Source: a virus. Taken from it: a DNA stretch of 64,000 bases. The notes below the pieces were generated by a model, which was given only the letters and a program-made list of their open reading frames with translations, was not told where the DNA came from and ran no database searches. Numbering within the stretch: position 1 is the stretch's first letter; the number at the start of each line of letters is the position of its first letter. This document shows, piece after piece, positions 1 to 64,000 of the stretch. A program made the translations under genes and the position numbers. The stretch lies in the IMG/VR virus record IMGVR_UViG_3300020048_000058. One strand, given 5' to 3'.

Positions 1-329
1 TTTTTTTTAGCCCCTCCGGGTGTATCAAAGCGAAAGCTATAACCAAGGGAAAAATCCTCCCATTCCTCCTCATTGTCCAGTCGCCCAATCTTAAAAGGGC
101 TAAAACGGATATCGTCCAAAATCTCGAAGCTAAACACACGAGGACGATCAGCATCCTTAAACCGTCCCGTAATTTTACCATCATCACCCACCTCAAAGTC
201 CAAAACAATAACCGGAGAATTATAAATTGATGGGAGGGATAGTGTTTGGGCGATCGCTAACCGCATCTGTTCCTTGGTAGGAGCAGCATCAAAGCTAGGG
301 GGATTTTGACGGTTTAAGGTAGTGACCAT
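1..329 (-). CDS. hypothetical protein, 5' portion only (ORF runs off window start)
   Basis: Reverse-strand ATG at 327-329, then an open frame to position 1 (MVTTLNRQNPPSFDAAPTKEQMRLAIAQ...). Absent from the ORF track because it is truncated. Confidence 0.4.
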   Translation of the reverse strand, partial: MVTTLNRQNPPSFDAAPTKEQMRLAIAQTLSLPSIYNSPVIVLDFEVGDDGKITGRFKDADRPRVFSFEILDDIRFSPFKIGRLDNEEEWEDFSLGYSFRFDTPGGAKK

Positions 330-381
330 TGTTTTTGAGAATAGATTTACCGAGTCTTTCTGTACGGGTGCAGGTCGGGGT

Positions 382-606
382 TTACCAGTCTTCCGGCCCT
401 TGAGCTACAAAACGCTTGGCACGTTCTCGTTTTTCCTCTTCTGTCAAATCGTCATAACTTCTTTTTGGATATTTCTTAGCCATTCTTTTATCAAATTCCT
501 GTAATGTCTCCCCTTCCCCTAAAGCATCCTCATCTTCGGATACAACAGCAGGAGGAACGGTTTTAATTTTTTTTTGTCCTTCAACAGCAGTTTTTTTGGC
601 TTTCAT
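382..606 (-). CDS. hypothetical protein, highly charged (74 aa)
   Basis: Track ORF, co-directional with the portal block. Lys/Glu-rich with no recognisable motif. Confidence 0.4.
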   Translation of the reverse strand: MKAKKTAVEGQKKIKTVPPAVVSEDEDALGEGETLQEFDKRMAKKYPKRSYDDLTEEEKRERAKRFVAQGPEDW

Positions 607-833
607 AATTGATTTTCGTTTTTAATGCTAATAGGTCTATTATACTTTGTTTTTGCTTAATTAAGTTTACTTCTACCAATATCAAAATGTGCTTGGGTGA
701 TCGCTAATTTCGCCTGGATTTCTGTTGGCGGAGCATCAAATCTTAATTTTGTCCATAAAGTACAGATGTCATCTTTTATACATAAATTTAGGGGGTTACT
801 ACCTAAGCCTTGATTGACTTAGATAGTATAAGA

Positions 834-1226
834 TTAAACGTAAACACGGGAAGCAAACTCTAGCTCAATCGTGTCAAACAAGGTTTTCCCTGACACGGTA
901 ATTGGGGCAGTGGGTGTCACTTTTCGCAAGTAAGCACTATAAATAATATAGCTTGCAAAAGCCATGTTCGCACCGACTGGCTGATTGTCGAGTAAATTTT
1001 GGACGTTTTGGGTTCTCTCGGATTCAAACGTATCAAGATCAGCGTCAACAGCACCCTGAATTGTTAGCGTCACGGATTTCTTTACAAGAGGGATGACCGC
1101 TATATCTCCCCCTTGATTTAATTTAACCTCAAGAGTTTCGTCGTCCCCGAACGAGATGTCTTCAGGCTTGAAGGCGTAATCCTTTCCGGCTCTTGTAATC
1201 TTGAAAAAACTAACAGGAATTGGCAT
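834..1226 (-). CDS. hypothetical protein (130 aa), virion-module context
   Basis: Track ORF immediately downstream of the portal gene on the same strand. Confidence 0.5.
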   Translation of the reverse strand: MPIPVSFFKITRAGKDYAFKPEDISFGDDETLEVKLNQGGDIAVIPLVKKSVTLTIQGAVDADLDTFESERTQNVQNLLDNQPVGANMAFASYIIYSAYLRKVTPTAPITVSGKTLFDTIELEFASRVYV

Positions 1227-1397
1227 GATAAAACCCTTCTGATCAGAAGTTATTACTATAATTTTAAAGTTAGATTCTTATAGATCAACGGGACTTTATA
1301 AAATAATTTCTATATAAGAAAATCACACCTTTTTTTATTTCATTGATTTCTTGATGAATAGACGGGAGGCAGACCGTTTTAGTGGGCCTGGGCATCC

Positions 1398-3296
1398 TTA
1401 TATCAAATCTTCTACATCTTGGCAATATTGGTTTAACTCCGTAGGATCGCACTTCTCTACTCCCCCAAAACGATCTAATCCTGCATGGTAGTAGTAGCAA
1501 TCGCGCACTTCTTTTGGGGAATCAAAGCCCAAAAAATACTTTGTTTCGTCAATCTCCCCTGTTGCTGTGTTAAGTTGCCGAACCTTCCAGAGACTTGGTG
1601 AGTTCGGGTTTTTGATGTAAACGTCGATTGCTTTCGCGTCCTCTGCGTGTCCGTAGCTGCGTCTAATATGCCCATACCCTGCCTTCATTGTTTTGTTATA
1701 GCGAAGATCCCCTTTGTCGTGAGTAACCCCAATAGATAGCCCGTGCCAATTAAGAACCCGTTTTATTGGGGTGTAAACAGCACTGTCCATTTGAGTTGTA
1801 GGTTCTTCGGTGGGTGAGGCAGCTTCCTCTCCTCCTAATGCCCCCATATCAAAACCACCGAGGGAGTTTGCTTGTTCTTCTGCTTTCTTCTTGGCTTCTT
1901 CCCATGCTTTTTGATCGATGTTAAACTCTGGCCACCAATCGGAGTTAGAAGGTACTGTCCGAGCTTCATCGGGCGTAATAAATCCGGCTTGAATCCCTGA
2001 AGCTAAGGCTTGAATGTCAGATGAGCGTCCAGAGCGAAGATCCTCAATGGTCATTCTCAAAATTGAGGGATACTGCCTTTGATAGTCGTCGGGGATTTTG
2101 CCTTTTGTGGGGCCGTCTTTGGCTAAGAAGATATAGCGATCAAGAATAGCCGCACTAGGATCTAAATTCTCTCCCTGGTACTCTGCTACCGAGTTAGCGT
2201 AGTTTATTTGGGTTTCCTTGCCATCACGCCCCAAACCCCCAGGGCTTTCCCCCCAAACTATCGTGTGAGGCATTCCAGAGGCTCCCGTAACCCCATCCTT
2301 TTGTACTTGCACAAGTGAATCCATCCCGGCGAGGGGACGGGCGTTCCAGTTGAATTGTTCACGGGAGTCATGGAGAACCATGCCATATAAATCAAACATT
2401 AATCGAATTGATTTCATGGTTTGCTTAATAGCTGCAATACTTTCTTCATCAGATGCCATCATCAGTTCCCGTAGCCCTTCAAAAGAATGCTGTAAAACCG
2501 ATTGGGTTTTAATCAATTCACCTACTGCATTGAGTCCATTTGTATAGTTTTTGTAATACTTCCAAACCTCGTCAAAGACACTCAACCCCCATCCATTATT
2601 GTAAGAAATCATCCAATCATCAGGCATTAATGTTCCATTAAACCGGAGGATTCGAGACCGATGAATAAGGCGATCATCCTGCTTAGAGTTTGTTTCGTTA
2701 AACAGTAATTTTTGTTTTATTTGTTGGTCAATTGTTAGGATTTCATAATGTTCAATATCATCAAGGTCAAATATACTCGCAGCCGTTCTCACCGAAGGAG
2801 CAACTTGCCATCGGTGACGAACAATTAACCCAGAAATTGATTTAATCTTGCCTTCGTTAACAGGCTCGGAATAATGTCTCCCGTCATTAATTTTGAGAAT
2901 AATAACTGTCCCGCCGTGAGAACGAGAGAACTGTAAGGCTTTTCTAAATTGTGATCTAGTTTTTAGTCTTTCGTGATAAGCATAGTAATCGCGGACTAAT
3001 TTAGAACCCACCTTACTAGAGAAATCATCCCCCAAGGATAACTGCCACATCTTTTGGGTTGACGAAGATGGAAGGCTCCACGCTATCCGCTTTAAGATCG
3101 CGTCCGCCAAGCAATTCTCGACCTGTTGTTGGGAGAAAGGTTGGATTCTTCCCGTTACAGGGAGAGGATTTCGCATCGAATTTGCGTCGGCACTCTCCGC
3201 CAACGCTTGCATCATGACGCGAGAGTCTTCCCGATAACGGTTCGCAGTCTCTGTGGTGGTTTCTTTTTTTGTTGTCTCGGATGATTGGGCGGTCAT
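1398..3296 (-). CDS. putative portal protein (DUF1073-like) with an extra C-terminal domain
   Basis: 632 aa. The central region (HRSRILRFNG, GWGLSVFDEVW, SIAAIKQTMKSIRLMFDLYGM) resembles DUF1073-type portals as I recall them. It lies divergent to the block that holds the large terminase. The roughly 120-aa C-terminal domain (GYGHIRRSYGHAEDAKAIDVYI) has unknown function. Confidence 0.6.
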   Translation of the reverse strand: MTAQSSETTKKETTTETANRYREDSRVMMQALAESADANSMRNPLPVTGRIQPFSQQQVENCLADAILKRIAWSLPSSSTQKMWQLSLGDDFSSKVGSKLVRDYYAYHERLKTRSQFRKALQFSRSHGGTVIILKINDGRHYSEPVNEGKIKSISGLIVRHRWQVAPSVRTAASIFDLDDIEHYEILTIDQQIKQKLLFNETNSKQDDRLIHRSRILRFNGTLMPDDWMISYNNGWGLSVFDEVWKYYKNYTNGLNAVGELIKTQSVLQHSFEGLRELMMASDEESIAAIKQTMKSIRLMFDLYGMVLHDSREQFNWNARPLAGMDSLVQVQKDGVTGASGMPHTIVWGESPGGLGRDGKETQINYANSVAEYQGENLDPSAAILDRYIFLAKDGPTKGKIPDDYQRQYPSILRMTIEDLRSGRSSDIQALASGIQAGFITPDEARTVPSNSDWWPEFNIDQKAWEEAKKKAEEQANSLGGFDMGALGGEEAASPTEEPTTQMDSAVYTPIKRVLNWHGLSIGVTHDKGDLRYNKTMKAGYGHIRRSYGHAEDAKAIDVYIKNPNSPSLWKVRQLNTATGEIDETKYFLGFDSPKEVRDCYYYHAGLDRFGGVEKCDPTELNQYCQDVEDLI

Positions 3297-3390
3297 TTTA
3301 TATTAAAGTTATTGGTATTTTTTTGCAGAATTATCTTCAATTTTAAGGCATAATTATAATATTGTTAATTTATATCTAATCTCAAAACCA

Positions 3391-4047
3391 ATGACTTCTT
3401 CAATTGGCTCAATCAGCTATCCCGCTTCCCAACCCGACCTGGTAGTGACAATCCCCTTCAAAAAGGTGCGGAAACAAATTACCGAAGGGGGAGTAGTAAA
3501 AGATGTGTTAGAGGCCTGGGCAGATTTTGGTGGTGCGGTATCTCAAGTGAATACCATCACCATCACAGCCGGGAGTACGGGAAATGATTACTTGATAGAC
3601 GTCAGTGATGGGACAAACGACGCTATTGTCTCCTACGTTCAACAATCGGGAGATACTGCCACCGTAATTGCAGCAAGACTTTTAGAGGAGATTAATGGGG
3701 TTCCTTCCGCATCTGCTTTGGTTTCGGGAACGGCATTGGCCAACGTTTTAACCATTACCTCTGACTTACCTGGGGTAACAATTACTTACGATGTAAGTGG
3801 GTCTACCACACCCGGAAATATTGTCGTGGCTCAAACTACAGCAGCTTCGGGAACCGCAAAAATGCGAAAAATAGGAGAGATAAAAACGTACTTCATTCTC
3901 CCTGTTGGTGGGCGGAATATTGCCGGGGTTTCACAAGTCGTTTTTTATGATGGTGCGAATCCTCCTGTTATTGCACGAACAGGCTCCGAAGCCAGCGCAA
4001 ATCACCCCACAAGTATGGAGGCGATCTCCGCTTCTGTTAATGGGTAA
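3391..4047 (+). CDS. hypothetical virion-module protein (218 aa)
   Basis: Track ORF and first gene of the rightward structural block. Ala/Gly/Thr/Ser-rich. Confidence 0.5.
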   Translation: MTSSIGSISYPASQPDLVVTIPFKKVRKQITEGGVVKDVLEAWADFGGAVSQVNTITITAGSTGNDYLIDVSDGTNDAIVSYVQQSGDTATVIAARLLEEINGVPSASALVSGTALANVLTITSDLPGVTITYDVSGSTTPGNIVVAQTTAASGTAKMRKIGEIKTYFILPVGGRNIAGVSQVVFYDGANPPVIARTGSEASANHPTSMEAISASVNG

Positions 4048-4681
4048 AGTTTGCCGAGCTTGGGTAAAAGAATCAGGAGGCGAGTTGTACACCCCTCCTG
4101 ATTTGGTGCTACCTTCTTTCATCAAGGTTGACGAAGAAAAAATCGAATTAAAATTAGCTGGTCATCCATTAGTTGCGGCATTGTGCAGAAAAAAACGATG
4201 GGCAATTACTCCCGAATTTCCAGACTTTACGCTCTTAGAGGCGAGGCTATCGGGGAATAGTGGGCAATTATCCCTCTCTGGTAATGCTTCAAAATACGAT
4301 ATTAAAATCCCTAAGCCAGATAGCGAGGCGATCGCTTATTACTTCCCAAACGCCGATAATAAATCGCCTCTAACAGTAGAATTAGTGGACAGGATTACGG
4401 GTCAATCTCAAATCGTGGTTGAAGAAGGTGGGAAAATCTATGCTTCTCCTAATCTTTCTGGGCAAACTGTAAAAATTAGGACGCAGGTGATTTACCGTGA
4501 AGCGACACAAGAGCTACAGGAACCCATAGAAAAGTTAGATGCTCATCTTGTCTTCAAAGAAGGGGAATCCTTAGATCGAAGATGGCGATATTTGGAGTTA
4601 AAACAATGTGAATTCGAGCCATTGTTTGGCAATAGAATCAAGTTAGTTAATTGGCAGGGTAGTCGGGAGGAGTGGCTTTAA
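4040..4681 (+). CDS. hypothetical protein (213 aa)
   Basis: Track ORF 3905-4681 trimmed to the in-frame ATG at 4040, which overlaps the upstream stop by 8 nt. The upstream part of the track ORF overlaps the previous gene. Confidence 0.45.
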   Translation: MGKVCRAWVKESGGELYTPPDLVLPSFIKVDEEKIELKLAGHPLVAALCRKKRWAITPEFPDFTLLEARLSGNSGQLSLSGNASKYDIKIPKPDSEAIAYYFPNADNKSPLTVELVDRITGQSQIVVEEGGKIYASPNLSGQTVKIRTQVIYREATQELQEPIEKLDAHLVFKEGESLDRRWRYLELKQCEFEPLFGNRIKLVNWQGSREEWL

Positions 4682-5331
4682 TGTTACACTTCCGATTAAA
4701 TTATCAGACTGGGGATTTCGTCTTGGTTTTCCCTGTGCCTATTAGAGAGTCTAGGAAACTATCTGCATATCTTTTAGACTTACGAAAGTCCATTGCAGGG
4801 CTTCATATTTACCCAGAGGAAATGGATGATTACCTTTTCCCTCGGTTTCGTTATCATTATTTAAAAATAGCCCATTTTTTTGAGTTTGATCCTGACCAAT
4901 TAACTCAAGAATCACGCCATCATTTTTTTATAGCAACGGAGCCAATCACCTATCGTGGGCAGCTAATCCCAGGTTTAAGTTTACTAGAACAATTATTAGG
5001 TTATAAATATCCCGAAGAGGGAACAGACCCCAAGGTATTTCCCCAGGAACCCATTACAACGGGAGATTTAGCACTTGATATTATCGCGGATGCTATCTTA
5101 ATATTTAAAGTGGGAGGACTTGAGAATCATTACTCTTTAGACGATCTGGCAAAGCTGTGTAAACAAGCAAATGATAGACTGAAACAGGCGGAGGAGTTGG
5201 CAAAAGGGGAAACAACGGGTGGGGATGAGAACTTGGAAAACGAACCACTAGAGGATGATTTTGTTAAGGATAGGTCTAGGTTGTATCACTGGTTAATTAA
5301 TTTAGGGGTAACTGTTCCTATGGAGTTTTAG
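4672..5331 (+). CDS. hypothetical protein (219 aa)
   Basis: Track ORF. Its start overlaps the previous stop, which suggests translational coupling. Confidence 0.5.
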   Translation: MALMLHFRLNYQTGDFVLVFPVPIRESRKLSAYLLDLRKSIAGLHIYPEEMDDYLFPRFRYHYLKIAHFFEFDPDQLTQESRHHFFIATEPITYRGQLIPGLSLLEQLLGYKYPEEGTDPKVFPQEPITTGDLALDIIADAILIFKVGGLENHYSLDDLAKLCKQANDRLKQAEELAKGETTGGDENLENEPLEDDFVKDRSRLYHWLINLGVTVPMEF

Positions 5332-5416
5332 GTACGGAGTTTTAAAATGGAAAGAATTGTTATATATCGTGAAACCAGACCATCTCCAAAGGGACGTATA
5401 AAAATTAAAATCACAA

Positions 5417-7045
5417 TTGGTTACACAGGGAGGATGGGTGACAAAACAAAGACAACATAGTGGCTATCCTTCGATCTTGGATAAGTTAGGATTTGTGGGG
5501 CAAAGTATTGCAAACTGGAACCCCTGGGAACCCAAGAGTGAACCGCAAAAAATGGCTCTGTCTTCTCCTGCTGACATTATCGGGTTTGGAGGGAGTGCAG
5601 GTGGGGGGAAAACCGCAATTATTCAGATTATGGCGGTGACACAACACCGGAAATCAATTGTTTTCCGACGAGAGTATCCTCGATTGCTGGATATTATCGA
5701 AAAATCACGACTACTGTTGCGGGGTAGTGGGGCTACTTACAACAGTAACGAAAAGCTATGGAGGAAGATACCAGGAAGGAGAACTCTAAAGTTTGGCGCG
5801 GCACAGTATGAAAGTGATATTGAAAATTGGCGAGGGATTGAGCACGATCTCAAGGCAATAGACGAGGTGACAGAATTCTCCCTTGAGCAATTTCTCTTTT
5901 TAACGGGTTGGTGCAGAAGTCCAGATCCCCATCAGAAATGTAGGGTAATCTTTACTTTTAACCCACCTAGCCAGGTAAGTGGGCGATGGATTATTGGGTA
6001 TCTTGCTCCCTGGCTTGATCCAAAATACGAATCTCAAACAGGGAGACACTTTGCCGAACCAGGTGAGTTACGTTGGTTCGTGGGGGTGAATGGGAAAGAC
6101 CAAGAAGTAGATGTTGATAGCTTTTATCTCACGATTGGCAAGGAAAACCACGAGGTTTCTTCTCTTGATCCTGTAAAGGTTGAAGGAAAACTCTATTATC
6201 CCAAACCCAAGAAGATCAGAATCGGAGATGAAGACTTAGAACCTCGTTCCCGCACATTTATTCGCGCGACACTAGACGATAATCCCTTCCTGAGAGATTC
6301 AGGGTATAGAGGGGTACTACAATCTCTCCCTGAACCTTTGCGATCGCAACTTCTCTATGGTGATATGACTATCGAGCCAGAGTCAGACCCCTATCAAGTT
6401 ATTCCTGGGGATTGGGTCACTTTGGCAATGCAGCGATGGGTTGACTATCCTCAAGTCTTAAAAATGTCCCATATTGGCGTGGATGTGGCACGGGGTGGGA
6501 TAGATAAGACGGTATTGGCTTTACGATGGGATAACTGGCTAGATAAACTCAGGGAATTTGATGGAAGCCAGACCCCAGACAGCAATATTGTCGCGCAGCA
6601 AATTGCCTCCTGTATGGCAAATACAGGGATAAAGGTACAAATTGACGTGATTGGGGTGGGTGCTGCGGTTCACGATACCTGCCGGGGGATGAAAATGCAC
6701 GTTATTCCCTTGAAAGGAAGTGAAGCCGCGAAGGATGGAAACGGCGAGTATTTAAAGGACAAAAGTGGGCTCTTAACCTTTGCCAATATGCGGACTTATT
6801 GGTATTGGAATCTGCGAGACTTATTAGATCCCAAAAATCAAATCCCGATCTCCTTACCTCCCGACGATCAATTAAAAGAAGAACTCTGTGCCTTCCGGTG
6901 GTGGGAAAGCGGGAAAACAATCATGATTACCAAAAAAGATGATATTAAAAGCATTATCGGGCGATCGCCTAACTTAGCCGATGCGGTATGCTATGCGTTC
7001 GCCAAAACTTACCGAGAAGGATTAGCCGATTGGATGAAAAAATAG
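5417..7045 (+). CDS. terL: terminase large subunit
   Basis: Walker A GGSAGGGKT, Walker B-like LKAIDEVTEF, typical TerL length and a C-terminal nuclease-like half. The start is uncertain: TTG at 5417, or GTG at 5438 preceded by AGGGAGGA. Confidence 0.85.
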   Translation: MVTQGGWVTKQRQHSGYPSILDKLGFVGQSIANWNPWEPKSEPQKMALSSPADIIGFGGSAGGGKTAIIQIMAVTQHRKSIVFRREYPRLLDIIEKSRLLLRGSGATYNSNEKLWRKIPGRRTLKFGAAQYESDIENWRGIEHDLKAIDEVTEFSLEQFLFLTGWCRSPDPHQKCRVIFTFNPPSQVSGRWIIGYLAPWLDPKYESQTGRHFAEPGELRWFVGVNGKDQEVDVDSFYLTIGKENHEVSSLDPVKVEGKLYYPKPKKIRIGDEDLEPRSRTFIRATLDDNPFLRDSGYRGVLQSLPEPLRSQLLYGDMTIEPESDPYQVIPGDWVTLAMQRWVDYPQVLKMSHIGVDVARGGIDKTVLALRWDNWLDKLREFDGSQTPDSNIVAQQIASCMANTGIKVQIDVIGVGAAVHDTCRGMKMHVIPLKGSEAAKDGNGEYLKDKSGLLTFANMRTYWYWNLRDLLDPKNQIPISLPPDDQLKEELCAFRWWESGKTIMITKKDDIKSIIGRSPNLADAVCYAFAKTYREGLADWMKK

Positions 7046-7047
7046 GT

Positions 7048-7464
7048 TCATAACCCAATAAAACAGTCAATTTGAAACGTGGAGATTGCTACCCAAAGCC
7101 GAGAAGAAGTCTGTTGCACCGTTGTAGCGTTAACTTCCCCTTTTAGCTGTACCTTTGCAGTTGAAAGCTCTAGCGCTCTAACAACCTCCTCGTTAATGGA
7201 GAATATCCCGTGTCTGGCATAGATAGCCTCGGTTGCCTTTTCGATCTCCGCATTTAAACGGGAGCTACAACCCATCGAAATCATCACGTTCCCCGTGAGA
7301 GATCCTAGATCGGATGTGTACCAATCTATCGCACCCGTCCGTTCCCCTACCATTAAGTCCCGCCCAAAGTCGAGGTCTTTTAAATAGAATGCTTTAAGAA
7401 ATGCTTGTTCAACTTGAGGGACAAACAATTCTATGGTCTGTTTTAATTCTTGGCGATAATTCAT
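7048..7464 (-). CDS. hypothetical protein (138 aa)
   Basis: Track ORF. It is a single reverse-strand gene wedged between terL and the next rightward block. Confidence 0.45.
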   Translation of the reverse strand: MNYRQELKQTIELFVPQVEQAFLKAFYLKDLDFGRDLMVGERTGAIDWYTSDLGSLTGNVMISMGCSSRLNAEIEKATEAIYARHGIFSINEEVVRALELSTAKVQLKGEVNATTVQQTSSRLWVAISTFQIDCFIGL

Positions 7465-8214
7465 GCAATAATATTGTTATTAGTCTTTAATTTTATGTTC
7501 ACCCTCTCTAATTCTAACCTACCTGAAACAATCCTGAGTCCATTCAATCTATTGGCTCCTATTTTGTCTGCACAAGGAAGTCAGGTATTAGCTCCTTTGT
7601 TTCAAACTAAAACATTTCATAAATATCCTGGCGTTAACCCTTCCCCAATAGAGCTAACAACCCCTGATGCCATCTTTACCCTCTATAAAATAGACCTGCC
7701 TTTTTTAGCCGTTTTGCGAGTCGGGATAAACAATTTCATTCAAACTACTAACCCAGATAGATTGACTGGGCAGAGATTCTATTTAGAGAATACCACCGTC
7801 TATTTTGCGACCAATACCGTCCCCGATAGTATTAATTTAACCGTAGAATTTAACGCGCCTATCCCCAGGGTAATGTGTGAGTTGATAGTATCTGTTCCCT
7901 TGGGAATGATTGTATCTCAAGTTTTAAATAGAGGTGTCCCTCTTAGTTTTGGACAAGTAGGAGAGCGAATTGTGATCGATTGCTCTGATTCCTGCTGCCG
8001 GATTAGAGGAGGGGAAACTTTAGAGATGACAGGGCAATATACCGCACCCCAGAAGTTAATTGGTCAACTCAATGTCTTTGATATTGGGGAGGACTTAGGG
8101 TTTATCGACTATGTAGAATGGAGAGGTAGACGGTTCGTTGAACCGCAGGGGGAATTTGCTCCTGGTCAGTTTTTCTGGGATGATGCCATTCAATCTTTGA
8201 AACTAATCACTTGA
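7450..8214 (+). CDS. hypothetical structural protein (254 aa or shorter)
   Basis: Track ORF, with an alternative ATG at 7495. The size and the position ahead of a roughly 780-aa protein recall a tail-tubular A/B pair, but that rests on size and order only. Confidence 0.45.
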   Translation: MAIIHAIILLLVFNFMFTLSNSNLPETILSPFNLLAPILSAQGSQVLAPLFQTKTFHKYPGVNPSPIELTTPDAIFTLYKIDLPFLAVLRVGINNFIQTTNPDRLTGQRFYLENTTVYFATNTVPDSINLTVEFNAPIPRVMCELIVSVPLGMIVSQVLNRGVPLSFGQVGERIVIDCSDSCCRIRGGETLEMTGQYTAPQKLIGQLNVFDIGEDLGFIDYVEWRGRRFVEPQGEFAPGQFFWDDAIQSLKLIT

Positions 8215-8218
8215 TACC

Positions 8219-10573
8219 ATGCCTATTGTTTCCCGTCGATTGTTTAAAAATAACATTGTCAAAAACCCTCCTAGCCTTCCAGTTCCGATAAAACTGGGAT
8301 CATTAACTGTTACAAAGAGTTTCCAAGATCATCCCAGTGCCTCAATTACCTATGAAGGGATTTTAGAAGAGGATATTAGCAGTTACGAACAGGTTTATGA
8401 ACCTTCTAGGAGTACAAGAATCAGTATAGACGGGATTCCATTTAGAGTCGCTCCCGATGGAGGCTATAGCTATGAAAGAACTGGATATTTATATAAAGGA
8501 ACCAAAAAAATAAATGTTTATACTGTCTCAATCAACCTAGAAGGATGGTGGAAGGTTTATTGTTCACGGTCGGTGAAAATTAAGCCTTTGGTTAATATGG
8601 CTACAGGGACATTATCAGCGAGTCGGTTGGCATCCAAAGCGGGTGTCAATCTGTCTGGCGGGTTTGACATCTTCCTTGATGAAGTTGGTGAAGACTCCAT
8701 GATGTCTCTGGATGATGTATTGGAGGAATATGCCTTAGTAGAGGGCTGTTACGTCCATTATGGGCAGTTTGTTGCGTTAAAAAACATCAATTCCGGCTCC
8801 TCTTATAGTTTTAGTTGGGAAGAACAACTATCGGACGGTTCTAACCAGCTAGGAGTTGCACCCTATTACAATGGAGCCGCGCTAACCTGGACTCCAAGGG
8901 AAAGCAACAAAGAGCAAGTTGACCCGAATGCACCCCCCGAATTCAAGGAAAAAGAACCCGAATTTAAAACTGAATATGAATATGACCAAGACGTAACAAA
9001 CCCACCAAGAGGAACAGCTATTTTAAGGAGTTTAGACAGCAACTTAGACCAATCTGGCCCTAAGAAAGTTAGGAGGACAACCTACTCAATTGACGGACAA
9101 ACAGACAGAGAAGTGATTGAAACATGGGGATTTGCTTATTACTTAAAAGATTTTCAAGAGACTCCAGATGGTTTTATGATATTAAGGCCTTGGCTATATT
9201 GGACATTAATCGAATTTCAGGAAACTCGTTATTATTATCAGGAGGTGGTTTCACCGATTTACACACTTGCTAAACCTCAAAACACACAAGAAATAAAGTA
9301 TGAATTAGTTGTGCATCCAGATTATGAAGATTATGTAGAAAGTGTGGGGTTTGATGGGATTAAGTTTAAGGCTTCAAAGGCTAAATATTTAACAAGTATT
9401 GTCACGTCTGGATGGAAATTAAGCCGATTTCAACAAGAAGAAATAGGAGGAGACACCGATACAAGTCAGATGGATGTAGATGATAATGGGAATATAATAG
9501 ATCCTTGGTGGAAAGTAGTTAAATTTCAAAAAATAAACAGGCAAGATGTAACCAACTTTTATCTAAAATCAATGCGCGCAGATTACGAACAGGATGCAGT
9601 TCCCTATAGCATTGAGTGGGTTTTTTGGGATGAAATGGACGAGCAGATGCAGCGAATGATGTTCTCAAAAGTTACACCCCCAAGAGAGGGTTCTAATCAA
9701 AGGTTGAAAGTGGGCTTAATTACTGCCGACATGGATTTTGTAGAGCCAATGCTGGCGTGGACAGAATCTAGGCAAGCGTCTTCGATTGCAACAATGGCTC
9801 ACCCTGACTCAACCGACGAAGATCCCCTCCCCGCTTTGGTAACGGGAGAAGAAAGCTATTATCAATCAATTTGGACTAAAAAGAACGACGAATATTCAAC
9901 CGAGAAAATAGTGGAGTTAACCGCATCGGGAGCCGGGTTTGTGGATGGGGTTGAGAATATTCGATATCGAGAGATTCAGGGTAGGCCACCAGAAGCTCAA
10001 TACAGGAAAACAACATGGGAGCAACAACAACCAAAAGCCACAACAACACTTACAATAACAAAGAGCACCGTAAAACGATATTTTGTCTACTCTGATTCAA
10101 TCCCTAAATGGGCATCAGAAGGGGGAGAAAGTCTAAGTTTTGGGGCTGCCTCTACACTTAGTCAAGCAGAAAAAGCAGCTAAAACTCAACTTACAATTAA
10201 CACCCTTCAAAGTACCCAAGAAACCCGGACAGTTAGCTGGCACTTCCCGAACATTGAGGGGGGAGATTTTTGCACTTTCAGTGGGGATAGATTTCGGGGG
10301 AGATTTAGGGTGTTGTCGGCTTCTTATACCCTGGAATATGACGGAAGCCAAAATGCCTATGGACTAGATCCAATCTGCAAAACGGACGGAACAAAGTTGA
10401 CACTGGGATTGTGGGACAGTCGCTCTATTCGTGTTGAGACAAGAAAAGATATTGTTCCGTCTAACGAAGGTTCAGATAACAACCAAGGAGAAGATCCAAA
10501 AGTAGACAATAATGCCACTATAATTACTTTAGGAGGGGTTTTGCCCTCAACTGTCCCCGGTCGGAGAAATTAA
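8219..10573 (+). CDS. large virion structural protein (784 aa), function unknown
   Basis: Long ORF in the structural block. No motif recognised. Confidence 0.5.
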   Translation: MPIVSRRLFKNNIVKNPPSLPVPIKLGSLTVTKSFQDHPSASITYEGILEEDISSYEQVYEPSRSTRISIDGIPFRVAPDGGYSYERTGYLYKGTKKINVYTVSINLEGWWKVYCSRSVKIKPLVNMATGTLSASRLASKAGVNLSGGFDIFLDEVGEDSMMSLDDVLEEYALVEGCYVHYGQFVALKNINSGSSYSFSWEEQLSDGSNQLGVAPYYNGAALTWTPRESNKEQVDPNAPPEFKEKEPEFKTEYEYDQDVTNPPRGTAILRSLDSNLDQSGPKKVRRTTYSIDGQTDREVIETWGFAYYLKDFQETPDGFMILRPWLYWTLIEFQETRYYYQEVVSPIYTLAKPQNTQEIKYELVVHPDYEDYVESVGFDGIKFKASKAKYLTSIVTSGWKLSRFQQEEIGGDTDTSQMDVDDNGNIIDPWWKVVKFQKINRQDVTNFYLKSMRADYEQDAVPYSIEWVFWDEMDEQMQRMMFSKVTPPREGSNQRLKVGLITADMDFVEPMLAWTESRQASSIATMAHPDSTDEDPLPALVTGEESYYQSIWTKKNDEYSTEKIVELTASGAGFVDGVENIRYREIQGRPPEAQYRKTTWEQQQPKATTTLTITKSTVKRYFVYSDSIPKWASEGGESLSFGAASTLSQAEKAAKTQLTINTLQSTQETRTVSWHFPNIEGGDFCTFSGDRFRGRFRVLSASYTLEYDGSQNAYGLDPICKTDGTKLTLGLWDSRSIRVETRKDIVPSNEGSDNNQGEDPKVDNNATIITLGGVLPSTVPGRRN

Positions 10574-10575
10574 GA

Positions 10576-10749
10576 ATGTCATCCCCAAAAGAAAGAGAAT
10601 TAGCAGCTAAACTTTTAAGGATATTAAGCAATGGACAGCCAACTTGGAATATTTCAGGAAGTTCCATTACGGGCAGATATAGAGGGAAAACAGTAAGAGC
10701 AACAAACCAAACCAGAACGTTAAGGGAGTCAGTAGCATGGCGACGGTAA
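10576..10749 (+). CDS. small hypothetical protein (57 aa)
   Basis: ATG at 10576 lies 3 nt after the upstream stop, and the ORF fills an otherwise empty gap. Its stop overlaps the start of the next ORF. It falls below the ORF-track length cutoff. Confidence 0.3.
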   Translation: MSSPKERELAAKLLRILSNGQPTWNISGSSITGRYRGKTVRATNQTRTLRESVAWRR

Positions 10750-10943
10750 ATCAAATCGCATCTCAGACTTTAAGTAGATTAAATGGTCGTAACAAATCAG
10801 TGTTAATTGGCAAGGCTTACCCCCTAGGGAATAGTGGATCTGTATTCTCTGGGATGGGTAAAAGTTTTGTAGCCAAAGGGGTGGTTACTGGTAAGGCGAT
10901 CGCCTTTAAGCACAATGGTAAATGGCAAGTTGTACAAGGTTAA
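10737..10943 (+). CDS. small hypothetical protein (68 aa)
   Basis: Track ORF. Its last 4 codons and stop form the first unit of the 16-bp tandem repeat. Confidence 0.4.
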   Translation: MATVNQIASQTLSRLNGRNKSVLIGKAYPLGNSGSVFSGMGKSFVAKGVVTGKAIAFKHNGKWQVVQG

Positions 10944-11107
10944 ATGAGTACAAGGTTAAATGAGTACAAGGTTAAATGAGTACAAGGTTGAATGAGTACA
11001 AGGTTGAATGAGTACAAGGTTAAATGAGTACAAGGTTAAATGAGTACAAGGTTAAATGAGTACAAGGTTGAATGAGTACAAGGTTGAATGAGTACAAGGT
11101 TAAAATA
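10932..11107 (+). repeat. 16-bp tandem repeat, about 10.7 copies (GTACAAGGTT[A/G]AATGA), organised as two 80-bp higher-order units
   Basis: Units start at 10932 + 16n. The variant pattern at unit position 11 is A,A,A,G,G,A,A,A,G,G,A, so 10932-11011 equals 11012-11091. The last, degenerate unit leads directly into the ATG at 11107. Confidence 0.97.
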
Positions 11108-12834
11108 TGCTGACTTACGCTGGTATTCCCTCTCAAATTCCTGCTCCGGTTGTCTCGGTAATTTCGGGAAGCCTAACGGGTTCGGTAGCAGGATCTCTAT
11201 ATTGGCAGATGCGGAACCGCCAAGGATTTAACCTGTATTCCCCACCAACCGCCATTAGTTTAACAACAGGTCAAGGGTTGACTGTAATTGTGCCTGACTG
11301 TAATTGTGATGGGTATGATCCGGTCTCCTATGTGTTGTCATTCTCCCCGACAAATACCTATTTTGCTGCTTACGTGATCGCTACTTACTCGGCTTCAGAC
11401 ACTTTACCTGGAACGTTAACAATTAACAAAAATGAATATTTTGTCACTCAAAGAAGTGTGGCAAATACATCCCAAATCCCTGCCAACAAAATCAATGGGA
11501 TGCGGGTTTACGTTGACGAATGGGGAGAAATCAGGGAATGGCAAGACGGTCAATGGTTAAAAGTTTATCCCCAGGAATTCCAAACCTTAATTACATCGAC
11601 TCGCTCAGTAAACGGCTGTGATAGGTTGCTTTCTGATTTCACGGATGAGCAAAAAGAAATTATTATCCGTCCCGATTATGCGGTTGACAGAAGTTACTCG
11701 GAACCCGTCAAGTTTTGGCTCAGGAATGAAACGACATCTCCCTATTTTGCAGGGAGATCCATATCAGTAGGGATATCGTGGGGAGATACGGACTTAACTG
11801 ATCTGTTTTTTGGTGCGGGTGCGGTCAATTTGACATTTTTAGGATACGTTAACTTAACTAATGGATCTCTGGACACCTCCGCGTCAGGCGGTGGGGAGAT
11901 GACGGGAATTAATCAAAGAATTACTTATACCAACAACAATTCGGGATTGATCTTGGAGAAAGATTTGCCACCAGGATATGCCTATCTAGTTGCTGTCGAG
12001 ATTCAGGTTGACGTGGCAAGTTTAGGGGGGAGAGTAGCTGAGAATGCCCAGATAGAGGTCAGCTTGTCAATTGGGGAACGGGTTGGCTACTATTCGGGTG
12101 TAGCTGCAATCATTGGCAATTTAATTAGTGCGGGGTTGGATCTACGTCGAATTGTCCCTGATACGGGTTTAAGCGCGATCGCCTTATCGGGATCGGGAAT
12201 TGTCAATGGGCGATCATTTATTGGAGTAGGAGAGCGTGGGGTCTTTGGTTTAGTTGCCAACGCTGCCAATCAAATCGTTGCTATTAACGGGAATGGGACT
12301 TGTTTCGCAGTTTCGGAGTTAGGATCGGGTCAAGTATTGAGGGCTAAAGTCGGGACATTAAATGGTTGTGGAAAAGCAATTGTGGCAGGGAGTGTAACGT
12401 TAAGCCCTTCAACACAATTACAGGTTGAACTAACGCATCCCGCAAATATCAGATCCGACTATCTTGATGTCATTGCAGGAAATTCAAAAGGGAATTTCAA
12501 TGCAACAGATATATGGATCTGGATAGGGGGAAATAAGTTTAGCACTCCAGTGCAGTTAGGCGAAGCAACTCAAACTATTGTCTTAACTGGATCAGGAGGA
12601 GAGGCAACTACTGTTCCTAATTCGGAACTGGGATTGTACAGCCCTGTAATTAACTCTGTAGCTGCCGTCAGTGGGGCTTCAGGCTTCGCTAGTGGGAGTT
12701 ATTTGGTCACAGTCGCATATTACTACACAAACACTGTGACAGCCATTTCTCACCAAGGGATTTTAGAGATGGATTCTGATATTTTGAGTTTTATTGAAAA
12801 CTCGGCTAAAAAATATGCCTTAGTCTTAGGATAA
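11107..12834 (+). CDS. virion structural protein (575 aa), possibly fibre or baseplate-like
   Basis: Long Gly/Ser/Thr/Asn-rich ORF between structural genes. No specific motif recognised. Confidence 0.5.
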   Translation: MLTYAGIPSQIPAPVVSVISGSLTGSVAGSLYWQMRNRQGFNLYSPPTAISLTTGQGLTVIVPDCNCDGYDPVSYVLSFSPTNTYFAAYVIATYSASDTLPGTLTINKNEYFVTQRSVANTSQIPANKINGMRVYVDEWGEIREWQDGQWLKVYPQEFQTLITSTRSVNGCDRLLSDFTDEQKEIIIRPDYAVDRSYSEPVKFWLRNETTSPYFAGRSISVGISWGDTDLTDLFFGAGAVNLTFLGYVNLTNGSLDTSASGGGEMTGINQRITYTNNNSGLILEKDLPPGYAYLVAVEIQVDVASLGGRVAENAQIEVSLSIGERVGYYSGVAAIIGNLISAGLDLRRIVPDTGLSAIALSGSGIVNGRSFIGVGERGVFGLVANAANQIVAINGNGTCFAVSELGSGQVLRAKVGTLNGCGKAIVAGSVTLSPSTQLQVELTHPANIRSDYLDVIAGNSKGNFNATDIWIWIGGNKFSTPVQLGEATQTIVLTGSGGEATTVPNSELGLYSPVINSVAAVSGASGFASGSYLVTVAYYYTNTVTAISHQGILEMDSDILSFIENSAKKYALVLG

Positions 12835-12938
12835 TTTTAAAAAATATGCTTTAGTCCTGGGGTGAATTTTCTTAAATTAAAAATGCAATCAATAAAAGAG
12901 GGGTTAAAATTAATTATAAATCCTTCTGTTTTTAAAAG

Positions 12939-13394
12939 ATGCCTGATATTAGTACACAGCAAACGGAGGCGGCTGCTTTAATTAAAGAGCAAATAGAGGC
13001 CCTGGAGAACCCGGCACAGACACTTCCCTACTGGGAGATTTATCGTGCTATCTCAAACGACGGGGGATCTGCGGATGTTTCCACACTTGCCAAAGAAGCA
13101 ACACTTGGTGCGATCAACGCAAAACTTCCATCTTTATCAAGTGGTAGAGTCCCAGTCTCTTTACCAACAATAACAGCCGAGTTAGATTGTAGATTGCTAA
13201 CAACAAATACAACAATTGCAACTGGTAGTTATTTCATTTATTTAAAGGTACTCGTAGGGGATGTAACTATTAATGGATTAACATTTTCATCCGGTGAAAA
13301 TCTAAACTTTGAAGCCATTAATAATGTTCTATACCCCGCCATTGAGTTAGTAATTTCTAATGGTAAATCAGTCCGATTAGTGAGAGGATATTAA
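12939..13394 (+). CDS. hypothetical protein (151 aa)
   Basis: Track ORF directly upstream of the tail-fibre gene. Confidence 0.45.
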   Translation: MPDISTQQTEAAALIKEQIEALENPAQTLPYWEIYRAISNDGGSADVSTLAKEATLGAINAKLPSLSSGRVPVSLPTITAELDCRLLTTNTTIATGSYFIYLKVLVGDVTINGLTFSSGENLNFEAINNVLYPAIELVISNGKSVRLVRGY

Positions 13395-13395
13395 C

Positions 13396-15090
13396 ATGGG
13401 AATGTTTTCGGATATTGATTATTCTTTGATTGTTTTGCAATTAGAGAAGGCAATGGCTAATGGTGTGGCTACCTTGGATTCAAATACTAAGGTTCCTAAA
13501 GCTCAGATTAGTTTAACCGCTTCTGATGTTGGTGCGATCGCGTCTACTGGCAACGAAGTTTTAACAAGTTTAAACGCCGCGTCTGGCACAATTTCATCTG
13601 GGCTTTTACCGTCTTATGTTGATGATGTCCTGAGTTATACAAACCTTGCCGGGTTCCCAGGTACTGGCGAAGCTGGAAAGATTTACGTTGCAGAAGATTC
13701 CAATAAAGTTTACCGATGGTCGGGTTCTGTTTATGTTGAGATATCGAGTTCTGCTACTGCGGGAGAGGCTTTAAAACTAACCACGCCACGGACAATTGAA
13801 GCGACGGGAGATGCAAGTTATTCGGCATCTTTTGATGGTTCAACCAATGTTACAAGTGCGATAACACTGGCAACGGTCAATAATAATACTGGTTCTTTCG
13901 GTAGCGCTAGTTCAATTCCTGCTATTACTGTCAATGCTAAGGGTCAAGTAACTGCGGTTTCAACTAACAGTATCGGGAATGAATTAATTGCATTACAATC
14001 TTTAGCTGACACCCCAGGATTTTTAAAGAAAACTGGTAACGGGACTTATTCTATTGATGTTAATTCCTATCTTTCATTGGCAGGTGGGACTATCACGGGG
14101 GACTTGATTTCAACTAGCGCAACGGCATCAACATCAACAACTACAGGGGCTTTAAGGGTCGCTAGTTTAGGGGTTACGGGTGCTATTTTTGCTGGTACTG
14201 TTAGTGCCAATTCTTACAATTTGATTCCTATTTGGAGAGGAGAGGGAAACATAGGCACAAATACAGTAACAGGAGTTAGTGCGCTTTTGTCCAATACAAC
14301 AGGAGGGAATTTATCTGCCTTTGGAGTTAATTCGCTTCTGTCCAATACCACAGGATGGAATTTATCTGCCTTTGGAGTTAATTCGCTTCTGTCCAATACC
14401 ACAGGATGGAATTTATCTGCCTTTGGAGCTTTTTCGCTTCAGTCCAATACAACAGGAGGGAATTTATCTGCTTTTGGAGTTAGTGCCGGACGCTTTATTT
14501 CCGATGGCGTTACGGGGCTAACAATATCAAATAACTCTTGTTTCTTCGGCATGAACACCAAAGGAACCCAGAACGCAACCAATGAGAACGTATTTGGCTA
14601 CAACGCCACCGGAAACGGCTCAAACACCGTAACAATTGGTGATTCAAATATTACCAATACCTACCTAAGAGGTGTGATATCAACTAATTCCACAACACCT
14701 TCAACCTCTCCCACCACGGGAGCTAGTGTAATTCCTGGGGGTCAAGGGGTTCAGGGAAATCAATATGTTGGGGGTTTTAGTTCTTTGGGTGGGGACGCAA
14801 GTCATCCAGGGATTAAGATTAAGGTGCTAACGGGAACTACGGCAGCAACACAAGGGGGGGGTGTAGGAATAGCTCATGGAATAGCTGATATAAACAAAAT
14901 AATTTCAGTTAATCTTTGGGTGAATACAGGTCAGGGGTTGGGGTTATTTGCACCCCCTAATTATACAAATGGAGCCATCCAATATAATTTTATGCTTTAT
15001 GGGGGTCATATTTCTGTAGAAAATCACCCATCAAACAGTTACAACCTTTTGTCAAAACCAGTCACAATAACAATAATTTACACGGCATAA
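13396..15090 (+). CDS. tail fibre protein
   Basis: N-terminal tail-fibre motifs: LDSNTKVPKAQI; GKIYVAEDSNKVYRWSGSVYVEI; KLTTPRTIEATGDASYSASFDGSTNVTSAITL; ITVNAKGQVTAV. Followed by SNTTGxNLSAFG repeats. Confidence 0.75.
   Translation: MGMFSDIDYSLIVLQLEKAMANGVATLDSNTKVPKAQISLTASDVGAIASTGNEVLTSLNAASGTISSGLLPSYVDDVLSYTNLAGFPGTGEAGKIYVAEDSNKVYRWSGSVYVEISSSATAGEALKLTTPRTIEATGDASYSASFDGSTNVTSAITLATVNNNTGSFGSASSIPAITVNAKGQVTAVSTNSIGNELIALQSLADTPGFLKKTGNGTYSIDVNSYLSLAGGTITGDLISTSATASTSTTTGALRVASLGVTGAIFAGTVSANSYNLIPIWRGEGNIGTNTVTGVSALLSNTTGGNLSAFGVNSLLSNTTGWNLSAFGVNSLLSNTTGWNLSAFGAFSLQSNTTGGNLSAFGVSAGRFISDGVTGLTISNNSCFFGMNTKGTQNATNENVFGYNATGNGSNTVTIGDSNITNTYLRGVISTNSTTPSTSPTTGASVIPGGQGVQGNQYVGGFSSLGGDASHPGIKIKVLTGTTAATQGGGVGIAHGIADINKIISVNLWVNTGQGLGLFAPPNYTNGAIQYNFMLYGGHISVENHPSNSYNLLSKPVTITIIYTA
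14281..14484 (+). repeat. 4 x 51-bp in-frame tandem repeat inside the tail-fibre gene (17-aa unit SLLSNTTGWNLSAFGVN)
   Basis: Units at 14281, 14332, 14383 and 14434. Units 2 and 3 are almost identical. Confidence 0.95.
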
Positions 15091-15094
15091 AATC

Positions 15095-15430
15095 ATGACT
15101 ATTGAGAAAAAAGACCATTTTTTTGTATTGCAAAGCCAACAGATTCCCGTGAGTGGGATTTTATTGGATGTTGTAATTGAATTGTGTCACCAATATTCAA
15201 TTGTTGACACGGAAACTGGAGAAGTTTTGGGGACAAGTCCAGGTGAAGGTATCTTAAATTTGGGAACACCCAATGAATTAGAAGTCGAGTTTCCTGGATT
15301 TTCAGAGCGGATGGAATGGATAAAAATTGCTTTGGTTACTAAGGCAATGGGAATAATAGCCACCAGAAAAGCTGCGGAATTAGCTGCAATTGAAGCGTCA
15401 AAAAACAACCCAATAACACCAATAGAATGA
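15095..15430 (+). CDS. hypothetical protein (111 aa)
   Basis: Track ORF after the tail fibre. Confidence 0.45.
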   Translation: MTIEKKDHFFVLQSQQIPVSGILLDVVIELCHQYSIVDTETGEVLGTSPGEGILNLGTPNELEVEFPGFSERMEWIKIALVTKAMGIIATRKAAELAAIEASKNNPITPIE

Positions 15431-15804
15431 TATCAATTTTCTCGCTCCCGTTTAATCAGTCCGGTTATGCTTTCTTGCTTTTCTTTGCCGGACTGATTTC
15501 TATTATTAATGGATTTTCCTTGATATTCGATAACCGAAAGTTGAATCAATACTTGTCATCTACTCTGTTGATAAATAACGGATTGATGTTGATATTTGAT
15601 GGTTTTTATAGGCTTGGGCATTACAAATTCGGTTATATTAAAATAACCACTTTGGTTATCCAGGTTTTTATCAGTTTTTTATCATTACTATTAATTTGGT
15701 CATATCACCATGAACAGAATGAACAGAACACGCACATCGCAAAACGGGAAAAAGGTTCAGGATGGGGATTTTTTAGATTTAAAAAACCTACCAGAAGGGA
15801 ATAA
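15427..15804 (+). CDS. membrane protein (3 predicted transmembrane (TM) segments), holin-like candidate
   Basis: Hydrophobic stretches YAFLLFFAGLISIINGFSLIF, LLINNGLMLIFDGF and ITTLVIQVFISFLSLLLIW, followed by a basic C-terminus. Confidence 0.5.
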   Translation: MISIFSLPFNQSGYAFLLFFAGLISIINGFSLIFDNRKLNQYLSSTLLINNGLMLIFDGFYRLGHYKFGYIKITTLVIQVFISFLSLLLIWSYHHEQNEQNTHIAKREKGSGWGFFRFKKPTRRE

Positions 15805-15859
15805 ATATTGCAACATCCCACGCCCCCTTTTTAAGTTGAGATATTTAGAGCAGGCGTTA

Positions 15860-16246
15860 ATGTTCAATCATCACTTTTTTGTGATGATTTTGGTAGGCAT
15901 ATCTAGTAGTGTCTTTGGCCCACTGAAAACACCTATTATTTGGATTAATGCAAACATTGATTTTTTTAACGCCTTCTTTTTTGGCGTGGGAGTCAGTGGC
16001 GTTATTTGTTGGACTTTTGTTTATAAACTCAAGAAAGAGTTTCGTAGAGAAGTTAGTGATTTTGCCTGGACTGGGTGTTACATTCTACTGAACATTTGCC
16101 ACATATTATCGGTGGTTTTTGTTATCGGATTTTTTCTTAGTGTGGGGATTAAACAAAGCGGTCAGATTTCCTCTTTGGCTTGCGGTATCTTTTCTTCTAT
16201 GTTGATAGGAATTATATTAAGTATTAAATATGCCTACAAATCTTGA
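15860..16246 (+). CDS. membrane protein (about 4 TM segments)
   Basis: Track ORF 15710-16246 trimmed to the ATG at 15860 to avoid overlapping the previous gene. Contains several long hydrophobic segments. Confidence 0.45.
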   Translation: MFNHHFFVMILVGISSSVFGPLKTPIIWINANIDFFNAFFFGVGVSGVICWTFVYKLKKEFRREVSDFAWTGCYILLNICHILSVVFVIGFFLSVGIKQSGQISSLACGIFSSMLIGIILSIKYAYKS

Positions 16247-16698
16247 TTGCGAGGGTAATTACAATGTTAATGTCTTACATTTTCCAATTCCAACAATCAA
16301 GCAGCATCCCAGTGCCAGCAGACCAAAGCATCCAGGCTATATTGGGATTTTTTGGTATTCTATTGAGTGGTAGCAGCGTCATTGGAATCGCCGTTAATAG
16401 AATCTTTGACGCTAAAAATATCAAGATAATGGTGGAACTTCAGAGTGAAATCAAGTCCCTTCAAAGGGAGGCGAAATATAGGGAGAATGATTTAAGCAGA
16501 CTTGAAACTGAGAATAACGAACTCAAGGAAAAGATAGCCGCGTTACAGGAGAAAGCTAACTCTAAATTTTCTGAACAGCTAGTCAATATACAGGAGAAAT
16601 ATCAGCATCTGGCAACGGAACATCAAAAAGCTATTGCAACAATAAAGAAGCTAAAGGGGGCATCTACCAATACAAGTAACGACGGCAATCAAACCTGA
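16243..16698 (+). CDS. membrane-anchored coiled-coil protein (151 aa)
   Basis: N-terminal TM segment (ILGFFGILLSGSSVIGIAV), then heptad-like LQREAKYRENDLSRLETENNELKEKIAALQEK. Confidence 0.5.
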   Translation: MIARVITMLMSYIFQFQQSSSIPVPADQSIQAILGFFGILLSGSSVIGIAVNRIFDAKNIKIMVELQSEIKSLQREAKYRENDLSRLETENNELKEKIAALQEKANSKFSEQLVNIQEKYQHLATEHQKAIATIKKLKGASTNTSNDGNQT

Positions 16699-16780
16699 GA
16701 CAATCTCTTACACGGAAGGGCATTAGATTGTATTTAATGCAACATCAACACCAACACCAACATAGGAATCTTATTGATTA

Positions 16781-16837
16781 TTGGGTTATTTTTATTAGTG
16801 AAGATATTGGGCTTGTATTATAATATTAATAGGCAAT
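16781..16837 (+). promoter_or_regulatory. repeated promoter element, copy A (TTAGTG-18-TATAAT)
   Basis: A 57-bp block about 94 percent identical to 18216-18272. Contains TATAAT and lies upstream of the gene at 16865. Confidence 0.5.
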
Positions 16838-16864
16838 TGTAAATCTCGAAACAGTAACAACAAT

Positions 16865-17494
16865 ATGACTGAAGACGCTCTAAGAAAAACATGGGAACAT
16901 ATTGATTTAGTTGTCCGACTGCTAACCTCGGCTCAGATTGAGTTGATGAAAAGAGCAGTCACCCATGATAGAAGTAAGTTATCATCCCCTGAGTGGGAAA
17001 TGTTTGCAGAGATTACTCATAAATTAGAGGGATTAACTTATGGTTCCCCTGAATATGAAAAACAAAGAAAGGAAATGTTAAATAGTGCGCTAGGGCATCA
17101 CTATGAACATAATAGACATCACCCTGAGTTTTTTGAGTCAAGAAAACCTAGCAATGTTATTAACAATCATATTCTTACAACCCAATGGGCTATAAAGAAT
17201 GGCTGTATAATGCCTGATGATATTTTTGGGTATGAGCAGGTTGAAAATTATCTGATTCAAAAGCAAAATGAGCATCAAAGCTCAATAAATAACATGAACC
17301 TTTTTGACATACTTGAGATGTTGATTGATTGGGTTGCAGCTTGTAATCGTCATGCTGATGGGGATATAAACAAAAGCATTGAGATAAACACGAAAAGATT
17401 CAATTTATCTCCACAATTGGTAAACATCTTTAAAAATACAATTCCCTCTATTAAGGATGGATTTGAGGATTTACATACGCAAAAAGATATTTAA
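16865..17494 (+). CDS. hypothetical protein with His-rich metal-binding-like motifs (possibly DUF5662-like)
   Basis: Motifs RAVTHDRSK and ALGHHYEHNRHHPEFF. The family assignment is from memory only. Confidence 0.4.
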   Translation: MTEDALRKTWEHIDLVVRLLTSAQIELMKRAVTHDRSKLSSPEWEMFAEITHKLEGLTYGSPEYEKQRKEMLNSALGHHYEHNRHHPEFFESRKPSNVINNHILTTQWAIKNGCIMPDDIFGYEQVENYLIQKQNEHQSSINNMNLFDILEMLIDWVAACNRHADGDINKSIEINTKRFNLSPQLVNIFKNTIPSIKDGFEDLHTQKDI

Positions 17495-17524
17495 TATTAC
17501 TGGGGCTGCAAAGCCCTTTTTATT

Positions 17525-17752
17525 ATGAATAATTCAACTAAAATTAAACTGATTGCATTGAATAGAGGTGTCACGGCATCCGAGGAAACTTTCACGATTA
17601 AGGAATTGAAAGTTAAGTATCCTAAACAATGGCTACAATCTCGTAATGATTATCCTGTTTTTATTAATTCGTGTATGGACAAATGGATATCAGAACAGGT
17701 AGAATTACAGGTAGAATTGAAGTGGAATGTTGTTACTTTTGAGGTGGGATGA
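17525..17752 (+). CDS. hypothetical protein (75 aa)
   Basis: Track ORF. Its stop overlaps the next start. Confidence 0.4.
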   Translation: MNNSTKIKLIALNRGVTASEETFTIKELKVKYPKQWLQSRNDYPVFINSCMDKWISEQVELQVELKWNVVTFEVG

Positions 17753-18177
17753 TGGATACGGAAGCATTAAAAAATTTAATAACCGAGTACGAGAATGCTA
17801 CGGATTCAGGGTACAAGATGAGATTAGCTAATCAGATGAACGACATTATTAAAAAAGATATCTGGGAACTTCAAGGAAAAATTAGAGAGGAAATGATGTT
17901 GCGAATGCAAACAAAAACAGAACAATTAAATAATTTAATAGCCAAAACAACGGGAGAAAATACCCAATATGGTTATTGGTATATTGAGTTCAGAGGTCGG
18001 TCTGGGTGGTGGGCGGTTTCTGGTATCCCTGTTAGTTTTGGAGAGAATGGAACATACCTCGGTAAGTCTTATATTGATGCTGTCAGGTCAATTAAAGAAT
18101 TGTTTCCAGGAAGAAAACCTTTGGTTTCAGCAATGGTTAATGATGAAATAGGGTGCTATAATAATGATGCACACTGA
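17749..18177 (+). CDS. hypothetical protein (142 aa)
   Basis: Track ORF. Confidence 0.45.
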   Translation: MMDTEALKNLITEYENATDSGYKMRLANQMNDIIKKDIWELQGKIREEMMLRMQTKTEQLNNLIAKTTGENTQYGYWYIEFRGRSGWWAVSGIPVSFGENGTYLGKSYIDAVRSIKELFPGRKPLVSAMVNDEIGCYNNDAH

Positions 18178-18215
18178 TAAAATTGGACGACACTAACCCG
18201 ATGATTTATTAATTG

Positions 18216-18272
18216 TTGGGTTATTTTTATTGGTGAAGATATTGGGTTTGTATTATAATATAAATAGACAAT
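18216..18272 (+). promoter_or_regulatory. repeated promoter element, copy B (TTGGTG-18-TATAAT)
   Basis: Near-identical to 16781-16837. TATAAT at 18254-18259 sits only 11 nt before the methyltransferase ATG at 18271. Confidence 0.5.
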
Positions 18273-19284
18273 GGCAACTAATATTATTATGCTAAATCAA
18301 ATTATTCATGGGGATTGTTTTGAGGTAATGAAAGATATTCCTGACAATTCTATTAATTTAATTTGCACCGATCCGCCATATTTTAAAGTTAAAAAAGACA
18401 GTTGGGATAGACAATGGGATAAACCCGAACACTTCTTAGAATGGATAGACAGGGCGGCGGAGCAATGGCAAAGAGTCTTAAAACCTAATGGATCATTATA
18501 TTGTTTTGCCAGTCCCAAAATGTCTGCTAGGGTTGAGGTTAAGTTGGGAGAAAGGTTAAATATAATTAATCGAGTCACTTGGCAAAAACCACCATTCTCA
18601 ACTAAGGCGGAAATGTTTGTTAAAGAGGATTTAAGGAGATTCTTCCCTACTTCAGAATCAATAATATTCTGTGAACACTACGGAGCAGAAAAAAGGGGGG
18701 TTGTTGGGGAGTTTCTAAGAGCTAGGAGATTAAAGGCACAAACAACTTGCGATGCCATAGAAAAAACATTAGGATATATAGATAGCAAAGGAAGGGGGTC
18801 TCGGCTTTTCTATAGATGGGAGACTGGCGACTCCTTGCCGACTAGCGAAGATTTTTGCAACGCACTAAAAGCACTTAGAGATACTCGTCCGCTTGAGGAA
18901 ATTAAGCGGGAATACGAAGAATTACGCCGTCCATTCAACGTAACTGCCAATGTTCCCTATACAGATGTTTGGACGTTTCCAACAGTATCAGCTTACAAAG
19001 GAAAGCACCCATGCGAGAAGCCATTAGAGCTAATTAAGCACATTATAAAGTCATCAAGCCGTGAGGGTGATTTAGTTTTAGATCCGTTTTGCGGTAGTGG
19101 CACGACGGCAGTAGCCTGCAAAGAATTAAATCGTAATTATATTTGTATTGAAAAGGAAAAGGAATATTTTGATATAGCTTGTGATCGCATCTCCCAGCCT
19201 AGAGAATATTCAGAAACAGAGTTAGAAATTATGGAATTAAATAAACCGGAATTTGAACAATTAAGTTTGTTGGATTTGGTTTGA
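18271..19284 (+). CDS. DNA methyltransferase, N4/N6 type (DPPY ... FxGxG order)
   Basis: Motifs LICTDPPYF and DPFCGSGTTAVAC, typical of the N6_N4_Mtase family. Confidence 0.85.
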   Translation: MATNIIMLNQIIHGDCFEVMKDIPDNSINLICTDPPYFKVKKDSWDRQWDKPEHFLEWIDRAAEQWQRVLKPNGSLYCFASPKMSARVEVKLGERLNIINRVTWQKPPFSTKAEMFVKEDLRRFFPTSESIIFCEHYGAEKRGVVGEFLRARRLKAQTTCDAIEKTLGYIDSKGRGSRLFYRWETGDSLPTSEDFCNALKALRDTRPLEEIKREYEELRRPFNVTANVPYTDVWTFPTVSAYKGKHPCEKPLELIKHIIKSSSREGDLVLDPFCGSGTTAVACKELNRNYICIEKEKEYFDIACDRISQPREYSETELEIMELNKPEFEQLSLLDLV

Positions 19285-19381
19285 GGATTTGGACATCACC
19301 AAAAAATAAGATACAATTAATAAATCCCCTCGCGGTACGGAAATACCCAGGGGAGGTAACCATTAATTAGGAAATAGCCAC

Positions 19382-19900
19382 ATGAATAATATTATCAGAG
19401 CCGAGCGTGCAACTGTCAAGTTTTGTGAGGGTGTCGAAGTTGACGGGTATTTGTTGCCAGATGGTGAGTTTAGGGTTGGGAAGGTCGGAGCCGCGATCGC
19501 CGTGGGGTACGGAAAAGACTGGGTAGGACAACTCAAGGGAAAACCACTAAAAGCCTTGCAGGATAAGGGGTTCACCGGGTCTGAAAAACCTGTGCAGCTA
19601 AACTCTATCAATGGCGGTGGGACTGAAGCAAAAACACTTAGTCTCCTTGACTTCAGAAAATTAATTGTTTTTGCAGCAAAGAAGGAAAGACCTGAAGCCG
19701 AGGCGTTACTGGATGCTATTGTCGATGTGTCACTTGAGGATTATTTTAGAATAGCGTTTGGACAGCAAACATTAACCCTAGAGGAAAAGCGCGACAAATT
19801 TTTCAAAGCCTATTCAGCGACCATTGACTGGCTCACAGAAGACCGATCTGACTGGGAACTGATAGCTGAACAGGAAAGGTTTTTACTGAGTCTGAACTAA
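19382..19900 (+). CDS. hypothetical protein, weak Bro-N-like N-terminus
   Basis: VKFCEGVEVDGYLLPDGEFRVGKVGAAIAVGY loosely fits the Bro-N pattern. The match is weak. Confidence 0.35.
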   Translation: MNNIIRAERATVKFCEGVEVDGYLLPDGEFRVGKVGAAIAVGYGKDWVGQLKGKPLKALQDKGFTGSEKPVQLNSINGGGTEAKTLSLLDFRKLIVFAAKKERPEAEALLDAIVDVSLEDYFRIAFGQQTLTLEEKRDKFFKAYSATIDWLTEDRSDWELIAEQERFLLSLN

Positions 19901-19902
19901 TC

Positions 19903-19938
19903 AAAAAAAAACCCTCTAAATATTTAGAGGGTTAAAAA
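19903..19938. terminator. bidirectional intrinsic terminator
   Basis: AAAAAAAA-CCCTCTAAATA/TATTTAGAGGG-TTAAAAATT between convergent genes. Confidence 0.75.
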
Positions 19939-20130
19939 TTAGAATAATTTTGAACAATCCTTGCATTTCATTCGGCGGCGACCGTGTTCGGTGTAACCGT
20001 ATTTGACTATCCTATGGCTACCACACCGGGGGCAACCGTCACCAACAATCAGGGCTTTTGCAAAAAAAGACAGCCTAACACCTCTGATGGGTTGGCAGAA
20101 TTGCGGACTAGCGCACCCGGAGCTAGGCAA
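19939..20130 (-). CDS. small zinc-ribbon protein (InsA-like CxxC...CxxC)
   Basis: CPRCGSHRIVKYGYTEHGRRRMKCKDC. The ATG at 20130 lies 82 nt inside the upstream gene in another frame, so the true start is unclear. Confidence 0.4.
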   Translation of the reverse strand: MPSSGCASPQFCQPIRGVRLSFFAKALIVGDGCPRCGSHRIVKYGYTEHGRRRMKCKDCSKLF

Positions 20131-20429
20131 TCAGTCCGGTTCACTTTAACGGCGGCTGCTGCTACCAGTCCCGACACTACATAATAAACATCGGGAGACG
20201 CAGGGGGGAGTCCCTCAATCTCGCCATATTGAACGCTTTGGACTGGAATACCTAAAATGGGTTCGGCTTCGGTATTCCCCATCGCCACGCGGGGGATGAT
20301 TCCCGATGGGGGCAGGGTGAACAATGCGATCACGGATTCAGCCGTGAACTGTTTGGTTTTAGGATCTTGAGTTACCCCTTCTTTTGAACAGATGACGATT
20401 TGTACGTTAGTGGCGTTGATGATTTTCAT
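20049..20429 (-). CDS. hypothetical protein (126 aa)
   Basis: Track ORF. Confidence 0.5.
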   Translation of the reverse strand: MKIINATNVQIVICSKEGVTQDPKTKQFTAESVIALFTLPPSGIIPRVAMGNTEAEPILGIPVQSVQYGEIEGLPPASPDVYYVVSGLVAAAAVKVNRTDCLAPGALVRNSANPSEVLGCLFLQKP

Positions 20430-20474
20430 TTGATTTTTTCCTTAGAATAATGTGTCAATGCGACTGCAAATGGG

Positions 20475-21278
20475 TCATATCAGGTCACATTTTCCTACCA
20501 TTTTGTTTCCGCAAGGGAAATCCGCGCAAACGGACTGGTAAACGGGGTTTTTAGTCCCGAAAGCCTTTGTTACAAGCCCCTGCCCATATACAGGGTGATT
20601 GACAATGTCACCGACCTTTAACAGCCCTTCAACGGGTTTATCTAAATTGTCAAGGTATTCTTTGACAACCTTGATTGCCTCTCCATAGAGGTGTTTTCGT
20701 TGGTCTGTGTAGACCTTCTCGGTTTTTTCCGATGGCAAGTCTAACACTGCCAAATCGGTCACAGAATATTCTGTGGTTTCTCCATAGCCTGTCTCATAAG
20801 CCACTGTTGTGGCACTGGGAAATTTAGGCTTCCCTTCCACAGCTTCCCCGAATTGATTTACGGCTTTGGTTGCCATATAGGTGATTGCCACCTGAAATTC
20901 GTCAGCCACAAAATGGGCTTTGGGGCCAGAAACTTCGCCCCATTGAGAAGCACCGCCACGCATTCCATCGGGGGATTCTTTACGACGGGCGGGAGTCGCA
21001 GTTTTTTTGTGGCTACCTGTTAATTTTTGACAGGTAATAATTTCCTGTCTTTGTTCGTGGGTGACAACCCATTCCAGTTTTGTCACCCGAACTCCGTTCG
21101 GTAACGCAGCAACAAATCCGATTGGGTTAAACCCATCGTTGCCGTTGTAGACAACTCCATTGTTGTCTACAACAAAGCCTTTTTGCAGGGTTAAGGCGTC
21201 ACGACTGATGCTGTTGTTCCATTTCCATTCAGGGGTTTTTTTAGTGACTTTGGTTTTTGCTGTGGTTGCGGTTGTCAT
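20475..21278 (-). CDS. hypothetical protein (267 aa)
   Basis: Track ORF. Confidence 0.5.
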   Translation of the reverse strand: MTTATTAKTKVTKKTPEWKWNNSISRDALTLQKGFVVDNNGVVYNGNDGFNPIGFVAALPNGVRVTKLEWVVTHEQRQEIITCQKLTGSHKKTATPARRKESPDGMRGGASQWGEVSGPKAHFVADEFQVAITYMATKAVNQFGEAVEGKPKFPSATTVAYETGYGETTEYSVTDLAVLDLPSEKTEKVYTDQRKHLYGEAIKVVKEYLDNLDKPVEGLLKVGDIVNHPVYGQGLVTKAFGTKNPVYQSVCADFPCGNKMVGKCDLI

Positions 21279-21372
21279 GGTGCTTGCTCCGTGTGTTGCT
21301 TGCTCCTGTCTACATTTCTAATACTACACAAAATATCAACAGGTGTCAACAGGTAAAGCAAACTATTTTAGA

Positions 21373-21395
21373 TTTTGTATCCCCCTGATACAAAA
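21373..21395. promoter_or_regulatory. perfect 9-bp inverted repeat (TTTTGTATC-cccct-GATACAAAA), likely operator
   Basis: Sits about 16 bp upstream of TATAAT (21411-21416), ahead of the nblA-tmk pair. Confidence 0.45.
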
Positions 21396-21497
21396 CGATT
21401 GTTTTTTTGATATAATATATATAGAATCAATTTTCTATAGTATTGCAATGTCCAGAAGTAATATAGTCCATAATCAACTAATCAAAAGAGTAAAACA

Positions 21498-21662
21498 ATG
21501 GAACCCGTACAATTAACGATGGAGCAACAATTCAAACTCGCAGTAATCAGGCAAAATGTTGACAGCCTAACCTTGGAACAAGCCAAGGAACACATTATCG
21601 AATTGGTCATACAGAGTATGATTAAGGATGATTTGATTAAAAATTGGATGAGGATGAAATGA
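21498..21662 (+). CDS. nblA: NblA-like phycobilisome degradation protein (54 aa)
   Basis: MEPVQLTMEQQFKLAVIRQNVDSLTLEQAKEHIIELVIQSMIKDDLIKNWMRMK matches the NblA pattern (LSLEQQF ... QV..MS..QAK.FL..L..QM). Its stop TGA overlaps the tmk ATG (ATGA). It falls below the ORF-track cutoff. Confidence 0.75.
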   Translation: MEPVQLTMEQQFKLAVIRQNVDSLTLEQAKEHIIELVIQSMIKDDLIKNWMRMK

Positions 21663-22264
21663 GTAAATTAATTGTATTTGAAGGCATTGACCGCAGTGGC
21701 AAAACCACTCAGATGTCCAGACTCAAGGAATACTTAGAAGCGACAACTAGCTTGGCTGTGTGGGCTACCAGAGAACCCTATGGAGAAGATTGCAGGAATA
21801 AGATTAAAACCGTCAACCTAAGTCCCCAGGAACAGCTAGATTTGATTCTTGAAGACAGGCGGGTGCATTGTCATTACATTCGGGAAAAGATGGGAGAATT
21901 TGATATTGTTTTATGCGATCGCTTCACCCCCTCTACACTCGCCTATCAAGGTTACGGCCACGGGATTGACCCTGATATCCTTATCAAAGCTAATGAAGCC
22001 GTCACGGGGGGACTAACACCCGATATGGTGATTATTTTCGATCTACCAATTCGGGCGGCTGTGGCGAGATTAGAGAATAGACCCCTTGATGCAATTGAAA
22101 GAAATATCTTGTTTTTGGAGAGGGTGAGGTGGGGTTATTTGGACATTGCCAAAAGATACAAATACCACCTGATTAATTCCAATCAGTCATCTGAGTTGGT
22201 GTTTAGCAAGGTGGTAAATCAGGTGTTACGGGCCCTGGAAATTGAGAGCTTGGTTAAGATATAA
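21659..22264 (+). CDS. tmk: thymidylate kinase
   Basis: P-loop FEGIDRSGKTTQ, and DRF..STLAYQG. Start set at the ATG at 21659; the track start is 21644. Confidence 0.85.
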   Translation: MSKLIVFEGIDRSGKTTQMSRLKEYLEATTSLAVWATREPYGEDCRNKIKTVNLSPQEQLDLILEDRRVHCHYIREKMGEFDIVLCDRFTPSTLAYQGYGHGIDPDILIKANEAVTGGLTPDMVIIFDLPIRAAVARLENRPLDAIERNILFLERVRWGYLDIAKRYKYHLINSNQSSELVFSKVVNQVLRALEIESLVKI

Positions 22265-22268
22265 ATAA

Positions 22269-22296
22269 AGCAGGGTATTTTGCAACCCTGCTTTTT
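22269..22296 (+). terminator. intrinsic terminator after tmk
   Basis: AGCAGGGT-attttgca-ACCCTGCT followed by TTTTT. Confidence 0.75.
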
Positions 22297-22403
22297 CTTC
22301 CCCTACAAACTCAGGGAATTGGTTGTAGAATCGTGTCAATGCTTCCAACTTATTTGGAGCGTCTAAATAGCATTTGTTTCATCTTTTTGATAATGGGTGT
22401 GGT

Positions 22404-23291
22404 TTAATCGACACAAGCGCATAGCTTGTTATTCTCTCCAGCTTCAATAAGTGCTTTTTCCATCGGGGTTAATGTTCCAACATCTCCCCAAGCGTATTTA
22501 GTCCGCCCCAAACCTTTCAAAGACCTTAGATCGGCATTTTGTTCCATATCTACTGCCCTTTGATATAGTTCGGGGTGTTTTTCCTTTAGTTCAATAATCT
22601 CGCTAATTTTCCGGTTTGGGCAAAAGAAACAAGATGATTTTGAAGGAACTGGGAGATTAACGGATCTAATTAGAGCATTGCAGTTTTCTTGGTTTAGACC
22701 CCAGTCAATTAAGGGGTATTCTTGTCTGATTCCCTCAAAAAGAAAGTCTCTCGTTGATCCGGTTTTGTCTAGCAACCTAGATAATTCTCCCGTATGTATT
22801 CCGATTAATTGGCGTGGGGTAGAGGTGATTTGTTTTTCCTTGCAATAAATTTTTATCCGCTTATGAACTGGTTGAACCTTCCACTTCATTGAACAAGTTG
22901 AATATCCATAGGCTTTGCTGGGTAACATATTTTTAGTTAAGCATTCTTCTTCAAGATTTGAGTAATCAAACTTTTGTCGTGATGTTCCCATCTGTTTATA
23001 TTTCACCCATTCAATCCCAGGGAATCCTTCTACTAAAAGCCAATTAGAAAAAGTCTCTACCCATTCGTAGGTTTCCGGTAGCTCCGCCCCCGTGTCAGCA
23101 AACAAGATTAAATCGGGTTTAATCCCTTTCAGAATCATTGCTATCAACATGGCGGTGCTATTGGTTCCCCCACCATAGGAAACAACGATAGGAGAGTTTG
23201 GATCGGGTGCGGGTCTATTCTTTAAAATCCAAATAGGGTCTTTAGCCTGAACATCAACATGATCACCAAATAAATCCAATTGAGTTGTCAT
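22404..23291 (-). CDS. PAPS reductase-family PP-loop enzyme
   Basis: PP-loop-like VVSYGGGTNSTAM, family-typical length and a C-terminal CFFCP motif. Confidence 0.55.
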   Translation of the reverse strand: MTTQLDLFGDHVDVQAKDPIWILKNRPAPDPNSPIVVSYGGGTNSTAMLIAMILKGIKPDLILFADTGAELPETYEWVETFSNWLLVEGFPGIEWVKYKQMGTSRQKFDYSNLEEECLTKNMLPSKAYGYSTCSMKWKVQPVHKRIKIYCKEKQITSTPRQLIGIHTGELSRLLDKTGSTRDFLFEGIRQEYPLIDWGLNQENCNALIRSVNLPVPSKSSCFFCPNRKISEIIELKEKHPELYQRAVDMEQNADLRSLKGLGRTKYAWGDVGTLTPMEKALIEAGENNKLCACVD

Positions 23292-23428
23292 ATAGCAATC
23301 CTATTTGAGTTGTAGGGATAAATGAGCCTGAAACTGGTTAACTGTTTACCAACAAACTACATCGGTAAATGGGGATTATTCACCATCTGGAAATAAATCT
23401 GGCAACGACGGGCGGTGGATCGTGGATC

Positions 23429-23461
23429 TAAAAAAGCCGAATCCCTTACAGAATCCGGCTT
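23429..23461 (-). terminator. intrinsic terminator downstream of the tRNA-like fragment
   Basis: Reverse strand reads AGCCGGATTC-tgtaagg-GATTCGGCT followed by TTTTT. Confidence 0.6.
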
Positions 23462-23470
23462 TTACCTCTA

Positions 23471-23517
23471 TCGGAGCGATAGGATTTGAACCTGCGCCCC
23501 CTACCACCCCAATGTAG
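23471..23517 (-). other. tRNA 3'-portion-like sequence (anticodon arm GGG/Pro-like, T-arm, 3' acceptor strand) with no 5' half
   Basis: Reverse strand reads CTACA-TTGGGGT-GGTAG GGGGC GCAGG-TTCAAAT-CCTAT CGCTCCG A. No matching 5' acceptor strand or D-arm within about 400 bp, and one C-A mismatch in the T-stem. Confidence 0.4.
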
Positions 23518-23587
23518 TATCGGTATTGTTTAATCCTTATATAGTAGGACTTTTGGAAGTTTGGGAACTTGAGATCCCAATTGTTGA

Positions 23588-23845
23588 TCAATCAAATGCT
23601 CTTGATTCCCAATATTGTTTCGCAGCTTCCCACTGTTCAGAAGTAGCAGCGACATGAACCTGATGCCCAATATCACTCTTGGCTTTATGATGGTAGGCGA
23701 TACAATTAGTCGGAAACCAAGTATCTGCATATTCCGCCATAATTTGAATAACCTCTAGCCCGAACCCGTGGGGGTCATACGATGCTTTATTGTCTGCTTT
23801 TCCTTTAGACTGAAAAAATCGAGCGTGTAGTAGTTTCTCATTCAT
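23588..23845 (-). CDS. hypothetical protein (85 aa)
   Basis: Track ORF trimmed to the ATG at 23845, which overlaps the upstream stop (ATGA). Confidence 0.45.
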   Translation of the reverse strand: MNEKLLHARFFQSKGKADNKASYDPHGFGLEVIQIMAEYADTWFPTNCIAYHHKAKSDIGHQVHVAATSEQWEAAKQYWESRAFD

Positions 23846-24054
23846 AAAGTTTCTACTTCCACAACTTGCGCTTTCCATCCCTTACGGGTCAATGCCAGAG
23901 CGTCTCTCGCCGCAACTTCGTTATCTTTGTATGTGATAAATTCGTCATCAGGATGGACGGCAATAAAGTCCGCGCCCGTACCTCCTGCATACAAACCTTC
24001 TGTGACTTGATCGTTGTAACGATTCCATAGCTTCACCGCAAATTTTAGTGCCAT
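23842..24054 (-). CDS. hypothetical protein (70 aa; alternative start 24132)
   Basis: Track ORF. The internal ATG at 24054 has AAGGA 8 nt upstream. Confidence 0.4.
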   Translation of the reverse strand: MALKFAVKLWNRYNDQVTEGLYAGGTGADFIAVHPDDEFITYKDNEVAARDALALTRKGWKAQVVEVETL

Positions 24055-24135
24055 TGTTTTGTCCTTAATGCTTAATGTCGTTAACTTTTTGCGCGGATTT
24101 AAGGCGTCGCGCCCAGCCAAAAACAATACCAAGAC

Positions 24136-24519
24136 TTAGTTTCCTACAAGAGTAAAGCCGTAAGTCCGTGCCAACTCTTTGGGAGTGCCACTGTCAACAA
24201 CCAAATGATTGCGATAATAAACATAGGTCTTTGTCGGAGTTTCTTGGATTAAATGCGTGCGAGTATCATCTTCCCAGTAGTTAAATTTCTTGTTGGCAGT
24301 CAGTCCATGTGTAAGATTCATTGATGCGTCCCAAATTGTTAACTGTATTGGTTTCTCCACAACCGCCACCGCTTTCAGGGCTTCCAACCGACCTTCAAGT
24401 TGAGTCAATTCAAAAGCCCACTTCCGAACTAAAGACCGGACGCGGGCAAACTTGACTATTAAACTGTTCAGTTGAGAAATTCTTTTAGAAAGTTGGTCGG
24501 CGGTTGTGGAGTTTTTCAT
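24136..24519 (-). CDS. hypothetical protein (127 aa)
   Basis: Track ORF. Confidence 0.5.
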   Translation of the reverse strand: MKNSTTADQLSKRISQLNSLIVKFARVRSLVRKWAFELTQLEGRLEALKAVAVVEKPIQLTIWDASMNLTHGLTANKKFNYWEDDTRTHLIQETPTKTYVYYRNHLVVDSGTPKELARTYGFTLVGN

Positions 24520-24590
24520 GTTTTACGCCCGATTTGACGGCGGCGTCCCTGTTTTGCTTATACTAAATATTGTAGCTACAAAATCAAAAT

Positions 24591-24746
24591 ATGTCAACCC
24601 CTAAATCAAAAAAACTTTTCAACCGCCCAACCGTTGTCAGGGTGAGGCTTTCAGAAGTTGAGAGGGAGAGGATAGAGGCGATCGCATCTTCAAGAAATCT
24701 ATCCCTCTCGGAATTGATAAGGTATTGGATCAATAATAGAGGATGA
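24591..24746 (+). CDS. ribbon-helix-helix (CopG/MobC-like) DNA-binding protein (51 aa)
   Basis: RPTVVRVRLSEVERERIEAIASSRNLSLSELIRYW fits the RHH strand-helix-helix pattern. It falls below the ORF-track cutoff. Confidence 0.5.
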   Translation: MSTPKSKKLFNRPTVVRVRLSEVERERIEAIASSRNLSLSELIRYWINNRG

Positions 24747-24779
24747 CGATACAGCTTTCCTTATTCCAGAAAGCAGAAA

Positions 24780-25499
24780 TTAGGGAGCAAGCCGAGCTTT
24801 CCCTAATCTATTTTTTTCATACCAAGCTGAAATCTCAGGAACCCAATCCTGAGTATGGGCCCACATCATTTCAGAGAGTTTTTGAATCTCTAACTGGGCA
24901 TCTTTTTTAAATCTTAAATCGAGAAAATGTAACAGTGAACGCAGGTTACAAGACATAACAAAATGCTGTCTGAAATCGAACGGGATTAAACCTCTAGCGT
25001 GTTCTTCTGACATTCCATTTAAGATATTATTTTTATACATTTCACAAGCATCTAAACAATATCTTAAATGGAAATCTCTTTCAAAATGAGAATATTTATA
25101 TTTTTTCCCTTGGCGGTCAACATATTCACCAACGGGTCTTAGGTAAAATACATCCTCAATATCACGTTTACCATCAACAACATCAATTATTCTTTGACCT
25201 GAATAACGCATCGACTCAACGCTAAAACTCATTATCCTGTGTCGCGTTGCTTGCTGCATTACACTGTGAGGGAAATAGCCAACATTAAATACTATGTAAG
25301 CTGTTTCGGCACAACTCCAATGCCCTCTATCACCTGCTAATAATCTTTTAACTGCTATCTCGCCACACTCTTTTTCTGGGGGGATTTTATCAATGCCTTC
25401 AAACACATAATTCTCGCTATAACATTGATGCAATGCCAGATAAATCATCTGTTGGGGATTAGCTGTTTTTGATAAAACCTCAACCTTGAATTTGTCCAT
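24780..25499 (-). CDS. thyX: flavin-dependent thymidylate synthase ThyX
   Basis: ThyX signature RHRIMSFSVESMRYS. Start set at the ATG at 25499, preceded by GAGGAGG. The longer track ORF would run into the CRISPR array. Confidence 0.9.
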   Translation of the reverse strand: MDKFKVEVLSKTANPQQMIYLALHQCYSENYVFEGIDKIPPEKECGEIAVKRLLAGDRGHWSCAETAYIVFNVGYFPHSVMQQATRHRIMSFSVESMRYSGQRIIDVVDGKRDIEDVFYLRPVGEYVDRQGKKYKYSHFERDFHLRYCLDACEMYKNNILNGMSEEHARGLIPFDFRQHFVMSCNLRSLLHFLDLRFKKDAQLEIQKLSEMMWAHTQDWVPEISAWYEKNRLGKARLAP

Positions 25500-25546
25500 T
25501 AGCCTCCTCTTTTGTGCATCTTTAGTCAAGAAACAATGCAATCGTT

Positions 25547-26314
25547 ATTTCAATCCATAAAATAGGCAATCGTCTATTGCGGGATGGATACTTAAATCAT
25601 CATCAACTAAACAGGGATGTTTCAATCCATAAAATAGGCAATCGTCTATTGCGGGTTTAAACGGGGAACCCAATTGTTTTTAGTCAGGATGTTTCAATCC
25701 ATAAAATAGGCAATCGTCTATTGCGGGTTTTGCTAAGTCGGAATGGTAATTAGCATCAAAATCGTTTCAATCCATAAAATAGGCAATCGTCTATTGCGGG
25801 TTCCCTTTACTTTTAAACTGATAATAGCTATCAGGGTTTCAATCCATAAAATAGGCAATCGTCTATTGCGGGAAAAAGCATACGATACAGCTATAAAAGA
25901 AGGTTATCTATTAGTTTCAATCCATAAAATAGGCAATCGTCTATTGCGGGAAAACCCCTGCATAGGCTTTTCTACCATAGAACGGTTTCAATCCATAAAA
26001 TAGGCAATCGTCTATTGCGAGATCAAAGCCATTAAGAATAGGATAAAAAACATCCAAGTTTCAATCCATAAAATAGGCAATCGTCTATTGCGGGTTTGGG
26101 TCTATCTGTTGGGTTACGACCGGGGGATTAGTGTTTCAATCCATAAAATAGGCAATCGTCTATTGCGGGTTCCGTTTACTCTGGGAACCATTCAAGGCAT
26201 CATTGTTTCAATCCATAAAATAGGCAATCGTCTATTGCGGGTTTATAACCATGTTCTGGGGATGATGCCAGAAGAAGGTTTCAATCCATAAAATAGGCAA
26301 TCGTCTATTGCGGG
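25547..26314 (-). CRISPR. CRISPR array: 11 repeats of 37 bp, 10 unique spacers (34-41 bp)
   Basis: The repeat reads GTTTCAATCCATAAAATAGGCAATCGTCTATTGCGGG on the + strand. Copies start at 25547, 25619, 25691, 25764, 25836, 25914, 25985, 26058, 26133, 26205 and 26278. Repeat 1 has A at position 1, and repeat 7 has A at position 36. There is an internal hairpin GCAAT-CGTCT-ATTGC. The minus orientation is inferred from three observations: the degenerate repeat is distal, the reverse-strand 3' end reads ATTGAAAC, and the array is co-directional with the nuclease gene. Confidence 0.97.
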
Positions 26315-26333
26315 AGCTTAATCCGCAATTGTT

Positions 26334-28007
26334 TCAGGCGTTTCTATCGAAATCACCTAAGCTCATTCGATTTATTATAGCATGAGTTTTGGCGGTTTCG
26401 GCAACTAAAAAATCGTGAACCCCGTTTTTAAACAAATCATCTGGAATTGTTATGGTGTCTGACTTTTTGGTTTTTTTCTTGGTTGCCTTTTTAGAAGAGC
26501 TAGGGGTTGCCGAATTTTTATTAATCAGGAATTTATACCAGAAATTATCGGACAATTCCACACCTTGATTGATTGCCATTTGAGCTAAACCTTTTAACTT
26601 AATGTTCTGTCCTGAGTTGACATCACGAGCAACGGTATAACCACAATTAGAGCATTTGTGAGTGCGTTGAGATAGCTTTTTCTTCTCTTGATGTCCACAC
26701 TTCGCACAACATAAAGTAGTTCCCCAATTATCAACCCGAATCACTAATTTTCCGTGTTCCTTTGCTTTGGTTTCTAATAAATCAATAGCTTGACCAATAG
26801 CTACGTCACTCCCTGTTCTGTTACTTCCTCGTTTGCGTTTTTGATTATTTTTATCGTAGATAACTGTACCATTTTCGGCAACCACTGGATTTCCTTCTGT
26901 GTCTAATTTTGCCTTGGCTTTAGCTTTTCGGTAGACGTTGGCGGGTTTGTAATCCTCAACAAAAATCACGTCAAACCAATTGATTAAATTGGTAGAATGC
27001 CAGTGATTGAATGATCGGCGGTGACGGGCGATTTTCTCATGAAGTTTAGCAATTTTATTATTGAGTTTCTCCCAATTCTTAGTTTTCCCCTCGTTCATTC
27101 GATACTTGCGAGATAATTGTTGCTGCATTTTCCTTAGACGTTTTAGCGATCGCTTTAAAGGTTGTGCAGCCTCAATAGTATGACCATTATCCAATGCCAT
27201 AACAAACTGATGTCCGGGGTCAATTCCACAACATAACCCTGTCTTCTTGGCTTGCTTGACAGGGACGGACGCAGTTAATTGTACATACCACCCCGACGCT
27301 TTTTTGCAAATTTTCATCGGGTTAAAATCGCAACCATACCACCGTTTATCAAATCCAATTACCTCGATATAACCCAATTTTGGAATATTGATCTTACTGT
27401 CCTTAACACCTAGATCCTTAGCGTTGTAATGGATTAAAGTCATTACCTTATCTTTAGCTGTTTTGAAACGTGGACGGCTGTGGCGACCCGCTAGAAATCC
27501 CTCCCAAGCCTTTGATAGTTCATGCGCTACACCTTGAATGAATTTTGCCGGGCAATCGGTGAAATTAACTTTTCGCTCCTCACCTCTAACTAAATAAGTC
27601 ACAATCCGATCCTTGTGGTGCTGATGTCCAAATACCTTTAGGAACCCGTATAGTACCGACTTTTTAGAATCCAGTGAGTCAATAATAGGGCTATTTTCAT
27701 CAATGGCGACGGGATGGATTAACCCCCTTTTCTTCTCGACTCGCTCAATCCCCATCTTCCAATCTGGGATCTCAATTCGTACCCATTGCTTGAGCTTGCG
27801 GTCGTATCGTTGCAGGGGAGTTGCAGGGACGTTAGACTTTGACAGTTTATCGTAAGGGTTCCACTCGTTAAATTCCTCTATCAGTCCTAATGAGCGATTC
27901 CAAACCCACTTACAAACTAGCATCCAATCTTCTAGGGTTCGCTCTTGTTCTGAAGATAGAATGAGTTTAAACTCCTTTGTTCGCACATTTTCGCTAAAAT
28001 TAGACAT
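26334..28007 (-). CDS. cas12: TnpB-like RuvC nuclease, candidate miniature type V CRISPR effector (Cas12f / V-U-like), 557 aa
   Basis: TnpB-type N-terminus KEFKLILSSEQERTLEDWMLVCKWVWNRSL. RuvC-I is GIDPG (D263), RuvC-II is FVEDY (E351) and RuvC-III is ARDVNSGQNI (D462). Zinc ribbon CAKC...CSNC (C434/437, C452/455). Lys-rich C-terminal tail. The stop codon lies 19 bp from the nearest CRISPR repeat. Confidence 0.85.
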   Translation of the reverse strand: MSNFSENVRTKEFKLILSSEQERTLEDWMLVCKWVWNRSLGLIEEFNEWNPYDKLSKSNVPATPLQRYDRKLKQWVRIEIPDWKMGIERVEKKRGLIHPVAIDENSPIIDSLDSKKSVLYGFLKVFGHQHHKDRIVTYLVRGEERKVNFTDCPAKFIQGVAHELSKAWEGFLAGRHSRPRFKTAKDKVMTLIHYNAKDLGVKDSKINIPKLGYIEVIGFDKRWYGCDFNPMKICKKASGWYVQLTASVPVKQAKKTGLCCGIDPGHQFVMALDNGHTIEAAQPLKRSLKRLRKMQQQLSRKYRMNEGKTKNWEKLNNKIAKLHEKIARHRRSFNHWHSTNLINWFDVIFVEDYKPANVYRKAKAKAKLDTEGNPVVAENGTVIYDKNNQKRKRGSNRTGSDVAIGQAIDLLETKAKEHGKLVIRVDNWGTTLCCAKCGHQEKKKLSQRTHKCSNCGYTVARDVNSGQNIKLKGLAQMAINQGVELSDNFWYKFLINKNSATPSSSKKATKKKTKKSDTITIPDDLFKNGVHDFLVAETAKTHAIINRMSLGDFDRNA

Positions 28008-28008
28008 A

Positions 28009-28028
28009 CCTATTTAAGAAATTGAAAC
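28009..28028 (-). promoter_or_regulatory. inverted degenerate CRISPR repeat fragment in the nuclease 5' UTR, ending 1 nt before the ATG
   Basis: The reverse strand reads GTTTCAATTTCTTAAATAGG against repeat positions 1-20 GTTTCAATCCATAAAATAGG (16/20 identical). It is oriented opposite to the array repeats, so it is complementary to a minus-strand crRNA repeat (18/20 pairs counting G-U). Confidence 0.6.
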
Positions 28029-28035
28029 GTATGTA

Positions 28036-28064
28036 TTGACATTTCCATTATATACAACTATAGT
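28036..28064 (+). promoter_or_regulatory. near-consensus sigma70-type promoter on the + strand (TTGACA-17-TATAGT)
   Basis: TTGACA at 28036-28041, a 17-nt spacer, and TATAGT at 28059-28064. It points away from the nuclease gene into the 220-bp intergenic region. Confidence 0.55.
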
Positions 28065-28070
28065 GGAATC

Positions 28071-28217
28071 ACCGACGTTTAGATCGGCAAGCCAAAAGCT
28101 GCCCTTGGAGCCGAAAGGATTAACGATTAGGCGATGAAGAGGGAATATTCTCTAGCCAGATATGGTTAGCAATTTTAAAAATAGGTAATCAACTTAAAGG
28201 GGCTCCGGCCCCTTTTT
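28071..28217 (+). ncRNA. candidate tracrRNA (about 150 nt)
   Basis: Bounded by the promoter above and a hairpin GGGGC-tccg-GCCCC plus TTTTT (28199-28217). It has no plausible ORF. An anti-repeat at 28170-28190 pairs with the minus-sense repeat. The motif CCAAAAGCTGCCCTTGG (28092-28108) resembles part of the Un1Cas12f1 tracrRNA as I recall it. Confidence 0.45.
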
Positions 28218-28229
28218 AGTAGACTCCAT

Positions 28230-28664
28230 CTATTTTTGAAACCGAAATAAAGAGTCAGCCTTGACAATCTCAATCTCAACACAAAGGGCTTTCAATCTCT
28301 CAAAAGCCACCACCGGATCGGCTTCAAAATCAACTGGACTAGATCCGGTCATCGGAGCGTCGGACACCGCCCCCAATGGCTCAAAGGCACGGGATTTGTT
28401 ATTCCAAAAAAACACTCTGTTAATATGTCGCTCTATTGCTTCCGGTGTTTCGAGAAAACAATAGATAAGTCCTGCGACAATAGCCTGCCTGACATCGGTT
28501 CTGAATCGCCTTTTATCGAGTTTAATTGTCCATAATTCAGATAGAAATTCCTCGTCGGTTTCTACATCATACCAAAGGCACTCACAGGAAAATGTATGTA
28601 GGTCGTTGTCGTGAATCTTTGGGGTAGTTTGAAAGCCTTTTTTAGCGAGTTTAGTTGTTTTCAT
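28230..28664 (-). CDS. hypothetical protein (144 aa)
   Basis: Track ORF between the C5-methyltransferase and the CRISPR-effector locus. Confidence 0.5.
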   Translation of the reverse strand: MKTTKLAKKGFQTTPKIHDNDLHTFSCECLWYDVETDEEFLSELWTIKLDKRRFRTDVRQAIVAGLIYCFLETPEAIERHINRVFFWNNKSRAFEPLGAVSDAPMTGSSPVDFEADPVVAFERLKALCVEIEIVKADSLFRFQK

Positions 28665-29694
28665 GGTTAATTGATTTTAAGATTGCCAGACCTAATTCTT
28701 TAGCCAACAACGGGGGGACGGCATTCCCGATGATTTGCTGAGTCAGGGTTTTTGATTCTGAGAATTTGTAATCATCGGGAAAAGTTTGCAGCCGTGCCGT
28801 CGCCCGTTGGTTGATTCGTTTAATTTGACTTCCCTGTACGATGTCCGCCCAATGGGTAGAGACACCCGCCATAGCTCTAATTGTTGGACAAGGCTTGTTT
28901 TGTGGAGTCGGTAAAATATTCTTGATACAGGCTCCCGCACGGGGGATTAACAAAACGGGTGAATGGGAATTACAGTGACCCGATACGATAGTAAAACTTG
29001 GATCGTTTGACTCCCGAACTGTAGCCTGTCTAATGAGTTGTTTACCAATATCAATTAAGGCTTTTTCTGGCAAATAACCCAGTTCATTCAGTCGTTTAAT
29101 CTGCCAGTCTGCAAGTTCGCAGTCCTGCATTTCTGGGATTAAATCACTAATGGCTTGATACCATCCCTTTTTAGGTTTTGATTCGGGGAAATAGGGGAGG
29201 GGTTCTGAATTTTTAACTGCCCACATAATCAACCGTTTCCGATTTTGGGGAACCCCATAATCCGCCGCGTCTAAAATTAACCAATGATAGCGATATCCGT
29301 TACGGATCAATGATTGTAGGATTTTCTCAAAAGTTGGTGATTTTGAATATCCTGGGACGTTTTCAAGAATCACCCATCGAGGGGATAATATGGCAATATA
29401 ATCACAGCAATAAAGCCCCGCATCTTTATCTTTATGGTCAGGAATATCACCCCGCCGTGCGTTTGAATATTGTTGACAGGGGGGACTCATCCAAAGTAGA
29501 TCAACCCGCTCCATGAGATGAGTGCGAATTTCGCCAACACAAGAGTTGAATACTTTGGTATTGGGAAAATTTAATCGTGCTACTTCTGCAATTTTAGGAT
29601 CTCGCTCAATCCCCCAAATGGACTTAAAACCTGCGGCTTCTAACCCCTTATCTGCACCGCCTCCGCCCATGAATAATGTTGCGAATGTTGGCAT
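28651..29694 (-). CDS. dcm: DNA (cytosine-5)-methyltransferase
   Basis: Motif I FMGGGGADKG, motif IV PPCQQYS, motif VI ENVPG, motif VIII QNRKRL and motif X GNAVPP. Confidence 0.9.
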   Translation of the reverse strand: MPTFATLFMGGGGADKGLEAAGFKSIWGIERDPKIAEVARLNFPNTKVFNSCVGEIRTHLMERVDLLWMSPPCQQYSNARRGDIPDHKDKDAGLYCCDYIAILSPRWVILENVPGYSKSPTFEKILQSLIRNGYRYHWLILDAADYGVPQNRKRLIMWAVKNSEPLPYFPESKPKKGWYQAISDLIPEMQDCELADWQIKRLNELGYLPEKALIDIGKQLIRQATVRESNDPSFTIVSGHCNSHSPVLLIPRAGACIKNILPTPQNKPCPTIRAMAGVSTHWADIVQGSQIKRINQRATARLQTFPDDYKFSESKTLTQQIIGNAVPPLLAKELGLAILKSINHENN

Positions 29695-30263
29695 TAGAAA
29701 CCCTCCTCAACAATTGTTAAGCCACAGCCGGGAAGTAATAAATTAGGATCGTTTGATGAACTCAACACCACCATTCCAGAGGGTAAGCATTCTTTTACAG
29801 TGAGGATTACATTGCCAAAATTCTTGTCTGTAGTTTTGACATGATCGCCTTTCTGGAAAGCGTAATTTCCGAGGGGGATTTGTTCCCCTTTGACCATCTG
29901 AATAAATAGTTTTATCTTGTCCGAGTTAAGAGATTCAGTTCCTTTTGCCCACTGAATCTTGATTTTATTTCCCCGGCACATAATCACCCGCCCGATGTAA
30001 CGGCTATCCTTTTTTAGTTGCACAATATCAGTTTTTTTGTAGGGGGATGAATCGGAAATCTCCTCAAAGTCTAGGGTTTCTGATCTGTGCCAACTTCCGG
30101 TTTTTTCGTTAGTTACTTGACAGGTTTGTTTTAATACATTGAAACTTTCAACTCGCCATGCTGTACCTCCTATTAGATAAGATGGGCGGCGTTTATGTGG
30201 GTCAATCTCTACCCACTCACCAACTTTTAAAACTCTTTCAAATATCTTGGTTGTTGCGGTCAT
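29694..30263 (-). CDS. hypothetical protein (189 aa)
   Basis: Track ORF. Its start overlaps the dcm stop region. Confidence 0.5.
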   Translation of the reverse strand: MTATTKIFERVLKVGEWVEIDPHKRRPSYLIGGTAWRVESFNVLKQTCQVTNEKTGSWHRSETLDFEEISDSSPYKKTDIVQLKKDSRYIGRVIMCRGNKIKIQWAKGTESLNSDKIKLFIQMVKGEQIPLGNYAFQKGDHVKTTDKNFGNVILTVKECLPSGMVVLSSSNDPNLLLPGCGLTIVEEGF

Positions 30264-30283
30264 GTTATTGATTCCTTACGTTT

Positions 30284-30478
30284 TTAAAAGTTGAAAAGAT
30301 TTTTCAGCTTAACTCTTTTTTGTCTATCAAGAGGGTTTCCAGTCCGATAAACAATCTCAATAGTTGTAAATCGAAACTCACAAACTGGGCATTTTCGTCT
30401 TCGGGTTTCCCCTACTTGTCGATCCTTTCTCGTAGCTAAAACGGATGTTTTATTGTGCTTACATTTGGGGCAATCCAT
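30284..30478 (-). CDS. NrdR-like zinc-ribbon protein lacking the ATP-cone (64 aa)
   Basis: MDCPKCKHNKTSVLATRKDRQVGETRRRKCPVCEFRFTTIE parallels the NrdR N-terminus (MHCPFC..DTKVIDSR....RRRR.C..C..RFTT.E). Confidence 0.55.
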   Translation of the reverse strand: MDCPKCKHNKTSVLATRKDRQVGETRRRKCPVCEFRFTTIEIVYRTGNPLDRQKRVKLKNLFNF

Positions 30479-30481
30479 ATC

Positions 30482-31792
30482 CTAATAAGACCTCGCCATA
30501 TTCTTGAACTGAGTAAACTGGGAATCAAATAATAACTTAACCGTTCCGGTGGGGCCGTTGCGATGTTTGGTTAAAATAATTTCAGCTACCCCTGCTTCTG
30601 AACTGTTGGGATTATAGTAATCATCTCGGTAAATCATCATTATCAAATCCGCGTCCTGTTCCGTTGATCCCGATTCTCTCAAGTCGGACATCATTGGGCG
30701 TTTATTAGTACGAGATTCAACACTTCGATTTAACTGAGATAAGACAATAACAGGGACGTTTAAATCTTTTGCCATTCCCTTTAATCCCCGTGTAATTCTT
30801 GACAATTCCTGCACACGGTTATCGCTTCCCCCATCCATTAATTGCAGATAATCTATTAGGATTAAGCCTAATCCATCGTTTTCGGCTTGCAGTTTTTGAG
30901 CTTTTTTCTTAATTTCATTGACCGTAGGGTTCGATGTGTCATCAATATAAATCGGCAATTCTGCTAACTTGCTAATCGCCTCTGTTAACGGCTCCCATTC
31001 TTCCTGTTGGATATTTCCCGACCGCAGCCGAGTCGATTCGATTTTTGCTTCACCCGCTAACAACCTTTGGACTAACTGACCTTTGGACATTTCTAAACTG
31101 AACACCGCAACGGGTAGCCCTTTTTTAGCGATCTTAAAACCGAACTGGACTGCTAAGGCTGTTTTGCCCATTGACGGTCTACCAGCCACAATAATTAAGT
31201 CCGACCGTTGAAAACCCCCAGTCATTGCATCCAAATCATAAAATCCAGAGGGAACACCGGGCGGGATTTTACTTTCACTCCGATCTTCTATTTCTTGAAA
31301 GGCATCGATCAGGGTTTCACCAATCGAAACTAAATCCTCTGAGGATTTGCCCTGGGAAATATTGGCAATTTGTTCTTCTGATTTTTGAATTACAGTTTCT
31401 AAAGGTTGACTGGTATCTTCTGCTAGTTTGATAATTTCGTAAGCAGATTCAATCAGGTTTCTTCGGGTTTGTTTATCCGAGATTAATAGACCGTATTGAT
31501 CAATATTAACCGCCGAAACGGTAGACTCGACAAGTTGGGTTAATCCTAATTGTCCTCCGACTTTGTCAAGTAATTTATGATCGGATAACCAAGTTGTGAC
31601 GGTCATCAAATCCGTGGGTTTTCCCTCAGAATGCAGGGTTAATACTGCCTTGTAAATCGTTTGATGCGATCGCAGGGAGAATGATTCAGGTTGCAACATT
31701 TCTGCAACTCGACCAATGGCTTCTGGGTCTAATAGAATCCCCCCTAAAACGGCTTGTTCTGCCTCGACATTTTCCATGATTACTGTTTCCAT
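30482..31792 (-). CDS. dnaB: replicative DNA helicase DnaB
   Basis: Motifs AEQAVLGGILLDPEAI, Walker A GRPSMGKTA, LILIDYLQLM and LSQLNRSVE. Confidence 0.92.
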   Translation of the reverse strand: METVIMENVEAEQAVLGGILLDPEAIGRVAEMLQPESFSLRSHQTIYKAVLTLHSEGKPTDLMTVTTWLSDHKLLDKVGGQLGLTQLVESTVSAVNIDQYGLLISDKQTRRNLIESAYEIIKLAEDTSQPLETVIQKSEEQIANISQGKSSEDLVSIGETLIDAFQEIEDRSESKIPPGVPSGFYDLDAMTGGFQRSDLIIVAGRPSMGKTALAVQFGFKIAKKGLPVAVFSLEMSKGQLVQRLLAGEAKIESTRLRSGNIQQEEWEPLTEAISKLAELPIYIDDTSNPTVNEIKKKAQKLQAENDGLGLILIDYLQLMDGGSDNRVQELSRITRGLKGMAKDLNVPVIVLSQLNRSVESRTNKRPMMSDLRESGSTEQDADLIMMIYRDDYYNPNSSEAGVAEIILTKHRNGPTGTVKLLFDSQFTQFKNMARSY

Positions 31793-32373
31793 TATTTCGC
31801 TCCGTTTAAGTTTTTACTCATTTTTGTGGCGATCAAATCATTCAGAAGTTGTTGATTTTTTAATTTTTGTTCCTCTGAAAGCTGCGGCTTGAGTCCATCG
31901 GGTTTGAACTCGATTTGTTCAGGGGGAATCACCATGACAGGGCGGTTAAATTCCTTGGGCGCTTTTCGGTACGCTTGCCAGTGGGTCTTAAAATCGAAGT
32001 TCAAACCTTGCAGCGTGGCGGTTGGGAGTGATCCGAGATGACTCACACCCCCAAGTTGAACAATTGCGTACTGGGTAGCATCATCCAAATTATTTAACGG
32101 GAGGCGGTTAGCGAGCGATTCTAGGCATCTTGACCAACAATTAGATACCAATTCACGGTCGGACTCTTTAACGAGTGCTAAAAGGTCTTCTCCCGTGGGG
32201 CAAGCTCGAAATTTAAAAATCGCTTTTCGGATTGCTGTTTCAAATTCGTCTGAGGAAAGTTGGCTAGAAAGTTCCTCAAACCAGACTTCGTACTTCAATT
32301 CGGTAAAAATCGCGTCTGGGAAGTTCGCTTCTAGGTTGGACACTCCGATCATGAAAGTCTGCATATCAAGCAT
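31792..32373 (-). CDS. putative helicase loader (G39P-like)
   Basis: Immediately upstream of dnaB with a stop/start overlap. The N-terminal pattern NLEANFPDAIFTELKYEVWFEEL...AIRKAI resembles G39P-type loaders. The call is weak. Confidence 0.4.
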   Translation of the reverse strand: MLDMQTFMIGVSNLEANFPDAIFTELKYEVWFEELSSQLSSDEFETAIRKAIFKFRACPTGEDLLALVKESDRELVSNCWSRCLESLANRLPLNNLDDATQYAIVQLGGVSHLGSLPTATLQGLNFDFKTHWQAYRKAPKEFNRPVMVIPPEQIEFKPDGLKPQLSEEQKLKNQQLLNDLIATKMSKNLNGAK

Positions 32374-32375
32374 GG

Positions 32376-33563
32376 TTAGGCTCCTTTGGCTTGTGAGTTT
32401 TTGCGATCCTGAACCCGTTGGAGAACCGCTATTTTTTCTTCTAGGGATAAGTCTTTAGTGCTTCTGACTTGTGTTGAGGCTGTGGTTTTAGCTTTTGCTT
32501 TGAGCCAACTTTCGGCATCGGCCAGAATTTTTAGCGGTTCGGATTTCCACTTCTGAGCTAGGGAAGATTTGGCGTGGTTAGAGTTGCAATCCTTCCCTCT
32601 GTAATGAGTGCATTTGCTTAACAGCACCCGGTAATATTCCAAAAATTCAGGGTCGGGGGAACGTTCACCTCTCATGGCTCCGGTTTTGATAATTGCGTTC
32701 CAGGTGTTCATGTTGTCTGCGGTTGTGTCTGTTGGCAAAAAACGAGAATCGAACTCGACCGCCGGGGGATGTTTGATCTCAGGAGTAGGAAGATGGTTTT
32801 TAACAGGTGGGTCTTGTTCTGGGCTTTGGTGAGGAGTCAAGTCCTCTGTACCCTCTTGTCCGGGGTCTTCGTTTGAAACTAAAACGGCTTCGTTTGGAAT
32901 CCCCCCCCACTCCGATTCCCCTTGGGGGGTAGGGGGGATCTTTTCTGTTGTCTTTTCTGTAGTCTTTTCTGAAATATCTATATAAGGATCGGTAAATTGG
33001 GATTCCCCACTCTGGTAAATTGGGATTCCCGATTTACTGACCTCGGAAAAAACAACATCTGGTAAATTGGGATTCCCGATTTCCCGTAAATCGGGATCTA
33101 CTATTTGGGGTCTAGTTTTCCGCCCTCGGAAACCCATTGATTTTTGTCTGGGTTCGATGTCTGAAATTAACTCGTCTACCTTGCTATGATTGCGAAAGTA
33201 GAAAGTTAGTCCCGATCTCCGGTCAACGTAGGAACAGTAATAGCTACTCCCGAATTCAGACCCGCTAGATTTTGCTTCGTCATACTGAGTTTTGGAGTTG
33301 TAACGGACTCCAATCTTGTCAAACCCAGTCCTGAATTCCTCTTTGCTAAAAGCCAATTCCTCAACCCAACTATCCCCAATCTTGTAGTCCTGATGCCCGT
33401 TTTGAGGCGGTTCCAAAAACTTGTAAAAACCCTCTGGATACTTAGCAAAACGGTACTCAAGTTGCATCATGAGAATCGTAGCTACTACGCTCCCCGTTTG
33501 CTGTCTAAGTCCTGGGATATAGGGGATAGCTTCTGCAAAAGCGGCTAGAATAGAGGGTTTCAT
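32376..33563 (-). CDS. putative replication initiator (395 aa) with internal iterons
   Basis: First large gene of the replication operon, upstream of the loader and DnaB. It carries three 17-bp iterons plus an AT-rich stretch inside its coding sequence, an arrangement like the lambda O gene. Confidence 0.45.
   Translation of the reverse strand: MKPSILAAFAEAIPYIPGLRQQTGSVVATILMMQLEYRFAKYPEGFYKFLEPPQNGHQDYKIGDSWVEELAFSKEEFRTGFDKIGVRYNSKTQYDEAKSSGSEFGSSYYCSYVDRRSGLTFYFRNHSKVDELISDIEPRQKSMGFRGRKTRPQIVDPDLREIGNPNLPDVVFSEVSKSGIPIYQSGESQFTDPYIDISEKTTEKTTEKIPPTPQGESEWGGIPNEAVLVSNEDPGQEGTEDLTPHQSPEQDPPVKNHLPTPEIKHPPAVEFDSRFLPTDTTADNMNTWNAIIKTGAMRGERSPDPEFLEYYRVLLSKCTHYRGKDCNSNHAKSSLAQKWKSEPLKILADAESWLKAKAKTTASTQVRSTKDLSLEEKIAVLQRVQDRKNSQAKGA
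32991..33077. repeat. three 17-bp direct repeats GGTAAATTGGGATTCCC (iterons)
   Basis: Copies at 32991, 33014 and 33061. Flanked by 3 x TCTTTTCTG (32940-32970), an AT-rich patch and the inverted repeat CCCGATTT-cccgt-AAATCGGG (33075-33095). Confidence 0.85.
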
Positions 33564-33757
33564 TCGCGTCTCCCGTCCCCACGTTCTGGGGATTCATCTG
33601 TTGGTGTTGTCGCTGCAAATTTTCCATACTCAAGGGTTTGAGTTTTTGGCGGTGGGGTCTTGTTTTCTCCCCTTCCTCTGTTGACTGATTCCAACAGAAG
33701 TAATGGCAGCATCATTAAAGCCATTACTGCGACCGTTGTTATTGAGATTTGAAACAT
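33560..33757 (-). CDS. small membrane protein (65 aa)
   Basis: Hydrophobic N-terminus ISITTVAVMALMMLPLLLL. Confidence 0.4.
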   Translation of the reverse strand: MFQISITTVAVMALMMLPLLLLESVNRGRGENKTPPPKTQTLEYGKFAATTPTDESPERGDGRRE

Positions 33758-33771
33758 AATTGGGTTAATTG

Positions 33772-33963
33772 TTAAAAACTATCGGCTAAATCTAAACCAC
33801 CGCTTCTTATAGCTCGCTCCAGTACCTCTGATCTTGTGATCCCAAGGTCTAGGGCTTTTTGCCCTAACAGCCTTGCTGCGGAGTCAGTGAGCATCACTGA
33901 CCGGGGGATCTTCTTTTCCCCATGTACCCATTCGTCAGGTCGTTCTCGCTTCTTAGTCATCAT
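33772..33963 (-). CDS. ribbon-helix-helix regulator (63 aa)
   Basis: RSVMLTDSAARLLGQKALDLGITRSEVLERAIR fits the RHH pattern. It is the first gene of the leftward operon, next to the divergent promoter region. Confidence 0.5.
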   Translation of the reverse strand: MMTKKRERPDEWVHGEKKIPRSVMLTDSAARLLGQKALDLGITRSEVLERAIRSGGLDLADSF

Positions 33964-34022
33964 CCCTTTCCTCAGTTGACAATATTTTGACTATATCACA
34001 TAAAAAAATATTTATCAACCCC

Positions 34023-34051
34023 TTGACATAAATTTTTATTGGTGCTAGATT
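34023..34051 (+). promoter_or_regulatory. putative rightward promoter (TTGACA-17-TAGATT)
   Basis: Lies in the 136-bp divergent intergenic region. A second TTGACA box sits about 45 bp upstream. Confidence 0.4.
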
Positions 34052-34099
34052 TATTTACATAAAGCCAAAAGCGGTCAGCACCCAGATTTCTGAGGTCAA

Positions 34100-34636
34100 G
34101 TGCCAACCGCCTTACGGGATAAAACCCAATCAAAAACAATGATATCAACAATTTCAGCCGATGATCAAACTAAGTCCATTATTTCCCCTGAAATCATGGC
34201 ACTGGCATTAGACCCAGCGATCGCAGTCCAAGTCATAGCTTGGGATACGTTTGGGGAAATCAACCCTACACCTGACGCAATTATGGGTATTTTTACTAAT
34301 CACGACATTTTTAAATTTGTATTAGCAGATGGCGGTGCGATTCTGATTGGGGCTGATCAGTTCCTAAATTATTGGGAACAGATTCAGGCAAGCACTGAAA
34401 CCGAACCCACAGAAGAAACGATTGTTGCAATGGCTAAAGACCGGGGAACAGTCATCTATGATAGCGGTTGCAAGTTAGGGTATGTAGTCCGATACGAAAA
34501 CAGCTACTACGCAGTCGGTGAAGTTTTGGTTTATAAGAAAGGCTTTCAATATTCCTACTCCCGCCACGGGAGCTTTCAGTTGGCTGCCGACTGCTTAATT
34601 GAGCAGTCATGGACTGAGATGGAAAACCGCTATTAA
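34100..34636 (+). CDS. hypothetical protein (178 aa; alternative ATG 34139)
   Basis: Track ORF and first gene of the rightward block. Confidence 0.45.
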   Translation: MPTALRDKTQSKTMISTISADDQTKSIISPEIMALALDPAIAVQVIAWDTFGEINPTPDAIMGIFTNHDIFKFVLADGGAILIGADQFLNYWEQIQASTETEPTEETIVAMAKDRGTVIYDSGCKLGYVVRYENSYYAVGEVLVYKKGFQYSYSRHGSFQLAADCLIEQSWTEMENRY

Positions 34637-34712
34637 TACCCATAGAACAACCTAGACCTGAACAAGTCTCTAAAAGGTTCAACAAAGCATAATCCTACGA
34701 GGAGGTGGCGCA

Positions 34713-34901
34713 ATGAAAGAAGCAGTAAAACTTGACAAAAAAGAAGTCAGACTGATTATTGACAAATTAACAGAACAAAACCATCTACTGGCGGACATCT
34801 TGGCTCGGACAATAGTGGATGAAGAATGGCATAAAACAAGTGCCTTCTTTGATTCAATAACTTCGGCTATTCAGCAATTTGAAAGTGAGGATGTGGCGTG
34901 A
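34713..34901 (+). CDS. hypothetical protein (62 aa)
   Basis: Track ORF with GAGGAGG upstream. Confidence 0.45.
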   Translation: MKEAVKLDKKEVRLIIDKLTEQNHLLADILARTIVDEEWHKTSAFFDSITSAIQQFESEDVA

Positions 34902-35089
34902 TGGATGTTTCCGAGTTAGCCGAACAGTTCAGAAAGTTAATTGACGAGAGGGATTCAATCCCCTTTCACAAGCACGAAACCAACGCCCGATGTGTTGAGA
35001 TAGATGAAGTTTTGATCCCTGCAATTATTAAGCAGATTCCACAGGGAACAATGAATGAGTTTAACGAATTAATTAATGAGGGGGAATAA
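34898..35089 (+). CDS. hypothetical protein (63 aa)
   Basis: Track ORF with an overlapping stop and start. Confidence 0.45.
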   Translation: MMDVSELAEQFRKLIDERDSIPFHKHETNARCVEIDEVLIPAIIKQIPQGTMNEFNELINEGE

Positions 35090-35090
35090 A

Positions 35091-35357
35091 ATGGGCAGCG
35101 ACAAAGTGCAATTTATCAAAGAAACTTCAGTCAAGCTGTTGGCAGCTTGTTTAATTGAAGATCGTATTGCTTGGTATAAAGACCCCGACTACTGTTCTGA
35201 TGATGAAGGTATCACCAAGTCAATCGAGATAGCGGAGTGCCTTTGGGACAAGTTAGAAGAAAAAGGGTATGTAGAGTCAGAACAAGAGAATAAAATACCC
35301 CCACTAGAAGAAGGCATTGATCCAACTTGGATTAACGGTTTCAAGGGTTGCATTTAA
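35091..35357 (+). CDS. hypothetical protein (88 aa)
   Basis: Track ORF trimmed to the ATG at 35091, preceded by GAGGGGG. Confidence 0.45.
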   Translation: MGSDKVQFIKETSVKLLAACLIEDRIAWYKDPDYCSDDEGITKSIEIAECLWDKLEEKGYVESEQENKIPPLEEGIDPTWINGFKGCI

Positions 35358-35447
35358 TCATTTTTCCCTTACGCTTCATAGTGCGATTGTGAAGCGTTGG
35401 GGCGGTGCGATTAAGCCCGAATAAACCTAACAGAAATCAAGGAACAA

Positions 35448-36299
35448 ATGACTTCAACTATTGACCGTATTGACCAAGACGAACCAATGCAAATCCAGCG
35501 CGATGAATTTGCATCGGAGGAATATTTAGACCCTAACGCACGGCTCCCCCGGATTCAAGCATTGAGAGGGGCAACCCCTAAGCAGTGTGGGTACTTTATC
35601 GAGATCAATCAAGCTGCAAAAGCTGGATGGTTAAACTTCGATGAAAAAACCTTAGTTGATTACTCCTTTGAAAGTTCAGGTGAAACTGAGCAGGGTATTT
35701 TATTTAACAAAATGCGGATGTTGGTATGCCCTCGGACTCCCGTTTTAGCATTAGATAAGGCTGCAACCAAAGAGCAGCAACAAAACGTTTTTACAGGTTA
35801 CTACAAGAAAGCTATATACGGAGCAGACGAAAACTTTACCAACTTTCAAGCGTTTGAAGTCCTATTGTTGGACAAGGAAAACAAACCACTGCATCAAGTT
35901 CCACTTAGCCTCAAATTGAAAGGTGCGGCTCAAGCATCATTTTCACAAAAATGGCAAGAATTTGTCCAGAAGATTACATCTTGTCACGCCATTTCCTGTG
36001 GAATCCCAGCTAGTGAAAAGGCAATGACATTCAAATCTCTTTGTGTGTTTGCGTTTGAAGTGAAACGCGAAATGGCAGGAGATAAAACCAAGTCACCCGC
36101 CTGCAAAGTCACGGGCTACGAAGTCCCAACGCTTGAAAGTTGGAAAAACTACTTTGTTGGCTACGACACCCAGACTAAGGAATTTGTCTGGCAGGGATTG
36201 CAACCCAAGCGTCCTTTAATTCAACCCGAACAAATTATGGCGGCGCTACCCCCTGTTAGTGATGTCGAAGCATTGGCGGCTGCGGGTATTGATTTCTAA
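35448..36299 (+). CDS. hypothetical protein (283 aa)
   Basis: Track ORF. No motif recognised. Confidence 0.5.
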   Translation: MTSTIDRIDQDEPMQIQRDEFASEEYLDPNARLPRIQALRGATPKQCGYFIEINQAAKAGWLNFDEKTLVDYSFESSGETEQGILFNKMRMLVCPRTPVLALDKAATKEQQQNVFTGYYKKAIYGADENFTNFQAFEVLLLDKENKPLHQVPLSLKLKGAAQASFSQKWQEFVQKITSCHAISCGIPASEKAMTFKSLCVFAFEVKREMAGDKTKSPACKVTGYEVPTLESWKNYFVGYDTQTKEFVWQGLQPKRPLIQPEQIMAALPPVSDVEALAAAGIDF

Positions 36300-36315
36300 A
36301 TTAACTTAATTAACT

Positions 36316-36335
36316 CAGGGGGTGAAATTCCCCCC
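36316..36335 (+). repeat. hairpin repeat CAGGGGGTGAAATTCCCCC, copy 1
   Basis: GGGGG-tgaaatt-CCCCC stem-loop. An identical copy lies at 36532-36550. Confidence 0.8.
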
Positions 36336-36363
36336 ACTATTCCCCTAGAAAAAAAAGGAAACC

Positions 36364-36525
36364 ATGAACTACAAAGGCTACGAAATCACAACAGAACAAA
36401 TCAAACAAGGGTTTGTGTTCTCCCAACCGTCGTACTGGGTGGTAAGCATCGACGGCCGACTGCAACAGCAACAATTCGATTCTGAAGAAGAAGCGATCGC
36501 CTATGCAAAATTCACTATCGACTAA
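36364..36525 (+). CDS. small hypothetical protein (53 aa)
   Basis: ATG preceded by AAAGGAAACC. Co-directional with its neighbours and bracketed by the two hairpin repeats. It falls below the track cutoff. The reverse-strand track ORF 36337-36552 is judged spurious. Confidence 0.4.
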   Translation: MNYKGYEITTEQIKQGFVFSQPSYWVVSIDGRLQQQQFDSEEEAIAYAKFTID

Positions 36526-36531
36526 AAAATC

Positions 36532-36550
36532 CAGGGGGTGAAATTCCCCC
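36532..36550 (+). repeat. hairpin repeat CAGGGGGTGAAATTCCCCC, copy 2
   Basis: Identical to copy 1. Confidence 0.8.
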
Positions 36551-36575
36551 AATTCAAAACTCTACAACACAAAAT

Positions 36576-36827
36576 ATGAACGCATCAGAAGTCCGAATAA
36601 TAGCTTCAAATTTTTCCGGGGATTACTGCGCGATGCCAGAAGGTGTCGAACTTTGGGGAATAGAAGGGGGTGGGGCTTGGTGGCTGACGGGAACCACTTG
36701 GTTCCTTCTAAAAGGTAACTCAGTTATTTCTAGTCAGTACCAACCGCCCTGCGAGAGTGAGAAAGAGGCAAAACGTCTCCGAACCAAATGGATTAATGAG
36801 TTAATGAGAGCAGGGGAAGGGCTATGA
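36576..36827 (+). CDS. hypothetical protein (83 aa)
   Basis: Track ORF. Confidence 0.45.
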   Translation: MNASEVRIIASNFSGDYCAMPEGVELWGIEGGGAWWLTGTTWFLLKGNSVISSQYQPPCESEKEAKRLRTKWINELMRAGEGL

Positions 36828-37144
36828 ACACATTAGTTTTAGCCATTAAAAGAAAATGGTTTGACATGATTGCATCGGGGGTCAAAAAAGAGGAATACAG
36901 AAAAATCGATCAATATTATTATGCTCGATTTGACAAGCCGATAACCCACCTGGTTATTCGTAATGGTTACGGCAAAAAACGCCCGTCTGTAACAGTTGAA
37001 TTATTGGGAATAGGTAAAGGTATTCCCAAACCAGAATGGAGTGATGGAGAGGAAACTATAGGGCAGGAAACAGAGGTTTTTATTCTTGCCTTGGGGGAGA
37101 TTATTGAGGTTAATCCGTCTTCAGAGGAATTGGCGATCGCATAA
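36824..37144 (+). CDS. ASCH domain protein
   Basis: LAIKRKWFDMIASGVKKEEYRK is the typical ASCH N-terminal motif. Confidence 0.55.
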   Translation: MNTLVLAIKRKWFDMIASGVKKEEYRKIDQYYYARFDKPITHLVIRNGYGKKRPSVTVELLGIGKGIPKPEWSDGEETIGQETEVFILALGEIIEVNPSSEELAIA

Positions 37145-37223
37145 CTTCAACTCAACAGAAAGGAGGTGATGCTCAGACAAAAATCATTTAATCGTTTGTG
37201 TTTGTGTAAGTAAGACGAGTGGC

Positions 37224-37258
37224 GGGGTAGGAAAGACCCTTTATCTACCCCATTTTTT
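37224..37258 (+). terminator. intrinsic terminator
   Basis: GGGGTAG-14 nt-CTACCCC followed by ATTTTTT. Confidence 0.6.
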
Positions 37259-37286
37259 AACAATTAACAAGAAAAGAAACGGAGCA

Positions 37287-37481
37287 GTGGAAGTGAGCAG
37301 ACAAAAAGGTTACGCGATTTGGGAGCGAGGAAAAGGTGTTGTTGTCGCTTCTTATCCGAGATTCAATCAAGCCCGGATAAAGTGCGAGGAGATGAACAAA
37401 TCGGGGGCGGGCAGATATTACATTCAGGAAGATTGGGACGGTGTGCCAGTTTCAGTAATTACAAGAACAAGGAGAACATGA
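37287..37481 (+). CDS. hypothetical protein (64 aa, GTG start)
   Basis: Track ORF. Confidence 0.4.
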   Translation: MEVSRQKGYAIWERGKGVVVASYPRFNQARIKCEEMNKSGAGRYYIQEDWDGVPVSVITRTRRT

Positions 37482-37771
37482 GAAAAACAATTACAGCCCA
37501 CACTATTTATGGGCGATGGAAAGTAAAAGCAACTACCAGAAAGTGGATCGCTGTACATCGGATTGACGACGACTATTGGGGTGTCACCCATCTAGCATCA
37601 GGGCGACGTTTCCCAGGGTATTTTCACTCCAAAAAAGACGCGATCGCAGCATCTAAACTAGCTCGACGGATGTTCCCTTATCCATTGAGGGAAAAAAATC
37701 AACACTTAATGCCAACTCAAAACGAGTGGCTTCAAACCCTCTGGGATGCCAAAATTGCATTTACAAAATAA
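37478..37771 (+). CDS. hypothetical protein (97 aa)
   Basis: Track ORF 37319-37771 trimmed to the ATG at 37478 (ATGA overlap with the upstream stop). Confidence 0.45.
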   Translation: MRKTITAHTIYGRWKVKATTRKWIAVHRIDDDYWGVTHLASGRRFPGYFHSKKDAIAASKLARRMFPYPLREKNQHLMPTQNEWLQTLWDAKIAFTK

Positions 37772-37797
37772 TTGCATTTACTAAATAGGAGAAAATC

Positions 37798-38187
37798 ATG
37801 TTAGTTGAAATTGAAACTACTGAAACCGTTGATAATGTCATTCAATTAAAAGCCCCAGAGAAAAACATGGGGACAATGATGAATAAACAGGGTAAATTAG
37901 TTCAATCTGTTTATGATTTGCAATCCGACTTAATAGCGGGTGGCATAAATAAATTTACCTATATCTTGTATATGATTCGCCTTCTTTACGGGAGCGGTAA
38001 AGACGTAAATGTTACCCTAGAGAACTTGATTGAGATGTTAAATTGTGACGGGGTAACTCCACTGGGAGCCGAGAAAAAGATTCAATTTGAAATAGCAGAC
38101 GTTCAGGTTGAGTTGGCAAAGATGAGTAAAAAAGGTTTGCTGACAAGCTACGAGGTTCCCATTCAATTAAATATTACAAGCCTATGA
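37798..38187 (+). CDS. hypothetical protein (129 aa)
   Basis: Track ORF with AGGAGA upstream. Confidence 0.5.
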   Translation: MLVEIETTETVDNVIQLKAPEKNMGTMMNKQGKLVQSVYDLQSDLIAGGINKFTYILYMIRLLYGSGKDVNVTLENLIEMLNCDGVTPLGAEKKIQFEIADVQVELAKMSKKGLLTSYEVPIQLNITSL

Positions 38188-38278
38188 TTACAACTGTGCC
38201 ACGAAGACATTAAAGACAGGAATCACACTCAAGCAATTAAGATTTATCGCCGTTCACTCAGACCCTAGAGGTAAAACA

Positions 38279-38422
38279 ATGAATTTGATGCGCGACGGGT
38301 TTCGTGACTACAAAACCAACTTCAGATTATGGTGCGATATTGTTGGTCACAGAACCCCCTACGATTGGCAGTTAACGACATTCTGGTATTGGCTATCTTA
38401 CCCATCATCGGAGGGCAATTAA
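38279..38422 (+). CDS. small hypothetical protein (47 aa)
   Basis: Fills a gap, and its stop lies 1 nt before the next ATG. It falls below the track cutoff. Confidence 0.3.
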   Translation: MNLMRDGFRDYKTNFRLWCDIVGHRTPYDWQLTTFWYWLSYPSSEGN

Positions 38423-38423
38423 A

Positions 38424-38849
38424 ATGCTTAAAATTACCGGATCTCAGTTTAAACTCCCTCTTTTAAACTTCACTTACTTAGGACTTAAATCAATGCAAAA
38501 AACTAATTTTAAGATTGCCACAAAATTCTCAGATGCTACTCGCACCTCGCACCGAAAACCTATCGAATACACAGAGGTAGAAGGGTTTGTTGTCGGGAAT
38601 TGGGGAATTACTAATTATTGGGCCGGGGATGGTTGGATTGTCTACCATACTGTTAAGGGTTTGAGATTGTCCTATCTATATTTTGAGTGGGATAACGCCG
38701 TTAAAGTTTTGGAGATGACAGTCGAACTGTTTGGGGAAAACAACGATGGCGAACCGACCTCCGATAATTATAAAAAATCCTGTGATTGGGAGCGCGAAGC
38801 GCGCCCAATAGCGTCCCGTGAATGCCTTTATTTTGATGGTGATGATTAA
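38424..38849 (+). CDS. hypothetical protein (141 aa)
   Basis: Track ORF with GGAGGG 8 nt upstream. Confidence 0.45.
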   Translation: MLKITGSQFKLPLLNFTYLGLKSMQKTNFKIATKFSDATRTSHRKPIEYTEVEGFVVGNWGITNYWAGDGWIVYHTVKGLRLSYLYFEWDNAVKVLEMTVELFGENNDGEPTSDNYKKSCDWEREARPIASRECLYFDGDD

Positions 38850-38894
38850 TTGATTGATTCTCAACAATAACCAACAATCACCAAAGGAGACAAG

Positions 38895-39329
38895 ATGAAT
38901 ATTAAAGAATTAGATTCCGGCTCAAAGTTTGTAAGTGAAAAGGGCGTTATTTTACTTTCAACACTAGACGCTGAAGATTTCAAATACTGTTTAGAAAACA
39001 GTTTGGCCCATAAATCAACTGTTGAAATCAATGAAAAAGCCAAAATAGCAAAACCCAATTATTCAGATTTACTAAAAGCTGGATTCTATGGCGGATTAAT
39101 TGGGATTGTGGAATTGTTGGTACATGATTGCGTCTTAAACGTTGAGGATGCCGTGATAATAGCAAATAAAATATTTAACGGTGAACTTGACAACGTTTTA
39201 AATATCCCAATGTATCTTACTGAATCAAGAGCATTCCCGTTTTTAATTGAATCAATCAATGCAAAAAGATTTGTAGATGATGAAATCAATAAGGAAGAAA
39301 TTGTAAATAGTTTGAACAGTCTTATTTAA
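38895..39329 (+). CDS. hypothetical protein (144 aa)
   Basis: Track ORF with AAGGAGA upstream. Confidence 0.5.
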   Translation: MNIKELDSGSKFVSEKGVILLSTLDAEDFKYCLENSLAHKSTVEINEKAKIAKPNYSDLLKAGFYGGLIGIVELLVHDCVLNVEDAVIIANKIFNGELDNVLNIPMYLTESRAFPFLIESINAKRFVDDEINKEEIVNSLNSLI

Positions 39330-39381
39330 AACAATCTTACAACTCCTGCCCTTATTCCCGATAACTCCAAAGAAGCTCACT

Positions 39382-39636
39382 CTACCTAGTGGGCTTTTCT
39401 TGATCGTCATCTGAATCATTGACAATCTTTTTAATAAATTCCTCAATAGTTAATCCTTCATCCTCAGACCGAGACTTTAGCATCGCTACAATTTGTTCGT
39501 CGTTTGCTTCTATTCGAGCCCGCAATACGTTACCCGCCAAGGTTGTGCGTGCTACACCCTCGAGTGCTGCCCATTCCCTTAATCGCTTATTATGCCACGC
39601 AGGGATCTTAATCGTAATTCTATATCTTTTGTCCAC
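39382..39636 (-). CDS. ribbon-helix-helix (Arc/CopG-like) regulator (84 aa)
   Basis: YRITIKIPAWHNKRLREWAALEGVARTTLAGNVLRARIE fits the RHH pattern. It is divergent from an HTH gene. Confidence 0.5.
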   Translation of the reverse strand: MDKRYRITIKIPAWHNKRLREWAALEGVARTTLAGNVLRARIEANDEQIVAMLKSRSEDEGLTIEEFIKKIVNDSDDDQEKPTR

Positions 39637-39764
39637 TGTTGTTTTTTTATGTCGTTTAGCATATAATCAGCATAACATTAACACAAATACTGAAAGGGGC
39701 TGACCGGATATCAGCCGATCAGCCCCACCCCAACCCATTCTTTAACCCAGTTGAGGCTATTACA

Positions 39765-39959
39765 ATGTTTGCACAAAAAGAACTGTCTGTAGATGAATTT
39801 CGGAAGATTACAAATAAATCAATAAATCAAATATGCCAGTTAACAGGGGCAGATAGAGACACGGTTTATCGGCACAAAAACAATGCTACGAGCGATCGCC
39901 CTCAATACATTCAGTTCCGATACCACTTAGGGCTTTTAGCTCAGGTAATAACAAAATAG
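39765..39959 (+). CDS. small HTH protein (Cro-like, 64 aa)
   Basis: INQICQLTGADRDTVYR is a helix-turn-helix motif. An upstream TTGTTT-17-TATAAT promoter lies at about 39640-39668. Confidence 0.45.
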   Translation: MFAQKELSVDEFRKITNKSINQICQLTGADRDTVYRHKNNATSDRPQYIQFRYHLGLLAQVITK

Positions 39960-39990
39960 TTGCATTTTGCAACCCTATAGCATTTTGCAA
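39960..39990. promoter_or_regulatory. two copies of the palindromic box T(T/A)GCATTTTGCAA
   Basis: TTGCATTTTGCAA at 39960-39972 and TAGCATTTTGCAA at 39978-39990, immediately after the cro-like gene. Confidence 0.45.
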
Positions 39991-39994
39991 TATC

Positions 39995-40020
39995 CCCACC
40001 CTTAGAGGTGGGTTTATTAT
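39995..40020 (+). terminator. intrinsic terminator
   Basis: CCCACC-cttaga-GGTGGG followed by TTTATTATT. Confidence 0.5.
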
Positions 40021-40082
40021 TGGTACATCAGGTTAAATCAAGCCTGAGTCAATCTAAGAAGGAGAGATGTACTAAACCATGA

Positions 40083-40553
40083 ATGGCTAATTTTGAGACC
40101 AGGAAAGGGGGAACCCGAAAGATGATACACCTCAAAGACGAAGACGCTTTACAGCCTTTTTCCTCTGAGGAAATCCAGTTAATCTTTAAAGTTTCTCACC
40201 AGACTATTGCCGAACGCAAAGGGATATTGGGGATTAAAAGAAAACCCGTAGGATGGACAGAATTAAACGTTTTATACCTCCTGCATATCTTTGTTAGTTC
40301 CAAATACCCACACCATACCTACTATCAGTTCCAAAGCCTCTATCACCACTGTTTAAACAACGGTTTATCTATCGAGATAGAAGTTTTCCAGAAGATGTTA
40401 ATGCTAAACACAACCCAACTATTTAAGGAGTTTAAAGTCGATGTCCTATCAAGAATCACAAGCTACCGACAACAACACTCAACCGGAACTTACCGAGTTG
40501 TATCAGAACTCACGGAAACCCCAAACCCAGACGGAGCCGAAACAGCAGACTAA
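40083..40553 (+). CDS. hypothetical protein with HTH-like segment (156 aa)
   Basis: Track ORF. Its 3' end overlaps the next ORF by 113 nt, so one of the two boundaries is uncertain. Confidence 0.4.
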   Translation: MANFETRKGGTRKMIHLKDEDALQPFSSEEIQLIFKVSHQTIAERKGILGIKRKPVGWTELNVLYLLHIFVSSKYPHHTYYQFQSLYHHCLNNGLSIEIEVFQKMLMLNTTQLFKEFKVDVLSRITSYRQQHSTGTYRVVSELTETPNPDGAETAD

Positions 40554-40947
40554 ATCAGCTATCACCAAAGGGAGTACAACGGATCAACTCAATGATGCAG
40601 TTGTTAAGACCCAAAAGAAAGCTAAAGATAACGCGATTGTTAACACTAAAGCCGTTATTGTTGCGGGTCAAAACTCCGGGCGGGAAGATGCTAAACTATT
40701 TAAAAAAGCAAAACAATTGGCTTTCTTAAATGAAATTGCAGACGATGAAATTGAGTCTGCTAAGGCTTTATTAGTTGGCATTCCTGAGTATAAGAATGCA
40801 ATTGATCAAGCGTCAGGGTGTGAGTTGGAAAACCTCTTAGACTTTGATCAAGAAATCTCAATTGAGGCTTTAGAACAGCAACTTAACGAAGCTGTGGGAA
40901 AGTCCAAAAAATCCCAGTTAGCTGTCAGAAGTTTTTTCGGAGAATAG
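40441..40947 (+). CDS. hypothetical protein (168 aa)
   Basis: Track ORF. Hydrophilic and Gln/Lys-rich. Confidence 0.4.
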   Translation: MSYQESQATDNNTQPELTELYQNSRKPQTQTEPKQQTKSAITKGSTTDQLNDAVVKTQKKAKDNAIVNTKAVIVAGQNSGREDAKLFKKAKQLAFLNEIADDEIESAKALLVGIPEYKNAIDQASGCELENLLDFDQEISIEALEQQLNEAVGKSKKSQLAVRSFFGE

Positions 40948-41134
40948 AACAATTAGAAACACGGGTTGAGAGGATTGAAATAATACTTAAAATCCCTCAA
41001 CCCAAAGAAATCAGTCAACAATTGTCAATATTAATGGGAGGTTTTTAAATGGGAATTATCATTGATTTAGTTAATGTATTCGGGTGTTATTGTTCCTACA
41101 ACATAATGCCCTATCTAATGGGAGGTTGTTTCTA

Positions 41135-41263
41135 ATGAATACTATTTATTATTTAACAGCATTCTTTATTGGGTTTTTAATCTTTAGCAACCAAATTGTT
41201 TTCAGTAGAATCAGGGAACAATCGGCTAACCATCAAGGCAATCAAATTACTAACAAAAATTAG
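41135..41263 (+). CDS. small membrane peptide (42 aa)
   Basis: GGAGG upstream, and one TM segment (YYLTAFFIGFLIFSNQIVF). It falls below the track cutoff. Confidence 0.3.
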   Translation: MNTIYYLTAFFIGFLIFSNQIVFSRIREQSANHQGNQITNKN

Positions 41264-41272
41264 GAGAATAAG

Positions 41273-41617
41273 ATGTTAAAAACATTAATGACGACAGCTA
41301 CTATTCTTTTGACCGTTATCACTCCCGCTTTAGCTCAAAATCCAGATCCTTATCCTGGTAGAGATTGGGGATTTTCATTCTCACCACGAGAAGAACCAGG
41401 AAATACGAGTGAATGGAGAATTACAAATCCCTATGATAAACCTGTTCGGGTTCGAGTGAATGTTGACAATGGGAGTTATCGGATTGGTGGCAATCAATAC
41501 AATTCAGGCGAATCATCACATATCCTGTTTCCCCCAAATAGTTCTACTCCAATGATTATCAACACGGATGAAGCAGGTTTTAATGAACGTATCAATGTAG
41601 ACATCAATCCTTATTAA
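41273..41617 (+). CDS. secreted protein (signal peptide, 114 aa)
   Basis: N-terminus MLKTLMTTATILLTVITPALAQ. Confidence 0.5.
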   Translation: MLKTLMTTATILLTVITPALAQNPDPYPGRDWGFSFSPREEPGNTSEWRITNPYDKPVRVRVNVDNGSYRIGGNQYNSGESSHILFPPNSSTPMIINTDEAGFNERINVDINPY

Positions 41618-41640
41618 ATAGGTGAAAATGACAACAAATT

Positions 41641-42072
41641 ATGCGATTTAAACTACCGCAAACATTAAAAGCGATCATGGTTGGAACTGTGATTGGTGGC
41701 ATTAGTTCAGTCCTGTTATCCCTAACATTAGAACCGGAAATATCGGAGGTTAGAATGGGTCAATACGGGGGTTTTATCGGATTAATAGCTAGTTCCACAA
41801 CTACTGCACTCTTGGCTGTCACAACCCGCAATAACACCCAATCAAAACCAGATTATACATCCAACAAATCAGACTCAAAACCAGACTTTAACCTTGTGTT
41901 GGGTGAACTAATCCAAAGGGCAACCGAGAATCACCTGAATTGCCTACAGCCTGGGAGTCCTGAATACTTTGAAGCCCTTGAACTCTATGGAAAACTACTT
42001 TCAGGCGAAAACGGCACTCCAAACATCAACACCCAGAAAACCAAAACCTCACACCATGCACAGGGAGATTGA
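41641..42072 (+). CDS. membrane protein (143 aa)
   Basis: Two hydrophobic segments near the N-terminus. Confidence 0.5.
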   Translation: MRFKLPQTLKAIMVGTVIGGISSVLLSLTLEPEISEVRMGQYGGFIGLIASSTTTALLAVTTRNNTQSKPDYTSNKSDSKPDFNLVLGELIQRATENHLNCLQPGSPEYFEALELYGKLLSGENGTPNINTQKTKTSHHAQGD

Positions 42073-42077
42073 TATAG

Positions 42078-42884
42078 ATGTTAGACAGTTTACAGCCTAG
42101 TGATGACTTACCAGCTTTTAGTGGGGATTCAGACCCCCATCAAAGGGAACCTAGAAAGCCTAATAAAACACGAAAACGAGTAGCGGTTTTACTAACAGTT
42201 ATTGCAGTTTGTAGCTTTATTACCTTAGTCGGGAATAAATCAGGAATTATCAAGAAGTTTGCTCCTAACGTTCCCGTAGCTGAAAGTACGGAAGTTCAGC
42301 AAATGACGGTAGAACCAACAGGGGAAACCTCGACCGAAGCTAATGATAATTCTGGAGAATTTCAACCCTCCCCTGACTTAGAAATGGCACGAAATGAGCT
42401 ATTAGATAAGTCATTAAACGAGGTAGGTTTTCAAGTTAACAACTTGAGTGAAGCGGTAGCAGAAACATTCCTATTGCAAGCTCGTTCTGAGATTGAAAAA
42501 AAACCTGTTTCTATTGAGTTGTTCTTAATTCAAAAGATTAATTTCCTAGCAAATAAACTTGATAAGGCAACTCTTGATGGTGAGTTTAACGGCTCTCCAA
42601 AGGAACGTCAAAAGGCGGCTGATCTATTGTTTGAGGTTTGGGGAAATCTTTTGGCACTAAAACGCCACTGGGAAACTACAGCTGCCGATCAAGTTCAACT
42701 CAAATTTACAACCGTTAATGTTTCGATTCTCGCTTCTGATGTTCGCCGATTCTCTGAAGTTGCTATGTCACTCAGGGCATTAACCTACGAGCAGCAGAAG
42801 CGGACTGAGGCCCTTCAAAAGCAATTAGAACTTGAGGCTAAACAATTGGCAGAAAAGGAGGCTAAAGATGCCAAAACCAAGTAA
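42078..42884 (+). CDS. membrane-anchored coiled-coil protein (268 aa)
   Basis: TM segment VAVLLTVIAVCSFITLV and a C-terminal heptad-like region. Confidence 0.5.
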   Translation: MLDSLQPSDDLPAFSGDSDPHQREPRKPNKTRKRVAVLLTVIAVCSFITLVGNKSGIIKKFAPNVPVAESTEVQQMTVEPTGETSTEANDNSGEFQPSPDLEMARNELLDKSLNEVGFQVNNLSEAVAETFLLQARSEIEKKPVSIELFLIQKINFLANKLDKATLDGEFNGSPKERQKAADLLFEVWGNLLALKRHWETTAADQVQLKFTTVNVSILASDVRRFSEVAMSLRALTYEQQKRTEALQKQLELEAKQLAEKEAKDAKTK

Positions 42885-44295
42885 TTTTACCAAGGAGAAT
42901 TGGGGAGTAGCGATCGCCACGTCTCTAGCTGTCTCAAGTATTGGATTATTTGGAGCCGCGAGTATTCAAATCGAATCCTTGAAAGGGATATCCCCTTACC
43001 AAAACCAAAAAGGCGAATGGGGTCATACCCTGGTTATTGAGCGTAAACCCGTTAATAATTCAATCCTTCTATATTTAGCGGGCGTGGGATGCCTTGGTGC
43101 TTTAGCGGGGTTGATACTAGGGGATGAGTCTATGGTCAAACTTGAGGATCTACCCCGCACCGTCCCCGATACCTTGGCTAAATCAGTTAGTTGGACAGTT
43201 TGGGGAGTTGGTCAGGCTTTGGATAGTCTAGGGGACTTTGGAGAAAAAGGTTATGCCAAATCATCTCAACTGTTGATCCGAGCTATCCCACCGGAAATCA
43301 AGAGTAAATTCCAAAGTATTAAAAATGATTCGGGTTGGGTATCCGAATTTCTATCGTTGCCACATCAAAGGCTAACAGGCGGAACGGGGTCGGGTAAATC
43401 TAAACTCCTGGGATTGATAATCAGTCAATGGCTTGAGAATAACCCCGATGGTCAACTGTTTATTGCTGACCCGAATTATGGAAAGCCCGATAATGACGGC
43501 TATCTTAATAATTGGTTTGGGTTGGACACCGAATGGATCAAGCAACCCGATGACGAGATTGATAGCCTAATTGATCACGTTCACACCCAATTAGATAAAC
43601 GGATTAAGGCTTGTGTTGACGGAGCCAGAAACGGCTTTACCAAGTTATCAGAAATTCAAGTTGACCTGACTCCGATTTGCCTAATCTGCGAAGAATTTGA
43701 CAGTATCGTGGAACGATACAAGTCAGACAAAACCAATTCCCGGCTCGATAAGCTAATTGAGATCATTAAGCAGGGTAGAGGCTACAAGATTAAGTTAATC
43801 CCCGTGGGTCAATCCGCGTCCGTCGGTGAGGGTGGTTTTACTTTGGCAACACTGGAAAATTTAGCTCAATTAATAATCTGCTACCCATCAATCCCTGAAT
43901 CGCAGTTACGGTATTTAGCCGGGGAGAAAACGGGGTTAATAGAGATAGCTGAAAGGTTGCTCAAGGAAGGGAAAAGACCCGCTATCTGCACAATCAAAGG
44001 GCAATCAAGAGTAGTTTCAATTCCTGACCTATCAGGATTTAACGTTACCTTTGCCAGTGCCAAATCAACCGACCCGGATAGTGATTGGTGGGAGCAGGTT
44101 AATACTGCCCTGTTTAAATCTTCTCTTGAACTTCGGGCTTTTAAATATTCCCACGGTTTGATTCCATCACCCCTAAAACAAATTTGTAGCGAGATAGGGA
44201 TAGAACCGAGAAGCACTAACAAACGTTACACGAATTACCTCAAACCCGCATGGGAGTCTCAATTATCTCAGTCCAAAGTCTTAATTAATAAATAG
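42868..44295 (+). CDS. membrane-anchored FtsK/SpoIIIE-family ATPase
   Basis: N-terminal TM segments. HQRLTGGTGSGKSKLLGLII (Walker A), LFIADPNYGK, ICLICEEFDS (Walker B) and GRGYKIKLIPVGQSASV match the FtsK pattern. Start set at the ATG at 42868 after GGAGG. Confidence 0.6.
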   Translation: MPKPSNFTKENWGVAIATSLAVSSIGLFGAASIQIESLKGISPYQNQKGEWGHTLVIERKPVNNSILLYLAGVGCLGALAGLILGDESMVKLEDLPRTVPDTLAKSVSWTVWGVGQALDSLGDFGEKGYAKSSQLLIRAIPPEIKSKFQSIKNDSGWVSEFLSLPHQRLTGGTGSGKSKLLGLIISQWLENNPDGQLFIADPNYGKPDNDGYLNNWFGLDTEWIKQPDDEIDSLIDHVHTQLDKRIKACVDGARNGFTKLSEIQVDLTPICLICEEFDSIVERYKSDKTNSRLDKLIEIIKQGRGYKIKLIPVGQSASVGEGGFTLATLENLAQLIICYPSIPESQLRYLAGEKTGLIEIAERLLKEGKRPAICTIKGQSRVVSIPDLSGFNVTFASAKSTDPDSDWWEQVNTALFKSSLELRAFKYSHGLIPSPLKQICSEIGIEPRSTNKRYTNYLKPAWESQLSQSKVLINK

Positions 44296-44307
44296 GAGCC
44301 TTTACTT

Positions 44308-44544
44308 ATGAAACCCTCAAGAATTGTTTTCGTTTCCCTTTTAACTTTAGTTGTCTTTTTTGGAGTCAGAGGGATGACAGTTGAAACCGCTATCAAGACA
44401 TTATTCGAGAAAAGTGTAGGGACTTTAACCTATTGGTTCGGCGGGTCTATAAATGCCACAAATAATCGTCAACTTCCCCCCGGTCAAGGTGACGATTCCG
44501 ATTCAACTATTACCCCAATTGAATCACTGGAGGATGTTAAATAA
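44308..44544 (+). CDS. small membrane or secreted protein (78 aa)
   Basis: Hydrophobic N-terminus IVFVSLLTLVVFFGV. Confidence 0.45.
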   Translation: MKPSRIVFVSLLTLVVFFGVRGMTVETAIKTLFEKSVGTLTYWFGGSINATNNRQLPPGQGDDSDSTITPIESLEDVK

Positions 44545-44888
44545 TGAGAGTTTTATTCTATTTTGGATCTGTTCTGGGTTGGGTATTTCTGATTTACTTT
44601 TGTTGGAATCAGTCAATCCCTTGGTGGTTTAAAAAGGGTGTAGCCGAAACAGTAAAAACCATCCCAGAAATAACTAGGCAGATACCCAAGGAGGACTGGG
44701 CAAAACCAACAGAGTCAAAGCCTGAAGACAAGAAACCCACCGAAGCTAAACCCGAAAAGAAAGAGACAGCTAAAAGTCTGTTCAGTGGTGAGTTTAAATT
44801 AGGTGGCTTGCGATCGCGCTATAACCTCGACGTTCCCCAAAATGATAAATCAGAACAAATAGGCAAGCAAGATATGGGGGGAAAATAA
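44544..44888 (+). CDS. membrane protein with Lys/Glu/Pro-rich tail (114 aa)
   Basis: TM segment VLFYFGSVLGWVFLIYFCW. Confidence 0.45.
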   Translation: MRVLFYFGSVLGWVFLIYFCWNQSIPWWFKKGVAETVKTIPEITRQIPKEDWAKPTESKPEDKKPTEAKPEKKETAKSLFSGEFKLGGLRSRYNLDVPQNDKSEQIGKQDMGGK

Positions 44889-44892
44889 GGCA

Positions 44893-45495
44893 ATGTTGAA
44901 CCGGAAATTGGAGGAGAGGATAAGGGATTGTGAGGAACAGTTGGATGATGCTTTTTTCTGGATTTTCATTACTTGTCTGTTATTGGGCTTTGGGATTCTT
45001 AAATTCAACCAATCCTCTCCCCAGGTTTCTAGTCCCCAATCAACAGAATCTAGTCAAACCTCAACAGTCACGTTAGGTAAAGATGCCCCTAAGTTTATTT
45101 ATCCCCACTCAGATCCTTACCCAATATCTTCTGGGTTTGGTATGCGCGAGCATCCTGTAACGGGAGGGCAAAAAATGCACAACGGGATTGATTTTGCAGC
45201 GCCGGGGGGTGCAAACATCCTGGCTGTTGCCGATGGTCAGGTGTCTTTTGCTGGTGACATGGGGGGATGTGGTAATGCAGTGGAAATTAATCACAGTGGC
45301 GGCTACCTGTCCAAATACTGCCACGCCTTAAAAGTTTTAGTCCAGAAAGGTCAATCAGTCAAAGCCGGTACTCCCATAGCTCTAGTTGGTACTACGGGAA
45401 CATCAACCGGAAATCACCTGCACTTAGGAATAAAACTCAATGGTCAGTATATTGACCCTAAAAAAGTAATCCCAATAATGGAGCCGAAAAAATGA
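44893..45495 (+). CDS. M23-family peptidase (membrane-anchored)
   Basis: Motifs HNGIDFAAPGG, ...GNAVEINHSGGY... and GTTGTSTGNHLHLGI. Confidence 0.85.
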   Translation: MLNRKLEERIRDCEEQLDDAFFWIFITCLLLGFGILKFNQSSPQVSSPQSTESSQTSTVTLGKDAPKFIYPHSDPYPISSGFGMREHPVTGGQKMHNGIDFAAPGGANILAVADGQVSFAGDMGGCGNAVEINHSGGYLSKYCHALKVLVQKGQSVKAGTPIALVGTTGTSTGNHLHLGIKLNGQYIDPKKVIPIMEPKK

Positions 45496-46112
45496 TTTTC
45501 AATAACTTAATGATGATAGGAGTAGTCGGATTTGCGGGTTTCAATTTGTTGCAATCCCCCGCCATTCAATCAGTAACGGGTGCTAATCCATCGGGTAATG
45601 TTTCCGGTGATATTTCCAAAGCACAAGCCCCTGAAGAGATTAAGAAAGCTGTTAGTCAAGCTGGTATAAATGACGAGGGTTTTGCATGGGCGATCGCGCA
45701 TATTCTAAAAGTAGAAGGAGGTTGGTCGGATCACCCTGCCGATGGCGGTGGGAAAACCAAGTATGGTATTATTGAAAGTGTAGCCAAACGGCACGGGTTA
45801 AGTGTTGCCAACGTCACGCTACCGCAGGCAATAAAGATATATCACACCGACTACTGGATAGCTTCAGGTGCAGATAAAGCCCAGAAACCGCTTAATTTAG
45901 CTATAATGAATAGTTATGTTAATAGTGGTAAAAAGTGGAGTATTTCAGGGTCAACACCGCAGGAACAGGCGTTAAACTATCTCAAGTCTCAAGATAGTTA
46001 TTACACCTCAATTTATACCAGTAGACCTTCTCAAACCGTGTTTAAGTCGGGTTGGCATCGTCGAACTAAATATATGATGGATGCCGTTAATGGCGGTAAT
46101 CCGAGTTGGTAA
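45492..46112 (+). CDS. GH108-type lysozyme-like peptidoglycan hydrolase
   Basis: ILKVEGGWSDHPADGGGKTKYGI matches the GH108 EGGY..P.D.GG.T..GI motif. It also has an N-terminal TM or signal segment. Confidence 0.75.
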   Translation: MIFNNLMMIGVVGFAGFNLLQSPAIQSVTGANPSGNVSGDISKAQAPEEIKKAVSQAGINDEGFAWAIAHILKVEGGWSDHPADGGGKTKYGIIESVAKRHGLSVANVTLPQAIKIYHTDYWIASGADKAQKPLNLAIMNSYVNSGKKWSISGSTPQEQALNYLKSQDSYYTSIYTSRPSQTVFKSGWHRRTKYMMDAVNGGNPSW

Positions 46113-46130
46113 AAATCAAAAACAACACAA

Positions 46131-47609
46131 ATGAAAAGTATTGAACAACCTGGCTTCGTTTACATCCTACACGCCGAGGGTACTAATCGCTTTAAGATCG
46201 GATATTCGGCAGATCCGGAAAAAAGGTGTCAAAGTGTTAGTCAACAGTCACCATTTTCCATTGTATTAATTCACAGCTACCCATCAGACAATGCTTACAG
46301 GGATGAACAAAAATTACACAATATGTTCAGTAACAGAAGGGTACATGGAGAATGGTTTTGTTTTGATTCAATTGAACACATAAAAGTATTAATTGATGAG
46401 TTTTTTGAGATTAAGTCATTAAACAAATCAACAAAACCAATCCCAATTTCATCGCGTCACCTTTATTCAGGAGACGAAGTAAACGATCAATCGCAACGAC
46501 CTAAACCCAAGAAACGGGAAAAACCTGAATATCCCGATCTTTCAGATGAACAAATTAGAATTGTTAAATTTGTCGAAAAACAGGGGGGAGAATGCAAACT
46601 AAACGACATCCTCAAGGGGATGACAATTACAGTTAATGGGGAGCGATGGACTAAAGAAAAATATACTCACGCAATCCATTCTATTAAAAACAAGGGATAC
46701 TTAAATCTGAGGGTTGAGCGTGAAACAATCTGGATTAGTTTGCTGCGATTTGAACAAGTTGACAAATCCAGTCAACAAGAATCACCGGAAAACAACAGCA
46801 ATCCTGATGATATTAACCGCCGTAAATTTGAAGCTATTACCAGCTATTGCCAGAGGAAAGGCGAAACAACTGTAAGAAAAATACAGCAAGGAAAGTTATT
46901 ATCTGATGAATATAAGCTCGATTCAAACTTTATTAAATATGCTCTGAATATGCTCTCAGAACAGGGATTAATTACCCTTGACAAGTCATCAGAGGATTGG
47001 ATTATAGAATCTTTTGCAGGTAATCCTTTGTCCGCGTCTTTCCCTGATTTTGATATCTGGAAACTAAGGCAGAAGCCAAAAAAGAGTGATAATCCCAAGG
47101 ATAAATTTATGCAGATACTGACATTCTGTGAGGGAATAGGATCAACATCGGTGCGAGAGGTTCAGCGTTCATCTGTTGGATATAATTTATCATCGGATGT
47201 TATCAAATATGCTTTTGAATGGCTGGAAAATAATGGCTATGGGACAGTTAAAACTGAACAAACCGGGGGGACTACCAGGGTATCGTTTACACCAGATTCT
47301 TGTGATAGTAAACTAGAGAATAAACCGGAATTAAACCAGATTATTAACGGGGTTGAATTGTACCCAGAATGGTTGAGTATTTATGAATTAGCTAAACAAG
47401 ACGGTTCAATTTTAGCCCGTGAAGTTTATCGCTCTGCATTAGGTCAAAGGCTTAAATTAAACAAAGCAACAACCCGTCAGATATTCGACAAATTAACAGA
47501 AGCCAAACTAGGAACTGTTACAGAAGTTAGTGGTAGCTGTATTTTTACCCCTGATTTATCCTATAAGCAAAGCAAAACACAAGCCCATGAATTATCCCGA
47601 AGTAGTTGA
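46131..47609 (+). CDS. T5orf172 (GIY-YIG superfamily) domain protein with four winged-helix-like repeats
   Basis: N-terminus GFVYILHAEGTNRFKIGYSADPEKR...EQKLHNMFSNRRVHGEWF. This is followed by four paralogous segments of about 60 aa each. Confidence 0.7.
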   Translation: MKSIEQPGFVYILHAEGTNRFKIGYSADPEKRCQSVSQQSPFSIVLIHSYPSDNAYRDEQKLHNMFSNRRVHGEWFCFDSIEHIKVLIDEFFEIKSLNKSTKPIPISSRHLYSGDEVNDQSQRPKPKKREKPEYPDLSDEQIRIVKFVEKQGGECKLNDILKGMTITVNGERWTKEKYTHAIHSIKNKGYLNLRVERETIWISLLRFEQVDKSSQQESPENNSNPDDINRRKFEAITSYCQRKGETTVRKIQQGKLLSDEYKLDSNFIKYALNMLSEQGLITLDKSSEDWIIESFAGNPLSASFPDFDIWKLRQKPKKSDNPKDKFMQILTFCEGIGSTSVREVQRSSVGYNLSSDVIKYAFEWLENNGYGTVKTEQTGGTTRVSFTPDSCDSKLENKPELNQIINGVELYPEWLSIYELAKQDGSILAREVYRSALGQRLKLNKATTRQIFDKLTEAKLGTVTEVSGSCIFTPDLSYKQSKTQAHELSRSS

Positions 47610-47916
47610 ATCGGTTTACAGAAAAATATCAGCAAAACCAAAGACACAACACCTCCCCCATAACAAAGATTTTATTTTGATGACACTCTATCACCGGACG
47701 ACAAACCCTAAAGCCAAATACCCCCGTGAAGGGGCTGTCAAAACCATTCTTGATCTTGGTTTAGAGTTTGCTCCTGTTGAGGATTGGAACATCAGCTTAG
47801 AGGATTACAACGCCGCCAAACTAAACCAACAAAGTCGATGGTTAACATGGCGAGAAAACTTAGCTCCCGTTGGTTCAGAGTTCAAGAAAACCATAGACAA
47901 CAATCAAGAATTTTAA
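47587..47916 (+). CDS. hypothetical protein (109 aa)
   Basis: Track ORF trimmed to the ATG at 47587. Its N-terminus NYPEVVESVYRKI is paralogous to the next ORF. Confidence 0.45.
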   Translation: MNYPEVVESVYRKISAKPKTQHLPHNKDFILMTLYHRTTNPKAKYPREGAVKTILDLGLEFAPVEDWNISLEDYNAAKLNQQSRWLTWRENLAPVGSEFKKTIDNNQEF

Positions 47917-48189
47917 ATGAAAAAGTCAAAAGTTAAATCAAATTATCCAGAGATTGCCGAGTTAGTTGTTACCACTGCCAAGAAACGCGGCGGGAATCAA
48001 TTATTAACCGATGTCAATTGGGTAACTAAAACCCTGTTCAAATATCAGAATGGTGTGACTCCTCTGACTGATACAGACTCGGATTGCGTCAGAATTGGAG
48101 AGGAGTTAAGACCCCGTTATGAGTGGCAAGTAACCCGTGATCATGTAGCTTTTGCTAATCAGAATAGTATTAAGAAGGGATGGAAATAA
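47917..48189 (+). CDS. hypothetical protein (90 aa), paralog of the previous ORF
   Basis: The NYPEIAELVVTTA motif is shared with 47587-47916. Confidence 0.45.
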   Translation: MKKSKVKSNYPEIAELVVTTAKKRGGNQLLTDVNWVTKTLFKYQNGVTPLTDTDSDCVRIGEELRPRYEWQVTRDHVAFANQNSIKKGWK

Positions 48190-48755
48190 TGATCAATACT
48201 TTCATCGGAATTGACCCAGGCAAAACCGGAGGAGTTGCCATCATCTCTCCATCGGGAATCAAACTCATTGATTGTCCAGTTATTGAGATTGAAACTAAGG
48301 TTAAAAGCAAAAAGCCAAACCTCACGCTAATTGATCAGGTTGCGGACAAGGGAACAGTCAAGTCCAAAGCTAAACCCAAAACTAAAATCACAACGAAGTC
48401 AAACCCTGCATTAATGGCATCGGAGTTAGCACAGTTAGTTACCTCAAACTCAATAATCGCCATAGAGAGCGTTCATTCAATGCCAGGACAGGGAGTTAGA
48501 TCAACCTTTGATTTTGGGATGAATTTTGGCATCTGGTTGGGAGTGATCGCAACGTTAAATATTCCTATGGAGTTGGTGACCCCTCAAGAATGGAAAAAGC
48601 ATTATGGCTTGATAGGGAAAGAAAAGGACGCATCAAGGATTATTGCGGTGCAGTTATTCCCCCAGATGGCTATGGAATTAAAGCTCAAGAAATACAACGG
48701 GCGGGCGGAGGCACTTCTCCTTGCTGAATATCTGCGGCGCAAAGCAGGAGGTTAG
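48180..48755 (+). CDS. ruvC: RuvC-like Holliday junction resolvase
   Basis: Motifs FIGIDPGKTGGVAII, IAIESVHSMPGQG and C-terminal GRAEALLLAEYL. Confidence 0.7.
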   Translation: MEIMINTFIGIDPGKTGGVAIISPSGIKLIDCPVIEIETKVKSKKPNLTLIDQVADKGTVKSKAKPKTKITTKSNPALMASELAQLVTSNSIIAIESVHSMPGQGVRSTFDFGMNFGIWLGVIATLNIPMELVTPQEWKKHYGLIGKEKDASRIIAVQLFPQMAMELKLKKYNGRAEALLLAEYLRRKAGG

Positions 48756-48765
48756 GATAAAGCAA

Positions 48766-48978
48766 ATGGGAGATATTAAAATCTTTAACAAAGATGGTTT
48801 TCTAAATTTCGTGGAAGGTAATCTAGCGTCTGCCGAGGATTATAAAAAAGCAGATCGGTGTCAAGGATCTGTTTTTGAAGCACTGAAACCAGGTTATTTA
48901 GTAGAACTCCAAGATGGAATATTTGTTTTAAATAAAGATATGGATATTCGGCGCGAGGTCAGTCGTGGCGATATTTAA
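48766..48978 (+). CDS. hypothetical protein (70 aa)
   Basis: Track ORF trimmed to the ATG at 48766. Confidence 0.4.
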   Translation: MGDIKIFNKDGFLNFVEGNLASAEDYKKADRCQGSVFEALKPGYLVELQDGIFVLNKDMDIRREVSRGDI

Positions 48979-49023
48979 TAGCTAAAGATAAACCCCCGCA
49001 AAGTTAATTTACGGGGTTTTTAT

Positions 49024-49575
49024 TTACCATTTAGAAGTTTGACAAACGGTTCCCCAGTGTCGAAAAACTGATTCAACTTTTTGAGGTTGCAATCCGAAAT
49101 AAAACAATGTCTGGGAGACTCGGTTTTGATTCTGTTTCTTCCCTTCCTCAGCCCGTTTAGGGGAGTAGAACGTTAGGCGAGTATGCGGGAGTATGAAGCG
49201 ATCGCACCGCCCTAACGCCTTCTCATACCAGGCTGTACTGTTGTCGGTATTGGTCAACAAAAAGGCTTCCGCTTCAGTCTCGTTCAGAGTTTGAATTAAT
49301 TTGTCAACAACTTTCTCAACAAATCCCGCGCTGTAGGGAGGGTTTAACCAGAGTGTCTTAGCCCGTCTCCAGTTCTGTTTAAATCCATCATCTTGAATTG
49401 TGAATATCTTTTGAGCTTTAATAATTTGATTGGCTTGTTCACAGCTAAAAGGGTCTAATTCAGGAAATCCATAAAACTCATGGACTAAATCAATCAAATC
49501 AGACGGGGTATAATTTTCGTTTGAATCAAGAATTACGGGTTGTGTTTCAAATAGTGAAAGTTGTTGTATAATCAT
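49024..49575 (-). CDS. dam: phage-type DNA N6-adenine methyltransferase (Dam family)
   Basis: YTPSDLIDLV...FPELDPFS...WLNPPYS fits the pattern of the phage Dam family (PF05869-like). Confidence 0.75.
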   Translation of the reverse strand: MIIQQLSLFETQPVILDSNENYTPSDLIDLVHEFYGFPELDPFSCEQANQIIKAQKIFTIQDDGFKQNWRRAKTLWLNPPYSAGFVEKVVDKLIQTLNETEAEAFLLTNTDNSTAWYEKALGRCDRFILPHTRLTFYSPKRAEEGKKQNQNRVSQTLFYFGLQPQKVESVFRHWGTVCQTSKW

Positions 49576-49698
49576 TATGTTGTTGCTTTGTGTGTTTGCT
49601 TTTTAAAAGTATCTGAGATTCTCTACAAACTCAGATACTTTTTCTTTATTATAAGGTATTTGTGTTAAAATAAATATTAACTTAAATGTTAGTAAATT

Positions 49699-49977
49699 AT
49701 GAAATCAGAAAACAAGAAAAAGAAATGTGGTTTTGCTGCTATGAGCCCAGAAAAACGTCGGGAGATTTCTAGCAAAGGTGGTAAAGCATCTCACGATAAA
49801 GGAACGCTTCACAACTTCACATCAGATGAGTGTAGCGATGGCGGGGTTTCCACATCACGAAACAAAGACTACATGACTGAGATAGGTCGTAAAGGTGGCA
49901 AGGCATCTCGTGATAAAGGAACACTGTATAAGTTTACTTCTGAAGATTGCAGAAAAGCGTGGAAAAGATCAACATGA
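49699..49977 (+). CDS. KGG-repeat general-stress-type protein
   Basis: Two copies of the (S/R)KGGKAS(H/R)DKGTL motif, with GFAAMSPEKRREISSKGGKASH. Confidence 0.65.
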   Translation: MKSENKKKKCGFAAMSPEKRREISSKGGKASHDKGTLHNFTSDECSDGGVSTSRNKDYMTEIGRKGGKASRDKGTLYKFTSEDCRKAWKRST

Positions 49978-49992
49978 ACAAATTTAGATAAG

Positions 49993-50027
49993 AATTGAGG
50001 AAATAAAAGTGACAACAGAAATAGCAC
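49993..50027 (+). repeat. 35-bp direct repeat, left copy (duplicate of the translation-initiation region of gene 51031)
   Basis: AATTGAGGAAATAAAAGTGACAACAGAAATAGCAC matches 51015-51049 at 32/35 positions. Confidence 0.85.
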
Positions 50028-50108
50028 GGGCGGGCGGATGCTTTGTTATTGGCAGAATATTTAAGACGTAGAACTAAAAACCTTACAAAAAGCGAAGATA
50101 AAGAATAA
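50028..50108 (+). pseudogene. remnant of the 3' end of a second, diverged RuvC-like gene
   Basis: Translates to GRADALLLAEYLRRRTKNL..., against GRAEALLLAEYLRRKAGG at the end of 48180-48755. It has no start and is out of frame with the upstream GTG. Confidence 0.55.
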
Positions 50109-50163
50109 AATAACACCAGGAGAGAATGTTTTTCCTGATGTTATTCTTTATATTTTGTTGGTT

Positions 50164-50925
50164 CTATTTAGAAAGAATAATTATTTTCCCCCCGACGTTA
50201 GTTCCGCTTTCTTTGAATGCTCCCTGCTCAATATCTAAGACTTCCGCATCATTCTCGTCTAGGAATTGAATAAACTGGATCTGTTTCCGTTGACTCCCGT
50301 TAAACCAGGACGTAGAACAAATCGAAACCAACCGACCACCATCATTTAAGCAGTCCCACATCTTTAGGATATGGTCAATATCCTGATTTTTGGTAAATGG
50401 AGGATTGGCAATAATCCGGTCATACTTCCCCTCGCTATGATTCAGAAAATCGTCTCCTAGTAAATTGAATTTGAGCTTGGTTTTGTTTAGGATAATGCGA
50501 TTAACCTCCATTAACTCATAGCAATCAACCGTCACATTACAAATGGCGTTTATCGCCCGAATGATGGCTCCTTGTCCGGCGCTCGGCTCTAATATTGAAT
50601 GGCTATTATCAACCTCCACCAGTTTAACCAAGTAGTTAGCAAGTGGGGCAGGGGTTTCAAAAAACTGAAATTCTTTCTTGAGATTGAGATCGCCACCATT
50701 GGCAATCTCGCTTAATAATTCAGTTGGATCAGTTAAGAAAACAAATCCTTGAACTTTCCCTCCTTTCCACTTACCGCCGATCAAATTTAAGGATTTGGCA
50801 ACTTCCAGGTAAAGTTTTCTTTCTAGCTGGTTTTCTGGGAGTTTGACGATATTCCCTGAGACGGTGCATTTGGACAAAATATCTTCTTTCGTGGTCATAA
50901 TCCCTCCTGGGTTTTTATTAGACAT
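50164..50925 (-). CDS. DNA N6-adenine methyltransferase (gamma-class, NPPF)
   Basis: Motif I ILEPSAGQGAI and motif IV IIANPPFTK. Confidence 0.75.
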   Translation of the reverse strand: MSNKNPGGIMTTKEDILSKCTVSGNIVKLPENQLERKLYLEVAKSLNLIGGKWKGGKVQGFVFLTDPTELLSEIANGGDLNLKKEFQFFETPAPLANYLVKLVEVDNSHSILEPSAGQGAIIRAINAICNVTVDCYELMEVNRIILNKTKLKFNLLGDDFLNHSEGKYDRIIANPPFTKNQDIDHILKMWDCLNDGGRLVSICSTSWFNGSQRKQIQFIQFLDENDAEVLDIEQGAFKESGTNVGGKIIILSK

Positions 50926-51014
50926 TGATTTTTCTAACCGCCATCAAATGTAGAGATTTTTTGGCGGTTTTGCTATGTTTATTTTATCATTATTAGTGAT
51001 AAAATAGTTTTTAA

Positions 51015-51049
51015 AATTGAGGAAATAAAAATGACAACAGAAACAACAC
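51015..51049 (+). repeat. 35-bp direct repeat, right copy
   Basis: See 49993-50027. Confidence 0.85.
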
Positions 51050-51198
51050 TAATGGAAATAGCTGCGCCGTCGATTGTAGGGTATTTACTCGACAATCAAG
51101 GGAAGACGATTAAGTGTAAAGTAACAATAAACTCAAAGGGATATATAGTGTTTTATCCCGTGGACGAGGAGTGCGATCGCAATGCCAACAACGACTGA
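51031..51198 (+). CDS. small hypothetical protein (55 aa)
   Basis: GAGGAAATAAAA then ATG. It falls below the track cutoff. Its 3' end carries a duplicate of the start region of the next gene. Confidence 0.35.
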   Translation: MTTETTLMEIAAPSIVGYLLDNQGKTIKCKVTINSKGYIVFYPVDEECDRNANND

Positions 51199-51331
51199 TT
51201 ATGTTAATGTTTTCGTGTTATAATAATATTGGTGGAAAGATTCTCTCTTAAAGTTACCCGGCATCCGCTTGGTGGCTTTTTGTTTTATGGGTTTGGGTGT
51301 TAGAATATTATTGGAGAGATCAGAGGGAGAA

Positions 51332-52171
51332 ATGCCAACGACAACTGATTATGTTAGTTCGGTTTCGTTACTGCCAACAGTGGAATTTTTGGAGTTGGTA
51401 GCTAAGAAGCAATGGGACTCAACCGTTGGTTATGGCTTAGGAATATCAACAATTGTCCCGATGTTTCACTCCACAACTAACTCAGAATGGCTATGCCTTA
51501 ATTCTGAATCCGAGTTTTTGGAATCTCCAAAGGGAACTATATCAATCAAGAATCCTTTTGCCTATACCCGACCGGAATCGTCGCCCGTTTACGTTGGCTA
51601 TAACGATATTTCAATCCCATCTACTAAGGCAAATAAAGCCAAATCACTCTATTTGTTCAGGATAGATGAAGATGGGATAAACGAAGTTATTATGGTTTCT
51701 AATTATGACAAGAAACCTGATAATGTTACCACCGCACCGCCATTGGATTGCTTCTCTAGGGAGTGTCTGACGTGGTTTAGTAGCGATGTTGATTGGTTTA
51801 CGGGGTTTGGGGTTTCTTCTCAGTCTCTGGCTTCGTTTGTTGTTGATGACAATGGGATTATATTAACTAAGTCTAGCGACCTTCTGTCTGGACTTATAAC
51901 CAAATCCGTTACAACGGTTGATTATACCAATATTCAAGTCATTGGTACTATTTCAACCCTAACCCCTTGGGTGTCTTTACAGTTATCAACAGGGGTTCAG
52001 TTTATGGGGGGTGATGATAAAGCCAATATTCTATTCTTGTACTCAGTAGACAAGGATAATGATTCATTGGTGGCTTTTGCTTATGGCTATACTGCACCCA
52101 TATCCACAATTAGTTATGATACAATGGTAACAGATATTTCGTTTAATTCAGAAGATATAATCATTATTTAA
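51332..52171 (+). CDS. hypothetical protein (279 aa)
   Basis: Track ORF trimmed to the ATG at 51332, preceded by GAGGGAGA. Confidence 0.5.
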   Translation: MPTTTDYVSSVSLLPTVEFLELVAKKQWDSTVGYGLGISTIVPMFHSTTNSEWLCLNSESEFLESPKGTISIKNPFAYTRPESSPVYVGYNDISIPSTKANKAKSLYLFRIDEDGINEVIMVSNYDKKPDNVTTAPPLDCFSRECLTWFSSDVDWFTGFGVSSQSLASFVVDDNGIILTKSSDLLSGLITKSVTTVDYTNIQVIGTISTLTPWVSLQLSTGVQFMGGDDKANILFLYSVDKDNDSLVAFAYGYTAPISTISYDTMVTDISFNSEDIIII

Positions 52172-52172
52172 T

Positions 52173-54557
52173 ATGCCAAATATATCAGGAAAGTATAATT
52201 TTAAGACAAGAGTTGGCAATACACCTGAATGTGTTTTTTTATATAAAAAACTTCAGGATACGACAAGGGCTTTCAACTACCAAACCGATATTAAGACCTA
52301 TCAACTATCTCATATTGTGGGGGGAGTCAATGACGGTAGACCCCATTATGCTGTTGTTGAACTACCCGACAATACAGGGGATTATGACTCAGTTTCAGAC
52401 GCAAAGAACCGAAAAAGAACGGCGAAAAAAAAGGATGCGCCATGTGTCGCCCCAGACGCAGGAGATGACGGTTCGAGTGCCGAAGATAGAAGGGTTGTTA
52501 CAGTATTGTGGACTATTCGACACAGAGATTATATTCCCCCAACTGGGTTAATAGGAAAACTGGCGGGTTGGTGTGGTGCAACATCTGGACACCCTTATTA
52601 CACAGAAGCAGAGTTAATGGCTTTAAATCCGACCCCACTGACTAAAGCTACTTATGCTTTTTTTAATAAATATTTCTCAGCGGCTCAAGTAGCTTTTGAG
52701 GGATATAAACCCTATCTTCCTGTTGATAAAGCAGTATTTTGTCATGATATACCCGCAAATGTAGGTGGGCAAGTTTCTTATATGTTAGATGTTCAATGGA
52801 ATAAGCTAGGATTTAAACCAGAAAGAATCTCTGCATCCGATGGCTTGTTTTATGGGGAGGGACTTAATATGAATACTGACCTTCCATCCCCTTATGAAAA
52901 TTGGGCAGACTTCTTTGAAGGATACGACGCAACTCCCGTGACTGCCCGGCTAACAGCAATTCATCAACCTGTATCTGGAAACGAATTGTTTGCTACAAAT
53001 GACTGTGGCAGTGATTCTCTTGACGGTTGGTGGCTTTATGATTATTCATCAGGCGATAAGCAGACTGTTCAGATTAGAGGCATAAATGCTATCAATGAAT
53101 ATGACGCTGATAGGGAGTTTATTTGTTGGCGTGGCAGGATTGCCGACTACGGGGCTTGGGTTGCCTATATGAACACCATGCTAGAGTTTTGGGGCGTGCT
53201 AGATAACGACAGGGCTGAGTTAAAGCTCGTTGTATCTATGGCTGACAACGCTGTGGGTGGTAGTTGTGTTATTGGTGGTGCTGGAGGTGGTGCTGGTTAC
53301 GCACCCGACCCCACACCTCCAATAACTCCATTAATAGGATCAGCAACATTTCACGGGCGCTATTGTGATATTTTTGTTAACTATCAAAAGAACGGAATAG
53401 TTAAAGAATTAAAATTACCAATAGATTTTCCAACTCGTGTAACCCATGTTAGTTACAGTGAGAACAAATTTTATGACACAAGTTATCCCAGAGAATCACC
53501 AGGTCAAAGAATTGAAAAACCTTATTTTGCGGAGTGGTTTTCAGGTCGAGTAAATATTGATAAAAACAATATTTATGTTGATATTATTTATGAGATTTAT
53601 CGAGAATATGAAGACGGGAAAAAGATATTTCCTAATGGCCCCTCATCGGGATTATCGTCGAATTCTCATAATACTTGGCCAGAACGACCGGGAATAATAA
53701 GTCGATGGAATGAAATAAATAGAAACAGTCAAGGGTCTCTAACTGGTATTGATAGTTCAACGGGGAGCGATGAAGATTATCTAGCCTGTCTTCTTGAACA
53801 AAACACTGAACAAGTTTTCGCGCGACCAACTAGAGATAAGTTCAACAAAACAGTTCGCTATACTATAGACAAAAATAGTTTTTCAATCATTAACACCCAA
53901 ACATTTACAGGAAATCACCAAGAAACCGACAACTTATTTACAGATAATTTCTTAAAGAAAAATACAATATTAGATATTTCTGGTTTAGCAGGATATAAAA
54001 AATATAATTCCACTGGGAGCTATACAAGCAATGAAGATCCTACTCCTATTATTTTAAACACATCAGCAAATCATCAAGGGTTTGTTGGATTGCCTAAACC
54101 TTATTTTCAGGTTAGCTGTAATCCAGTTAATTTTTCAGTAACAAACCAATGGATTGAGTCACCTTTTAAGTTTAATCCCTTACGGGACTATTCTTGCCTT
54201 GTTGCCAATGACTTTCTAACGTTGAAATCTAACTGGGACGATATCTGTTGGTTGTTTTATTTGATGATGGAACAGCCTTATATAGACAGGACTAAACCAA
54301 CAACTCCGATTCAGTTCAATCAAAGATGTCAATTAAAAGGTGCAGGATACAAAGCAAACACAAATAAATATTATCTTTCTTATAATGAAACAAACGAGGG
54401 TTTAGCTAAAGGTTTAGGGGTTGCCCCTGGTTTCTTTGACCTCTATATTGAACATGAGAGAATGCGGGGTTATCCGGTTGTAAAGGATGGTAAAATTACT
54501 AGATGGTTAAGAATTAGTCCCGATTCTTTTCCACTATTTGAGCCGGGTGGTATTTAA
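52173..54557 (+). CDS. large hypothetical protein (794 aa), possibly structural
   Basis: Long ORF, contiguous with its neighbours. No motif recognised. Confidence 0.5.
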   Translation: MPNISGKYNFKTRVGNTPECVFLYKKLQDTTRAFNYQTDIKTYQLSHIVGGVNDGRPHYAVVELPDNTGDYDSVSDAKNRKRTAKKKDAPCVAPDAGDDGSSAEDRRVVTVLWTIRHRDYIPPTGLIGKLAGWCGATSGHPYYTEAELMALNPTPLTKATYAFFNKYFSAAQVAFEGYKPYLPVDKAVFCHDIPANVGGQVSYMLDVQWNKLGFKPERISASDGLFYGEGLNMNTDLPSPYENWADFFEGYDATPVTARLTAIHQPVSGNELFATNDCGSDSLDGWWLYDYSSGDKQTVQIRGINAINEYDADREFICWRGRIADYGAWVAYMNTMLEFWGVLDNDRAELKLVVSMADNAVGGSCVIGGAGGGAGYAPDPTPPITPLIGSATFHGRYCDIFVNYQKNGIVKELKLPIDFPTRVTHVSYSENKFYDTSYPRESPGQRIEKPYFAEWFSGRVNIDKNNIYVDIIYEIYREYEDGKKIFPNGPSSGLSSNSHNTWPERPGIISRWNEINRNSQGSLTGIDSSTGSDEDYLACLLEQNTEQVFARPTRDKFNKTVRYTIDKNSFSIINTQTFTGNHQETDNLFTDNFLKKNTILDISGLAGYKKYNSTGSYTSNEDPTPIILNTSANHQGFVGLPKPYFQVSCNPVNFSVTNQWIESPFKFNPLRDYSCLVANDFLTLKSNWDDICWLFYLMMEQPYIDRTKPTTPIQFNQRCQLKGAGYKANTNKYYLSYNETNEGLAKGLGVAPGFFDLYIEHERMRGYPVVKDGKITRWLRISPDSFPLFEPGGI

Positions 54558-54571
54558 TTATAGGAGTTAAA

Positions 54572-55150
54572 ATGACTGGTATTAATCGCTCAATGTTTGA
54601 AGATGAGAAGTATTTTGGGAAGTCATTGTTTAGGAGTTTCACCTATCTTGGTATAACCCCTGATAATACCACAATTCCCGAAGACGTTAATGGTGATTTA
54701 TTTGATTGTTACTATGCCAGCAATACACTTTACTTTTTAAACAGTAAAGAAAAAATAAATATGGGGATTGAGATATTTGACTTTACAAGGACTGATGATG
54801 TAGAGAATAAACTAGCTATCAACAGCAAGAAAACAATCAATGTAGTGATAGAGGGTTTGGGGATTCCTGCTAATTTCACTAAAGAAATAAAATTAGACCC
54901 AACAATTCATCCATTTAGAAAAATGTTCACGGGGGGTAATTATGGGGCTAGATATGGGGAAAATCCGGTTAACACAATCCCATCTTCTAGTTATCAGGTA
55001 GAGAGGGTTAATCTGGGGATATCAGAGTGGGATGATGGCGGTAATAGCTTTGATCGAAGCTATGCTAATGCTAATTACAGAGAATCATGGCTTAACCGAC
55101 TACACGGGGACATTATTGATATGGCTTTCTTTATCGAGACTAACGAATAA
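54572..55150 (+). CDS. hypothetical protein (192 aa)
   Basis: Track ORF with AGGAG upstream. Confidence 0.5.
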   Translation: MTGINRSMFEDEKYFGKSLFRSFTYLGITPDNTTIPEDVNGDLFDCYYASNTLYFLNSKEKINMGIEIFDFTRTDDVENKLAINSKKTINVVIEGLGIPANFTKEIKLDPTIHPFRKMFTGGNYGARYGENPVNTIPSSSYQVERVNLGISEWDDGGNSFDRSYANANYRESWLNRLHGDIIDMAFFIETNE

Positions 55151-55879
55151 ATTTAACTTTTCAAAAGTAGGCATCCGTCGCCCAACTTCTATATCCTCAA
55201 CCCGTAGCCACCAATTACAAAACGATTGGACTTGATGCTGTTCGGCTATTGATATCAACTCCGACCATAGCCCATTACAAATCGCTTTATCGGCAACGGA
55301 TTTATACCAAAGACTCGCCTCAATAAAATGCACGGGAACATCAAACGTCTCAATAATTTTAGGCAATCTGGTTAGGATCACCGGAGCATTATAGGTTTTC
55401 AAATGAGTTTGAATCCCTACCTCTACCGGAAAATCCTTAGCTAATTCGTGGCAGATGTTGGCGATCGCATCCCATTTATTGAATAGGTGGGGTTTGAAAT
55501 CTCCCAAAATTAATCGAGCTTTGGGATTGGCAATATGCGCGGCTTCACAATACCGCTTTAAGTTATCAAGTTTATAACCAGGATAGCCGACACCTAGATC
55601 GTCGGTAAATTCATTTGTTAATACCCATTCATTAATCTTAGGGAATTTTGCAACCCGTTTTTTAATCCATTGTTCTATCGTTTCACAACCGGAAAATGGA
55701 CAGGGCTTTTGATGTTTATGCCCATAAAGGAATTGCGCTCGGATAATTTTATCTGGGAAGTCCAGAGGGTTTTTAGTGCCATTTTTATCGGTGAACAACT
55801 GCCAATGGTAGCCAATCACTACGCCGCCAAACGGTGACAAATCCAAAACCTTTGAACTTCCACAGGTAAATTGAATCAT
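55100..55879 (-). CDS. TIM-barrel glycoside hydrolase-like protein (GH10-like motifs)
   Basis: WVLTNEF, GIQTHL and HFIEASL parallel the GH10 motifs WDVVNE, GxQxH and ITELD. Assignment is by motif only. Confidence 0.45.
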   Translation of the reverse strand: MIQFTCGSSKVLDLSPFGGVVIGYHWQLFTDKNGTKNPLDFPDKIIRAQFLYGHKHQKPCPFSGCETIEQWIKKRVAKFPKINEWVLTNEFTDDLGVGYPGYKLDNLKRYCEAAHIANPKARLILGDFKPHLFNKWDAIANICHELAKDFPVEVGIQTHLKTYNAPVILTRLPKIIETFDVPVHFIEASLWYKSVADKAICNGLWSELISIAEQHQVQSFCNWWLRVEDIEVGRRMPTFEKLNLFVSLDKESHINNVPV

Positions 55880-56361
55880 TAACTAGATCCCTCTCCTGCT
55901 ACCCACCCCCCGTTAAAGGCCCGATATAAAATCCCTGTCGAGGTATCTCGCCACGTCTCTCTCGCACTATTTGGAGTCTTAGAAACACTTGCAGGGGTGT
56001 CAGTGTGTACGCGCATTCTGGCATCTGTCTCTACCCATGCCGTGCCGTTGTAGATGTATGAGATGACTGAATCATAGTTATTGACCGCCCCATTCTCTTG
56101 ATATATCCAACGGGTTCCAATCGCAGCCGCCCCCGTTGGCGTGGTAGTGGCGACAACCGTAGAATCCCTGGATATAAACCATCTACCCCCGCCCGTTGCC
56201 GTGAAGCAACTTTTACTATTTGCTGTTGAAGTCGTGTCGGTTTTAGCTAATGCTAACCAAACTTTTTCAGCAGAGGCATAGAAGACAATTCCATCCTCTA
56301 AATCAGTAACACTTAAAGCCGTGATTGTGGCTATATTCGCCTTTGAACCCATCCAAACCAT
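55879..56361 (-). CDS. hypothetical protein with fibre-like motifs (160 aa)
   Basis: GTRWIYQENG...YIYNGTAWVE and TGILYRAFNGGWV resemble the YRWSGSVYVE motif of the tail fibre. Confidence 0.4.
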   Translation of the reverse strand: MVWMGSKANIATITALSVTDLEDGIVFYASAEKVWLALAKTDTTSTANSKSCFTATGGGRWFISRDSTVVATTTPTGAAAIGTRWIYQENGAVNNYDSVISYIYNGTAWVETDARMRVHTDTPASVSKTPNSARETWRDTSTGILYRAFNGGWVAGEGSS

Positions 56362-56365
56362 TATC

Positions 56366-56728
56366 TTAAATCTCCGCTACGGTTAAATCTAAAAACACCG
56401 ATACATCCCCAATACTCGCACTATTCCAATCATTTATTAATCCAGAGTTCCAATTATCAATTCCATGCAAATCCCAAACTAAATTAACAGGGGTGTCACT
56501 CGCCCAAATTTGGAGAGCTTGACCCGTAGTTAGCAAGATTTTAGTCTGCAACTGGAATGGAAAACCCTGGTCAATTTTGGCGTTAACCAGGAAGGGTTTT
56601 ACTGTGAGGTAGGCATCTACTGATGTCAGGTTAGATGCTATTCCACCGATAACCATTGTGTCCTGAGTTGGGGTGAACAGTGTTGTCGGCTGGTTTATTC
56701 GTTGCCTAATTGATTGTGCGATCGCCAT
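56366..56728 (-). CDS. hypothetical protein (120 aa)
   Basis: Track ORF. Confidence 0.45.
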   Translation of the reverse strand: MAIAQSIRQRINQPTTLFTPTQDTMVIGGIASNLTSVDAYLTVKPFLVNAKIDQGFPFQLQTKILLTTGQALQIWASDTPVNLVWDLHGIDNWNSGLINDWNSASIGDVSVFLDLTVAEI

Positions 56729-56793
56729 ATTTTGTTAGCACTTAGAACTGTTTATATTATATAATAAAACAATAGTTTTGTGCTGATTAAATT

Positions 56794-57027
56794 ATGATTA
56801 ATACTCAAGAACTAGAGAGTGCGATCACCATTGTGGAAAAATGGTTAATCCCTCAATTCCTAGGAAAGAGGGCAGTATTTATCTATCCCTCTAAAGCTCA
56901 GAAGGATTTGGGATTGAGTGAAAAAGTATTCTGGTTTGCAATTTTTACTTTAGTTGAGCAGCAGAAAATCAGCTTAGGTGAAAACGATTATATGGCAATT
57001 TATCCGGCTGCAATTGTATTGACCTAG
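56794..57027 (+). CDS. hypothetical protein (77 aa)
   Basis: Track ORF. Confidence 0.4.
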   Translation: MINTQELESAITIVEKWLIPQFLGKRAVFIYPSKAQKDLGLSEKVFWFAIFTLVEQQKISLGENDYMAIYPAAIVLT

Positions 57028-57093
57028 AAAAATTATCCCCACGATGTTTTACCACATCTGGGGACTTGAGTAAACCTATATAACAGGCTACTG

Positions 57094-57525
57094 ATGGACA
57101 AAGATAACACGGAAAAATATAATCCGCGCTGCTTAACTTGCGGTGGGAAGATGTGGAAGTCTGGGATAACGCCAACCGGAAAACAAAAGTATTTCTGCAA
57201 TCCCTGTTGGTTACGGAATCGAAAATCCAATGAAGCCAAGAAAAACCCGCCATGTCCAAAGTGCGGACACAAGATGAAAAAAAACGGGGTTCATTCGGAC
57301 GGTAGACAAAAGTGGCGCTGTACACCCTGCGGAGCGTCCCAAATTTCAGATCCCAAACCAGAGGGGCGACCGAGAATCCATGAGAAAATCACAACCTCAG
57401 ACCCCAAGCCCGTAGGGAGGCCGAGAATCTATCCAGGTCGGAATCTGACCGATGCCGAATCATATCTCAGACATAAGAAGAAAAAAGCTATGTTGGCACT
57501 CAAGGAAAAGTTTGGGACTGATTAA
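57094..57525 (+). CDS. DNA-binding protein with two InsA-like zinc ribbons and two AT-hook-like repeats
   Basis: CLTCGGKMWKSG...KYFCNPC and CPKCGHKMKKNG...KWRCTPC, followed by DPKPEGRPRI and DPKPVGRPRI. Confidence 0.55.
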   Translation: MDKDNTEKYNPRCLTCGGKMWKSGITPTGKQKYFCNPCWLRNRKSNEAKKNPPCPKCGHKMKKNGVHSDGRQKWRCTPCGASQISDPKPEGRPRIHEKITTSDPKPVGRPRIYPGRNLTDAESYLRHKKKKAMLALKEKFGTD

Positions 57526-57601
57526 ATTGTTATAATAATAAATGTCCCCGCAATGTTTCCGCATTCGGGGACGTGAGTTCACCTAGTACCGAGGTTCACT
57601 A

Positions 57602-58078
57602 ATGAACAATATTATCGCATCGAGCTACAATAATTTCGCTATCTCCAAAAGAGAATCTGATGGTTGGGTTAACCTGACTCAGATGTGTAAAGCCAACGGA
57701 GTCAAGTTTAACGATTTCTTACGCCTCAAATCGACAAAAGCCTACATCTCAAGCATGGCAGCCGATACGGGGAAACCCGCTTCGGGAATTATCGAGGTTA
57801 AGAAGGGGGGAGATCCTAAATTACAGGGTAGTTGGGGAGATCCTGAAATCGCTATTTTGTTGGCTCAGTGGATCAGTCCTGAGTTTCATCGGTGGTGTAA
57901 TGCCCATATCTTTGTTTTGATGTCAGACGGCAAAACTTCCCTAGACATTGACCCGTTTGAAAGAATGCAGGAAATTTTTGCAGACCTCAGACTTGACCTA
58001 GATGATTCAAACTCGATTGATGACCGCTTCTACGATATCGAGGCTTATTCTAGCTGGTCTATTGAGTCAGGGAATTAA
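57602..58078 (+). CDS. KilA-N domain protein
   Basis: DGWVNLTQMCKANGVKFNDFLRLKSTKAYI...LQGSWGDPEIAILLAQWISPEF fits the KilA-N pattern. Confidence 0.7.
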   Translation: MNNIIASSYNNFAISKRESDGWVNLTQMCKANGVKFNDFLRLKSTKAYISSMAADTGKPASGIIEVKKGGDPKLQGSWGDPEIAILLAQWISPEFHRWCNAHIFVLMSDGKTSLDIDPFERMQEIFADLRLDLDDSNSIDDRFYDIEAYSSWSIESGN

Positions 58079-58102
58079 GCGATCGCCACATAACAACCAA
58101 AA

Positions 58103-58129
58103 GGCACGGAGTCAAAACCCGTGTTTTTT
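58103..58129 (+). terminator. intrinsic terminator
   Basis: GGCACGG-agtcaaaac-CCGTG followed by TTTTTT. Confidence 0.6.
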
Positions 58130-58239
58130 GGTGTCTAATCCAGTCCTAAAAAGAATTTTAGGTTACCTATTGACAAACCTAAAACGTTGATGTTATAACT
58201 AGATCAAGGTAAAAACACAACGCACAGAGGAAAAACGGT

Positions 58240-58410
58240 ATGTCAGTTGATGGATTAAACGCAGGACAGGTCAATAAATTTGTAGCTTGTTTCGAGCTAC
58301 AAAACCTAAGACTAGAAGACGGCTACTGGGTTGCGAACGACGGCGAATACCTTTACACCATTACAGCCGAAAAATACTGGGCAGCACTAAATGAAGGGGA
58401 TCTGAGTTAG
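58240..58410 (+). CDS. small hypothetical protein (56 aa)
   Basis: GAGG upstream. Followed by the hairpin AGCCCGTGC-aacttgta-GCACGGGCT. It falls below the track cutoff. Confidence 0.35.
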   Translation: MSVDGLNAGQVNKFVACFELQNLRLEDGYWVANDGEYLYTITAEKYWAALNEGDLS

Positions 58411-58480
58411 CAATCAATAACAGCCCGTGCAACTTGTAGCACGGGCTGGCAACCATTAAACAACAACACAGGAACACGAC

Positions 58481-58798
58481 ATGAACGAACTAACACTAGA
58501 AGACTTGGTATCTGAAACCGATGATTTTGAACCCGAAGCTATTGAACTGGTATTAAATCGCGTTGATGAATATGATGTTTTGGGTTTTGGTATTAACTGT
58601 GTTGACTGGGAAGTTATAGGTACTGGCAACAGCAAACAGGTCGGAGTTTTATTTGACATGAAAAACGACCGATATGGCTACTACACCGATAATGGTCAAA
58701 CCGTCCTGATTAAGCTAGATAAAACCTATAACTCTTTATCCGATTGGGGTAACTGTTGGGATGATTGCCCTGAAGTGTTGCAGTCAACAGATGAGTAA
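58481..58798 (+). CDS. hypothetical acidic protein (105 aa)
   Basis: Track ORF. Confidence 0.45.
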   Translation: MNELTLEDLVSETDDFEPEAIELVLNRVDEYDVLGFGINCVDWEVIGTGNSKQVGVLFDMKNDRYGYYTDNGQTVLIKLDKTYNSLSDWGNCWDDCPEVLQSTDE

Positions 58799-58985
58799 AT
58801 ACATCGGGCGGGGTGGCTCTTACCCCAATGGTGGCAGAAAGCTACAGGGTGACTCTAAAAGGGTGACAGTTAGTATCTGTATAGAATCTGACCTACTAAC
58901 TAAACTCGATACCCTGGTAGCTCAGGGAATGGAGAGTAGGAGCGATATTGTTAATCGACTGCTACGGGAAATCAAAACACACTAA
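58791..58985 (+). CDS. ribbon-helix-helix (CopG-like) protein (64 aa)
   Basis: KRVTVSICIESDLLTKLDTLVAQGMESRSDIVNRLLRE. Start set at the ATG at 58791. Confidence 0.5.
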   Translation: MSKYIGRGGSYPNGGRKLQGDSKRVTVSICIESDLLTKLDTLVAQGMESRSDIVNRLLREIKTH

Positions 58986-59005
58986 CAACTTTAAGGATTA
59001 AAAAC

Positions 59006-59215
59006 ATGACCACTAAAACTGTATACGAGACTGTTAATTATTCAGTAAGTCGCTCCAATAGTTTAGAGCCTGATTTAAAACATCGTTTTATTATTTATGA
59101 CAAACAAGCTAAAGCCCTAGTAGCTAATCGTGACATGAATAATAAATGGTTGAGCGTTTACAAAGGTCTTGAGCAAGATGCTATAGCAAAAGTCAATGAA
59201 TTAGAAAACAAATAA
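59006..59215 (+). CDS. hypothetical protein (69 aa)
   Basis: Track ORF. Confidence 0.4.
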   Translation: MTTKTVYETVNYSVSRSNSLEPDLKHRFIIYDKQAKALVANRDMNNKWLSVYKGLEQDAIAKVNELENK

Positions 59216-59240
59216 ACAGCGATCGCACTCCCAATAATAC

Positions 59241-59274
59241 AAAAAAGCCTAGGATTCAACCCCTAGGCTTTTTG
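59241..59274. terminator. bidirectional intrinsic terminator
   Basis: AAAAAA-AGCCTAGG-attcaacc-CCTAGGCT-TTTT between convergent genes. Confidence 0.75.
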
Positions 59275-59289
59275 CTATTTCACCCTACC

Positions 59290-60123
59290 CTACACCGCCA
59301 AAACATCTACAACAGATTCAAACCATTGCAAGTGTTGACGGGTTGCGTCCTTAATCCCCTTCTGTGCGGCGAGTAACAGTTTGGAGAACTCAGAACCTTT
59401 TGGAGTTGGCAACCAAGCCGGATCTTTCCCGTGAGGGTTTGGGGTTTGCAATCCATTCTCAGCTAATAGTTTATTAACTCGTTGTGCCGAGTGTTTAACA
59501 CCAGTGCGCTGTTCTAAAATTAATCCGAGTTCCGTGGGCGTGAGAAGTTTTCCCTCAACTTCGACTGTTAGATGTTTTTTAGCTTCTTCCATCGCAGGAG
59601 CCAACGCCGGATAAGTTTTAGCGATATTGTTGGCAATAATCCCTGAGACAAGTGTTGGGTCAACATTGGTAGGTCGGAAGACTGCCATAATCGCATCACT
59701 AATCAACTGAGGTGAGGGTTTATCCAACAGGTTCATCCCACCAGTGGACTTAGAATATTTTAATTCCTTTTCGCACCGGAGGAAATATTGTCGAGTTGTC
59801 TTCCCTTGTTCCGTTCCCGCCATCATCCCCAACGCTTTGAAACAATCAACAGTTAAGAAGATTGACTCAGTACGAGAAGCGGTCAAACCGTTACTGTGAG
59901 CGACACTCATCCACTTGGATAAGTAGTCTTCACCTTCCTCAAAGTTGCGAGTTAGCTTCTTTTTGGCAGATTGCTTACTAGAATATCCTAACCATTGCCA
60001 AGCGTCTTCAAAATCAACGGGGTATTCTTTACCGGAACCGAGTAAACTTAAAGCTAGTTCTTTGCTAAAATCAATCATTGTGATCCTGTTAGTTAGGTTT
60101 ACAGCCCTTGGGTGTTGATGCAC
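59290..60123 (-). CDS. antirepressor-like protein (KilAC-type C-terminal region)
   Basis: N-terminus EYPVDFEDAWQWLGYSSKQSAKKKL, and C-terminus LLTPTELGLILEQRTGVKHSAQRVNKLLAENGLQ. Moderate motif match. Confidence 0.45.
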   Translation of the reverse strand: MHQHPRAVNLTNRITMIDFSKELALSLLGSGKEYPVDFEDAWQWLGYSSKQSAKKKLTRNFEEGEDYLSKWMSVAHSNGLTASRTESIFLTVDCFKALGMMAGTEQGKTTRQYFLRCEKELKYSKSTGGMNLLDKPSPQLISDAIMAVFRPTNVDPTLVSGIIANNIAKTYPALAPAMEEAKKHLTVEVEGKLLTPTELGLILEQRTGVKHSAQRVNKLLAENGLQTPNPHGKDPAWLPTPKGSEFSKLLLAAQKGIKDATRQHLQWFESVVDVLAV

Positions 60124-60168
60124 CGCGAAGGGCGTTTACTATTAATATTATATCACAATTAATATTAA

Positions 60169-61509
60169 TTAATCTGGCAATCTTCCGATTAACTTAGGTT
60201 CAATTCCTGTAAATTTCTCGAATCTTTGTAAGATAATTTCACAGTATGCGGGTGAAAGCTCGAATCCGCAAACTGTGCGATCGCCTTCCATTTTTTGCGC
60301 TGCGATTATTGATATCCCTGAACCGAGAAACGGATCAAAAATCACATCATCAGGCTTGCCATATTTTTCAAAACACCACTCACATAGCGCGACGGGTTTT
60401 TGTGTTGGGTGTACTCGTTTCTCGCCACGCTCAGAGGCTTTTATCATTCCGTTCCATTGGTGTTTAAAAATTCTAACGGCAGATTTGTGATTACACCAAG
60501 CTAATTCAGCGTCAGCAAAGTTTCCGGTGTTTTCCTTATCCCAAACAATCCAACACGATGAAGCTGGGAGAAAATCATAATAGTTTGCACCCCACCAAAA
60601 TTGAATAGAATCAGGGAAAAGTTTGCAAACTTCAAAAGATTTCCTAGCGGTTTCTGTCGTATCATCGCCAATAATAGGAGCATATTTATTAACTTCTACG
60701 ATGTTAGAGGTTCCGACGGAACCTCTAACATCCTTTGACCCAAAAGGCTTGGAACCTCCAACGGTTCCAAGCCTTTTCCTTTCTTGACAATCCTCAATAG
60801 ATGTCCGATTGCACTCACCGCCACCAACGTATCCGTTGGTGGCGACAATACTAATTCCATAGGGACTATCGCTCCAAACCATCCCCACATCCCCAAACCT
60901 ATCCCCCAACAAAGCCCTAACATTCCCCTCAATAGTAGAATCACCCGCGCATATTTTATGTCGTCCTAACTGCCATATTTCACCCAACTTAACCCTAGAT
61001 TCAATCTCATCTACCTTATCCAGAAGCTCGGCAATTTCTTCCTCATCTTCCTCTTTCGGTTCAGAATTGCCAAACCCTTCACCCTTGCCAAACGATTCCA
61101 ATAATTCATTTAATTTATAATCAGGGAAGAACTCACTAAAATCTACCTCTTGAGCTAAATCATTTAAAAGATCAAAATCCCATGTTGAGAAATCAGAAGC
61201 CGTATTATCAGCGATCGCATATTGTTTCCAATCCGACTCTGACAACCCTTTACGCTTAACTGCAACAATCGTATTACCATCGGCTTCTACAACCAAAACC
61301 TTTTCAATCCCTAATTGACCCGCTTCCTCAAAGGTTCCATTACCCGCCCGGATAACGTCATTTTCATCAATAACAATGGAACGGCAAGCCCCAAACTGTT
61401 CTAAGGATTTGGAAATCACCTTAGCTGATAACGGCGTTCTTTTTCGGGCATTATTCGGATCGGGAGTTAGTTTGCTGATATCTGTCTCAGTAATTTTAGG
61501 TTTACTCAT
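60169..61509 (-). CDS. ParB-N domain fused to an N4/N6 DNA methyltransferase
   Basis: N-terminal ParB-like LTPDPNNARKRT. Methylase motifs WSDSPYG and FDPFLGSGISIIAAQ. Confidence 0.75.
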   Translation of the reverse strand: MSKPKITETDISKLTPDPNNARKRTPLSAKVISKSLEQFGACRSIVIDENDVIRAGNGTFEEAGQLGIEKVLVVEADGNTIVAVKRKGLSESDWKQYAIADNTASDFSTWDFDLLNDLAQEVDFSEFFPDYKLNELLESFGKGEGFGNSEPKEEDEEEIAELLDKVDEIESRVKLGEIWQLGRHKICAGDSTIEGNVRALLGDRFGDVGMVWSDSPYGISIVATNGYVGGGECNRTSIEDCQERKRLGTVGGSKPFGSKDVRGSVGTSNIVEVNKYAPIIGDDTTETARKSFEVCKLFPDSIQFWWGANYYDFLPASSCWIVWDKENTGNFADAELAWCNHKSAVRIFKHQWNGMIKASERGEKRVHPTQKPVALCEWCFEKYGKPDDVIFDPFLGSGISIIAAQKMEGDRTVCGFELSPAYCEIILQRFEKFTGIEPKLIGRLPD

Positions 61510-61684
61510 GAGTTTTTTTGTGATGATGTTTAATTTGTTAATTCTAATCTGGAATTATACTTGGATCAAGTTAATAACAGAAGCCGATTCAGGGGTTCGC
61601 TTCCGAGGATTCCGAGGTGTTAATTTTAGGTCGGCAATATCAACTTGTTCGATTTTGGGTTTCGTCATAAATCAATAATATCTT

Positions 61685-62413
61685 ATGGTTGATTATGGTG
61701 TTCTGTCTATGTTAGCATCTAATTGTCCATTTCGGAACGACTCGGAAGGAGTTCGGAATACTTTGAACAAACCTGATAATACAAGACTAGACCTTTTGAT
61801 CAAAGCTGTCGAAATTTTAGTCGAGAATCCATACTTGTCCAACGTAAAAGTTGCAAAGTTAGTGGGGTGTGATGAGGGCTCTATCCGGCGATGGAAGAAA
61901 CTGGATATATGGAAAGAAGAAGAGCAAAAAATATTAAAAATAAGAATGGAGGTAGCAGGAAATATATTATCAAATATCGTAAAAGGTAATCAGAGTGAGC
62001 AAAGAAACCAAAGTCATCAGAATACTCAAAGATATCAGAATACTCAAGGTGTTCGGGAGCAAGACGAGGATGTTAAAGATTTTGATCGGACTGATGTGTT
62101 TGAGACAAAGAGACGGATTCAGTATCAAGCCAACCTAGAGAAACAGCAAGATGATTTAAAGTTGTTCCTAGAGGCGATTAAGGCAACGGGAGTCCAATCG
62201 CTAAAGTTAGCAAATAAAACTTATACCGAGTTAGGGAAAATGGATAACCCTGTCAAGGCTTGCCAGCAGGGGACAAAGGCAGGGGTTCATTTTCACGTCC
62301 GTACGGGGATGGACGCAGTAAAGGAAGTTGACCGACTCATTGAACGAATCTATCAAATAGATCGGGTTCTTGAGTATATGGAACAACAAATTGGGACAGA
62401 TGATTATGATTAA
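61685..62413 (+). CDS. HTH DNA-binding protein (242 aa)
   Basis: VKVAKLVGCDEGSIRRWKK is an HTH motif. The remainder is coiled-coil-like. Confidence 0.4.
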   Translation: MVDYGVLSMLASNCPFRNDSEGVRNTLNKPDNTRLDLLIKAVEILVENPYLSNVKVAKLVGCDEGSIRRWKKLDIWKEEEQKILKIRMEVAGNILSNIVKGNQSEQRNQSHQNTQRYQNTQGVREQDEDVKDFDRTDVFETKRRIQYQANLEKQQDDLKLFLEAIKATGVQSLKLANKTYTELGKMDNPVKACQQGTKAGVHFHVRTGMDAVKEVDRLIERIYQIDRVLEYMEQQIGTDDYD

Positions 62414-62510
62414 CTTATATGGGACTATCGTGTAACAGGCGAATTTACGGGAATGATAATACAAGAAAACACCCTGTATTAATTGGGTGTTTTAATTGAT
62501 AAGATAACTC

Positions 62511-62900
62511 TTAACTATCGGCGTTAAAGCCATCTACAATCCCCATCAAATCAGGGATCAGGGATTGAATCTTTAAATACTTTCCCGATAAAGCCGACTC
62601 TATCGCCTCCAGCCGTGCCTCTATACCAGGATGGGCTTGTTGTGCCTCTAATTTGGCAATCCTATCCAATAGTTCGACATAGTTTGATTTGGGCTTTTCA
62701 ACCTTCCTCTCTAGTTTTACCTCGCCATTGGTCAGGGATTCTACCCCACTAATTAGGATATCCCGCAATGCCTTAGATTGGTCAAAGTCAGTATTACCCC
62801 GACCATTGGGATTCGTGGGGTAATGTTCCCGTCCGTAGGCTTCAATCGCAGTTAAAAGGTCATCGGGACATCGGAAATTGATTAATTTATTAGCAGCCAT
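62511..62900 (-). CDS. ribbon-helix-helix regulator (129 aa)
   Basis: KLINFRCPDDLLTAIEAYGREHY fits the RHH pattern. It is adjacent to the GTAA[A/G]AC operator cluster. Confidence 0.5.
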   Translation of the reverse strand: MAANKLINFRCPDDLLTAIEAYGREHYPTNPNGRGNTDFDQSKALRDILISGVESLTNGEVKLERKVEKPKSNYVELLDRIAKLEAQQAHPGIEARLEAIESALSGKYLKIQSLIPDLMGIVDGFNADS

Positions 62901-63028
62901 TATTTTTTCTGATTTACTTTATAGCTTGAGTATAACACAGTAAAACATAAAAGTAAGACATATAAGTAAGATTAATTGAATTTGTGTAAAACAGCATAAT
63001 CCCATAGAAAACTCTGATGTAAAACACC

Positions 63029-63057
63029 TTGACATTGTAAGACGGAACTGTTATATT
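63029..63057 (+). promoter_or_regulatory. promoter P1 (TTGACA-17-TATATT)
   Basis: Exact -35 consensus with 17-nt spacing. It lies within a roughly 68-bp block duplicated at 63156-63225. Confidence 0.55.
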
Positions 63058-63182
63058 GTTATACATAGGGGTAGAGAAACCTGAAACCTTTACAGAACAA
63101 GGTTTTTGATACACCTGTAAGACTGATAAGTAAAACATCGTGTTTTATGTCTTACCTATAGAAAAGTCTGATGTAAAACACC

Positions 63183-63211
63183 TTGACAAAGTAAAACAAA
63201 TTAGTTATACT
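63183..63211 (+). promoter_or_regulatory. promoter P2 (TTGACA-17-TATACT)
   Basis: Second copy of the duplicated block, about 50 bp upstream of the ATG at 63264. Confidence 0.55.
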
Positions 63212-63263
63212 GTTTTACATAGGGATAAGAAAAGCCCTAAAGCACTACACTAAGGAGACAACA

Positions 63264-64000
63264 ATGAATTACCGCGAACTTCAACAAACCCTAAAAACCC
63301 TACGCCTCGAAGGGTTGACCACAATAAAACTCAATCAGAAGGGAACGATCCTCCAGGCCGAATACGACCGGATTCAAGGGATTCAAGGGATTCAAGAGCA
63401 ACCCCAACGCCCTATAACAGGGGATTTGACTTTTGGAGTTGAGATTGAAATTCTTAACACGATTGACCGGCATGAGATTGCACGGGCTTTAGAGGCTGAA
63501 GGAATCAACGCTGCGAGCGAGTTTTACAATCACCGGACAACAACATGGTGGAAAGTCATAACCGACTCAAGCTGTGGTTTGGAGGTTGTAAGTCCTATCC
63601 TGTCAGGGGAGCAGGGATTAAACGAACTTAAAACAGTTTGTGAAGTCTTAACTCGGATTGGTTGTCAGGTTGATAAACAATGTGGGGTTCATGTTCACAT
63701 CGGAGCAAACGCTTTAGGGGTTAGCAAGGTTAAATCAGTTGTAAAACGCTGGTTATCCAACGAATCCAACCTCGACACGATTCAACCCCGTTCACGCCGG
63801 GGGACTAATAACGAATATTGCCTACCACTAGCCAACACCATCAGAACCCATCTTATTGATAACTGTTTCACGTTGGAGGATCTTGCAAATATCCAATCCA
63901 CTCGGTACAGCAAGCTAAATTTAAGGTCTTACCTTACCCACCGGACAATCGAGTTCAGACACCATGCAGGGTCAACCGACGCGACAAAAATCACAAATTG
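63264..64000 (+). CDS. amidoligase-family protein (Amidoligase_2-like), 3' end beyond the window
   Basis: AAGGAG then ATG. Motifs FGVEIEI, WKVITDSSCGLEVVSPIL, CGVHVHIG and TIEFRHHAGS match the putative amidoligase family. The N-terminus has a HeH/SAP-like motif. Confidence 0.65.
   Translation, partial: MNYRELQQTLKTLRLEGLTTIKLNQKGTILQAEYDRIQGIQGIQEQPQRPITGDLTFGVEIEILNTIDRHEIARALEAEGINAASEFYNHRTTTWWKVITDSSCGLEVVSPILSGEQGLNELKTVCEVLTRIGCQVDKQCGVHVHIGANALGVSKVKSVVKRWLSNESNLDTIQPRSRRGTNNEYCLPLANTIRTHLIDNCFTLEDLANIQSTRYSKLNLRSYLTHRTIEFRHHAGSTDATKITN

Follow-up and report, generated by a model that had tools for sequence, protein, structure and literature searches.

A type V-U2 CRISPR-Cas locus was already reported in 2018 in the Aphanizomenon cyanophage vB_AphaS-CL131 (PMC6293099). 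Its authors found neither a tracrRNA nor a PAM and obtained a single weak spacer match. Since V-U effectors were believed to be too small for cleavage, a regulatory role was proposed (PMC6293099). No functional characterisation of V-U2 was found in the literature searched. In a review table, the PAMs of Cas12f1 and Cas12n are given as TTN and AAN, respectively, and Cas12j and Cas-lambda as proteins of 737-747 aa that need no tracrRNA. Cas12k is reviewed as a non-cleaving protein that selects targets for Tn7-like transposition. Phage ICP1 carries a full I-F system with adaptation genes, aimed at a host island, and the Cas12r spacers of Thermus Lalka phages target integrative elements. According to a preprint, cyanobacterial I-D, III, V-K and V-U2 arrays share 37-nt repeats with a ...ATTGAAAC end, and near-identical spacers are common to such V-K, I-D, III and V-U2 arrays with 37-bp repeats.

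We analysed a stretch of 64,000 nucleotides of viral DNA, hereafter the window, which is part of a genome of about 100 kb. The carrier encodes a portal protein, a large terminase and a head protein and is a tailed cyanophage-like virus, of ordinary phage size as originally predicted. Its CRISPR locus is flanked by equally ordinary phage genes: thyX (Pfam Thy1), whose ATG at 25499 is preceded by GGAGG and lies about 47 nt from the array, and, on the other side, a 144-aa hypothetical gene, a C5 methyltransferase and dnaB. In agreement with the original prediction, no Cas1, Cas2, Cas4 or Y1 transposase (TnpA) was detected among the 19 Pfam families assigned to the 85 other ORFs of at least 70 aa in the 64-kb window; the same scan gave no integrase and no Tn7-type transposition genes. 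The cassette spans about 2.7 kb (window 25547 to about 28236) and is found in several unrelated phage contexts. We conclude, with a probability of about 80%, that it is a complete and probably active V-U2 interference cassette, most likely cutting DNA in the competition between phages. Its effector and array comprise the following features.

26334-28007, minus strand: effector ORF, 557 aa, ATG start; predicted type V-U2 (C2c8/Cas12u2) TnpB-like nuclease
26374-26382, minus strand: extended -10 box TGCTATAAT, within the 3′ end of the effector ORF, about 60 nt ahead of the first repeat
25547-26314, minus strand (read on the effector strand): CRISPR array, 11 repeats of 37 nt and 10 spacers
26242-26277, minus strand: spacer S0, first in leader-to-trailer order
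26170-26204, minus strand: spacer S1
26095-26132, minus strand: spacer S2
26022-26057, minus strand: spacer S3
25951-25984, minus strand: spacer S4
25873-25913, minus strand: spacer S5
25801-25835, minus strand: spacer S6
25728-25763, minus strand: spacer S7
25656-25690, minus strand: spacer S8
25584-25618, minus strand: spacer S9, last in leader-to-trailer order

The re-derived coordinates reproduced the predicted array. Its 10 spacers are all unique and 34-41 nt long, and its first repeat lies 19 nt downstream of the effector stop codon. On the plus strand, the repeats start at 25547, 25619, 25691, 25764, 25836, 25914, 25985, 26058, 26133, 26205 and 26278. The repeat on the gene strand, CCCGCAATAGACGATTGCCTATTTTATGGATTGAAAC, has the 37-nt length and the ...ATTGAAAC end of the cyanobacterial arrays mentioned above. 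The same effector-array architecture recurs in more than 40 related loci and is therefore not due to chance. In every array-bearing relative, the array is downstream of the effector and co-oriented with it, and the repeats measure 36-37 nt and end in TTGAAAC/G. The orientation of the array is fixed by this constant arrangement, by the position of the PAM 5′ of the protospacers in the effector-strand sense, and by the degenerate trailer repeat, the thyX-proximal copy terminating in ...GAAAT. The TGCTATAAT box is kept across the window clade, and TGCTACAAT occupies the equivalent place in the distant relatives L048 and L050. This extended -10 box inside the effector 3′ end is likely to be the array promoter (leader). 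Genome matches were found in Floridaenema, Geitlerinema, Leptolyngbyaceae, Dolichospermum, Nostoc, Chroococcus and Gloeomargaritaceae, some of them annotated as C2c8, in keeping with the cyanobacteria-centred spread of type V-U2.

Twenty near-identical phage loci, with effectors 94-99% identical, yielded 93 distinct spacers. At least 20 of these, four of them from the window, match related phages in a hypervariable region that surrounds a possibly Rad52-like gene. The 20 spacers were placed with at most 3 mismatches on 153 kb of related contigs, as compared to 0 for shuffled spacers in five trials; the other 73 had no match. None of the 93 matched the INPHARED phage collection. Nine related spacer pairs were counted, as compared to none in a shuffled control, a sign of repeated sampling. 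On related phage contigs, the protospacers of S6 and S7 are exact and those of S1 and S3 show 2 mismatches. The 100% match of S6 lies in an 87-kb phage contig that itself bears the V-U2 cassette. A 5′-GTN PAM is present at 19 of the 20 mapped protospacers (background 5.5%, P about 2e-23). No spacer matched the window. Because the 64-kb window does not cover the target region of the carrier itself, self-avoidance was judged on a proxy, the 99.8%-identical strain L080 that spans this region: there, no close spacer match was found and the S6 site differs at about 8 of 35 positions. In the hypervariable region, the targeted contigs are only 75-82% identical to L080. Because the spacers match the hypervariable region of related phages, the locus appears to be a weapon against relatives, in line with the original proposal that competing phages are its targets.

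New spacers would enter at the effector-proximal end. Since the phage has no cas1, cas2 or cas4, they would probably be acquired by host adaptation proteins acting in trans (type I-D-like), together with recombination between arrays. Type I-D-like adaptation proteins select a GTN PAM. The near-identical spacers reported in the preprint for V-K, I-D, III and V-U2 arrays make a shared adaptation machinery plausible, and Cas12k and the window locus may share type I-D adaptation. It is possible, though doubtful, that interference is the same and that the spacers were not acquired by phages at all, the arrays, originally serving host immunity to this phage family, having been swapped in from chromosomal V-U2 arrays of the host by repeat recombination and self-matches having been purged by selection. 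In some relatives, the effector is 74-80% identical, the tracrRNA is the same and the repeat is similar. These loci adjoin a gene with a Ycf66_N domain, a family known from cyanobacteria and plastids, and a gene with a CxxCxxCC domain, neighbours that suggest a chromosomal setting. Moreover, the order of the spacers that phage arrays have in common is shuffled, which indicates recombination between them. That the spacers target the very phage family carrying the cassette, and that this phage is devoid of adaptation genes, would also fit such an exchange. However, the repeat sequence of the chromosomal relatives differs, and repeat-mediated exchange with the 99%-identical phage cassettes would therefore be hindered. 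In addition, the phage contigs L002 and L004 have the trailer-side spacers S19-S20-S7-S21-S17 in common and differ at their leader ends, as expected from leader-end additions on a common trailer within phages. We thus favor acquisition in the phage arrays themselves.

The region upstream of the effector contains the following features, read mainly from the plus strand.

28007-28029, both strands: second element derived from the repeat; anti-repeat CGTTTCAATTTCTTAAATAGGTA directly adjoining the ATG when read on the effector strand
28036-28064, plus strand: predicted tracrRNA promoter, TTGACA at 28036-28041, 17-nt spacer, TATAGT at 28059-28064, directed away from the effector gene
28071-28218 (approx.), plus strand: predicted tracrRNA of about 148 nt, divergent from the effector, with scaffold stems, anti-repeat, terminator hairpin and T-run
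28169-28190, plus strand: anti-repeat GCAATTTTAAAAATAGGTAATC, pairing with the 3′ half of the crRNA repeat (...GATTGCCTATTTTATGGATTG)
28196-28218, plus strand: terminator-like hairpin AAAGGGGCTCCGGCCCCTTT and T-run; on the minus strand, the same hairpin also follows the upstream 144-aa gene

A candidate tracrRNA had been predicted in the region extending to 28217. The RNA described here ends at exactly that T-run and is read opposite to the effector strand. Its predicted promoter matches 11 of 12 consensus positions, and no relative lacks the -35 TTGACA and a -10-like box, L018 and L013-17 included, although there is a small local inversion. Transcription would start at about 28071. Five scaffold stems occupy 28071-28168 and are followed by the single-stranded anti-repeat, which is also unpaired in the RNAalifold consensus fold. 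This consensus, from 13 sequences, has 31 pairs, 16 of which show compensatory changes on both sides; 97.3% of its cells are paired, and 0 of 500 shuffles reached either that value or the covariation score. Folded as a single sequence, the window RNA is no more stable than shuffles (z = -1.2). A covariance model, R1, detected the same RNA just upstream and on the opposite strand at loci with 36-43% identical effectors (E-values of 2e-10 for L045, 5e-9 for L050 and 6.5e-6 for L022). A search of Rfam with the predicted tracrRNA matched no family.

The anti-repeat varies in step with its own repeat, lineage by lineage. Pairing between the two leaves the spacer-adjacent AAAC unpaired. Cognate repeat:anti-repeat duplexes have a mean energy of -26.8 kcal/mol as compared to -15.8 kcal/mol for non-cognate duplexes, and in 7 of 8 lineages the anti-repeat pairs best with its cognate repeat. 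The terminator hairpin (helix 7) is preserved through compensatory changes in all lineages, and similarity between different genomic contexts stops about 20 nt past it. With a separate RNA whose anti-repeat co-evolves with the repeat, the locus groups, as judged from sequence, with the tracrRNA-dependent class 2 systems.

Could the tracrRNA instead be read from the effector strand, as a long 5′ leader of the effector mRNA ending in the anti-repeat 28029-28007? This element was recovered as inverted repeats I2 and I4, with an anti-repeat scan score of 31; viewed on the plus strand, it forms a 22-mer that resembles the repeat and shortly precedes the tracrRNA promoter. Its pairing with the repeat covers 20 of 22 positions and is slightly superior to that of the distal anti-repeat in the window; on the minus strand, it is preceded by a TATAAT box, and it co-varies with the repeat in L018. 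Candidate tracrRNAs on the effector strand also occur in other V-U2 clades (L035, L037 and possibly CL131, where the effector-array gap holds a weak candidate anti-repeat on that strand). However, we regard this reading as quite unlikely. The scaffold stems accumulate 18 mismatches and 1 G-U on the minus strand as compared to 1 mismatch and 18 G-U on the plus strand, a signal that comes mainly from two or three pair columns of a structure predicted on the plus strand. The plus strand also carries the best promoter and the T-run. Furthermore, the ATG-proximal element is arranged differently in L040 and L042-44, whereas the distal anti-repeat is present and co-varies in the window, L015, L018, L042, L045, L050, L022 and L047, with a shorter match in L023. 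A divergent, plus-strand tracrRNA therefore remains our preferred reading.

The effector was then compared with protein families and solved structures. The original prediction had suggested that it may be of an intermediate or unclassified subtype. This suggestion has to be abandoned, the protein matching the V-U2 profiles end to end: the PADLOC Cas12u2 profile at E 2.6e-107 (positions 2-443 of 445), and NCBIfam V_cas_c2c8, its best NCBIfam match, at E 8e-90 (positions 2-457 of 457). The latter score, 302 bits, is under the curated cut-off of 350 bits, and by these profiles the effector is therefore a divergent V-U2 member. By the same sequence criteria, the locus belongs to the already known type V-U2 (C2c8/Cas12u2). 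A PADLOC profile labelled Cas12f, PDLC01698, came nearly level with Cas12u2 (E 3e-99) and some similarity to the Cas12u4 profile is present, whereas the NCBIfam Cas12f2 model gave 36 bits for a cut-off of 450 bits, and solved Cas12f structures align to the effector by sequence across the zinc-ribbon region only. The top structural matches of the AlphaFold model (pLDDT 77) are TnpB (8iaz, 8h1j), Cas12p, Cas12f and LaTranC. No Cas12j entry is present among the sequence and fold matches listed. The C-terminal tail is disordered and Lys-rich.

The intact RuvC triad and the CxxC...CxxC zinc ribbon seen in the original reading held up. In a phmmer alignment, D263, E351 and D462 align with D191, E278 and D361 of ISDra2 TnpB, which we take to be its catalytic residues. 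D263, D462 and the zinc-ribbon cysteines C434, C437, C452 and C455 are invariant in a 20-sequence family alignment. These observations bear on the proposal made by the CL131 authors for V-U2, namely that the effector binds targets without cutting and acts as a transcriptional silencer or regulator (PMC6293099). Binding-only small type V effectors do exist, and such a role is known for Cas12m, Cas12c and Cas12k. However, the invariant D263, D462 and zinc ribbon, together with the alignment of E351 to the catalytic Glu of ISDra2 TnpB, argue against this role, as does the fact that TnpB, Cas12f and Cas12n, which are no larger, are listed among the DNA-cleaving proteins. Moreover, the protospacers are scattered over both strands of coding regions and are not concentrated at promoters. 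We therefore consider silencing very unlikely, and tracrRNA:crRNA-guided DNA cleavage in phage-phage competition most likely.

It is scarcely credible that the effector is an ordinary IS200/IS605-type TnpB with its own omega-RNA, lying by chance beside an unrelated host-captured array: Pfam OrfB_IS605 and Cas12f1-like_TNB match it, the generic NCBIfam 'guided_TnpB' subfamily model is passed, TnpBs are the solved structures that come closest to it in sequence and fold, and its public annotation is 'putative transposase', but no Y1 TnpA or other transposase family was found among the 85 window ORFs with Pfam, the IS200_TnpB model NF038281 gave 151 bits for a cut-off of 425 bits, effector-array linkage is kept across relatives 28% to 99% identical, the scaffold RNA is split from the guides with an anti-repeat co-evolving with the array repeat, and the 5′ GTN PAM is oriented as expected if the effector uses these spacers. 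A single omega-RNA at the gene 3′ end was also rejected, a 10-spacer array being located there and a guide-less scaffold RNA upstream on the other strand.

Overall, the data suggest the following mechanism for the cassette. The array would be transcribed with the effector gene or just after it, from the promoter inside the effector 3′ end, while the tracrRNA of about 148 nt would be made divergently from the far side of the gene. Through its 3′ anti-repeat, the tracrRNA would hybridise to each repeat in its 3′ half. Host RNase III would presumably process the resulting tracrRNA:crRNA duplex, which would then load the 557-aa RuvC-active effector; this protein would recognise and then cut double-stranded DNA carrying 5′-GTN upstream of the protospacer. 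With spacers aimed at the hypervariable region of relatives and not at the carrier's own allele, co-infecting or superinfecting relatives would be destroyed.

Cas12k (V-K, cyanobacterial CAST) resembles the window locus by its cyanobacterial background, its 37-nt repeats with the same conserved ends, its tracrRNA and its GTN PAM. In contrast to Cas12k, the window effector has an intact triad, and the Pfam scan of the window gave no Tn7-type transposition genes. Cas12f (V-F), Cas12n (V-N, formerly V-U4) and TranC, structural neighbours of the effector, share with it a TnpB-like core of 400-600 aa with a single RuvC site and a zinc ribbon, a long repeat-paired tracrRNA and a 5′ PAM. Cas12f uses a T- or C-rich 5′ PAM and works as a homodimer on one guide RNA. 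The PAM of the window locus is inferred as GTN, distinct from that T/C-rich type, from TTN of Cas12f1 and from AAN of Cas12n; its tracrRNA is upstream and divergent. ICP1 type I-F, Cas12j/CasPhi, Cas-lambda and Thermus Lalka phage Cas12r are, like the window locus, virus-borne interference modules with an array directed against competing elements, and the Cas12j/CasPhi and Cas-lambda systems of huge phages are likewise without adaptation genes. The effector family differs from all of these. Unlike ICP1 and Cas12r, the window cassette has its mapped targets in close relatives of the carrier phage. Identity with Cas12j/CasPhi was rejected: 557 aa, a predicted tracrRNA and a genome of about 100 kb contrast with a 700-800-aa crRNA-only effector of huge phages.

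The chromosomal cyanobacterial V-U2/C2c8 loci (Leptolyngbyaceae HEY9848278.1, Floridaenema, Geitlerinema) share with the window the profile family, a downstream array and 37-nt repeats ending in TTGAAAG/C; L050/L051, L022 and L045 also have a divergent upstream tracrRNA. However, their effectors are only 31-43% identical to that of the window, they reside in chromosomes or MAGs and not in a phage, and some of their arrays are longer (at least 31 repeats in L050). As to whether this system had been described before, left undecided in the original prediction, the V-U2 type and a phage-borne locus were known from CL131 (PMC6293099), the effector of which is only 30% identical to that of the window over 84% of the query. 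Both phages, CL131 being of about 110 kb, carry a TnpB-like effector annotated as a transposase, with a co-oriented array behind it that contains about 10 spacers between repeats of 36-37 nt; neither has further cas genes, and the CL131 authors' assignment was also V-U2 (PMC6293099). The gap between effector and array is about 255 nt in CL131 as compared to 19 nt here. Unlike CL131, the window locus has a predicted upstream divergent tracrRNA, a defined putative PAM and probable targets.

The cassette and its phage setting comprise the following features:

25547-26314: CRISPR array of eleven 37-nt repeats (CCCGCAATAGACGATTGCCTATTTTATGGATTGAAAC in the gene-strand reading) and ten unique spacers of 34-41 nt each
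26334-28007, minus strand: effector ORF, 557 aa
26382-26374, minus strand: extended -10 box (TGCTATAAT) within the 3'-terminal part of the effector ORF, ~60 nt ahead of the first repeat
Neighbours of the cassette: thyX, a 144-aa hypothetical gene, a C5 methyltransferase gene and dnaB
18271-19284, 28651-29694 and 60169-61509: DNA methyltransferase ORFs, to which a Dam-family ORF is added

The gap between the effector stop codon and the first repeat is 19 nt. The window also carries genes for a portal protein, a large terminase and a head protein, and contains no tRNA gene. ORF calls, repeat and spacer coordinates and neighbouring genes all agree with the original prediction, which had described a 557-aa ORF and an array flanked by phage genes. 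Because the identical effector protein is found on contigs of up to 102 kb, and because a 99.8%-identical strain (L080) sits on a 98.9-kb contig, the window belongs to a ~100-kb phage genome. The same prediction saw no cas1, cas2, cas4 or Y1 tnpA in the 64 kb; indeed, Cas1, Cas2, Cas4, Y1 transposase and integrase were absent among the 19 Pfam families found in the 85 other window ORFs of at least 70 aa. This absence rests on the Pfam scan, the PADLOC listing being uninformative on Cas1/Cas2: with all window ORFs as queries, methyltransferase models dominated the best 25 of 133 families listed. Of the DNA methyltransferases encoded by the phage, at least four in number, two belong to the N6/N4 type, one of them with a fused ParB-like domain, besides one C5 and one Dam enzyme. 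Such a set suggests that the phage invests heavily in escaping restriction. Over the C5 methyltransferase region, its DNA shares 80% identity with Planktothrix phage PaV-LD. A nucleotide-metabolism cluster (22404-25541; thyX and a PAPS-reductase-like protein) adjoins the cassette, and a thymidylate kinase gene lies elsewhere in the window, apart from the thyX cluster.

Arrays were detected in about two dozen relatives (viral contigs, genomes and metagenomes; effectors 28-99% identical). In every array-bearing relative, the array is downstream of the effector and co-oriented with it. Readable full-length repeats are 36-37 nt long, and their effector-strand ends are mostly TTGAAAC/G or close variants, TTGGAAG and TTGCAAG among them. 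The co-oriented downstream arrays of the relatives, together with the degenerate trailer repeat of the window array, fix the direction in which the array would be transcribed. The extended -10 box is likely the array promoter, within the leader; TGCTACAAT occupies the equivalent position in two distant relatives (L048 and L050).

The spacers were then considered, S0 to S9 being those of the window from leader to trailer and higher numbers those of relatives. Twenty IMG/VR loci with effectors 94-99% identical (one 78%) hold 93 distinct spacers. Nine related, overlapping or reverse-complementary spacer pairs were found between arrays, as compared to 0 in a shuffled control, showing repeated sampling of the same target sites. 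With a degenerate pattern for one of these, a match was obtained in an 87-kb IMG/VR phage contig (L012), itself a cassette carrier, in which S6 (25801-25835) matches at 35/35 positions within a 166-aa ORF. Another degenerate 'hot-spot' pattern, from S33/S40/S45, retrieved nothing but the arrays themselves. The targeted gene (166 aa), hit by S6, S36, S57, S80 and S82, was located as follows:

Contig L056, 7776-8276, equivalent to contig L057, 10001-10498
Strain L080, 14191-14682

No PHROGs family was found for this gene or its neighbours. Its only Pfam match, sub-threshold though nearly full-length, was to Rad52_Rad22 (E 0.025), so that on sequence resemblance it is possibly Rad52-like. Window ORF 7450-8214, hinted at by tblastx as a homologue of the target gene, was discarded, the likeness being merely a 15-aa local similarity.

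Variants of the target region were gathered from IMG/VR and JGI metagenomes before the spacers were mapped. Twenty of the 93 spacers then matched related phage contigs at ≤3 mismatches, and 30/93 did so at ≤6; shuffled spacers gave 0 in five trials. Within the window array, S6 and S7 matched exactly, S1 and S3 with 2 mismatches and S2 with 5. The matches at ≤3 mismatches fall in a hypervariable region of related phages, in agreement with the earlier proposal that the system is aimed at competing phages. No match for any of the 93 spacers was obtained in the INPHARED phage collection (concatenated query), and exact cores of the leader-proximal window spacers S0 and S1 had none in IMG/VR. Protospacers were found on both strands. 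Cas12/TnpB-type effectors need a 5' PAM. In the effector-strand sense, GTN precedes 19/20 protospacers (GTT 7, GTA 6, GTG 4, GTC 2), against a background of 5.5% (binomial P ~2e-23). This 5' PAM independently confirms the orientation of the array. Type I-D systems also select GTN. A 2024 review gives GTN as the PAM of cyanobacterial Cas12k.

Comparison of the spacers with the 64-kb window and the first 20 loci yielded no nucleotide self-target and nothing convincing at the protein level. The targeted region sits just past the window's end. Strain L080 aligns with window 51685-64000 at 99.79% identity and reaches 8.4 kb further, with an allele of its own for the target gene (91% amino-acid identity). 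L080 contains no match to a window spacer, the closest of any spacer having 4 mismatches, and its S6 site differs at about 8/35 positions. In the target region, the targeted contigs are 75-82% identical to L080 and beyond it they are unrelated; elsewhere the phages are 90-99% identical. We infer that a phage can aim without suicide only at hypervariable regions, whose divergence may itself be driven by the targeting. About 2 kb downstream of the target gene, a segment of L057 (12361-12785, aligned with window 38447-38843) is ~90% identical to window 37.1-38.8 kb. Its location, far from the equivalent position in the window genome, indicates mosaic rearrangement between these phages.

Arrays of the relatives turn over in two ways. 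L002 and L004 have a trailer-side block in common (S19-S20-S7-S21-S17) and differ at their effector-proximal ends, which points to polarised gain at a leader overlapping the end of the ORF. In other arrays, common spacers occur in shuffled order, indicative of recombination. A 16-nt 'spacer', S27 (AGAGATATTCTTGATG), recurs in the arrays of four relatives (L005, L006, L007 and L010) and probably represents a truncated repeat-spacer unit that recombination has spread. In the main model, spacers would be acquired via host adaptation proteins acting in trans; a preprint describes near-identical spacers common to cyanobacterial V-K, I-D, III and V-U2 arrays with 37-bp repeats. Host arrays may instead have supplied the spacers, with no acquisition in the phage itself, an explanation compatible with the main model.

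The cassette is found in varied contexts. In window-type contexts, identity is 99% for the effector, 76-77% for thyX and 80-96% for the remaining neighbours. The cassettes of L011/L012 (98-99% identical) and L013-L017 (94-95%) have none of the window neighbours beside them. Similarity stops at the terminal repeat on one side and ~20 nt beyond the tracrRNA terminator on the other, thereby delimiting a module of ~2.7 kb, from 25547 to ~28236. Since no transposase is present, transfer presumably occurred by recombination. Relatives at 74-80% identity adjoin a Ycf66_N-domain gene and a CxxCxxCC-domain gene. As the Ycf66 family is known from cyanobacteria and plastids, this suggests a chromosomal setting. 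Another relative (42% identity) lies beside a terminase. A 3.4-kb cassette contig from sample ME2015-10-10, taken as Lake Mendota (L021, JBIPMB010000293.1), is binned in GenBank with a Gammaproteobacteria MAG and is almost certainly a mis-binned phage fragment.

Upstream of the effector, the following elements were identified:

28007-28029, effector strand: second repeat-derived element, an anti-repeat over the ribosome-binding region and the effector ATG
28036-28064, plus strand: near-consensus promoter of the predicted tracrRNA (TTGACA, 17 nt, TATAGT)
28169-28190, plus strand: anti-repeat (GCAATTTTAAAAATAGGTAATC), unpaired in the fold and complementary to the 3' half of the repeat
28196-28213, plus strand: hairpin followed by TTTTT, at the end of the tracrRNA region

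The ~190 nt from the ATG to the hairpin are much better kept than their surroundings, even at 74-80% protein identity. The consensus fold of a 13-sequence alignment has 31 pairs, with changes on both sides in 16/31, and leaves a 22-nt stretch unpaired. Paired cells amount to 97.3%, and 0/500 shuffles equalled that value or the covariation score; partner sliding dropped pairing to 29-53%. The tracrRNA region had no Rfam match at gathering or E-value thresholds, and single-sequence folding gave non-significant z-scores on both strands. Similarly, an anti-repeat scan by duplex energy alone was not discriminating because shuffled repeats reach similar energies. Covariation and a comparison of cognate with non-cognate pairs were therefore needed. 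The anti-repeat changes in step with the repeat of each lineage. That of L039 has a wholly different sequence, that of L018 is 2 nt shorter, and both follow their own repeat. Mean repeat:anti-repeat duplex energy is -26.8 kcal/mol for cognate as compared to -15.8 kcal/mol for non-cognate pairs, and the cognate repeat is the best partner in 7/8 lineages. The covarying fold, the plus-strand promoter and terminator and this co-evolution lend support to the tracrRNA candidate first proposed near the effector.

A tracrRNA on the effector strand is disfavoured by the promoter, by conservation and by a strand test on the scaffold stems: read as plus they contain 18 G-U pairs and 1 mismatch, read as minus 1 G-U pair and 18 mismatches, bearing in mind that the plus strand was the one used to predict the structure and that two or three columns supply most of the G-U cells. 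Searches with a covariance model of the alignment gave matches on the opposite strand, just upstream of the effector, in L045 (E 2e-10), in the annotated C2c8 locus L050/L051 (5e-9), in L022 (6.5e-6) and weakly in L047. The L037 match instead sits in the effector-array gap, on the effector strand. The model detected no tracrRNA in the L026-L036 clades or in Aphanizomenon cyanophage vB_AphaS-CL131 (L082, MG209611.1), and these appear to use a different, same-strand RNA. In CL131/L035-type clades, a candidate anti-repeat occurs on the effector strand, in the effector-array gap, strong in L035 and weak in CL131. The CL131 candidate (3985-4003, AACTACATTACATCCTCCG), ~90 nt past the effector stop, is complementary to the repeat at 16/19 positions; the one in the related L035 clade is 31 nt long and much stronger. 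With the plus-strand tracrRNA retained for the window, its gene would have moved and inverted in the window clade.

The element at 28007-28029, which on the plus strand reads as a repeat-like 22-mer just ahead of the tracrRNA promoter, co-varies with the repeat in L018, but L040 and L042-44 show another arrangement of it. Autoregulation may be its role, or it may be what is left of a decayed repeat; possibly, an anti-repeat overlapping the ATG makes effector expression respond to the level of crRNA or tracrRNA. In V-A systems, autoregulation has been proposed for standalone repeat-like elements that precede cas12a, a parallel that makes the window element a lead for autoregulation and not a finding. 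In the bidirectional effector/tracrRNA promoter region (~28040-28062), L013-L017 show a 10-14-bp inversion relative to the window (TAGTTGTATA to TATACAACTA), and both versions keep a -10-like box on both strands.

Regarding the effector, D263, E351 and D462 align by phmmer with D191, E278 and D361 of ISDra2 TnpB, which we take to be its catalytic residues. Across an alignment of 20 sequences, D263, D462 and the four cysteines of the zinc ribbon never vary. The top PADLOC family is Cas12u2, over the full length (E 2.6e-107). The NCBIfam model 'type V CRISPR-associated protein C2c8' gave E 8e-90 and 302 bits, under its 350-bit cut-off; the generic TnpB model passed its cut-off and the IS200/IS605, IS607 and Cas12f2 models failed theirs. 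No close solved structure was found, ISDra2 TnpB being the best by sequence. The folds nearest to the AlphaFold model (pLDDT 77) are ISFba1 and ISDra2 TnpB, Cas12p, Fanzor2, Cas12f and LaTranC. Only 75 relatives were retrieved at E ≤ 1e-30 among 1.84 billion cluster representatives, which indicates a small clade. Relatives with a named source are cyanobacterial and some carry the C2c8 annotation. Judged by these relatives and by the Cas12u2/C2c8 profile matches, the locus belongs to type V-U2, instead of the intermediate or unclassified subtype envisaged initially. The contig of a 43%-identical relative (L045, 1-1906) also encodes a 664-aa TnpB/Cas12-like protein, ~2 kb upstream on the other strand. 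A regulator that only binds its target is disfavoured, the catalytic residues being conserved. An ordinary transposon TnpB beside an unrelated array is rejected in view of the conserved effector-array linkage, the split RNA, the PAM and the lack of a TnpA among the Pfam families of the window.

Overall, the finding is real and the original reading of the locus essentially right. The sequence comparisons show its anatomy and family, the structure and strand of its RNA, the joint evolution of repeat and anti-repeat, the PAM, the targets, the turnover of spacers and the varied genomic contexts in which the cassette occurs. In the best-supported model, the locus would be transcribed and its RNAs processed into tracrRNA:crRNA guides, which would direct RuvC-dependent cleavage of GTN-flanked DNA in related phages, presumably with an effect on fitness. 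We give about an even chance (roughly 0.5) to the full reading: a horizontally mobile 2.7-kb V-U2 cassette among ~100-kb freshwater cyanophages, re-armed by host adaptation machinery during infection, serves strain-level warfare against the closest relatives and diversifies the hypervariable region in which the possibly Rad52-like gene lies. If true, ordinary-sized phages would be waging a natural CRISPR conflict on a population scale, by means of a TnpB-sized Cas12 for which environmental sequence directly reveals the guide architecture and PAM. This phage population, in which spacers turn over very fast and are aimed at its own relatives, lends itself to the study of phage-phage CRISPR conflict and of adaptation in trans. 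A dated Lake Mendota sample yielded at least one related contig, and metagenomes in time series would be well suited to such work. Type V-U2 becomes testable, with a supported tracrRNA structure, a repeat:anti-repeat register for single-guide design, dozens of natural targets and a 5'-GTN PAM. The compact-editor repertoire would gain a GTN-PAM nuclease of 557 aa.

V-U2 is one of the original 'V-U' candidate subtypes. The 2025 classification keeps V-U as candidate systems, and a 2024 review table has a V-U2 entry with neither size, PAM nor Cas12 letter. No defined guide RNA, PAM or demonstrated activity was found for V-U2 in the literature searched. CRISPR systems are rare in phages below 200 kb, according to a review. 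Cyanophage CL131, which carries a V-U2 locus, is the sole phage precedent in that literature; its report described the tracrRNA as absent and proposed a regulatory role (PMC6293099). The CL131 effector is 30% identical to that of the window. The present system thus belongs to a known candidate subtype with a published phage precedent. What the sequences compared here add for V-U2 is a guide-RNA architecture and a PAM, the first to have computational support, together with a clear natural example of related phages in CRISPR conflict.

Follow-up and report, generated by a model that had tools for sequence, protein, structure and literature searches.

A second anti-repeat abuts the effector start codon of a type V-U2 CRISPR locus in a Planktothrix phage

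Results

The stretch of viral DNA analysed here, called the window (IMG/VR record IMGVR_UViG_3300020048_000058, 64,000 nt), belongs to a Planktothrix phage that carries a miniature CRISPR-Cas12 (type V-U2) system, the features of which are collected in Table 1. The neighbours of the effector gene, encoding ThyX, a C5 DNA methylase and DnaB, together with sequence matches in IMG/VR and to the Planktothrix phage PaV-LD, place the locus in a cyanophage. The effector comprises OrfB_IS605, Cas12f1-like TNB and HTH_OrfB domains (Pfam), and its named homologs are annotated as 'type V CRISPR-associated protein C2c8' (36% identity). C2c8 is subtype V-U2, and the effector could be placed within the tree of this family: it is a small TnpB-like protein with RuvC and zinc-ribbon, homologous to C2c8 and encoded beside a CRISPR array, a layout shared by its relatives. 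Subtype V-U2 sits near the transition from TnpB to Cas12. No Rfam family was detected between positions 20000 and 34000.

Table 1 Features of the type V-U2 locus in the window
Feature	Position	Strand	Basis or remark
CRISPR array, 11 repeats of 37 nt	25548–26314	−	Last ~20 nt of the repeat are the partner of AR2 and AR1
Effector ORF	26334–28007	−	557-aa TnpB-like type V-U2 protein (C2c8-like)
Perfect extended −10 TGCTATAAT, candidate array promoter	26374–26382	−	Within the effector C-terminal coding region
Effector start codon ATG	28005–28007	−	Its A can enter the AR2:handle duplex
Predicted 5′ UTR, ~33 nt	28008–28040	−	From the position of the −10 box
AR2, second anti-repeat in the effector mRNA leader	28009–28028	−	Repeat 3′-terminal 20 nt (crRNA handle) in inverted orientation
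Predicted tracrRNA promoter, TTGACA-N17-TATAGT (11/12)	28036–28064	+	Consensus scan
Predicted effector −10 TATAAT, no good −35	28047–28052	−	Motif read in the sequence
Candidate tracrRNA	28066–28221	+	AR1 at 28170–28190; terminator hairpin and T-run at 28199–28217

The first repeat of the array lies only 19 nt past the effector stop codon, and a preliminary description of this DNA had supposed that array and gene are both transcribed from the minus strand. Four observations support this co-directional reading. Repeats that are degenerate or represent older variants occupy the effector-distal end, the distal repeat of the window array being its sole terminally degenerate one; each repeat closes with TTGAAAC and is followed 3′ by a spacer, and on the effector strand the repeats of every family member end in TTGAAAC/G or TTGCAAG; the tracrRNA described below pairs with minus-sense repeat RNA only; and the conserved extended −10 motif lies upstream of the array. 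This motif, ~60 nt ahead of the first repeat, is kept in 6/6 phage-clade sequences examined, and the codons that follow it diverge. The motif probably serves as the promoter of the array itself, which would place the array 'leader' within the effector gene.

In a relative whose effector is 79% identical (L019), the array (5687–6517) holds three repeat variants, in 8, 2 and 2 copies, with divergence rising toward the effector-distal end. The ends of the L019 repeat are palindromic (TTGAAATTCC ... GGAATTGAAAC).

Upstream of the effector ATG and separated from it by a single base (28008) lies the element that we call AR2, which reads CCTATTTAAGAAATTGAAAC on the plus strand and GTTTCAATTTCTTAAATAGG on the mRNA (minus) strand. 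Aligned without gaps, AR2 matches positions 1–20 of the plus-strand repeat at 16/20 positions, inverted relative to the array, and is complementary to the last 20–22 nt of every repeat. A repeat finder likewise paired AR2, as an inverted match, with the repeats of the array. Reading and recounting the sequence reproduced what had been described for this element, namely 20 nt ending one nucleotide before the ATG, the inverted 16/20 identity, 18 of 20 pairs (two of them G-U) with the repeat 3′ end of the crRNA, and a minus-strand TATAAT box giving a 5′ UTR of about 33 nt. The box is kept in relatives, and the effector transcription start is a prediction from this box only. The ATG is the first possible effector start because an in-frame TAA lies inside AR2, and it is kept in all clade members, as the downstream GTG is not; this GTG, at codon 8, was rejected as an alternative start since L019, L055 and L058 do not keep it.

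How readily such a match arises by chance depends on how it is counted. With any 20-nt register of the 37-nt repeat and both strands allowed, the 63 kb beyond the array contain three sites with 16/20, corresponding to ~0.007 expected per 220-bp gap; in a fixed register, the chance of the AR2 match is ~5e-4 by an analytic estimate of our own, which is not the result of a tool. The earlier figure of 1e-4 was therefore somewhat optimistic, although its conclusion that the match is non-random holds and is settled by the comparative data given below. Other repeat-like matches in the window, at 9762, at 37622 (inside an ORF) and at several sites with 15/20, are at chance level and were discarded.

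The 220-bp gap upstream of the effector also contains, on the opposite strand, the best promoter match of the region. Downstream of this promoter runs a conserved stretch of ~155 nt ending in a hairpin and a T-run, for which RNAalifold, applied to seven diverged copies, predicted 33 pairs; compensatory changes support 10 of these. Directly ahead of the terminator lies a further anti-repeat, AR1, which pairs with the same repeat segment as AR2 and with repeat positions up to 34. On this comparative evidence, the tracrRNA is real and AR1 is separate from AR2. As the canonical anti-repeat sits in the divergent tracrRNA, AR2 constitutes a second, mRNA-borne anti-repeat, so that the term 'second anti-repeat', one of the alternatives offered at the outset, describes it correctly. 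AR2 shares 15/18 positions with AR1 (hand alignment) and has the complementarity to the crRNA-kept part of the repeat that marks a tracrRNA anti-repeat, but its carrier is the effector mRNA, not a small non-coding RNA that has a promoter, a scaffold and a terminator to itself.

The effector −10 box lies within the spacer of the tracrRNA promoter, and the two promoters thus overlap back to back; the box was not listed by our consensus scan because the scan requires both hexamers. The same overlapping architecture is found in L024, a Floridaenema locus with 38% protein identity. In five relatives (L014–L018), a ~20-bp promoter block at about −60 to −35 before the ATG (window 28044–28064) is inverted relative to the window; even so, a TATAAT stays on the mRNA strand and a TTGACA-N18-TATAAT is re-created on the tracrRNA strand. 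The mRNA-strand TATAAT is also kept in L019 and L058. That the motifs are kept on their strands despite the inversion argues that both promoters are real. The arms at 28007–28024 and 28170–28187 are 83% complementary; however, no predicted transcript carries both, since the two predicted promoters lie between the arms and fire outward, and the locus therefore differs from a natural single guide of the tracr-L type, in which both segments share one transcript.

The 24-nt handle is predicted to form a duplex with the effector leader from −22 to +1, containing 19 pairs (16 Watson-Crick and 3 G-U) at −19.1 kcal/mol (RNAduplex); it uses the last 22 nt of the repeat and reaches the A of the AUG. Shuffled leaders gave a median of −7.6 and a best value of −15.2 kcal/mol, and the whole repeat paired with the leader at −26.7 kcal/mol. 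Net cofolding ddG values were −11.8 to −16.9 kcal/mol for the leader and −13.7 to −17.6 kcal/mol for the tracrRNA, and the handle:AR2 duplex is thus predicted to be about as stable as handle:AR1. Folded alone, the leader is no more structured than its shuffles (z-score 0.17), and the AR2 site should accordingly be accessible in this model; for the same reason, an intrinsic leader structure or riboswitch was rejected. Across loci, handle:leader energies were −16 to −21 kcal/mol where AR2 is present, the cis form of L055 described below excepted, and −6 to −10 kcal/mol in four AR2-negative loci tested, apart from the GC-rich L029 (−17 kcal/mol). Comparison of own with cross duplexes did not uniformly favour the cognate repeat, the L019 element pairing equally with other repeats.

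Within the coding region, the mRNA segment AAGGAGUUUAAAC (27961–27975, minus strand; codons 11–16) encodes a near-invariant K-E-F-K-L motif and resembles the repeat 3′ end. It forms 12 weak cis pairs with AR2 in the minimum-energy fold only, and the fold containing this pairing is overall not better than those of shuffles.

Conservation in homologous loci had been proposed as a check on the element, and among close relatives AR2 passed it: it is kept in 24/24 loci with 94–99% identical effectors and in lineages with 79% identical ones. Two polymorphisms were seen in AR2, C11T, which falls in an internal loop of the predicted duplex, and G1A, which costs a terminal pair. In L014–L018, AR2 is unchanged though the repeats differ, and it pairs better with their own repeats (21 pairs). 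In L058 (79% identical), AR2 is GTTTCAAATTTCTGACAGGC and the end of the L058 repeat, when inverted, is GTTTCAATTCCTGATAGGC, a match of 17/19 (p 0.002). The L019 element, GTTTCAACTTTTAATAGGC, is 1 nt shorter than that of the window, and the L019 repeat handle and AR1 are each 2 nt shorter (hand alignment).

More distant members of the family carry the element or a counterpart of it. The leader of L055 (74% identical; 2428–2476) contains a full degenerate sense repeat and a 12-nt handle copy abutting the ATG. As the repeat ends are palindromic, the first 11 nt of this sense repeat are also a perfect anti-handle, which pairs in cis with the handle copy over the start region; the resulting hairpin has a predicted energy of −19.1 kcal/mol, and 15/200 shuffles fold as well. 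The L055 leader suggests that the wiring, and perhaps its direction too, can differ between lineages. In L024, an inverted copy of the locus's own, unrelated repeat occupies −32 to −1 (p<0.001), its first base being C where the repeat ends in G, and in L059 (36% identical) an inverted copy of its own repeat lies at −26 to −14 (12/13, p 0.03). The inverted copies all begin at the complement of the last base of their own repeat.

AR2 was not found in eight other array-bearing V-U2 lineages (CL131, L025, L027, L029, L074, L086, L087 and L096), that is, in 8 of the 11 V-U2 lineages examined, and is therefore dispensable for a V-U2 system. In a quick maximum-likelihood tree of the effectors, all AR2-positive loci fall in one clade, starred in the tree (19 rows), which also holds the AR2-negative L025 and L086, the latter sister to the pair of L024 and P0013; in the other clade, five lineages were examined and all lack AR2. 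Class- and order-level genome searches returned ~15 further loci of the family besides that of L024, three of which had an array within the fetched flanks, one being a duplicate of L029. A subclade of 42–45% identity (P0008–P0013) was not returned by the metagenome scan, and scans of viral contigs gave only 25%-identical matches for P0012 and none for P0008, P0010 or P0013.

The conservation of AR2 was set against that of four-fold degenerate sites. Between the window and L014, these sites are 70% identical and AR2 is 21/21, for which 0.70 to the power 21 is about 6e-4; the corresponding values are 45% and 18/21 for L019, and 38% and 16/21 for L058. The tracrRNA shows conservation similar to that of AR2 (78–90%). 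By these comparisons, AR2 is under purifying selection, being conserved far beyond neutral expectation, and in diverged relatives it follows the repeat. The phages become homologous at a sharp point, the tracrRNA terminator (~−215), and the homology continues through the CDS without a break at AR2 and ends after the array (window ~27790–28222 compared with L015 and L019). These limits indicate that the tracrRNA-effector-array unit is a cassette in unrelated flanks, and that AR2 is not its boundary; a reading of AR2 as a module boundary or recombination site was rejected because no identity break falls there.

PaV-LD holds a remnant of this cassette (L001:4880–5260; NC_016564.1, about 68790–69170), a region without annotation in its record. 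The effector ORF is lost, with ~68 nt left from the beginning of its CDS; also kept are two repeats and a single spacer, AR2 and the tracrRNA region. A 27-bp deletion takes out the effector −10 and the tracrRNA −35.

Discussion

The position, complementarity and conservation of AR2 raise the question of what an anti-repeat does at the start site of the nuclease that uses the repeat. We tentatively propose that AR2 couples effector synthesis post-transcriptionally to the supply of crRNA and tracrRNA through annealing of the repeat to the leader, a reading to which, from sequence comparison, we give slightly less than an even chance. Repeats of pre-crRNA or crRNA that are free of tracrRNA and effector would anneal to the leader from −22 to +1, either in trans or, if effector transcripts run into the array, in cis. 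Such read-through is probable because no terminator is evident by eye in the 19-nt gap between gene and array, and it would make repeat:leader annealing possible within one molecule. Annealing would cover the ribosome landing site and lower translation or stability, and the repeat:leader duplex may be a substrate for an RNase III-type enzyme. The tracrRNA would compete for the same handle and so relieve repression, tying effector synthesis to the balance of crRNA, tracrRNA and effector. Coupling of this kind would add to the control expected from the overlapping and mutually exclusive effector and tracrRNA promoters.

That a crRNA, its precursor or an effector-guide complex could mask the initiation region had been put forward in the preliminary description, and of the functional readings it is the best supported, by the anatomy of the leader, the complementarity and the co-direction of gene and array. 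For the sign of the effect and the part that the protein plays in it, by contrast, we offer suggestions, and the 8 of 11 lineages that do without AR2 weaken the case. Two further considerations constrain it: in a mature crRNA the handle is usually enclosed in the ribonucleoprotein, which leaves such action to free or nascent repeats, and repression by an excess of crRNA has no obvious homeostatic logic.

A broader form of the proposal, which we regard as plausible but would expect to fail somewhat more often than to hold, is that one V-U2 subfamily has made the translation start of the effector part of the repeat:anti-repeat network, as a switch that senses guide RNA and comes in two interchangeable forms. 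In one form, the start-site anti-handle would capture crRNA in trans (the window, L019, L058, L024 and L059); in the other, an anti-handle and a handle copy would make the same duplex in cis (L055).

The actor may instead be the protein. The effector could bind the handle:AR2 duplex, or the cis hairpin in L055, as a mimic of crRNA:tracrRNA, and repress its own translation. Such autogenous control would cover both forms seen in the clade, the inverted handle copy of the window, L019 and L058 and the cis form of L055; it fits the resemblance of AR2 to AR1, and negative feedback by the protein makes homeostatic sense. The mRNA, however, has only ~13 nt 5′ of AR2, whereas the tracrRNA offers a scaffold of ~100 nt with conserved stems, so that the effector would have to bind with little more than the duplex itself, and we consider this explanation unlikely, if one to be taken seriously. 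A plainer possibility is that AR2, though derived from a repeat, is kept only as translation-initiation or promoter-proximal sequence without any cross-talk with crRNA. The constraint is indeed not unique to AR2, as the whole upstream block of promoters, leader and tracrRNA is 78–92% conserved, and most V-U2 lineages have no AR2. Yet an exapted leader of this sort leaves unexplained why the element matches each lineage's own repeat (L058, L024 and L059), why it starts exactly at the repeat-spacer boundary and extends over the handle only, and why L055 has a complementary pair in cis, for which reasons we judge it improbable.

Two explanations at the level of DNA targeting or DNA history fare worse. 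Read on the plus strand, AR2 is the tracrRNA-pairing part of a repeat, as in type V-K units (10.1101/2021.02.06.429022) and the type V-A CreR (10.1101/2023.03.10.532045), and could form a truncated pseudo-repeat followed by a spacer-like stretch (28029 onward) that guides the effector to DNA, for example to its own promoter. A TAAAAT lies ~7 nt upstream, inside the CDS, and in L024 the tracrRNA strand carries, beyond the tracrRNA, a 14-nt copy of the handle without mismatch. But the 30 nt of spacer-like sequence have no second match of at least 7 nt within 27851–28350 and none of at least 13/16 in the window, so the partial match to a PAM-flanked promoter site that defines a CreR mini-array with its pseudo-repeat and spacer-like part was not found; as a candidate plus-strand promoter only the lone TAAAAT precedes AR2, and the consensus scan lists no site there; the stretch after AR2 is simply the tracrRNA promoter; and the distance from AR2 to that promoter varies (7 nt in the window, 29 nt in L024), whereas the position relative to the ATG is kept. 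A CreR-like role is thus highly improbable, the least probable of the explanations weighed here. Hardly better placed is the view of AR2 as a DNA-level scar, a recombination substrate or leftover from array rearrangement or from gain or loss of the effector cassette. PaV-LD, which lacks the effector and has AR2, recalls the Francisella remnant of a solitary repeat unit plus terminal repeat (PMC10120712); the end-points of the PaV-LD deletion, however, do not lie at AR2, homology does not break there, and a 16/20 inverted match is a poor substrate for homologous recombination. The idea of a relic of array rearrangement, raised when the element was first noted, is likewise disfavoured by the purifying selection, the lack of a module boundary and the recurrence of the element in distant loci, and we regard a scar as very unlikely.

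AR2 has relatives among known repeat-derived elements. In type V-A, solitary repeat units (SRUs) have been described ahead of the cas12a gene (Shmakov et al. 2023, PMC10120712), and V-U loci are absent from the main text of that paper. Like an SRU, AR2 is a single degenerate, repeat-derived sequence that stands alone in the intergenic region beside a cas12 gene, is conserved among closely related loci without a convincing spacer or target, and can outlast loss of the cas gene, as the Francisella SRU does and as seen here in PaV-LD. It differs from SRUs in being inverted, restricted to the handle and placed on the mRNA start site of a tracrRNA-dependent system, and its inverted orientation on the mRNA implies anti-repeat pairing with crRNA, unlike a crRNA-like RNA that the effector loads.

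CreR and CreA RNAs are degenerate mini-CRISPRs and direct the effectors of types I-B, I-E and V-A to cas promoters, which are thereby repressed (10.1101/2023.03.10.532045). AR2 resembles CreR in being repeat-derived, lying beside the effector gene and, if the proposed coupling holds, tying effector output to crRNA abundance. CreR, however, works on promoter DNA, where its spacer-like part partially matches a PAM-flanked site and so guides the effector; for AR2 the search of the window gave no site of this kind, and the action proposed is RNA-RNA pairing with the initiation region.

A long form of the tracrRNA, tracr-L (cited in PMC10120712), is said, after work by Workman and colleagues in 2021, to repress the cas9 promoter. 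AR2 shares with it a handle-complementary sequence and, on the proposed reading, the reuse of repeat:anti-repeat pairing for cas autoregulation, but resides in the effector mRNA, not in a small RNA. SRUs, CreR, V-K units and tracr-L all resemble crRNAs or guides, and where their mechanism has been demonstrated it operates on DNA.

The single type V-U2 (C2c8) locus published from a phage is that of the Aphanizomenon phage vB_AphaS-CL131, for which a tracrRNA was reported to be lacking (PMC6293099). There too, a cyanophage gene for a TnpB-like effector is followed by an array in the same direction, and adaptation genes are missing; the CL131 effector, however, is only 30% identical and belongs to the other clade, and neither AR2 nor AR1 was detected upstream. 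In the literature searched, we found no description of an anti-repeat within an effector mRNA start site and no experimental characterisation of V-U2, for which the table of a 2024 review leaves size and PAM blank.

To our knowledge, matching of nuclease to guide in single-effector systems is known in few cases, namely tracr-L (Cas9), CreR (Cas12a) and CvkR (Cas12k), all of which act on promoters. If the coupling proposed here is correct, a start-site anti-repeat would provide a post-transcriptional route in which RNA pairing takes the place of DNA targeting, and nuclease synthesis would be set by the ratio of free crRNA to tracrRNA or by the nuclease binding a guide mimic. AR2 also bears on the heterologous expression of miniature nucleases, since co-expression of the array may lead the native leader to shut the gene off.

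The 14-nt handle copy of L024 mentioned above is perfectly identical to the repeat 3′ end and lies on the tracrRNA strand at L024:2663–2676 (−338 to −325 before the ATG), ~85 nt downstream of the tracrRNA anti-repeat and after a duplicated segment of 27–28 nt (AAGCGGGTTTTAAATGATGAGTTGGAAG-like). This copy may represent a truncated repeat-spacer unit of the kind described for type V-K.

C2c8-like genes without an array in the surrounding 2.5–3 kb occur in several cyanobacterial genomes (L072, L073 and L088–L095); these genes may be orphan or still transposon-like members of the family. One of these loci, L072, contains two tandem C2c8-like copies (2469–4154 and 8811–10499), 6 kb apart.

What the first reader, a model, noticed from the sequence alone, without database searches (positions are those of the whole stretch)
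28036..28217. Candidate tracrRNA transcribed divergently, just upstream of the nuclease gene
Seen in the sequence: the 220-bp gap upstream of the effector contains the following.
- A + strand promoter, TTGACA (28036-28041), 17 nt, TATAGT (28059-28064).
- No credible ORF.
- A GC hairpin plus T-run (28199-28217).
- Just before the hairpin, a degenerate same-sense copy of the repeat. Segment 28170-28190 (CAAUUUUAAAAAUAGGUAAUC) can pair with repeat nucleotides 13-33 of a minus-strand crRNA (GAUUGCCUAUUUUAUGGAUUG). The pairing is 13 bp, a 2-nt internal loop, then 6 bp, including three G-U pairs.

From memory, and needing verification: the published Un1Cas12f1 (Cas14a1) tracrRNA contains CACCAAAAGCUGUCCCUUAGGGGAUUAG. 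Here 28092-28108 reads CCAAAAGCUGCCCUUGG, followed by GGAUUAACGAUUAGG.

Established knowledge: Cas12f, Cas12b, Cas12e and Cas12k need a tracrRNA whose 3' part pairs with the repeat.

Inference: an RNA of about 150 nt from roughly 28071 to 28217 is the tracrRNA of this system.
Basis: partly seen in the sequence, partly recalled or inferred. Interest (0 to 1): 0.8.

Follow-up and report, generated by a model that had tools for sequence, protein, structure and literature searches.

The report
tracrRNA gene of a cyanophage CRISPR nuclease
The 220-bp gap upstream of a small phage-encoded CRISPR nuclease holds a conserved, structured RNA gene of about 147 nt whose 3' end pairs with the CRISPR repeat, so it is very probably the missing guide-RNA partner (tracrRNA) of a little-studied nuclease family (V-U2/C2c8-like).

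Summary

- **Conserved block:** it runs from the promoter (TTGACA-17-TATAGT) through five helices and the anti-repeat to a GC hairpin plus T5. It is conserved in about 30 related phage contigs.
- **Same layout in distant relatives:** three cyanobacterial or metagenomic loci with effectors only 31-38% identical keep the same upstream-divergent layout.
- **Structure:** the helices show compensatory changes. G·U pairs outnumber A·C 42 to 3, which fixes the + strand as the RNA strand.
- **Anti-repeat:** it tracks each locus's own repeat. It always starts right after the last helix and leaves the last 4 repeat nucleotides unpaired.
- **Relatives with a different layout:** in more distant relatives the same scaffold lies co-directionally inside the 3' tail of the nuclease ORF, like a TnpB omega RNA.

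Two corrections:
- The effector is V-U2/C2c8-like and TnpB-like, not Cas12f.
- The 15/16-nt match to the Un1Cas12f1 tracrRNA is real but sits in a variable hairpin and is probably chance.

A second, inverted repeat-like element lies over the nuclease start codon. It is also conserved and is unexplained. No expression data were available.

The parts
28036..28041 (+). -35 box TTGACA of the tracrRNA promoter
   Evidence: 11/12 match with the -10 box. TTGACA is kept in L013-L018 and L022; L032 has TTGCAC.
28059..28064 (+). -10 box TATAGT, 17-nt spacer; predicted start near A28071
   Evidence: Relatives have TATAAT, TATGAT, TATCAT or TATATT at the same place. The conserved RNA block starts 4-7 nt downstream.
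28071..28217 (+). Predicted tracrRNA, about 147 nt. Helices: P1 28072-28075/28084-28087; P2 28088-28092/28098-28101; P3 28102-28106/28139-28143; P4 28110-28112/28130-28132; P5 28152-28158/28163-28169.
   Evidence: Covariance-model hits of 152 and 137 bits. Covariation. Strand from 42 G·U against 3 A·C. No Rfam family matches.
28170..28190 (+). Anti-repeat; pairs with nt 13-33 of the minus-sense repeat and leaves AAAC unpaired
   Evidence: The L018 anti-repeat follows its own repeat, including a 2-nt shortening.
28199..28217 (+). Intrinsic terminator: GGGGC-TCCG-GCCCC plus T5. It may also stop the upstream minus-strand gene.
   Evidence: Sequence. The position is conserved while the stem sequence is replaced in L013-L018, L028 and L031, with G·U pairs on this strand.
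26334..28007 (-). Effector, 557 aa, V-U2/C2c8-like TnpB-derived nuclease. The RuvC Asp (D263, D462) and four zinc-finger Cys are invariant across the 17 aligned homologs.
25548..26314 (-). CRISPR array: 11 repeats of 37 nt (minus sense CCCGCAATAGACGATTGCCTATTTTATGGATTGAAAC) and 10 spacers of 34-41 nt. The last repeat is degenerate (…GAAAT).
27991..28029 (-). Second repeat-complementary element, in the effector 5' UTR and over its start codon (minus strand CGTTTCAATTTCTTAAATAGGTATGTCTAATTTTAGCGA). Function unknown.
   Evidence: -26.7 kcal/mol with the repeat. Conserved and tracking the local repeat in L018, L028, L022 and L032; absent in co-directional loci.
28047..28052 (-). Candidate -10 box TATAAT of the divergent effector promoter (inferred)
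   Evidence: Sequence. It is kept on both strands even where the 18-bp core is inverted in L013-L017. There is no good -35 box.

Best explanation
The gap upstream of the nuclease gene encodes a stand-alone tracrRNA.

**Proposed mechanism**
1. A sigma-70-type promoter (28036-28064) starts transcription near A28071 on the + strand.
2. The RNA folds into a five-helix scaffold (P1-P5).
3. It continues into a 21-nt anti-repeat (28170-28190) and ends at an intrinsic terminator (28199-28217).
4. The array is transcribed on the minus strand, behind the nuclease gene.
5. Each repeat's nt 13-33 pair with the anti-repeat, leaving AAAC before the spacer.
6. The duplex plus scaffold is bound by the 557-aa RuvC nuclease. 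The duplex is presumably cut by host RNase III.
7. The result is a dual-RNA guide for DNA targeting.

**Shown here:** the sequence features, their conservation, base-pair covariation, the transcribed strand, and co-evolution of repeat and anti-repeat.

**Inferred:** transcription itself, the RNA ends, RNase III processing, and the requirement of this RNA for nuclease activity.
For: - **Features in place:** all features sit at the stated coordinates.
- **Module boundary:** the block from the effector ATG to the terminator is conserved in about 30 phage contigs, while the flanks beyond it differ.
- **Covariation, close relatives:** a MAFFT alignment of 8 sequences gives 99.5% paired cells and 6 pairs with double changes. 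None of 500 shuffles reach this, and slid controls give 18-42%.
- **Covariation, family-wide:** 24 sequences give 95.7% paired against 70.8% shuffled, and 22 of 24 pairs show compensatory change (this alignment is model-fitted).
- **Independent check:** MAFFT plus RNAalifold on the core recovers P3 and P4, with 7 of 8 pairs compensated.
- **Strand:** 42 G·U against 3 A·C. Pairing is 95.7% on the given strand and 87.2% on the opposite strand.
- **Position of new hits:** model hits in loci not used for training all fall next to the effector. L022, L023 and L032 are upstream-divergent, and L022 and L032 have their own TTGACA-type promoter and terminator.
- **Cognate pairing:** the anti-repeat zone pairs with its own repeat at a mean of -18.1 kcal/mol, against -11.3 for non-cognate repeats. 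The cognate repeat is best in 9 of 13 loci. The register is constant: (G/A)CAA directly after P5, with the last 4 repeat nt free.
- **Co-folding:** the gain is -15.2 kcal/mol against -6.8 ± 2.6 for shuffled repeats.
- **Array direction:** it fits a minus-sense crRNA. The terminal repeat is degenerate, and the 3' end ATTGAAAC is conserved across relatives.
Against: - There are no transcript data of any kind. The promoter call rests on consensus and conservation only, and promoter-like sites are no more frequent here than in shuffles.
- Pairing energy of the anti-repeat is not unique in the 64-kb window; 0.19% of windows do as well.
- The hairpin could also serve as terminator of the upstream minus-strand ORF (28230-28664).
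- The covariance-model E-values are rough, and the family-wide alignment is fitted to the model.
- Whether the nuclease needs this RNA is untested.
Confidence: 0.86

Rival explanations
1. There is no stable RNA. The gap is only a divergent promoter region, and the hairpin is the terminator of the upstream minus-strand gene (28230-28664).
For: The hairpin lies 13 nt after that ORF's stop. In L013-L017 it has T runs on both sides. A minus-strand TATAAT lies at 28052-28047.
Against: This does not explain five helices with compensatory changes, the G·U bias for the + strand, or an anti-repeat that tracks the repeat in loci whose upstream genes are unrelated.
Confidence: 0.03
2. It is a structured RNA bound by the nuclease but not a classical tracrRNA. 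It could be a regulatory or decoy RNA that titrates repeats or the protein, or an omega-RNA remnant no longer needed for targeting.
For: A second repeat-complementary element in the effector 5' UTR shows that repeat pairing is used for something else in this locus. The homologous scaffold is part of the mRNA in relatives.
Against: The scaffold, the junction and the pairing register are kept over effector divergence down to about 30% identity, in both layouts. That is what is expected of an essential guide component. The RNA carries no guide of its own, since the terminator follows the anti-repeat directly.
Confidence: 0.08
3. The functional RNA comes from the minus strand. The effector transcript would start upstream of 28217 and carry the 5' UTR anti-repeat-like element as the true anti-repeat.
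For: The minus-strand element at 28029-27991 pairs with the repeat more strongly (-26.7 kcal/mol) than the + strand anti-repeat does.
Against: The helices contain 42 G·U pairs that become A·C on the minus strand. The promoter and T run are on the + strand and conserved. No scaffold precedes the minus-strand element. L023 has the scaffold but no clear 5' UTR element.
Confidence: 0.03

Closest known systems
tracrRNAs of compact TnpB-derived type V effectors (Cas12f, Cas12n, TranC clades)
   Same: A long structured scaffold is followed by a 3' anti-repeat that pairs with the 3' part of the repeat. The effector is small and TnpB-like. The scaffold is related to an omega/right-end RNA. In relatives it lies in the coding region of the C-terminal tail, as stated for Cas12n in bioRxiv 10.64898/2026.03.27.714800.
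   Different: The effector family is different: C2c8/V-U2-like, with no significant hit to Un1Cas12f1. There is no sequence homology to the Un1Cas12f1 scaffold beyond one 15/16-nt match. Here the gene sits upstream and divergent, with its own promoter and terminator.
Streptococcus pyogenes type II-A tracrRNA (own knowledge: Deltcheva et al. 2011)
   Same: It is an independent small RNA gene upstream of the nuclease gene on the opposite strand. Its anti-repeat pairs with every repeat of the pre-crRNA, and RNase III processes the duplex.
   Different: The effector class is unrelated (Cas9). In Cas9 the anti-repeat is at the 5' part of the tracrRNA; here it is at the 3' end. RNase III involvement here is only inferred.
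TnpB omega RNA / right-end RNA (ISDra2 type)
   Same: The effector's best solved relatives are ISDra2 TnpB (2e-20). In 10 related loci the homologous scaffold overlaps the 3' end of the nuclease ORF on the same strand.
   Different: In the window the scaffold is split from the guide, moved upstream and inverted. It ends in a terminator instead of a guide. The guides come from a CRISPR array.
V-U2 CRISPR locus of Aphanizomenon phage vB_AphaS-CL131 (PMC6293099)
   Same: It is a cyanophage locus with a TnpB-like effector directly followed by an array of about 10 spacers and no other cas genes. The effector is 30% identical.
   Different: That paper reported no tracrRNA and left the array direction open. 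My model gives only a non-significant hit there, between the effector and the array (E 0.37).
scoutRNA of Cas12c/Cas12d (own knowledge)
   Same: It is a trans-encoded RNA needed together with the crRNA.
   Different: scoutRNA pairs with the repeat over only a few nucleotides. Here the duplex is 19 bp within 21 nt.

Membership tests
tracrRNA (trans-activating CRISPR RNA, types II and V) | Encoded in the CRISPR-cas locus, outside the array | tested here: met
   It lies 64-210 nt upstream of the effector start. The same or an adjacent position is seen in 24 loci.
tracrRNA (trans-activating CRISPR RNA, types II and V) | Anti-repeat complementary to the repeat, co-varying with it | tested here: met
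   19 bp within 21 nt. The cognate repeat is the best partner in 9 of 13 loci, at -18.1 against -11.3 kcal/mol.
tracrRNA (trans-activating CRISPR RNA, types II and V) | Conserved structured scaffold linked to the effector family | tested here: met
tracrRNA (trans-activating CRISPR RNA, types II and V) | Expressed as a discrete small RNA | not testable with these tools
   Only promoter and terminator motifs and their conservation are available.
tracrRNA (trans-activating CRISPR RNA, types II and V) | Required for crRNA maturation and/or interference | not testable with these tools
   Needs reconstitution or genetics.
Cas12f (V-F) guide RNA, Un1Cas12f1 type | Effector is a Cas12f | tested here: not met
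   NCBIfam Cas12f2 scores 36 bits against a cut-off of 450. No Un1Cas12f1 chain is among the PDB hits.
Cas12f (V-F) guide RNA, Un1Cas12f1 type | Scaffold homologous to the Un1Cas12f1 tracrRNA | tested here: not met
   There is a single 15/16-nt local match. It lies in a hairpin whose sequence varies within the family.
Subtype V-U2 (C2c8) | Effector matches the C2c8 model | tested here: inconclusive
   It is the best family at 302 bits (E 8e-90), but this is below the curated cut-off of 350. Homologs P0014 and P0032 are named C2c8.
Subtype V-U2 (C2c8) | Effector next to an array, no adaptation genes, cyanobacterial setting | tested here: met
   The neighbours are ThyX, a DNA methylase and DnaB. 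Relatives are cyanobacterial genomes and cyanophages. Only the ORFs near the locus were scanned.
TnpB omega RNA | Scaffold overlaps the 3' end of the nuclease gene, same strand, fused to the guide | tested here: not met
   The window RNA is upstream, on the opposite strand, and ends in a terminator. The feature is met for the scaffold position in 10 related loci.

The most novel reading that the evidence does not exclude
The locus may carry a two-site repeat-sensing circuit.

- Besides the tracrRNA, the nuclease mRNA has an anti-repeat-like element over its ribosome-binding region and start codon (28029-27991).
- Pre-crRNA repeats could therefore pair either with the tracrRNA or with the nuclease mRNA.
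- Nuclease translation or mRNA stability would then depend on the ratio of tracrRNA to repeats.
- The element occurs only in the lineages where the omega-RNA-like scaffold moved out of the nuclease ORF and became an independent divergent gene.

This would be a documented step in the split of an omega RNA into tracrRNA and crRNA, together with a new autoregulatory device.
Probability: 0.2. Interest if true: 0.7.

Novelty: new member of a known kind. Interest (0 to 1): 0.55.

Why it matters
- **An open subtype becomes testable.** A 2024 review still lists V-U2/C2c8 without effector size or PAM (PMC11641405). The only paper I found on a phage V-U2 locus reported no tracrRNA and an unknown array direction (PMC6293099).
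- **What is now defined.** A scaffold, an anti-repeat register, an RNA strand and a crRNA orientation. With these, a 557-aa phage nuclease and its relatives can be reconstituted and tested, including a single-guide design that joins 28190 to repeat nt 13.
- **Evolution.** The family has both layouts: the scaffold inside the ORF tail, and the scaffold as a separate divergent gene. This gives a concrete series for how omega RNAs split into tracrRNA plus crRNA.

Tried and rejected
- **Rfam:** no family matches the RNA at any threshold.
- **Homology to the Un1Cas12f1 tracrRNA:** rejected.
- **Alternative local hairpin GAGGG…CUCU (28139-28153) instead of P3:** rejected. L015 and L018 would have A·C mismatches, whereas P3 is kept by changes in L014, L015, L031 and the distant loci.
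- **Spacer targets:** 36 spacers searched against 50,697 phage records gave no match. All 97 spacers searched against the window and all loci gave no informative protospacer, so no PAM could be derived.
- **CreR/scaRNA-like reading of the 5' UTR element:** the 41 nt following it on the + strand have no second match in the window at up to 3 mismatches for 16 nt or more.
- **CL131 phage:** the model finds only a weak hit between the effector and the array (E 0.37).
- **L054:** its model hit (E 0.058) has no matching anti-repeat and was dropped.
- **Literature:** a full-text search for the core motif GAUGAAGCAGGAA and its variants found no CRISPR or TnpB paper. PMC12171694 (twelve new type V subtypes) could not be read.

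Full report
**Setting**

- The window carries a minimal CRISPR module on the minus strand.
  - A 557-aa ORF (26334-28007) has OrfB_IS605 and Cas12f1-like TNB domains.
  - 19 nt after its stop codon comes an array of 11 repeats of 37 nt (25548-26314).
- The neighbours are phage-like: ThyX, a C5 DNA methylase and DnaB.
  - The only nucleotide match in the phage collection is to Planktothrix phage PaV-LD, over the hypothetical ORF and methylase genes.
- The effector is not a Cas12f.
  - Its best NCBIfam model is C2c8 (subtype V-U2): 302 bits, E 8e-90, below the curated cut-off of 350.
  - Next are the TnpB models. Cas12f2 scores 36 bits.
  - The best solved relatives are ISDra2 TnpB (2e-20). No Un1Cas12f1 chain is matched.
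  - The RuvC Asp and zinc-finger Cys residues are invariant among homologs.

**The observation**

- Taken alone, the features are weak.
  - Promoter-like sites are as frequent as in shuffles.
  - 0.19% of all 45-nt windows in the 64 kb pair with the repeat as well as the anti-repeat window does.
- Comparative evidence decides the case.

**Close relatives**

- The effector recurs at 74-99% identity in about 30 IMG/VR and metagenome contigs.
- In all of them the block from the effector ATG to the hairpin is conserved. The sequence beyond the hairpin differs between lineages.
- The gap therefore belongs to the module.
- Changes inside the block are mostly compensatory.
  - P5 reads CTAGCCA/TGGTTAG in the window, CCAGCCA/TGGTTGG in L014, CCAGTCA/TGACTGG in L018 and CCATCCA/TGGATGG in L031.
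  - P2 changes from A-U to G-C in L014.
  - P3 changes from U-A to C-G in L031.
  - The terminator stem is replaced altogether but stays in place, with G·U pairs on the + strand.
- Counts on a MAFFT alignment of 8 distinct sequences:
  - 99.5% of cells are paired.
  - 6 pairs have changes on both sides.
  - None of 500 shuffles reach this.
  - Slid controls give 18-42% pairing.

**Distant relatives**

- A covariance model built from the close relatives finds the RNA upstream and divergent in two further loci.
  - L022 is a Floridaenema evergladense genome contig with an effector 38% identical.
  - L032 has an effector 36% identical.
  - Each has its own TTGACA-type promoter and a GC hairpin plus T run.
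- A second model adds L023 (Geitlerinema, divergent layout) and a dozen loci with effectors about 25-33% identical.
- In those loci the scaffold lies on the effector strand, right after the RuvC/zinc-finger region.
  - In 10 of 13 such loci it is inside the effector ORF's 3' tail.
  - This is the layout of a TnpB omega RNA, and the layout stated for Cas12n.
- Every new hit falls next to an effector and in one of these two arrangements.
- Across 24 sequences (this alignment is model-fitted):
  - 95.7% of cells pair, against 70.8% in shuffles.
  - 22 of 24 pairs show compensatory change.
- An independent MAFFT plus RNAalifold run on the core recovers P3 and P4, with 7 of 8 pairs compensated.
- The core consensus is CCUGnGGAG-[P4]-(A/U)UGAA(G/C)CAGGAA.

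**Strand**

- The helices hold 42 G·U pairs and 3 A·C pairs.
- Pairing is 95.7% on the given strand and would be 87.2% on the opposite strand.
- Together with the promoter and the T run, this fixes the + strand in the window.

**Anti-repeat**

- In each locus the sequence directly after P5 starts with (G/A)CAA. It pairs with that locus's own repeat up to 4 nt from the repeat's 3' end. Examples, repeat against anti-repeat:
  - window: GAUUGCCUAUUUUAUGGAUUG against CAAUUUUAAAAAUAGGUAAUC
  - L018: UGCCUAUCAGGAAUUG against CAAUUAAUGAUAGGCA (2 nt shorter on both sides)
  - L022: CUGUUUGUUGAGUUG against CAAUUCAACAAACAG
  - L023: 12 of 12
  - L032: 13 of 13
- Own repeats pair at a mean of -18.1 kcal/mol against -11.3 for non-cognate repeats. 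The cognate repeat is best in 9 of 13 loci.
- Co-folding the window RNA with a repeat-spacer unit gains -15.2 kcal/mol, against -6.8 ± 2.6 with shuffled repeats.
- The array direction agrees with a minus-sense crRNA.
  - The repeat 3' end ATTGAAAC is the conserved part across relatives.
  - The effector-distal repeat is degenerate.

**Mechanism**

- *Shown:* a conserved, structured, + strand RNA gene whose 3' end co-evolves with the repeat.
- *Inferred:*
  - It starts near A28071 and ends at 28213-28217.
  - It pairs with each repeat of a minus-strand pre-crRNA that is co-transcribed with, or just behind, the effector.
  - The duplex is processed by RNase III.
  - The nuclease binds scaffold, duplex and spacer as a dual-RNA guide.

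**What does not hold**

- The recalled Un1Cas12f1 sequence is correct.
- The similarity is a single 15/16-nt stretch.
- It lies in hairpin P2, whose loop and sequence are not conserved in the family.

**Comparison and novelty**

- In kind, this is a type V tracrRNA of a TnpB-derived effector.
- The split of an omega RNA into tracrRNA and crRNA, and tracrRNAs for several TranC clades, have already been described.
- Three points are new.
  - *Family:* it is V-U2/C2c8-like. A 2024 review still lists V-U2 without data, and the CL131 phage paper found no tracrRNA.
  - *Gene placement:* here the tracrRNA is an independent, divergent gene.
  - *Two layouts:* both occur within one effector family.
- I found no paper that reports this RNA. 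Supplements and subscription papers were largely out of reach.

**Unexplained**

- The minus strand from 28029 to 27991 spans the effector's 5' UTR and start codon. It is a second repeat-complementary element (-26.7 kcal/mol).
- It includes GTTTCAAT, which matches the last 8 nt of the repeat.
- It shares derived bases with the tracrRNA anti-repeat.
- It follows the local repeat in L018, L028, L022 and L032. It is absent from the co-directional loci.
- No second target for the adjacent sequence exists in the window.
- My best guess is a regulatory pairing of repeats with the nuclease mRNA. This is speculation.

Noticed in passing
window 27991-28029 (minus strand): A degenerate, inverted copy of the repeat covers the effector 5' UTR and start codon. 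It is complementary to the crRNA repeat, including its last 8 nt. It is conserved and tracks the local repeat in L018, L028, L022 and L032, and is absent where the scaffold is co-directional.
   Followed up: partly
window 28047-28064; L013-L017 upstream regions: The 18-bp promoter core ATTATATACAACTATAGT is inverted in L013-L017 (ATTATAGTTGTATATAAT). This keeps a -10-like box on both strands and suggests overlapping divergent promoters for the tracrRNA and the effector.
   Followed up: partly
L065 2277-2404, L034 2018-2161, L042 4319-4523 and others: In effectors about 25-33% identical, the homologous scaffold lies inside the 3' tail of the effector ORF on the same strand. In several loci (L034, L042, L055, L059, L060) the ORF runs on into the first repeat.
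   Followed up: yes
arrays of window, L001-L004, L011-L014, L017, L018, L020, L027, L028, L030: There are 97 distinct spacers among 14 related loci plus the window (effectors 78-99% identical), although no cas1 or cas2 is near the effector. The arrays turn over, so spacers are presumably acquired with host adaptation proteins. No spacer target was found.
   Followed up: partly
L013 4948-6137, L014 5694-6550, L018 5687-6517: Arrays hold two or three repeat variants. In L014 the effector-proximal repeats (GATTATCTGG) pair less well with the unchanged anti-repeat than the distal ones (GATTGCCTGT).
   Followed up: no
L021 (JBIPMB010000293.1): A 3.4-kb contig 99% identical to this phage module is deposited in a MAG labelled Gammaproteobacteria. 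This is probably a binning error.
   Followed up: no
window 10932-11104 and 14272-14482: Two tandem arrays unrelated to the CRISPR locus: a 16-nt unit repeated 10.8 times (97% matches) and a 51-nt unit repeated 4.1 times.
   Followed up: no
window 28147-28151 (UUCUC): An invariant single-stranded AUUCUC lies between P3 and P5 in the window clade. L022, L032 and L065 have an extra hairpin there. It could form a pseudoknot or contact the protein.
   Followed up: no
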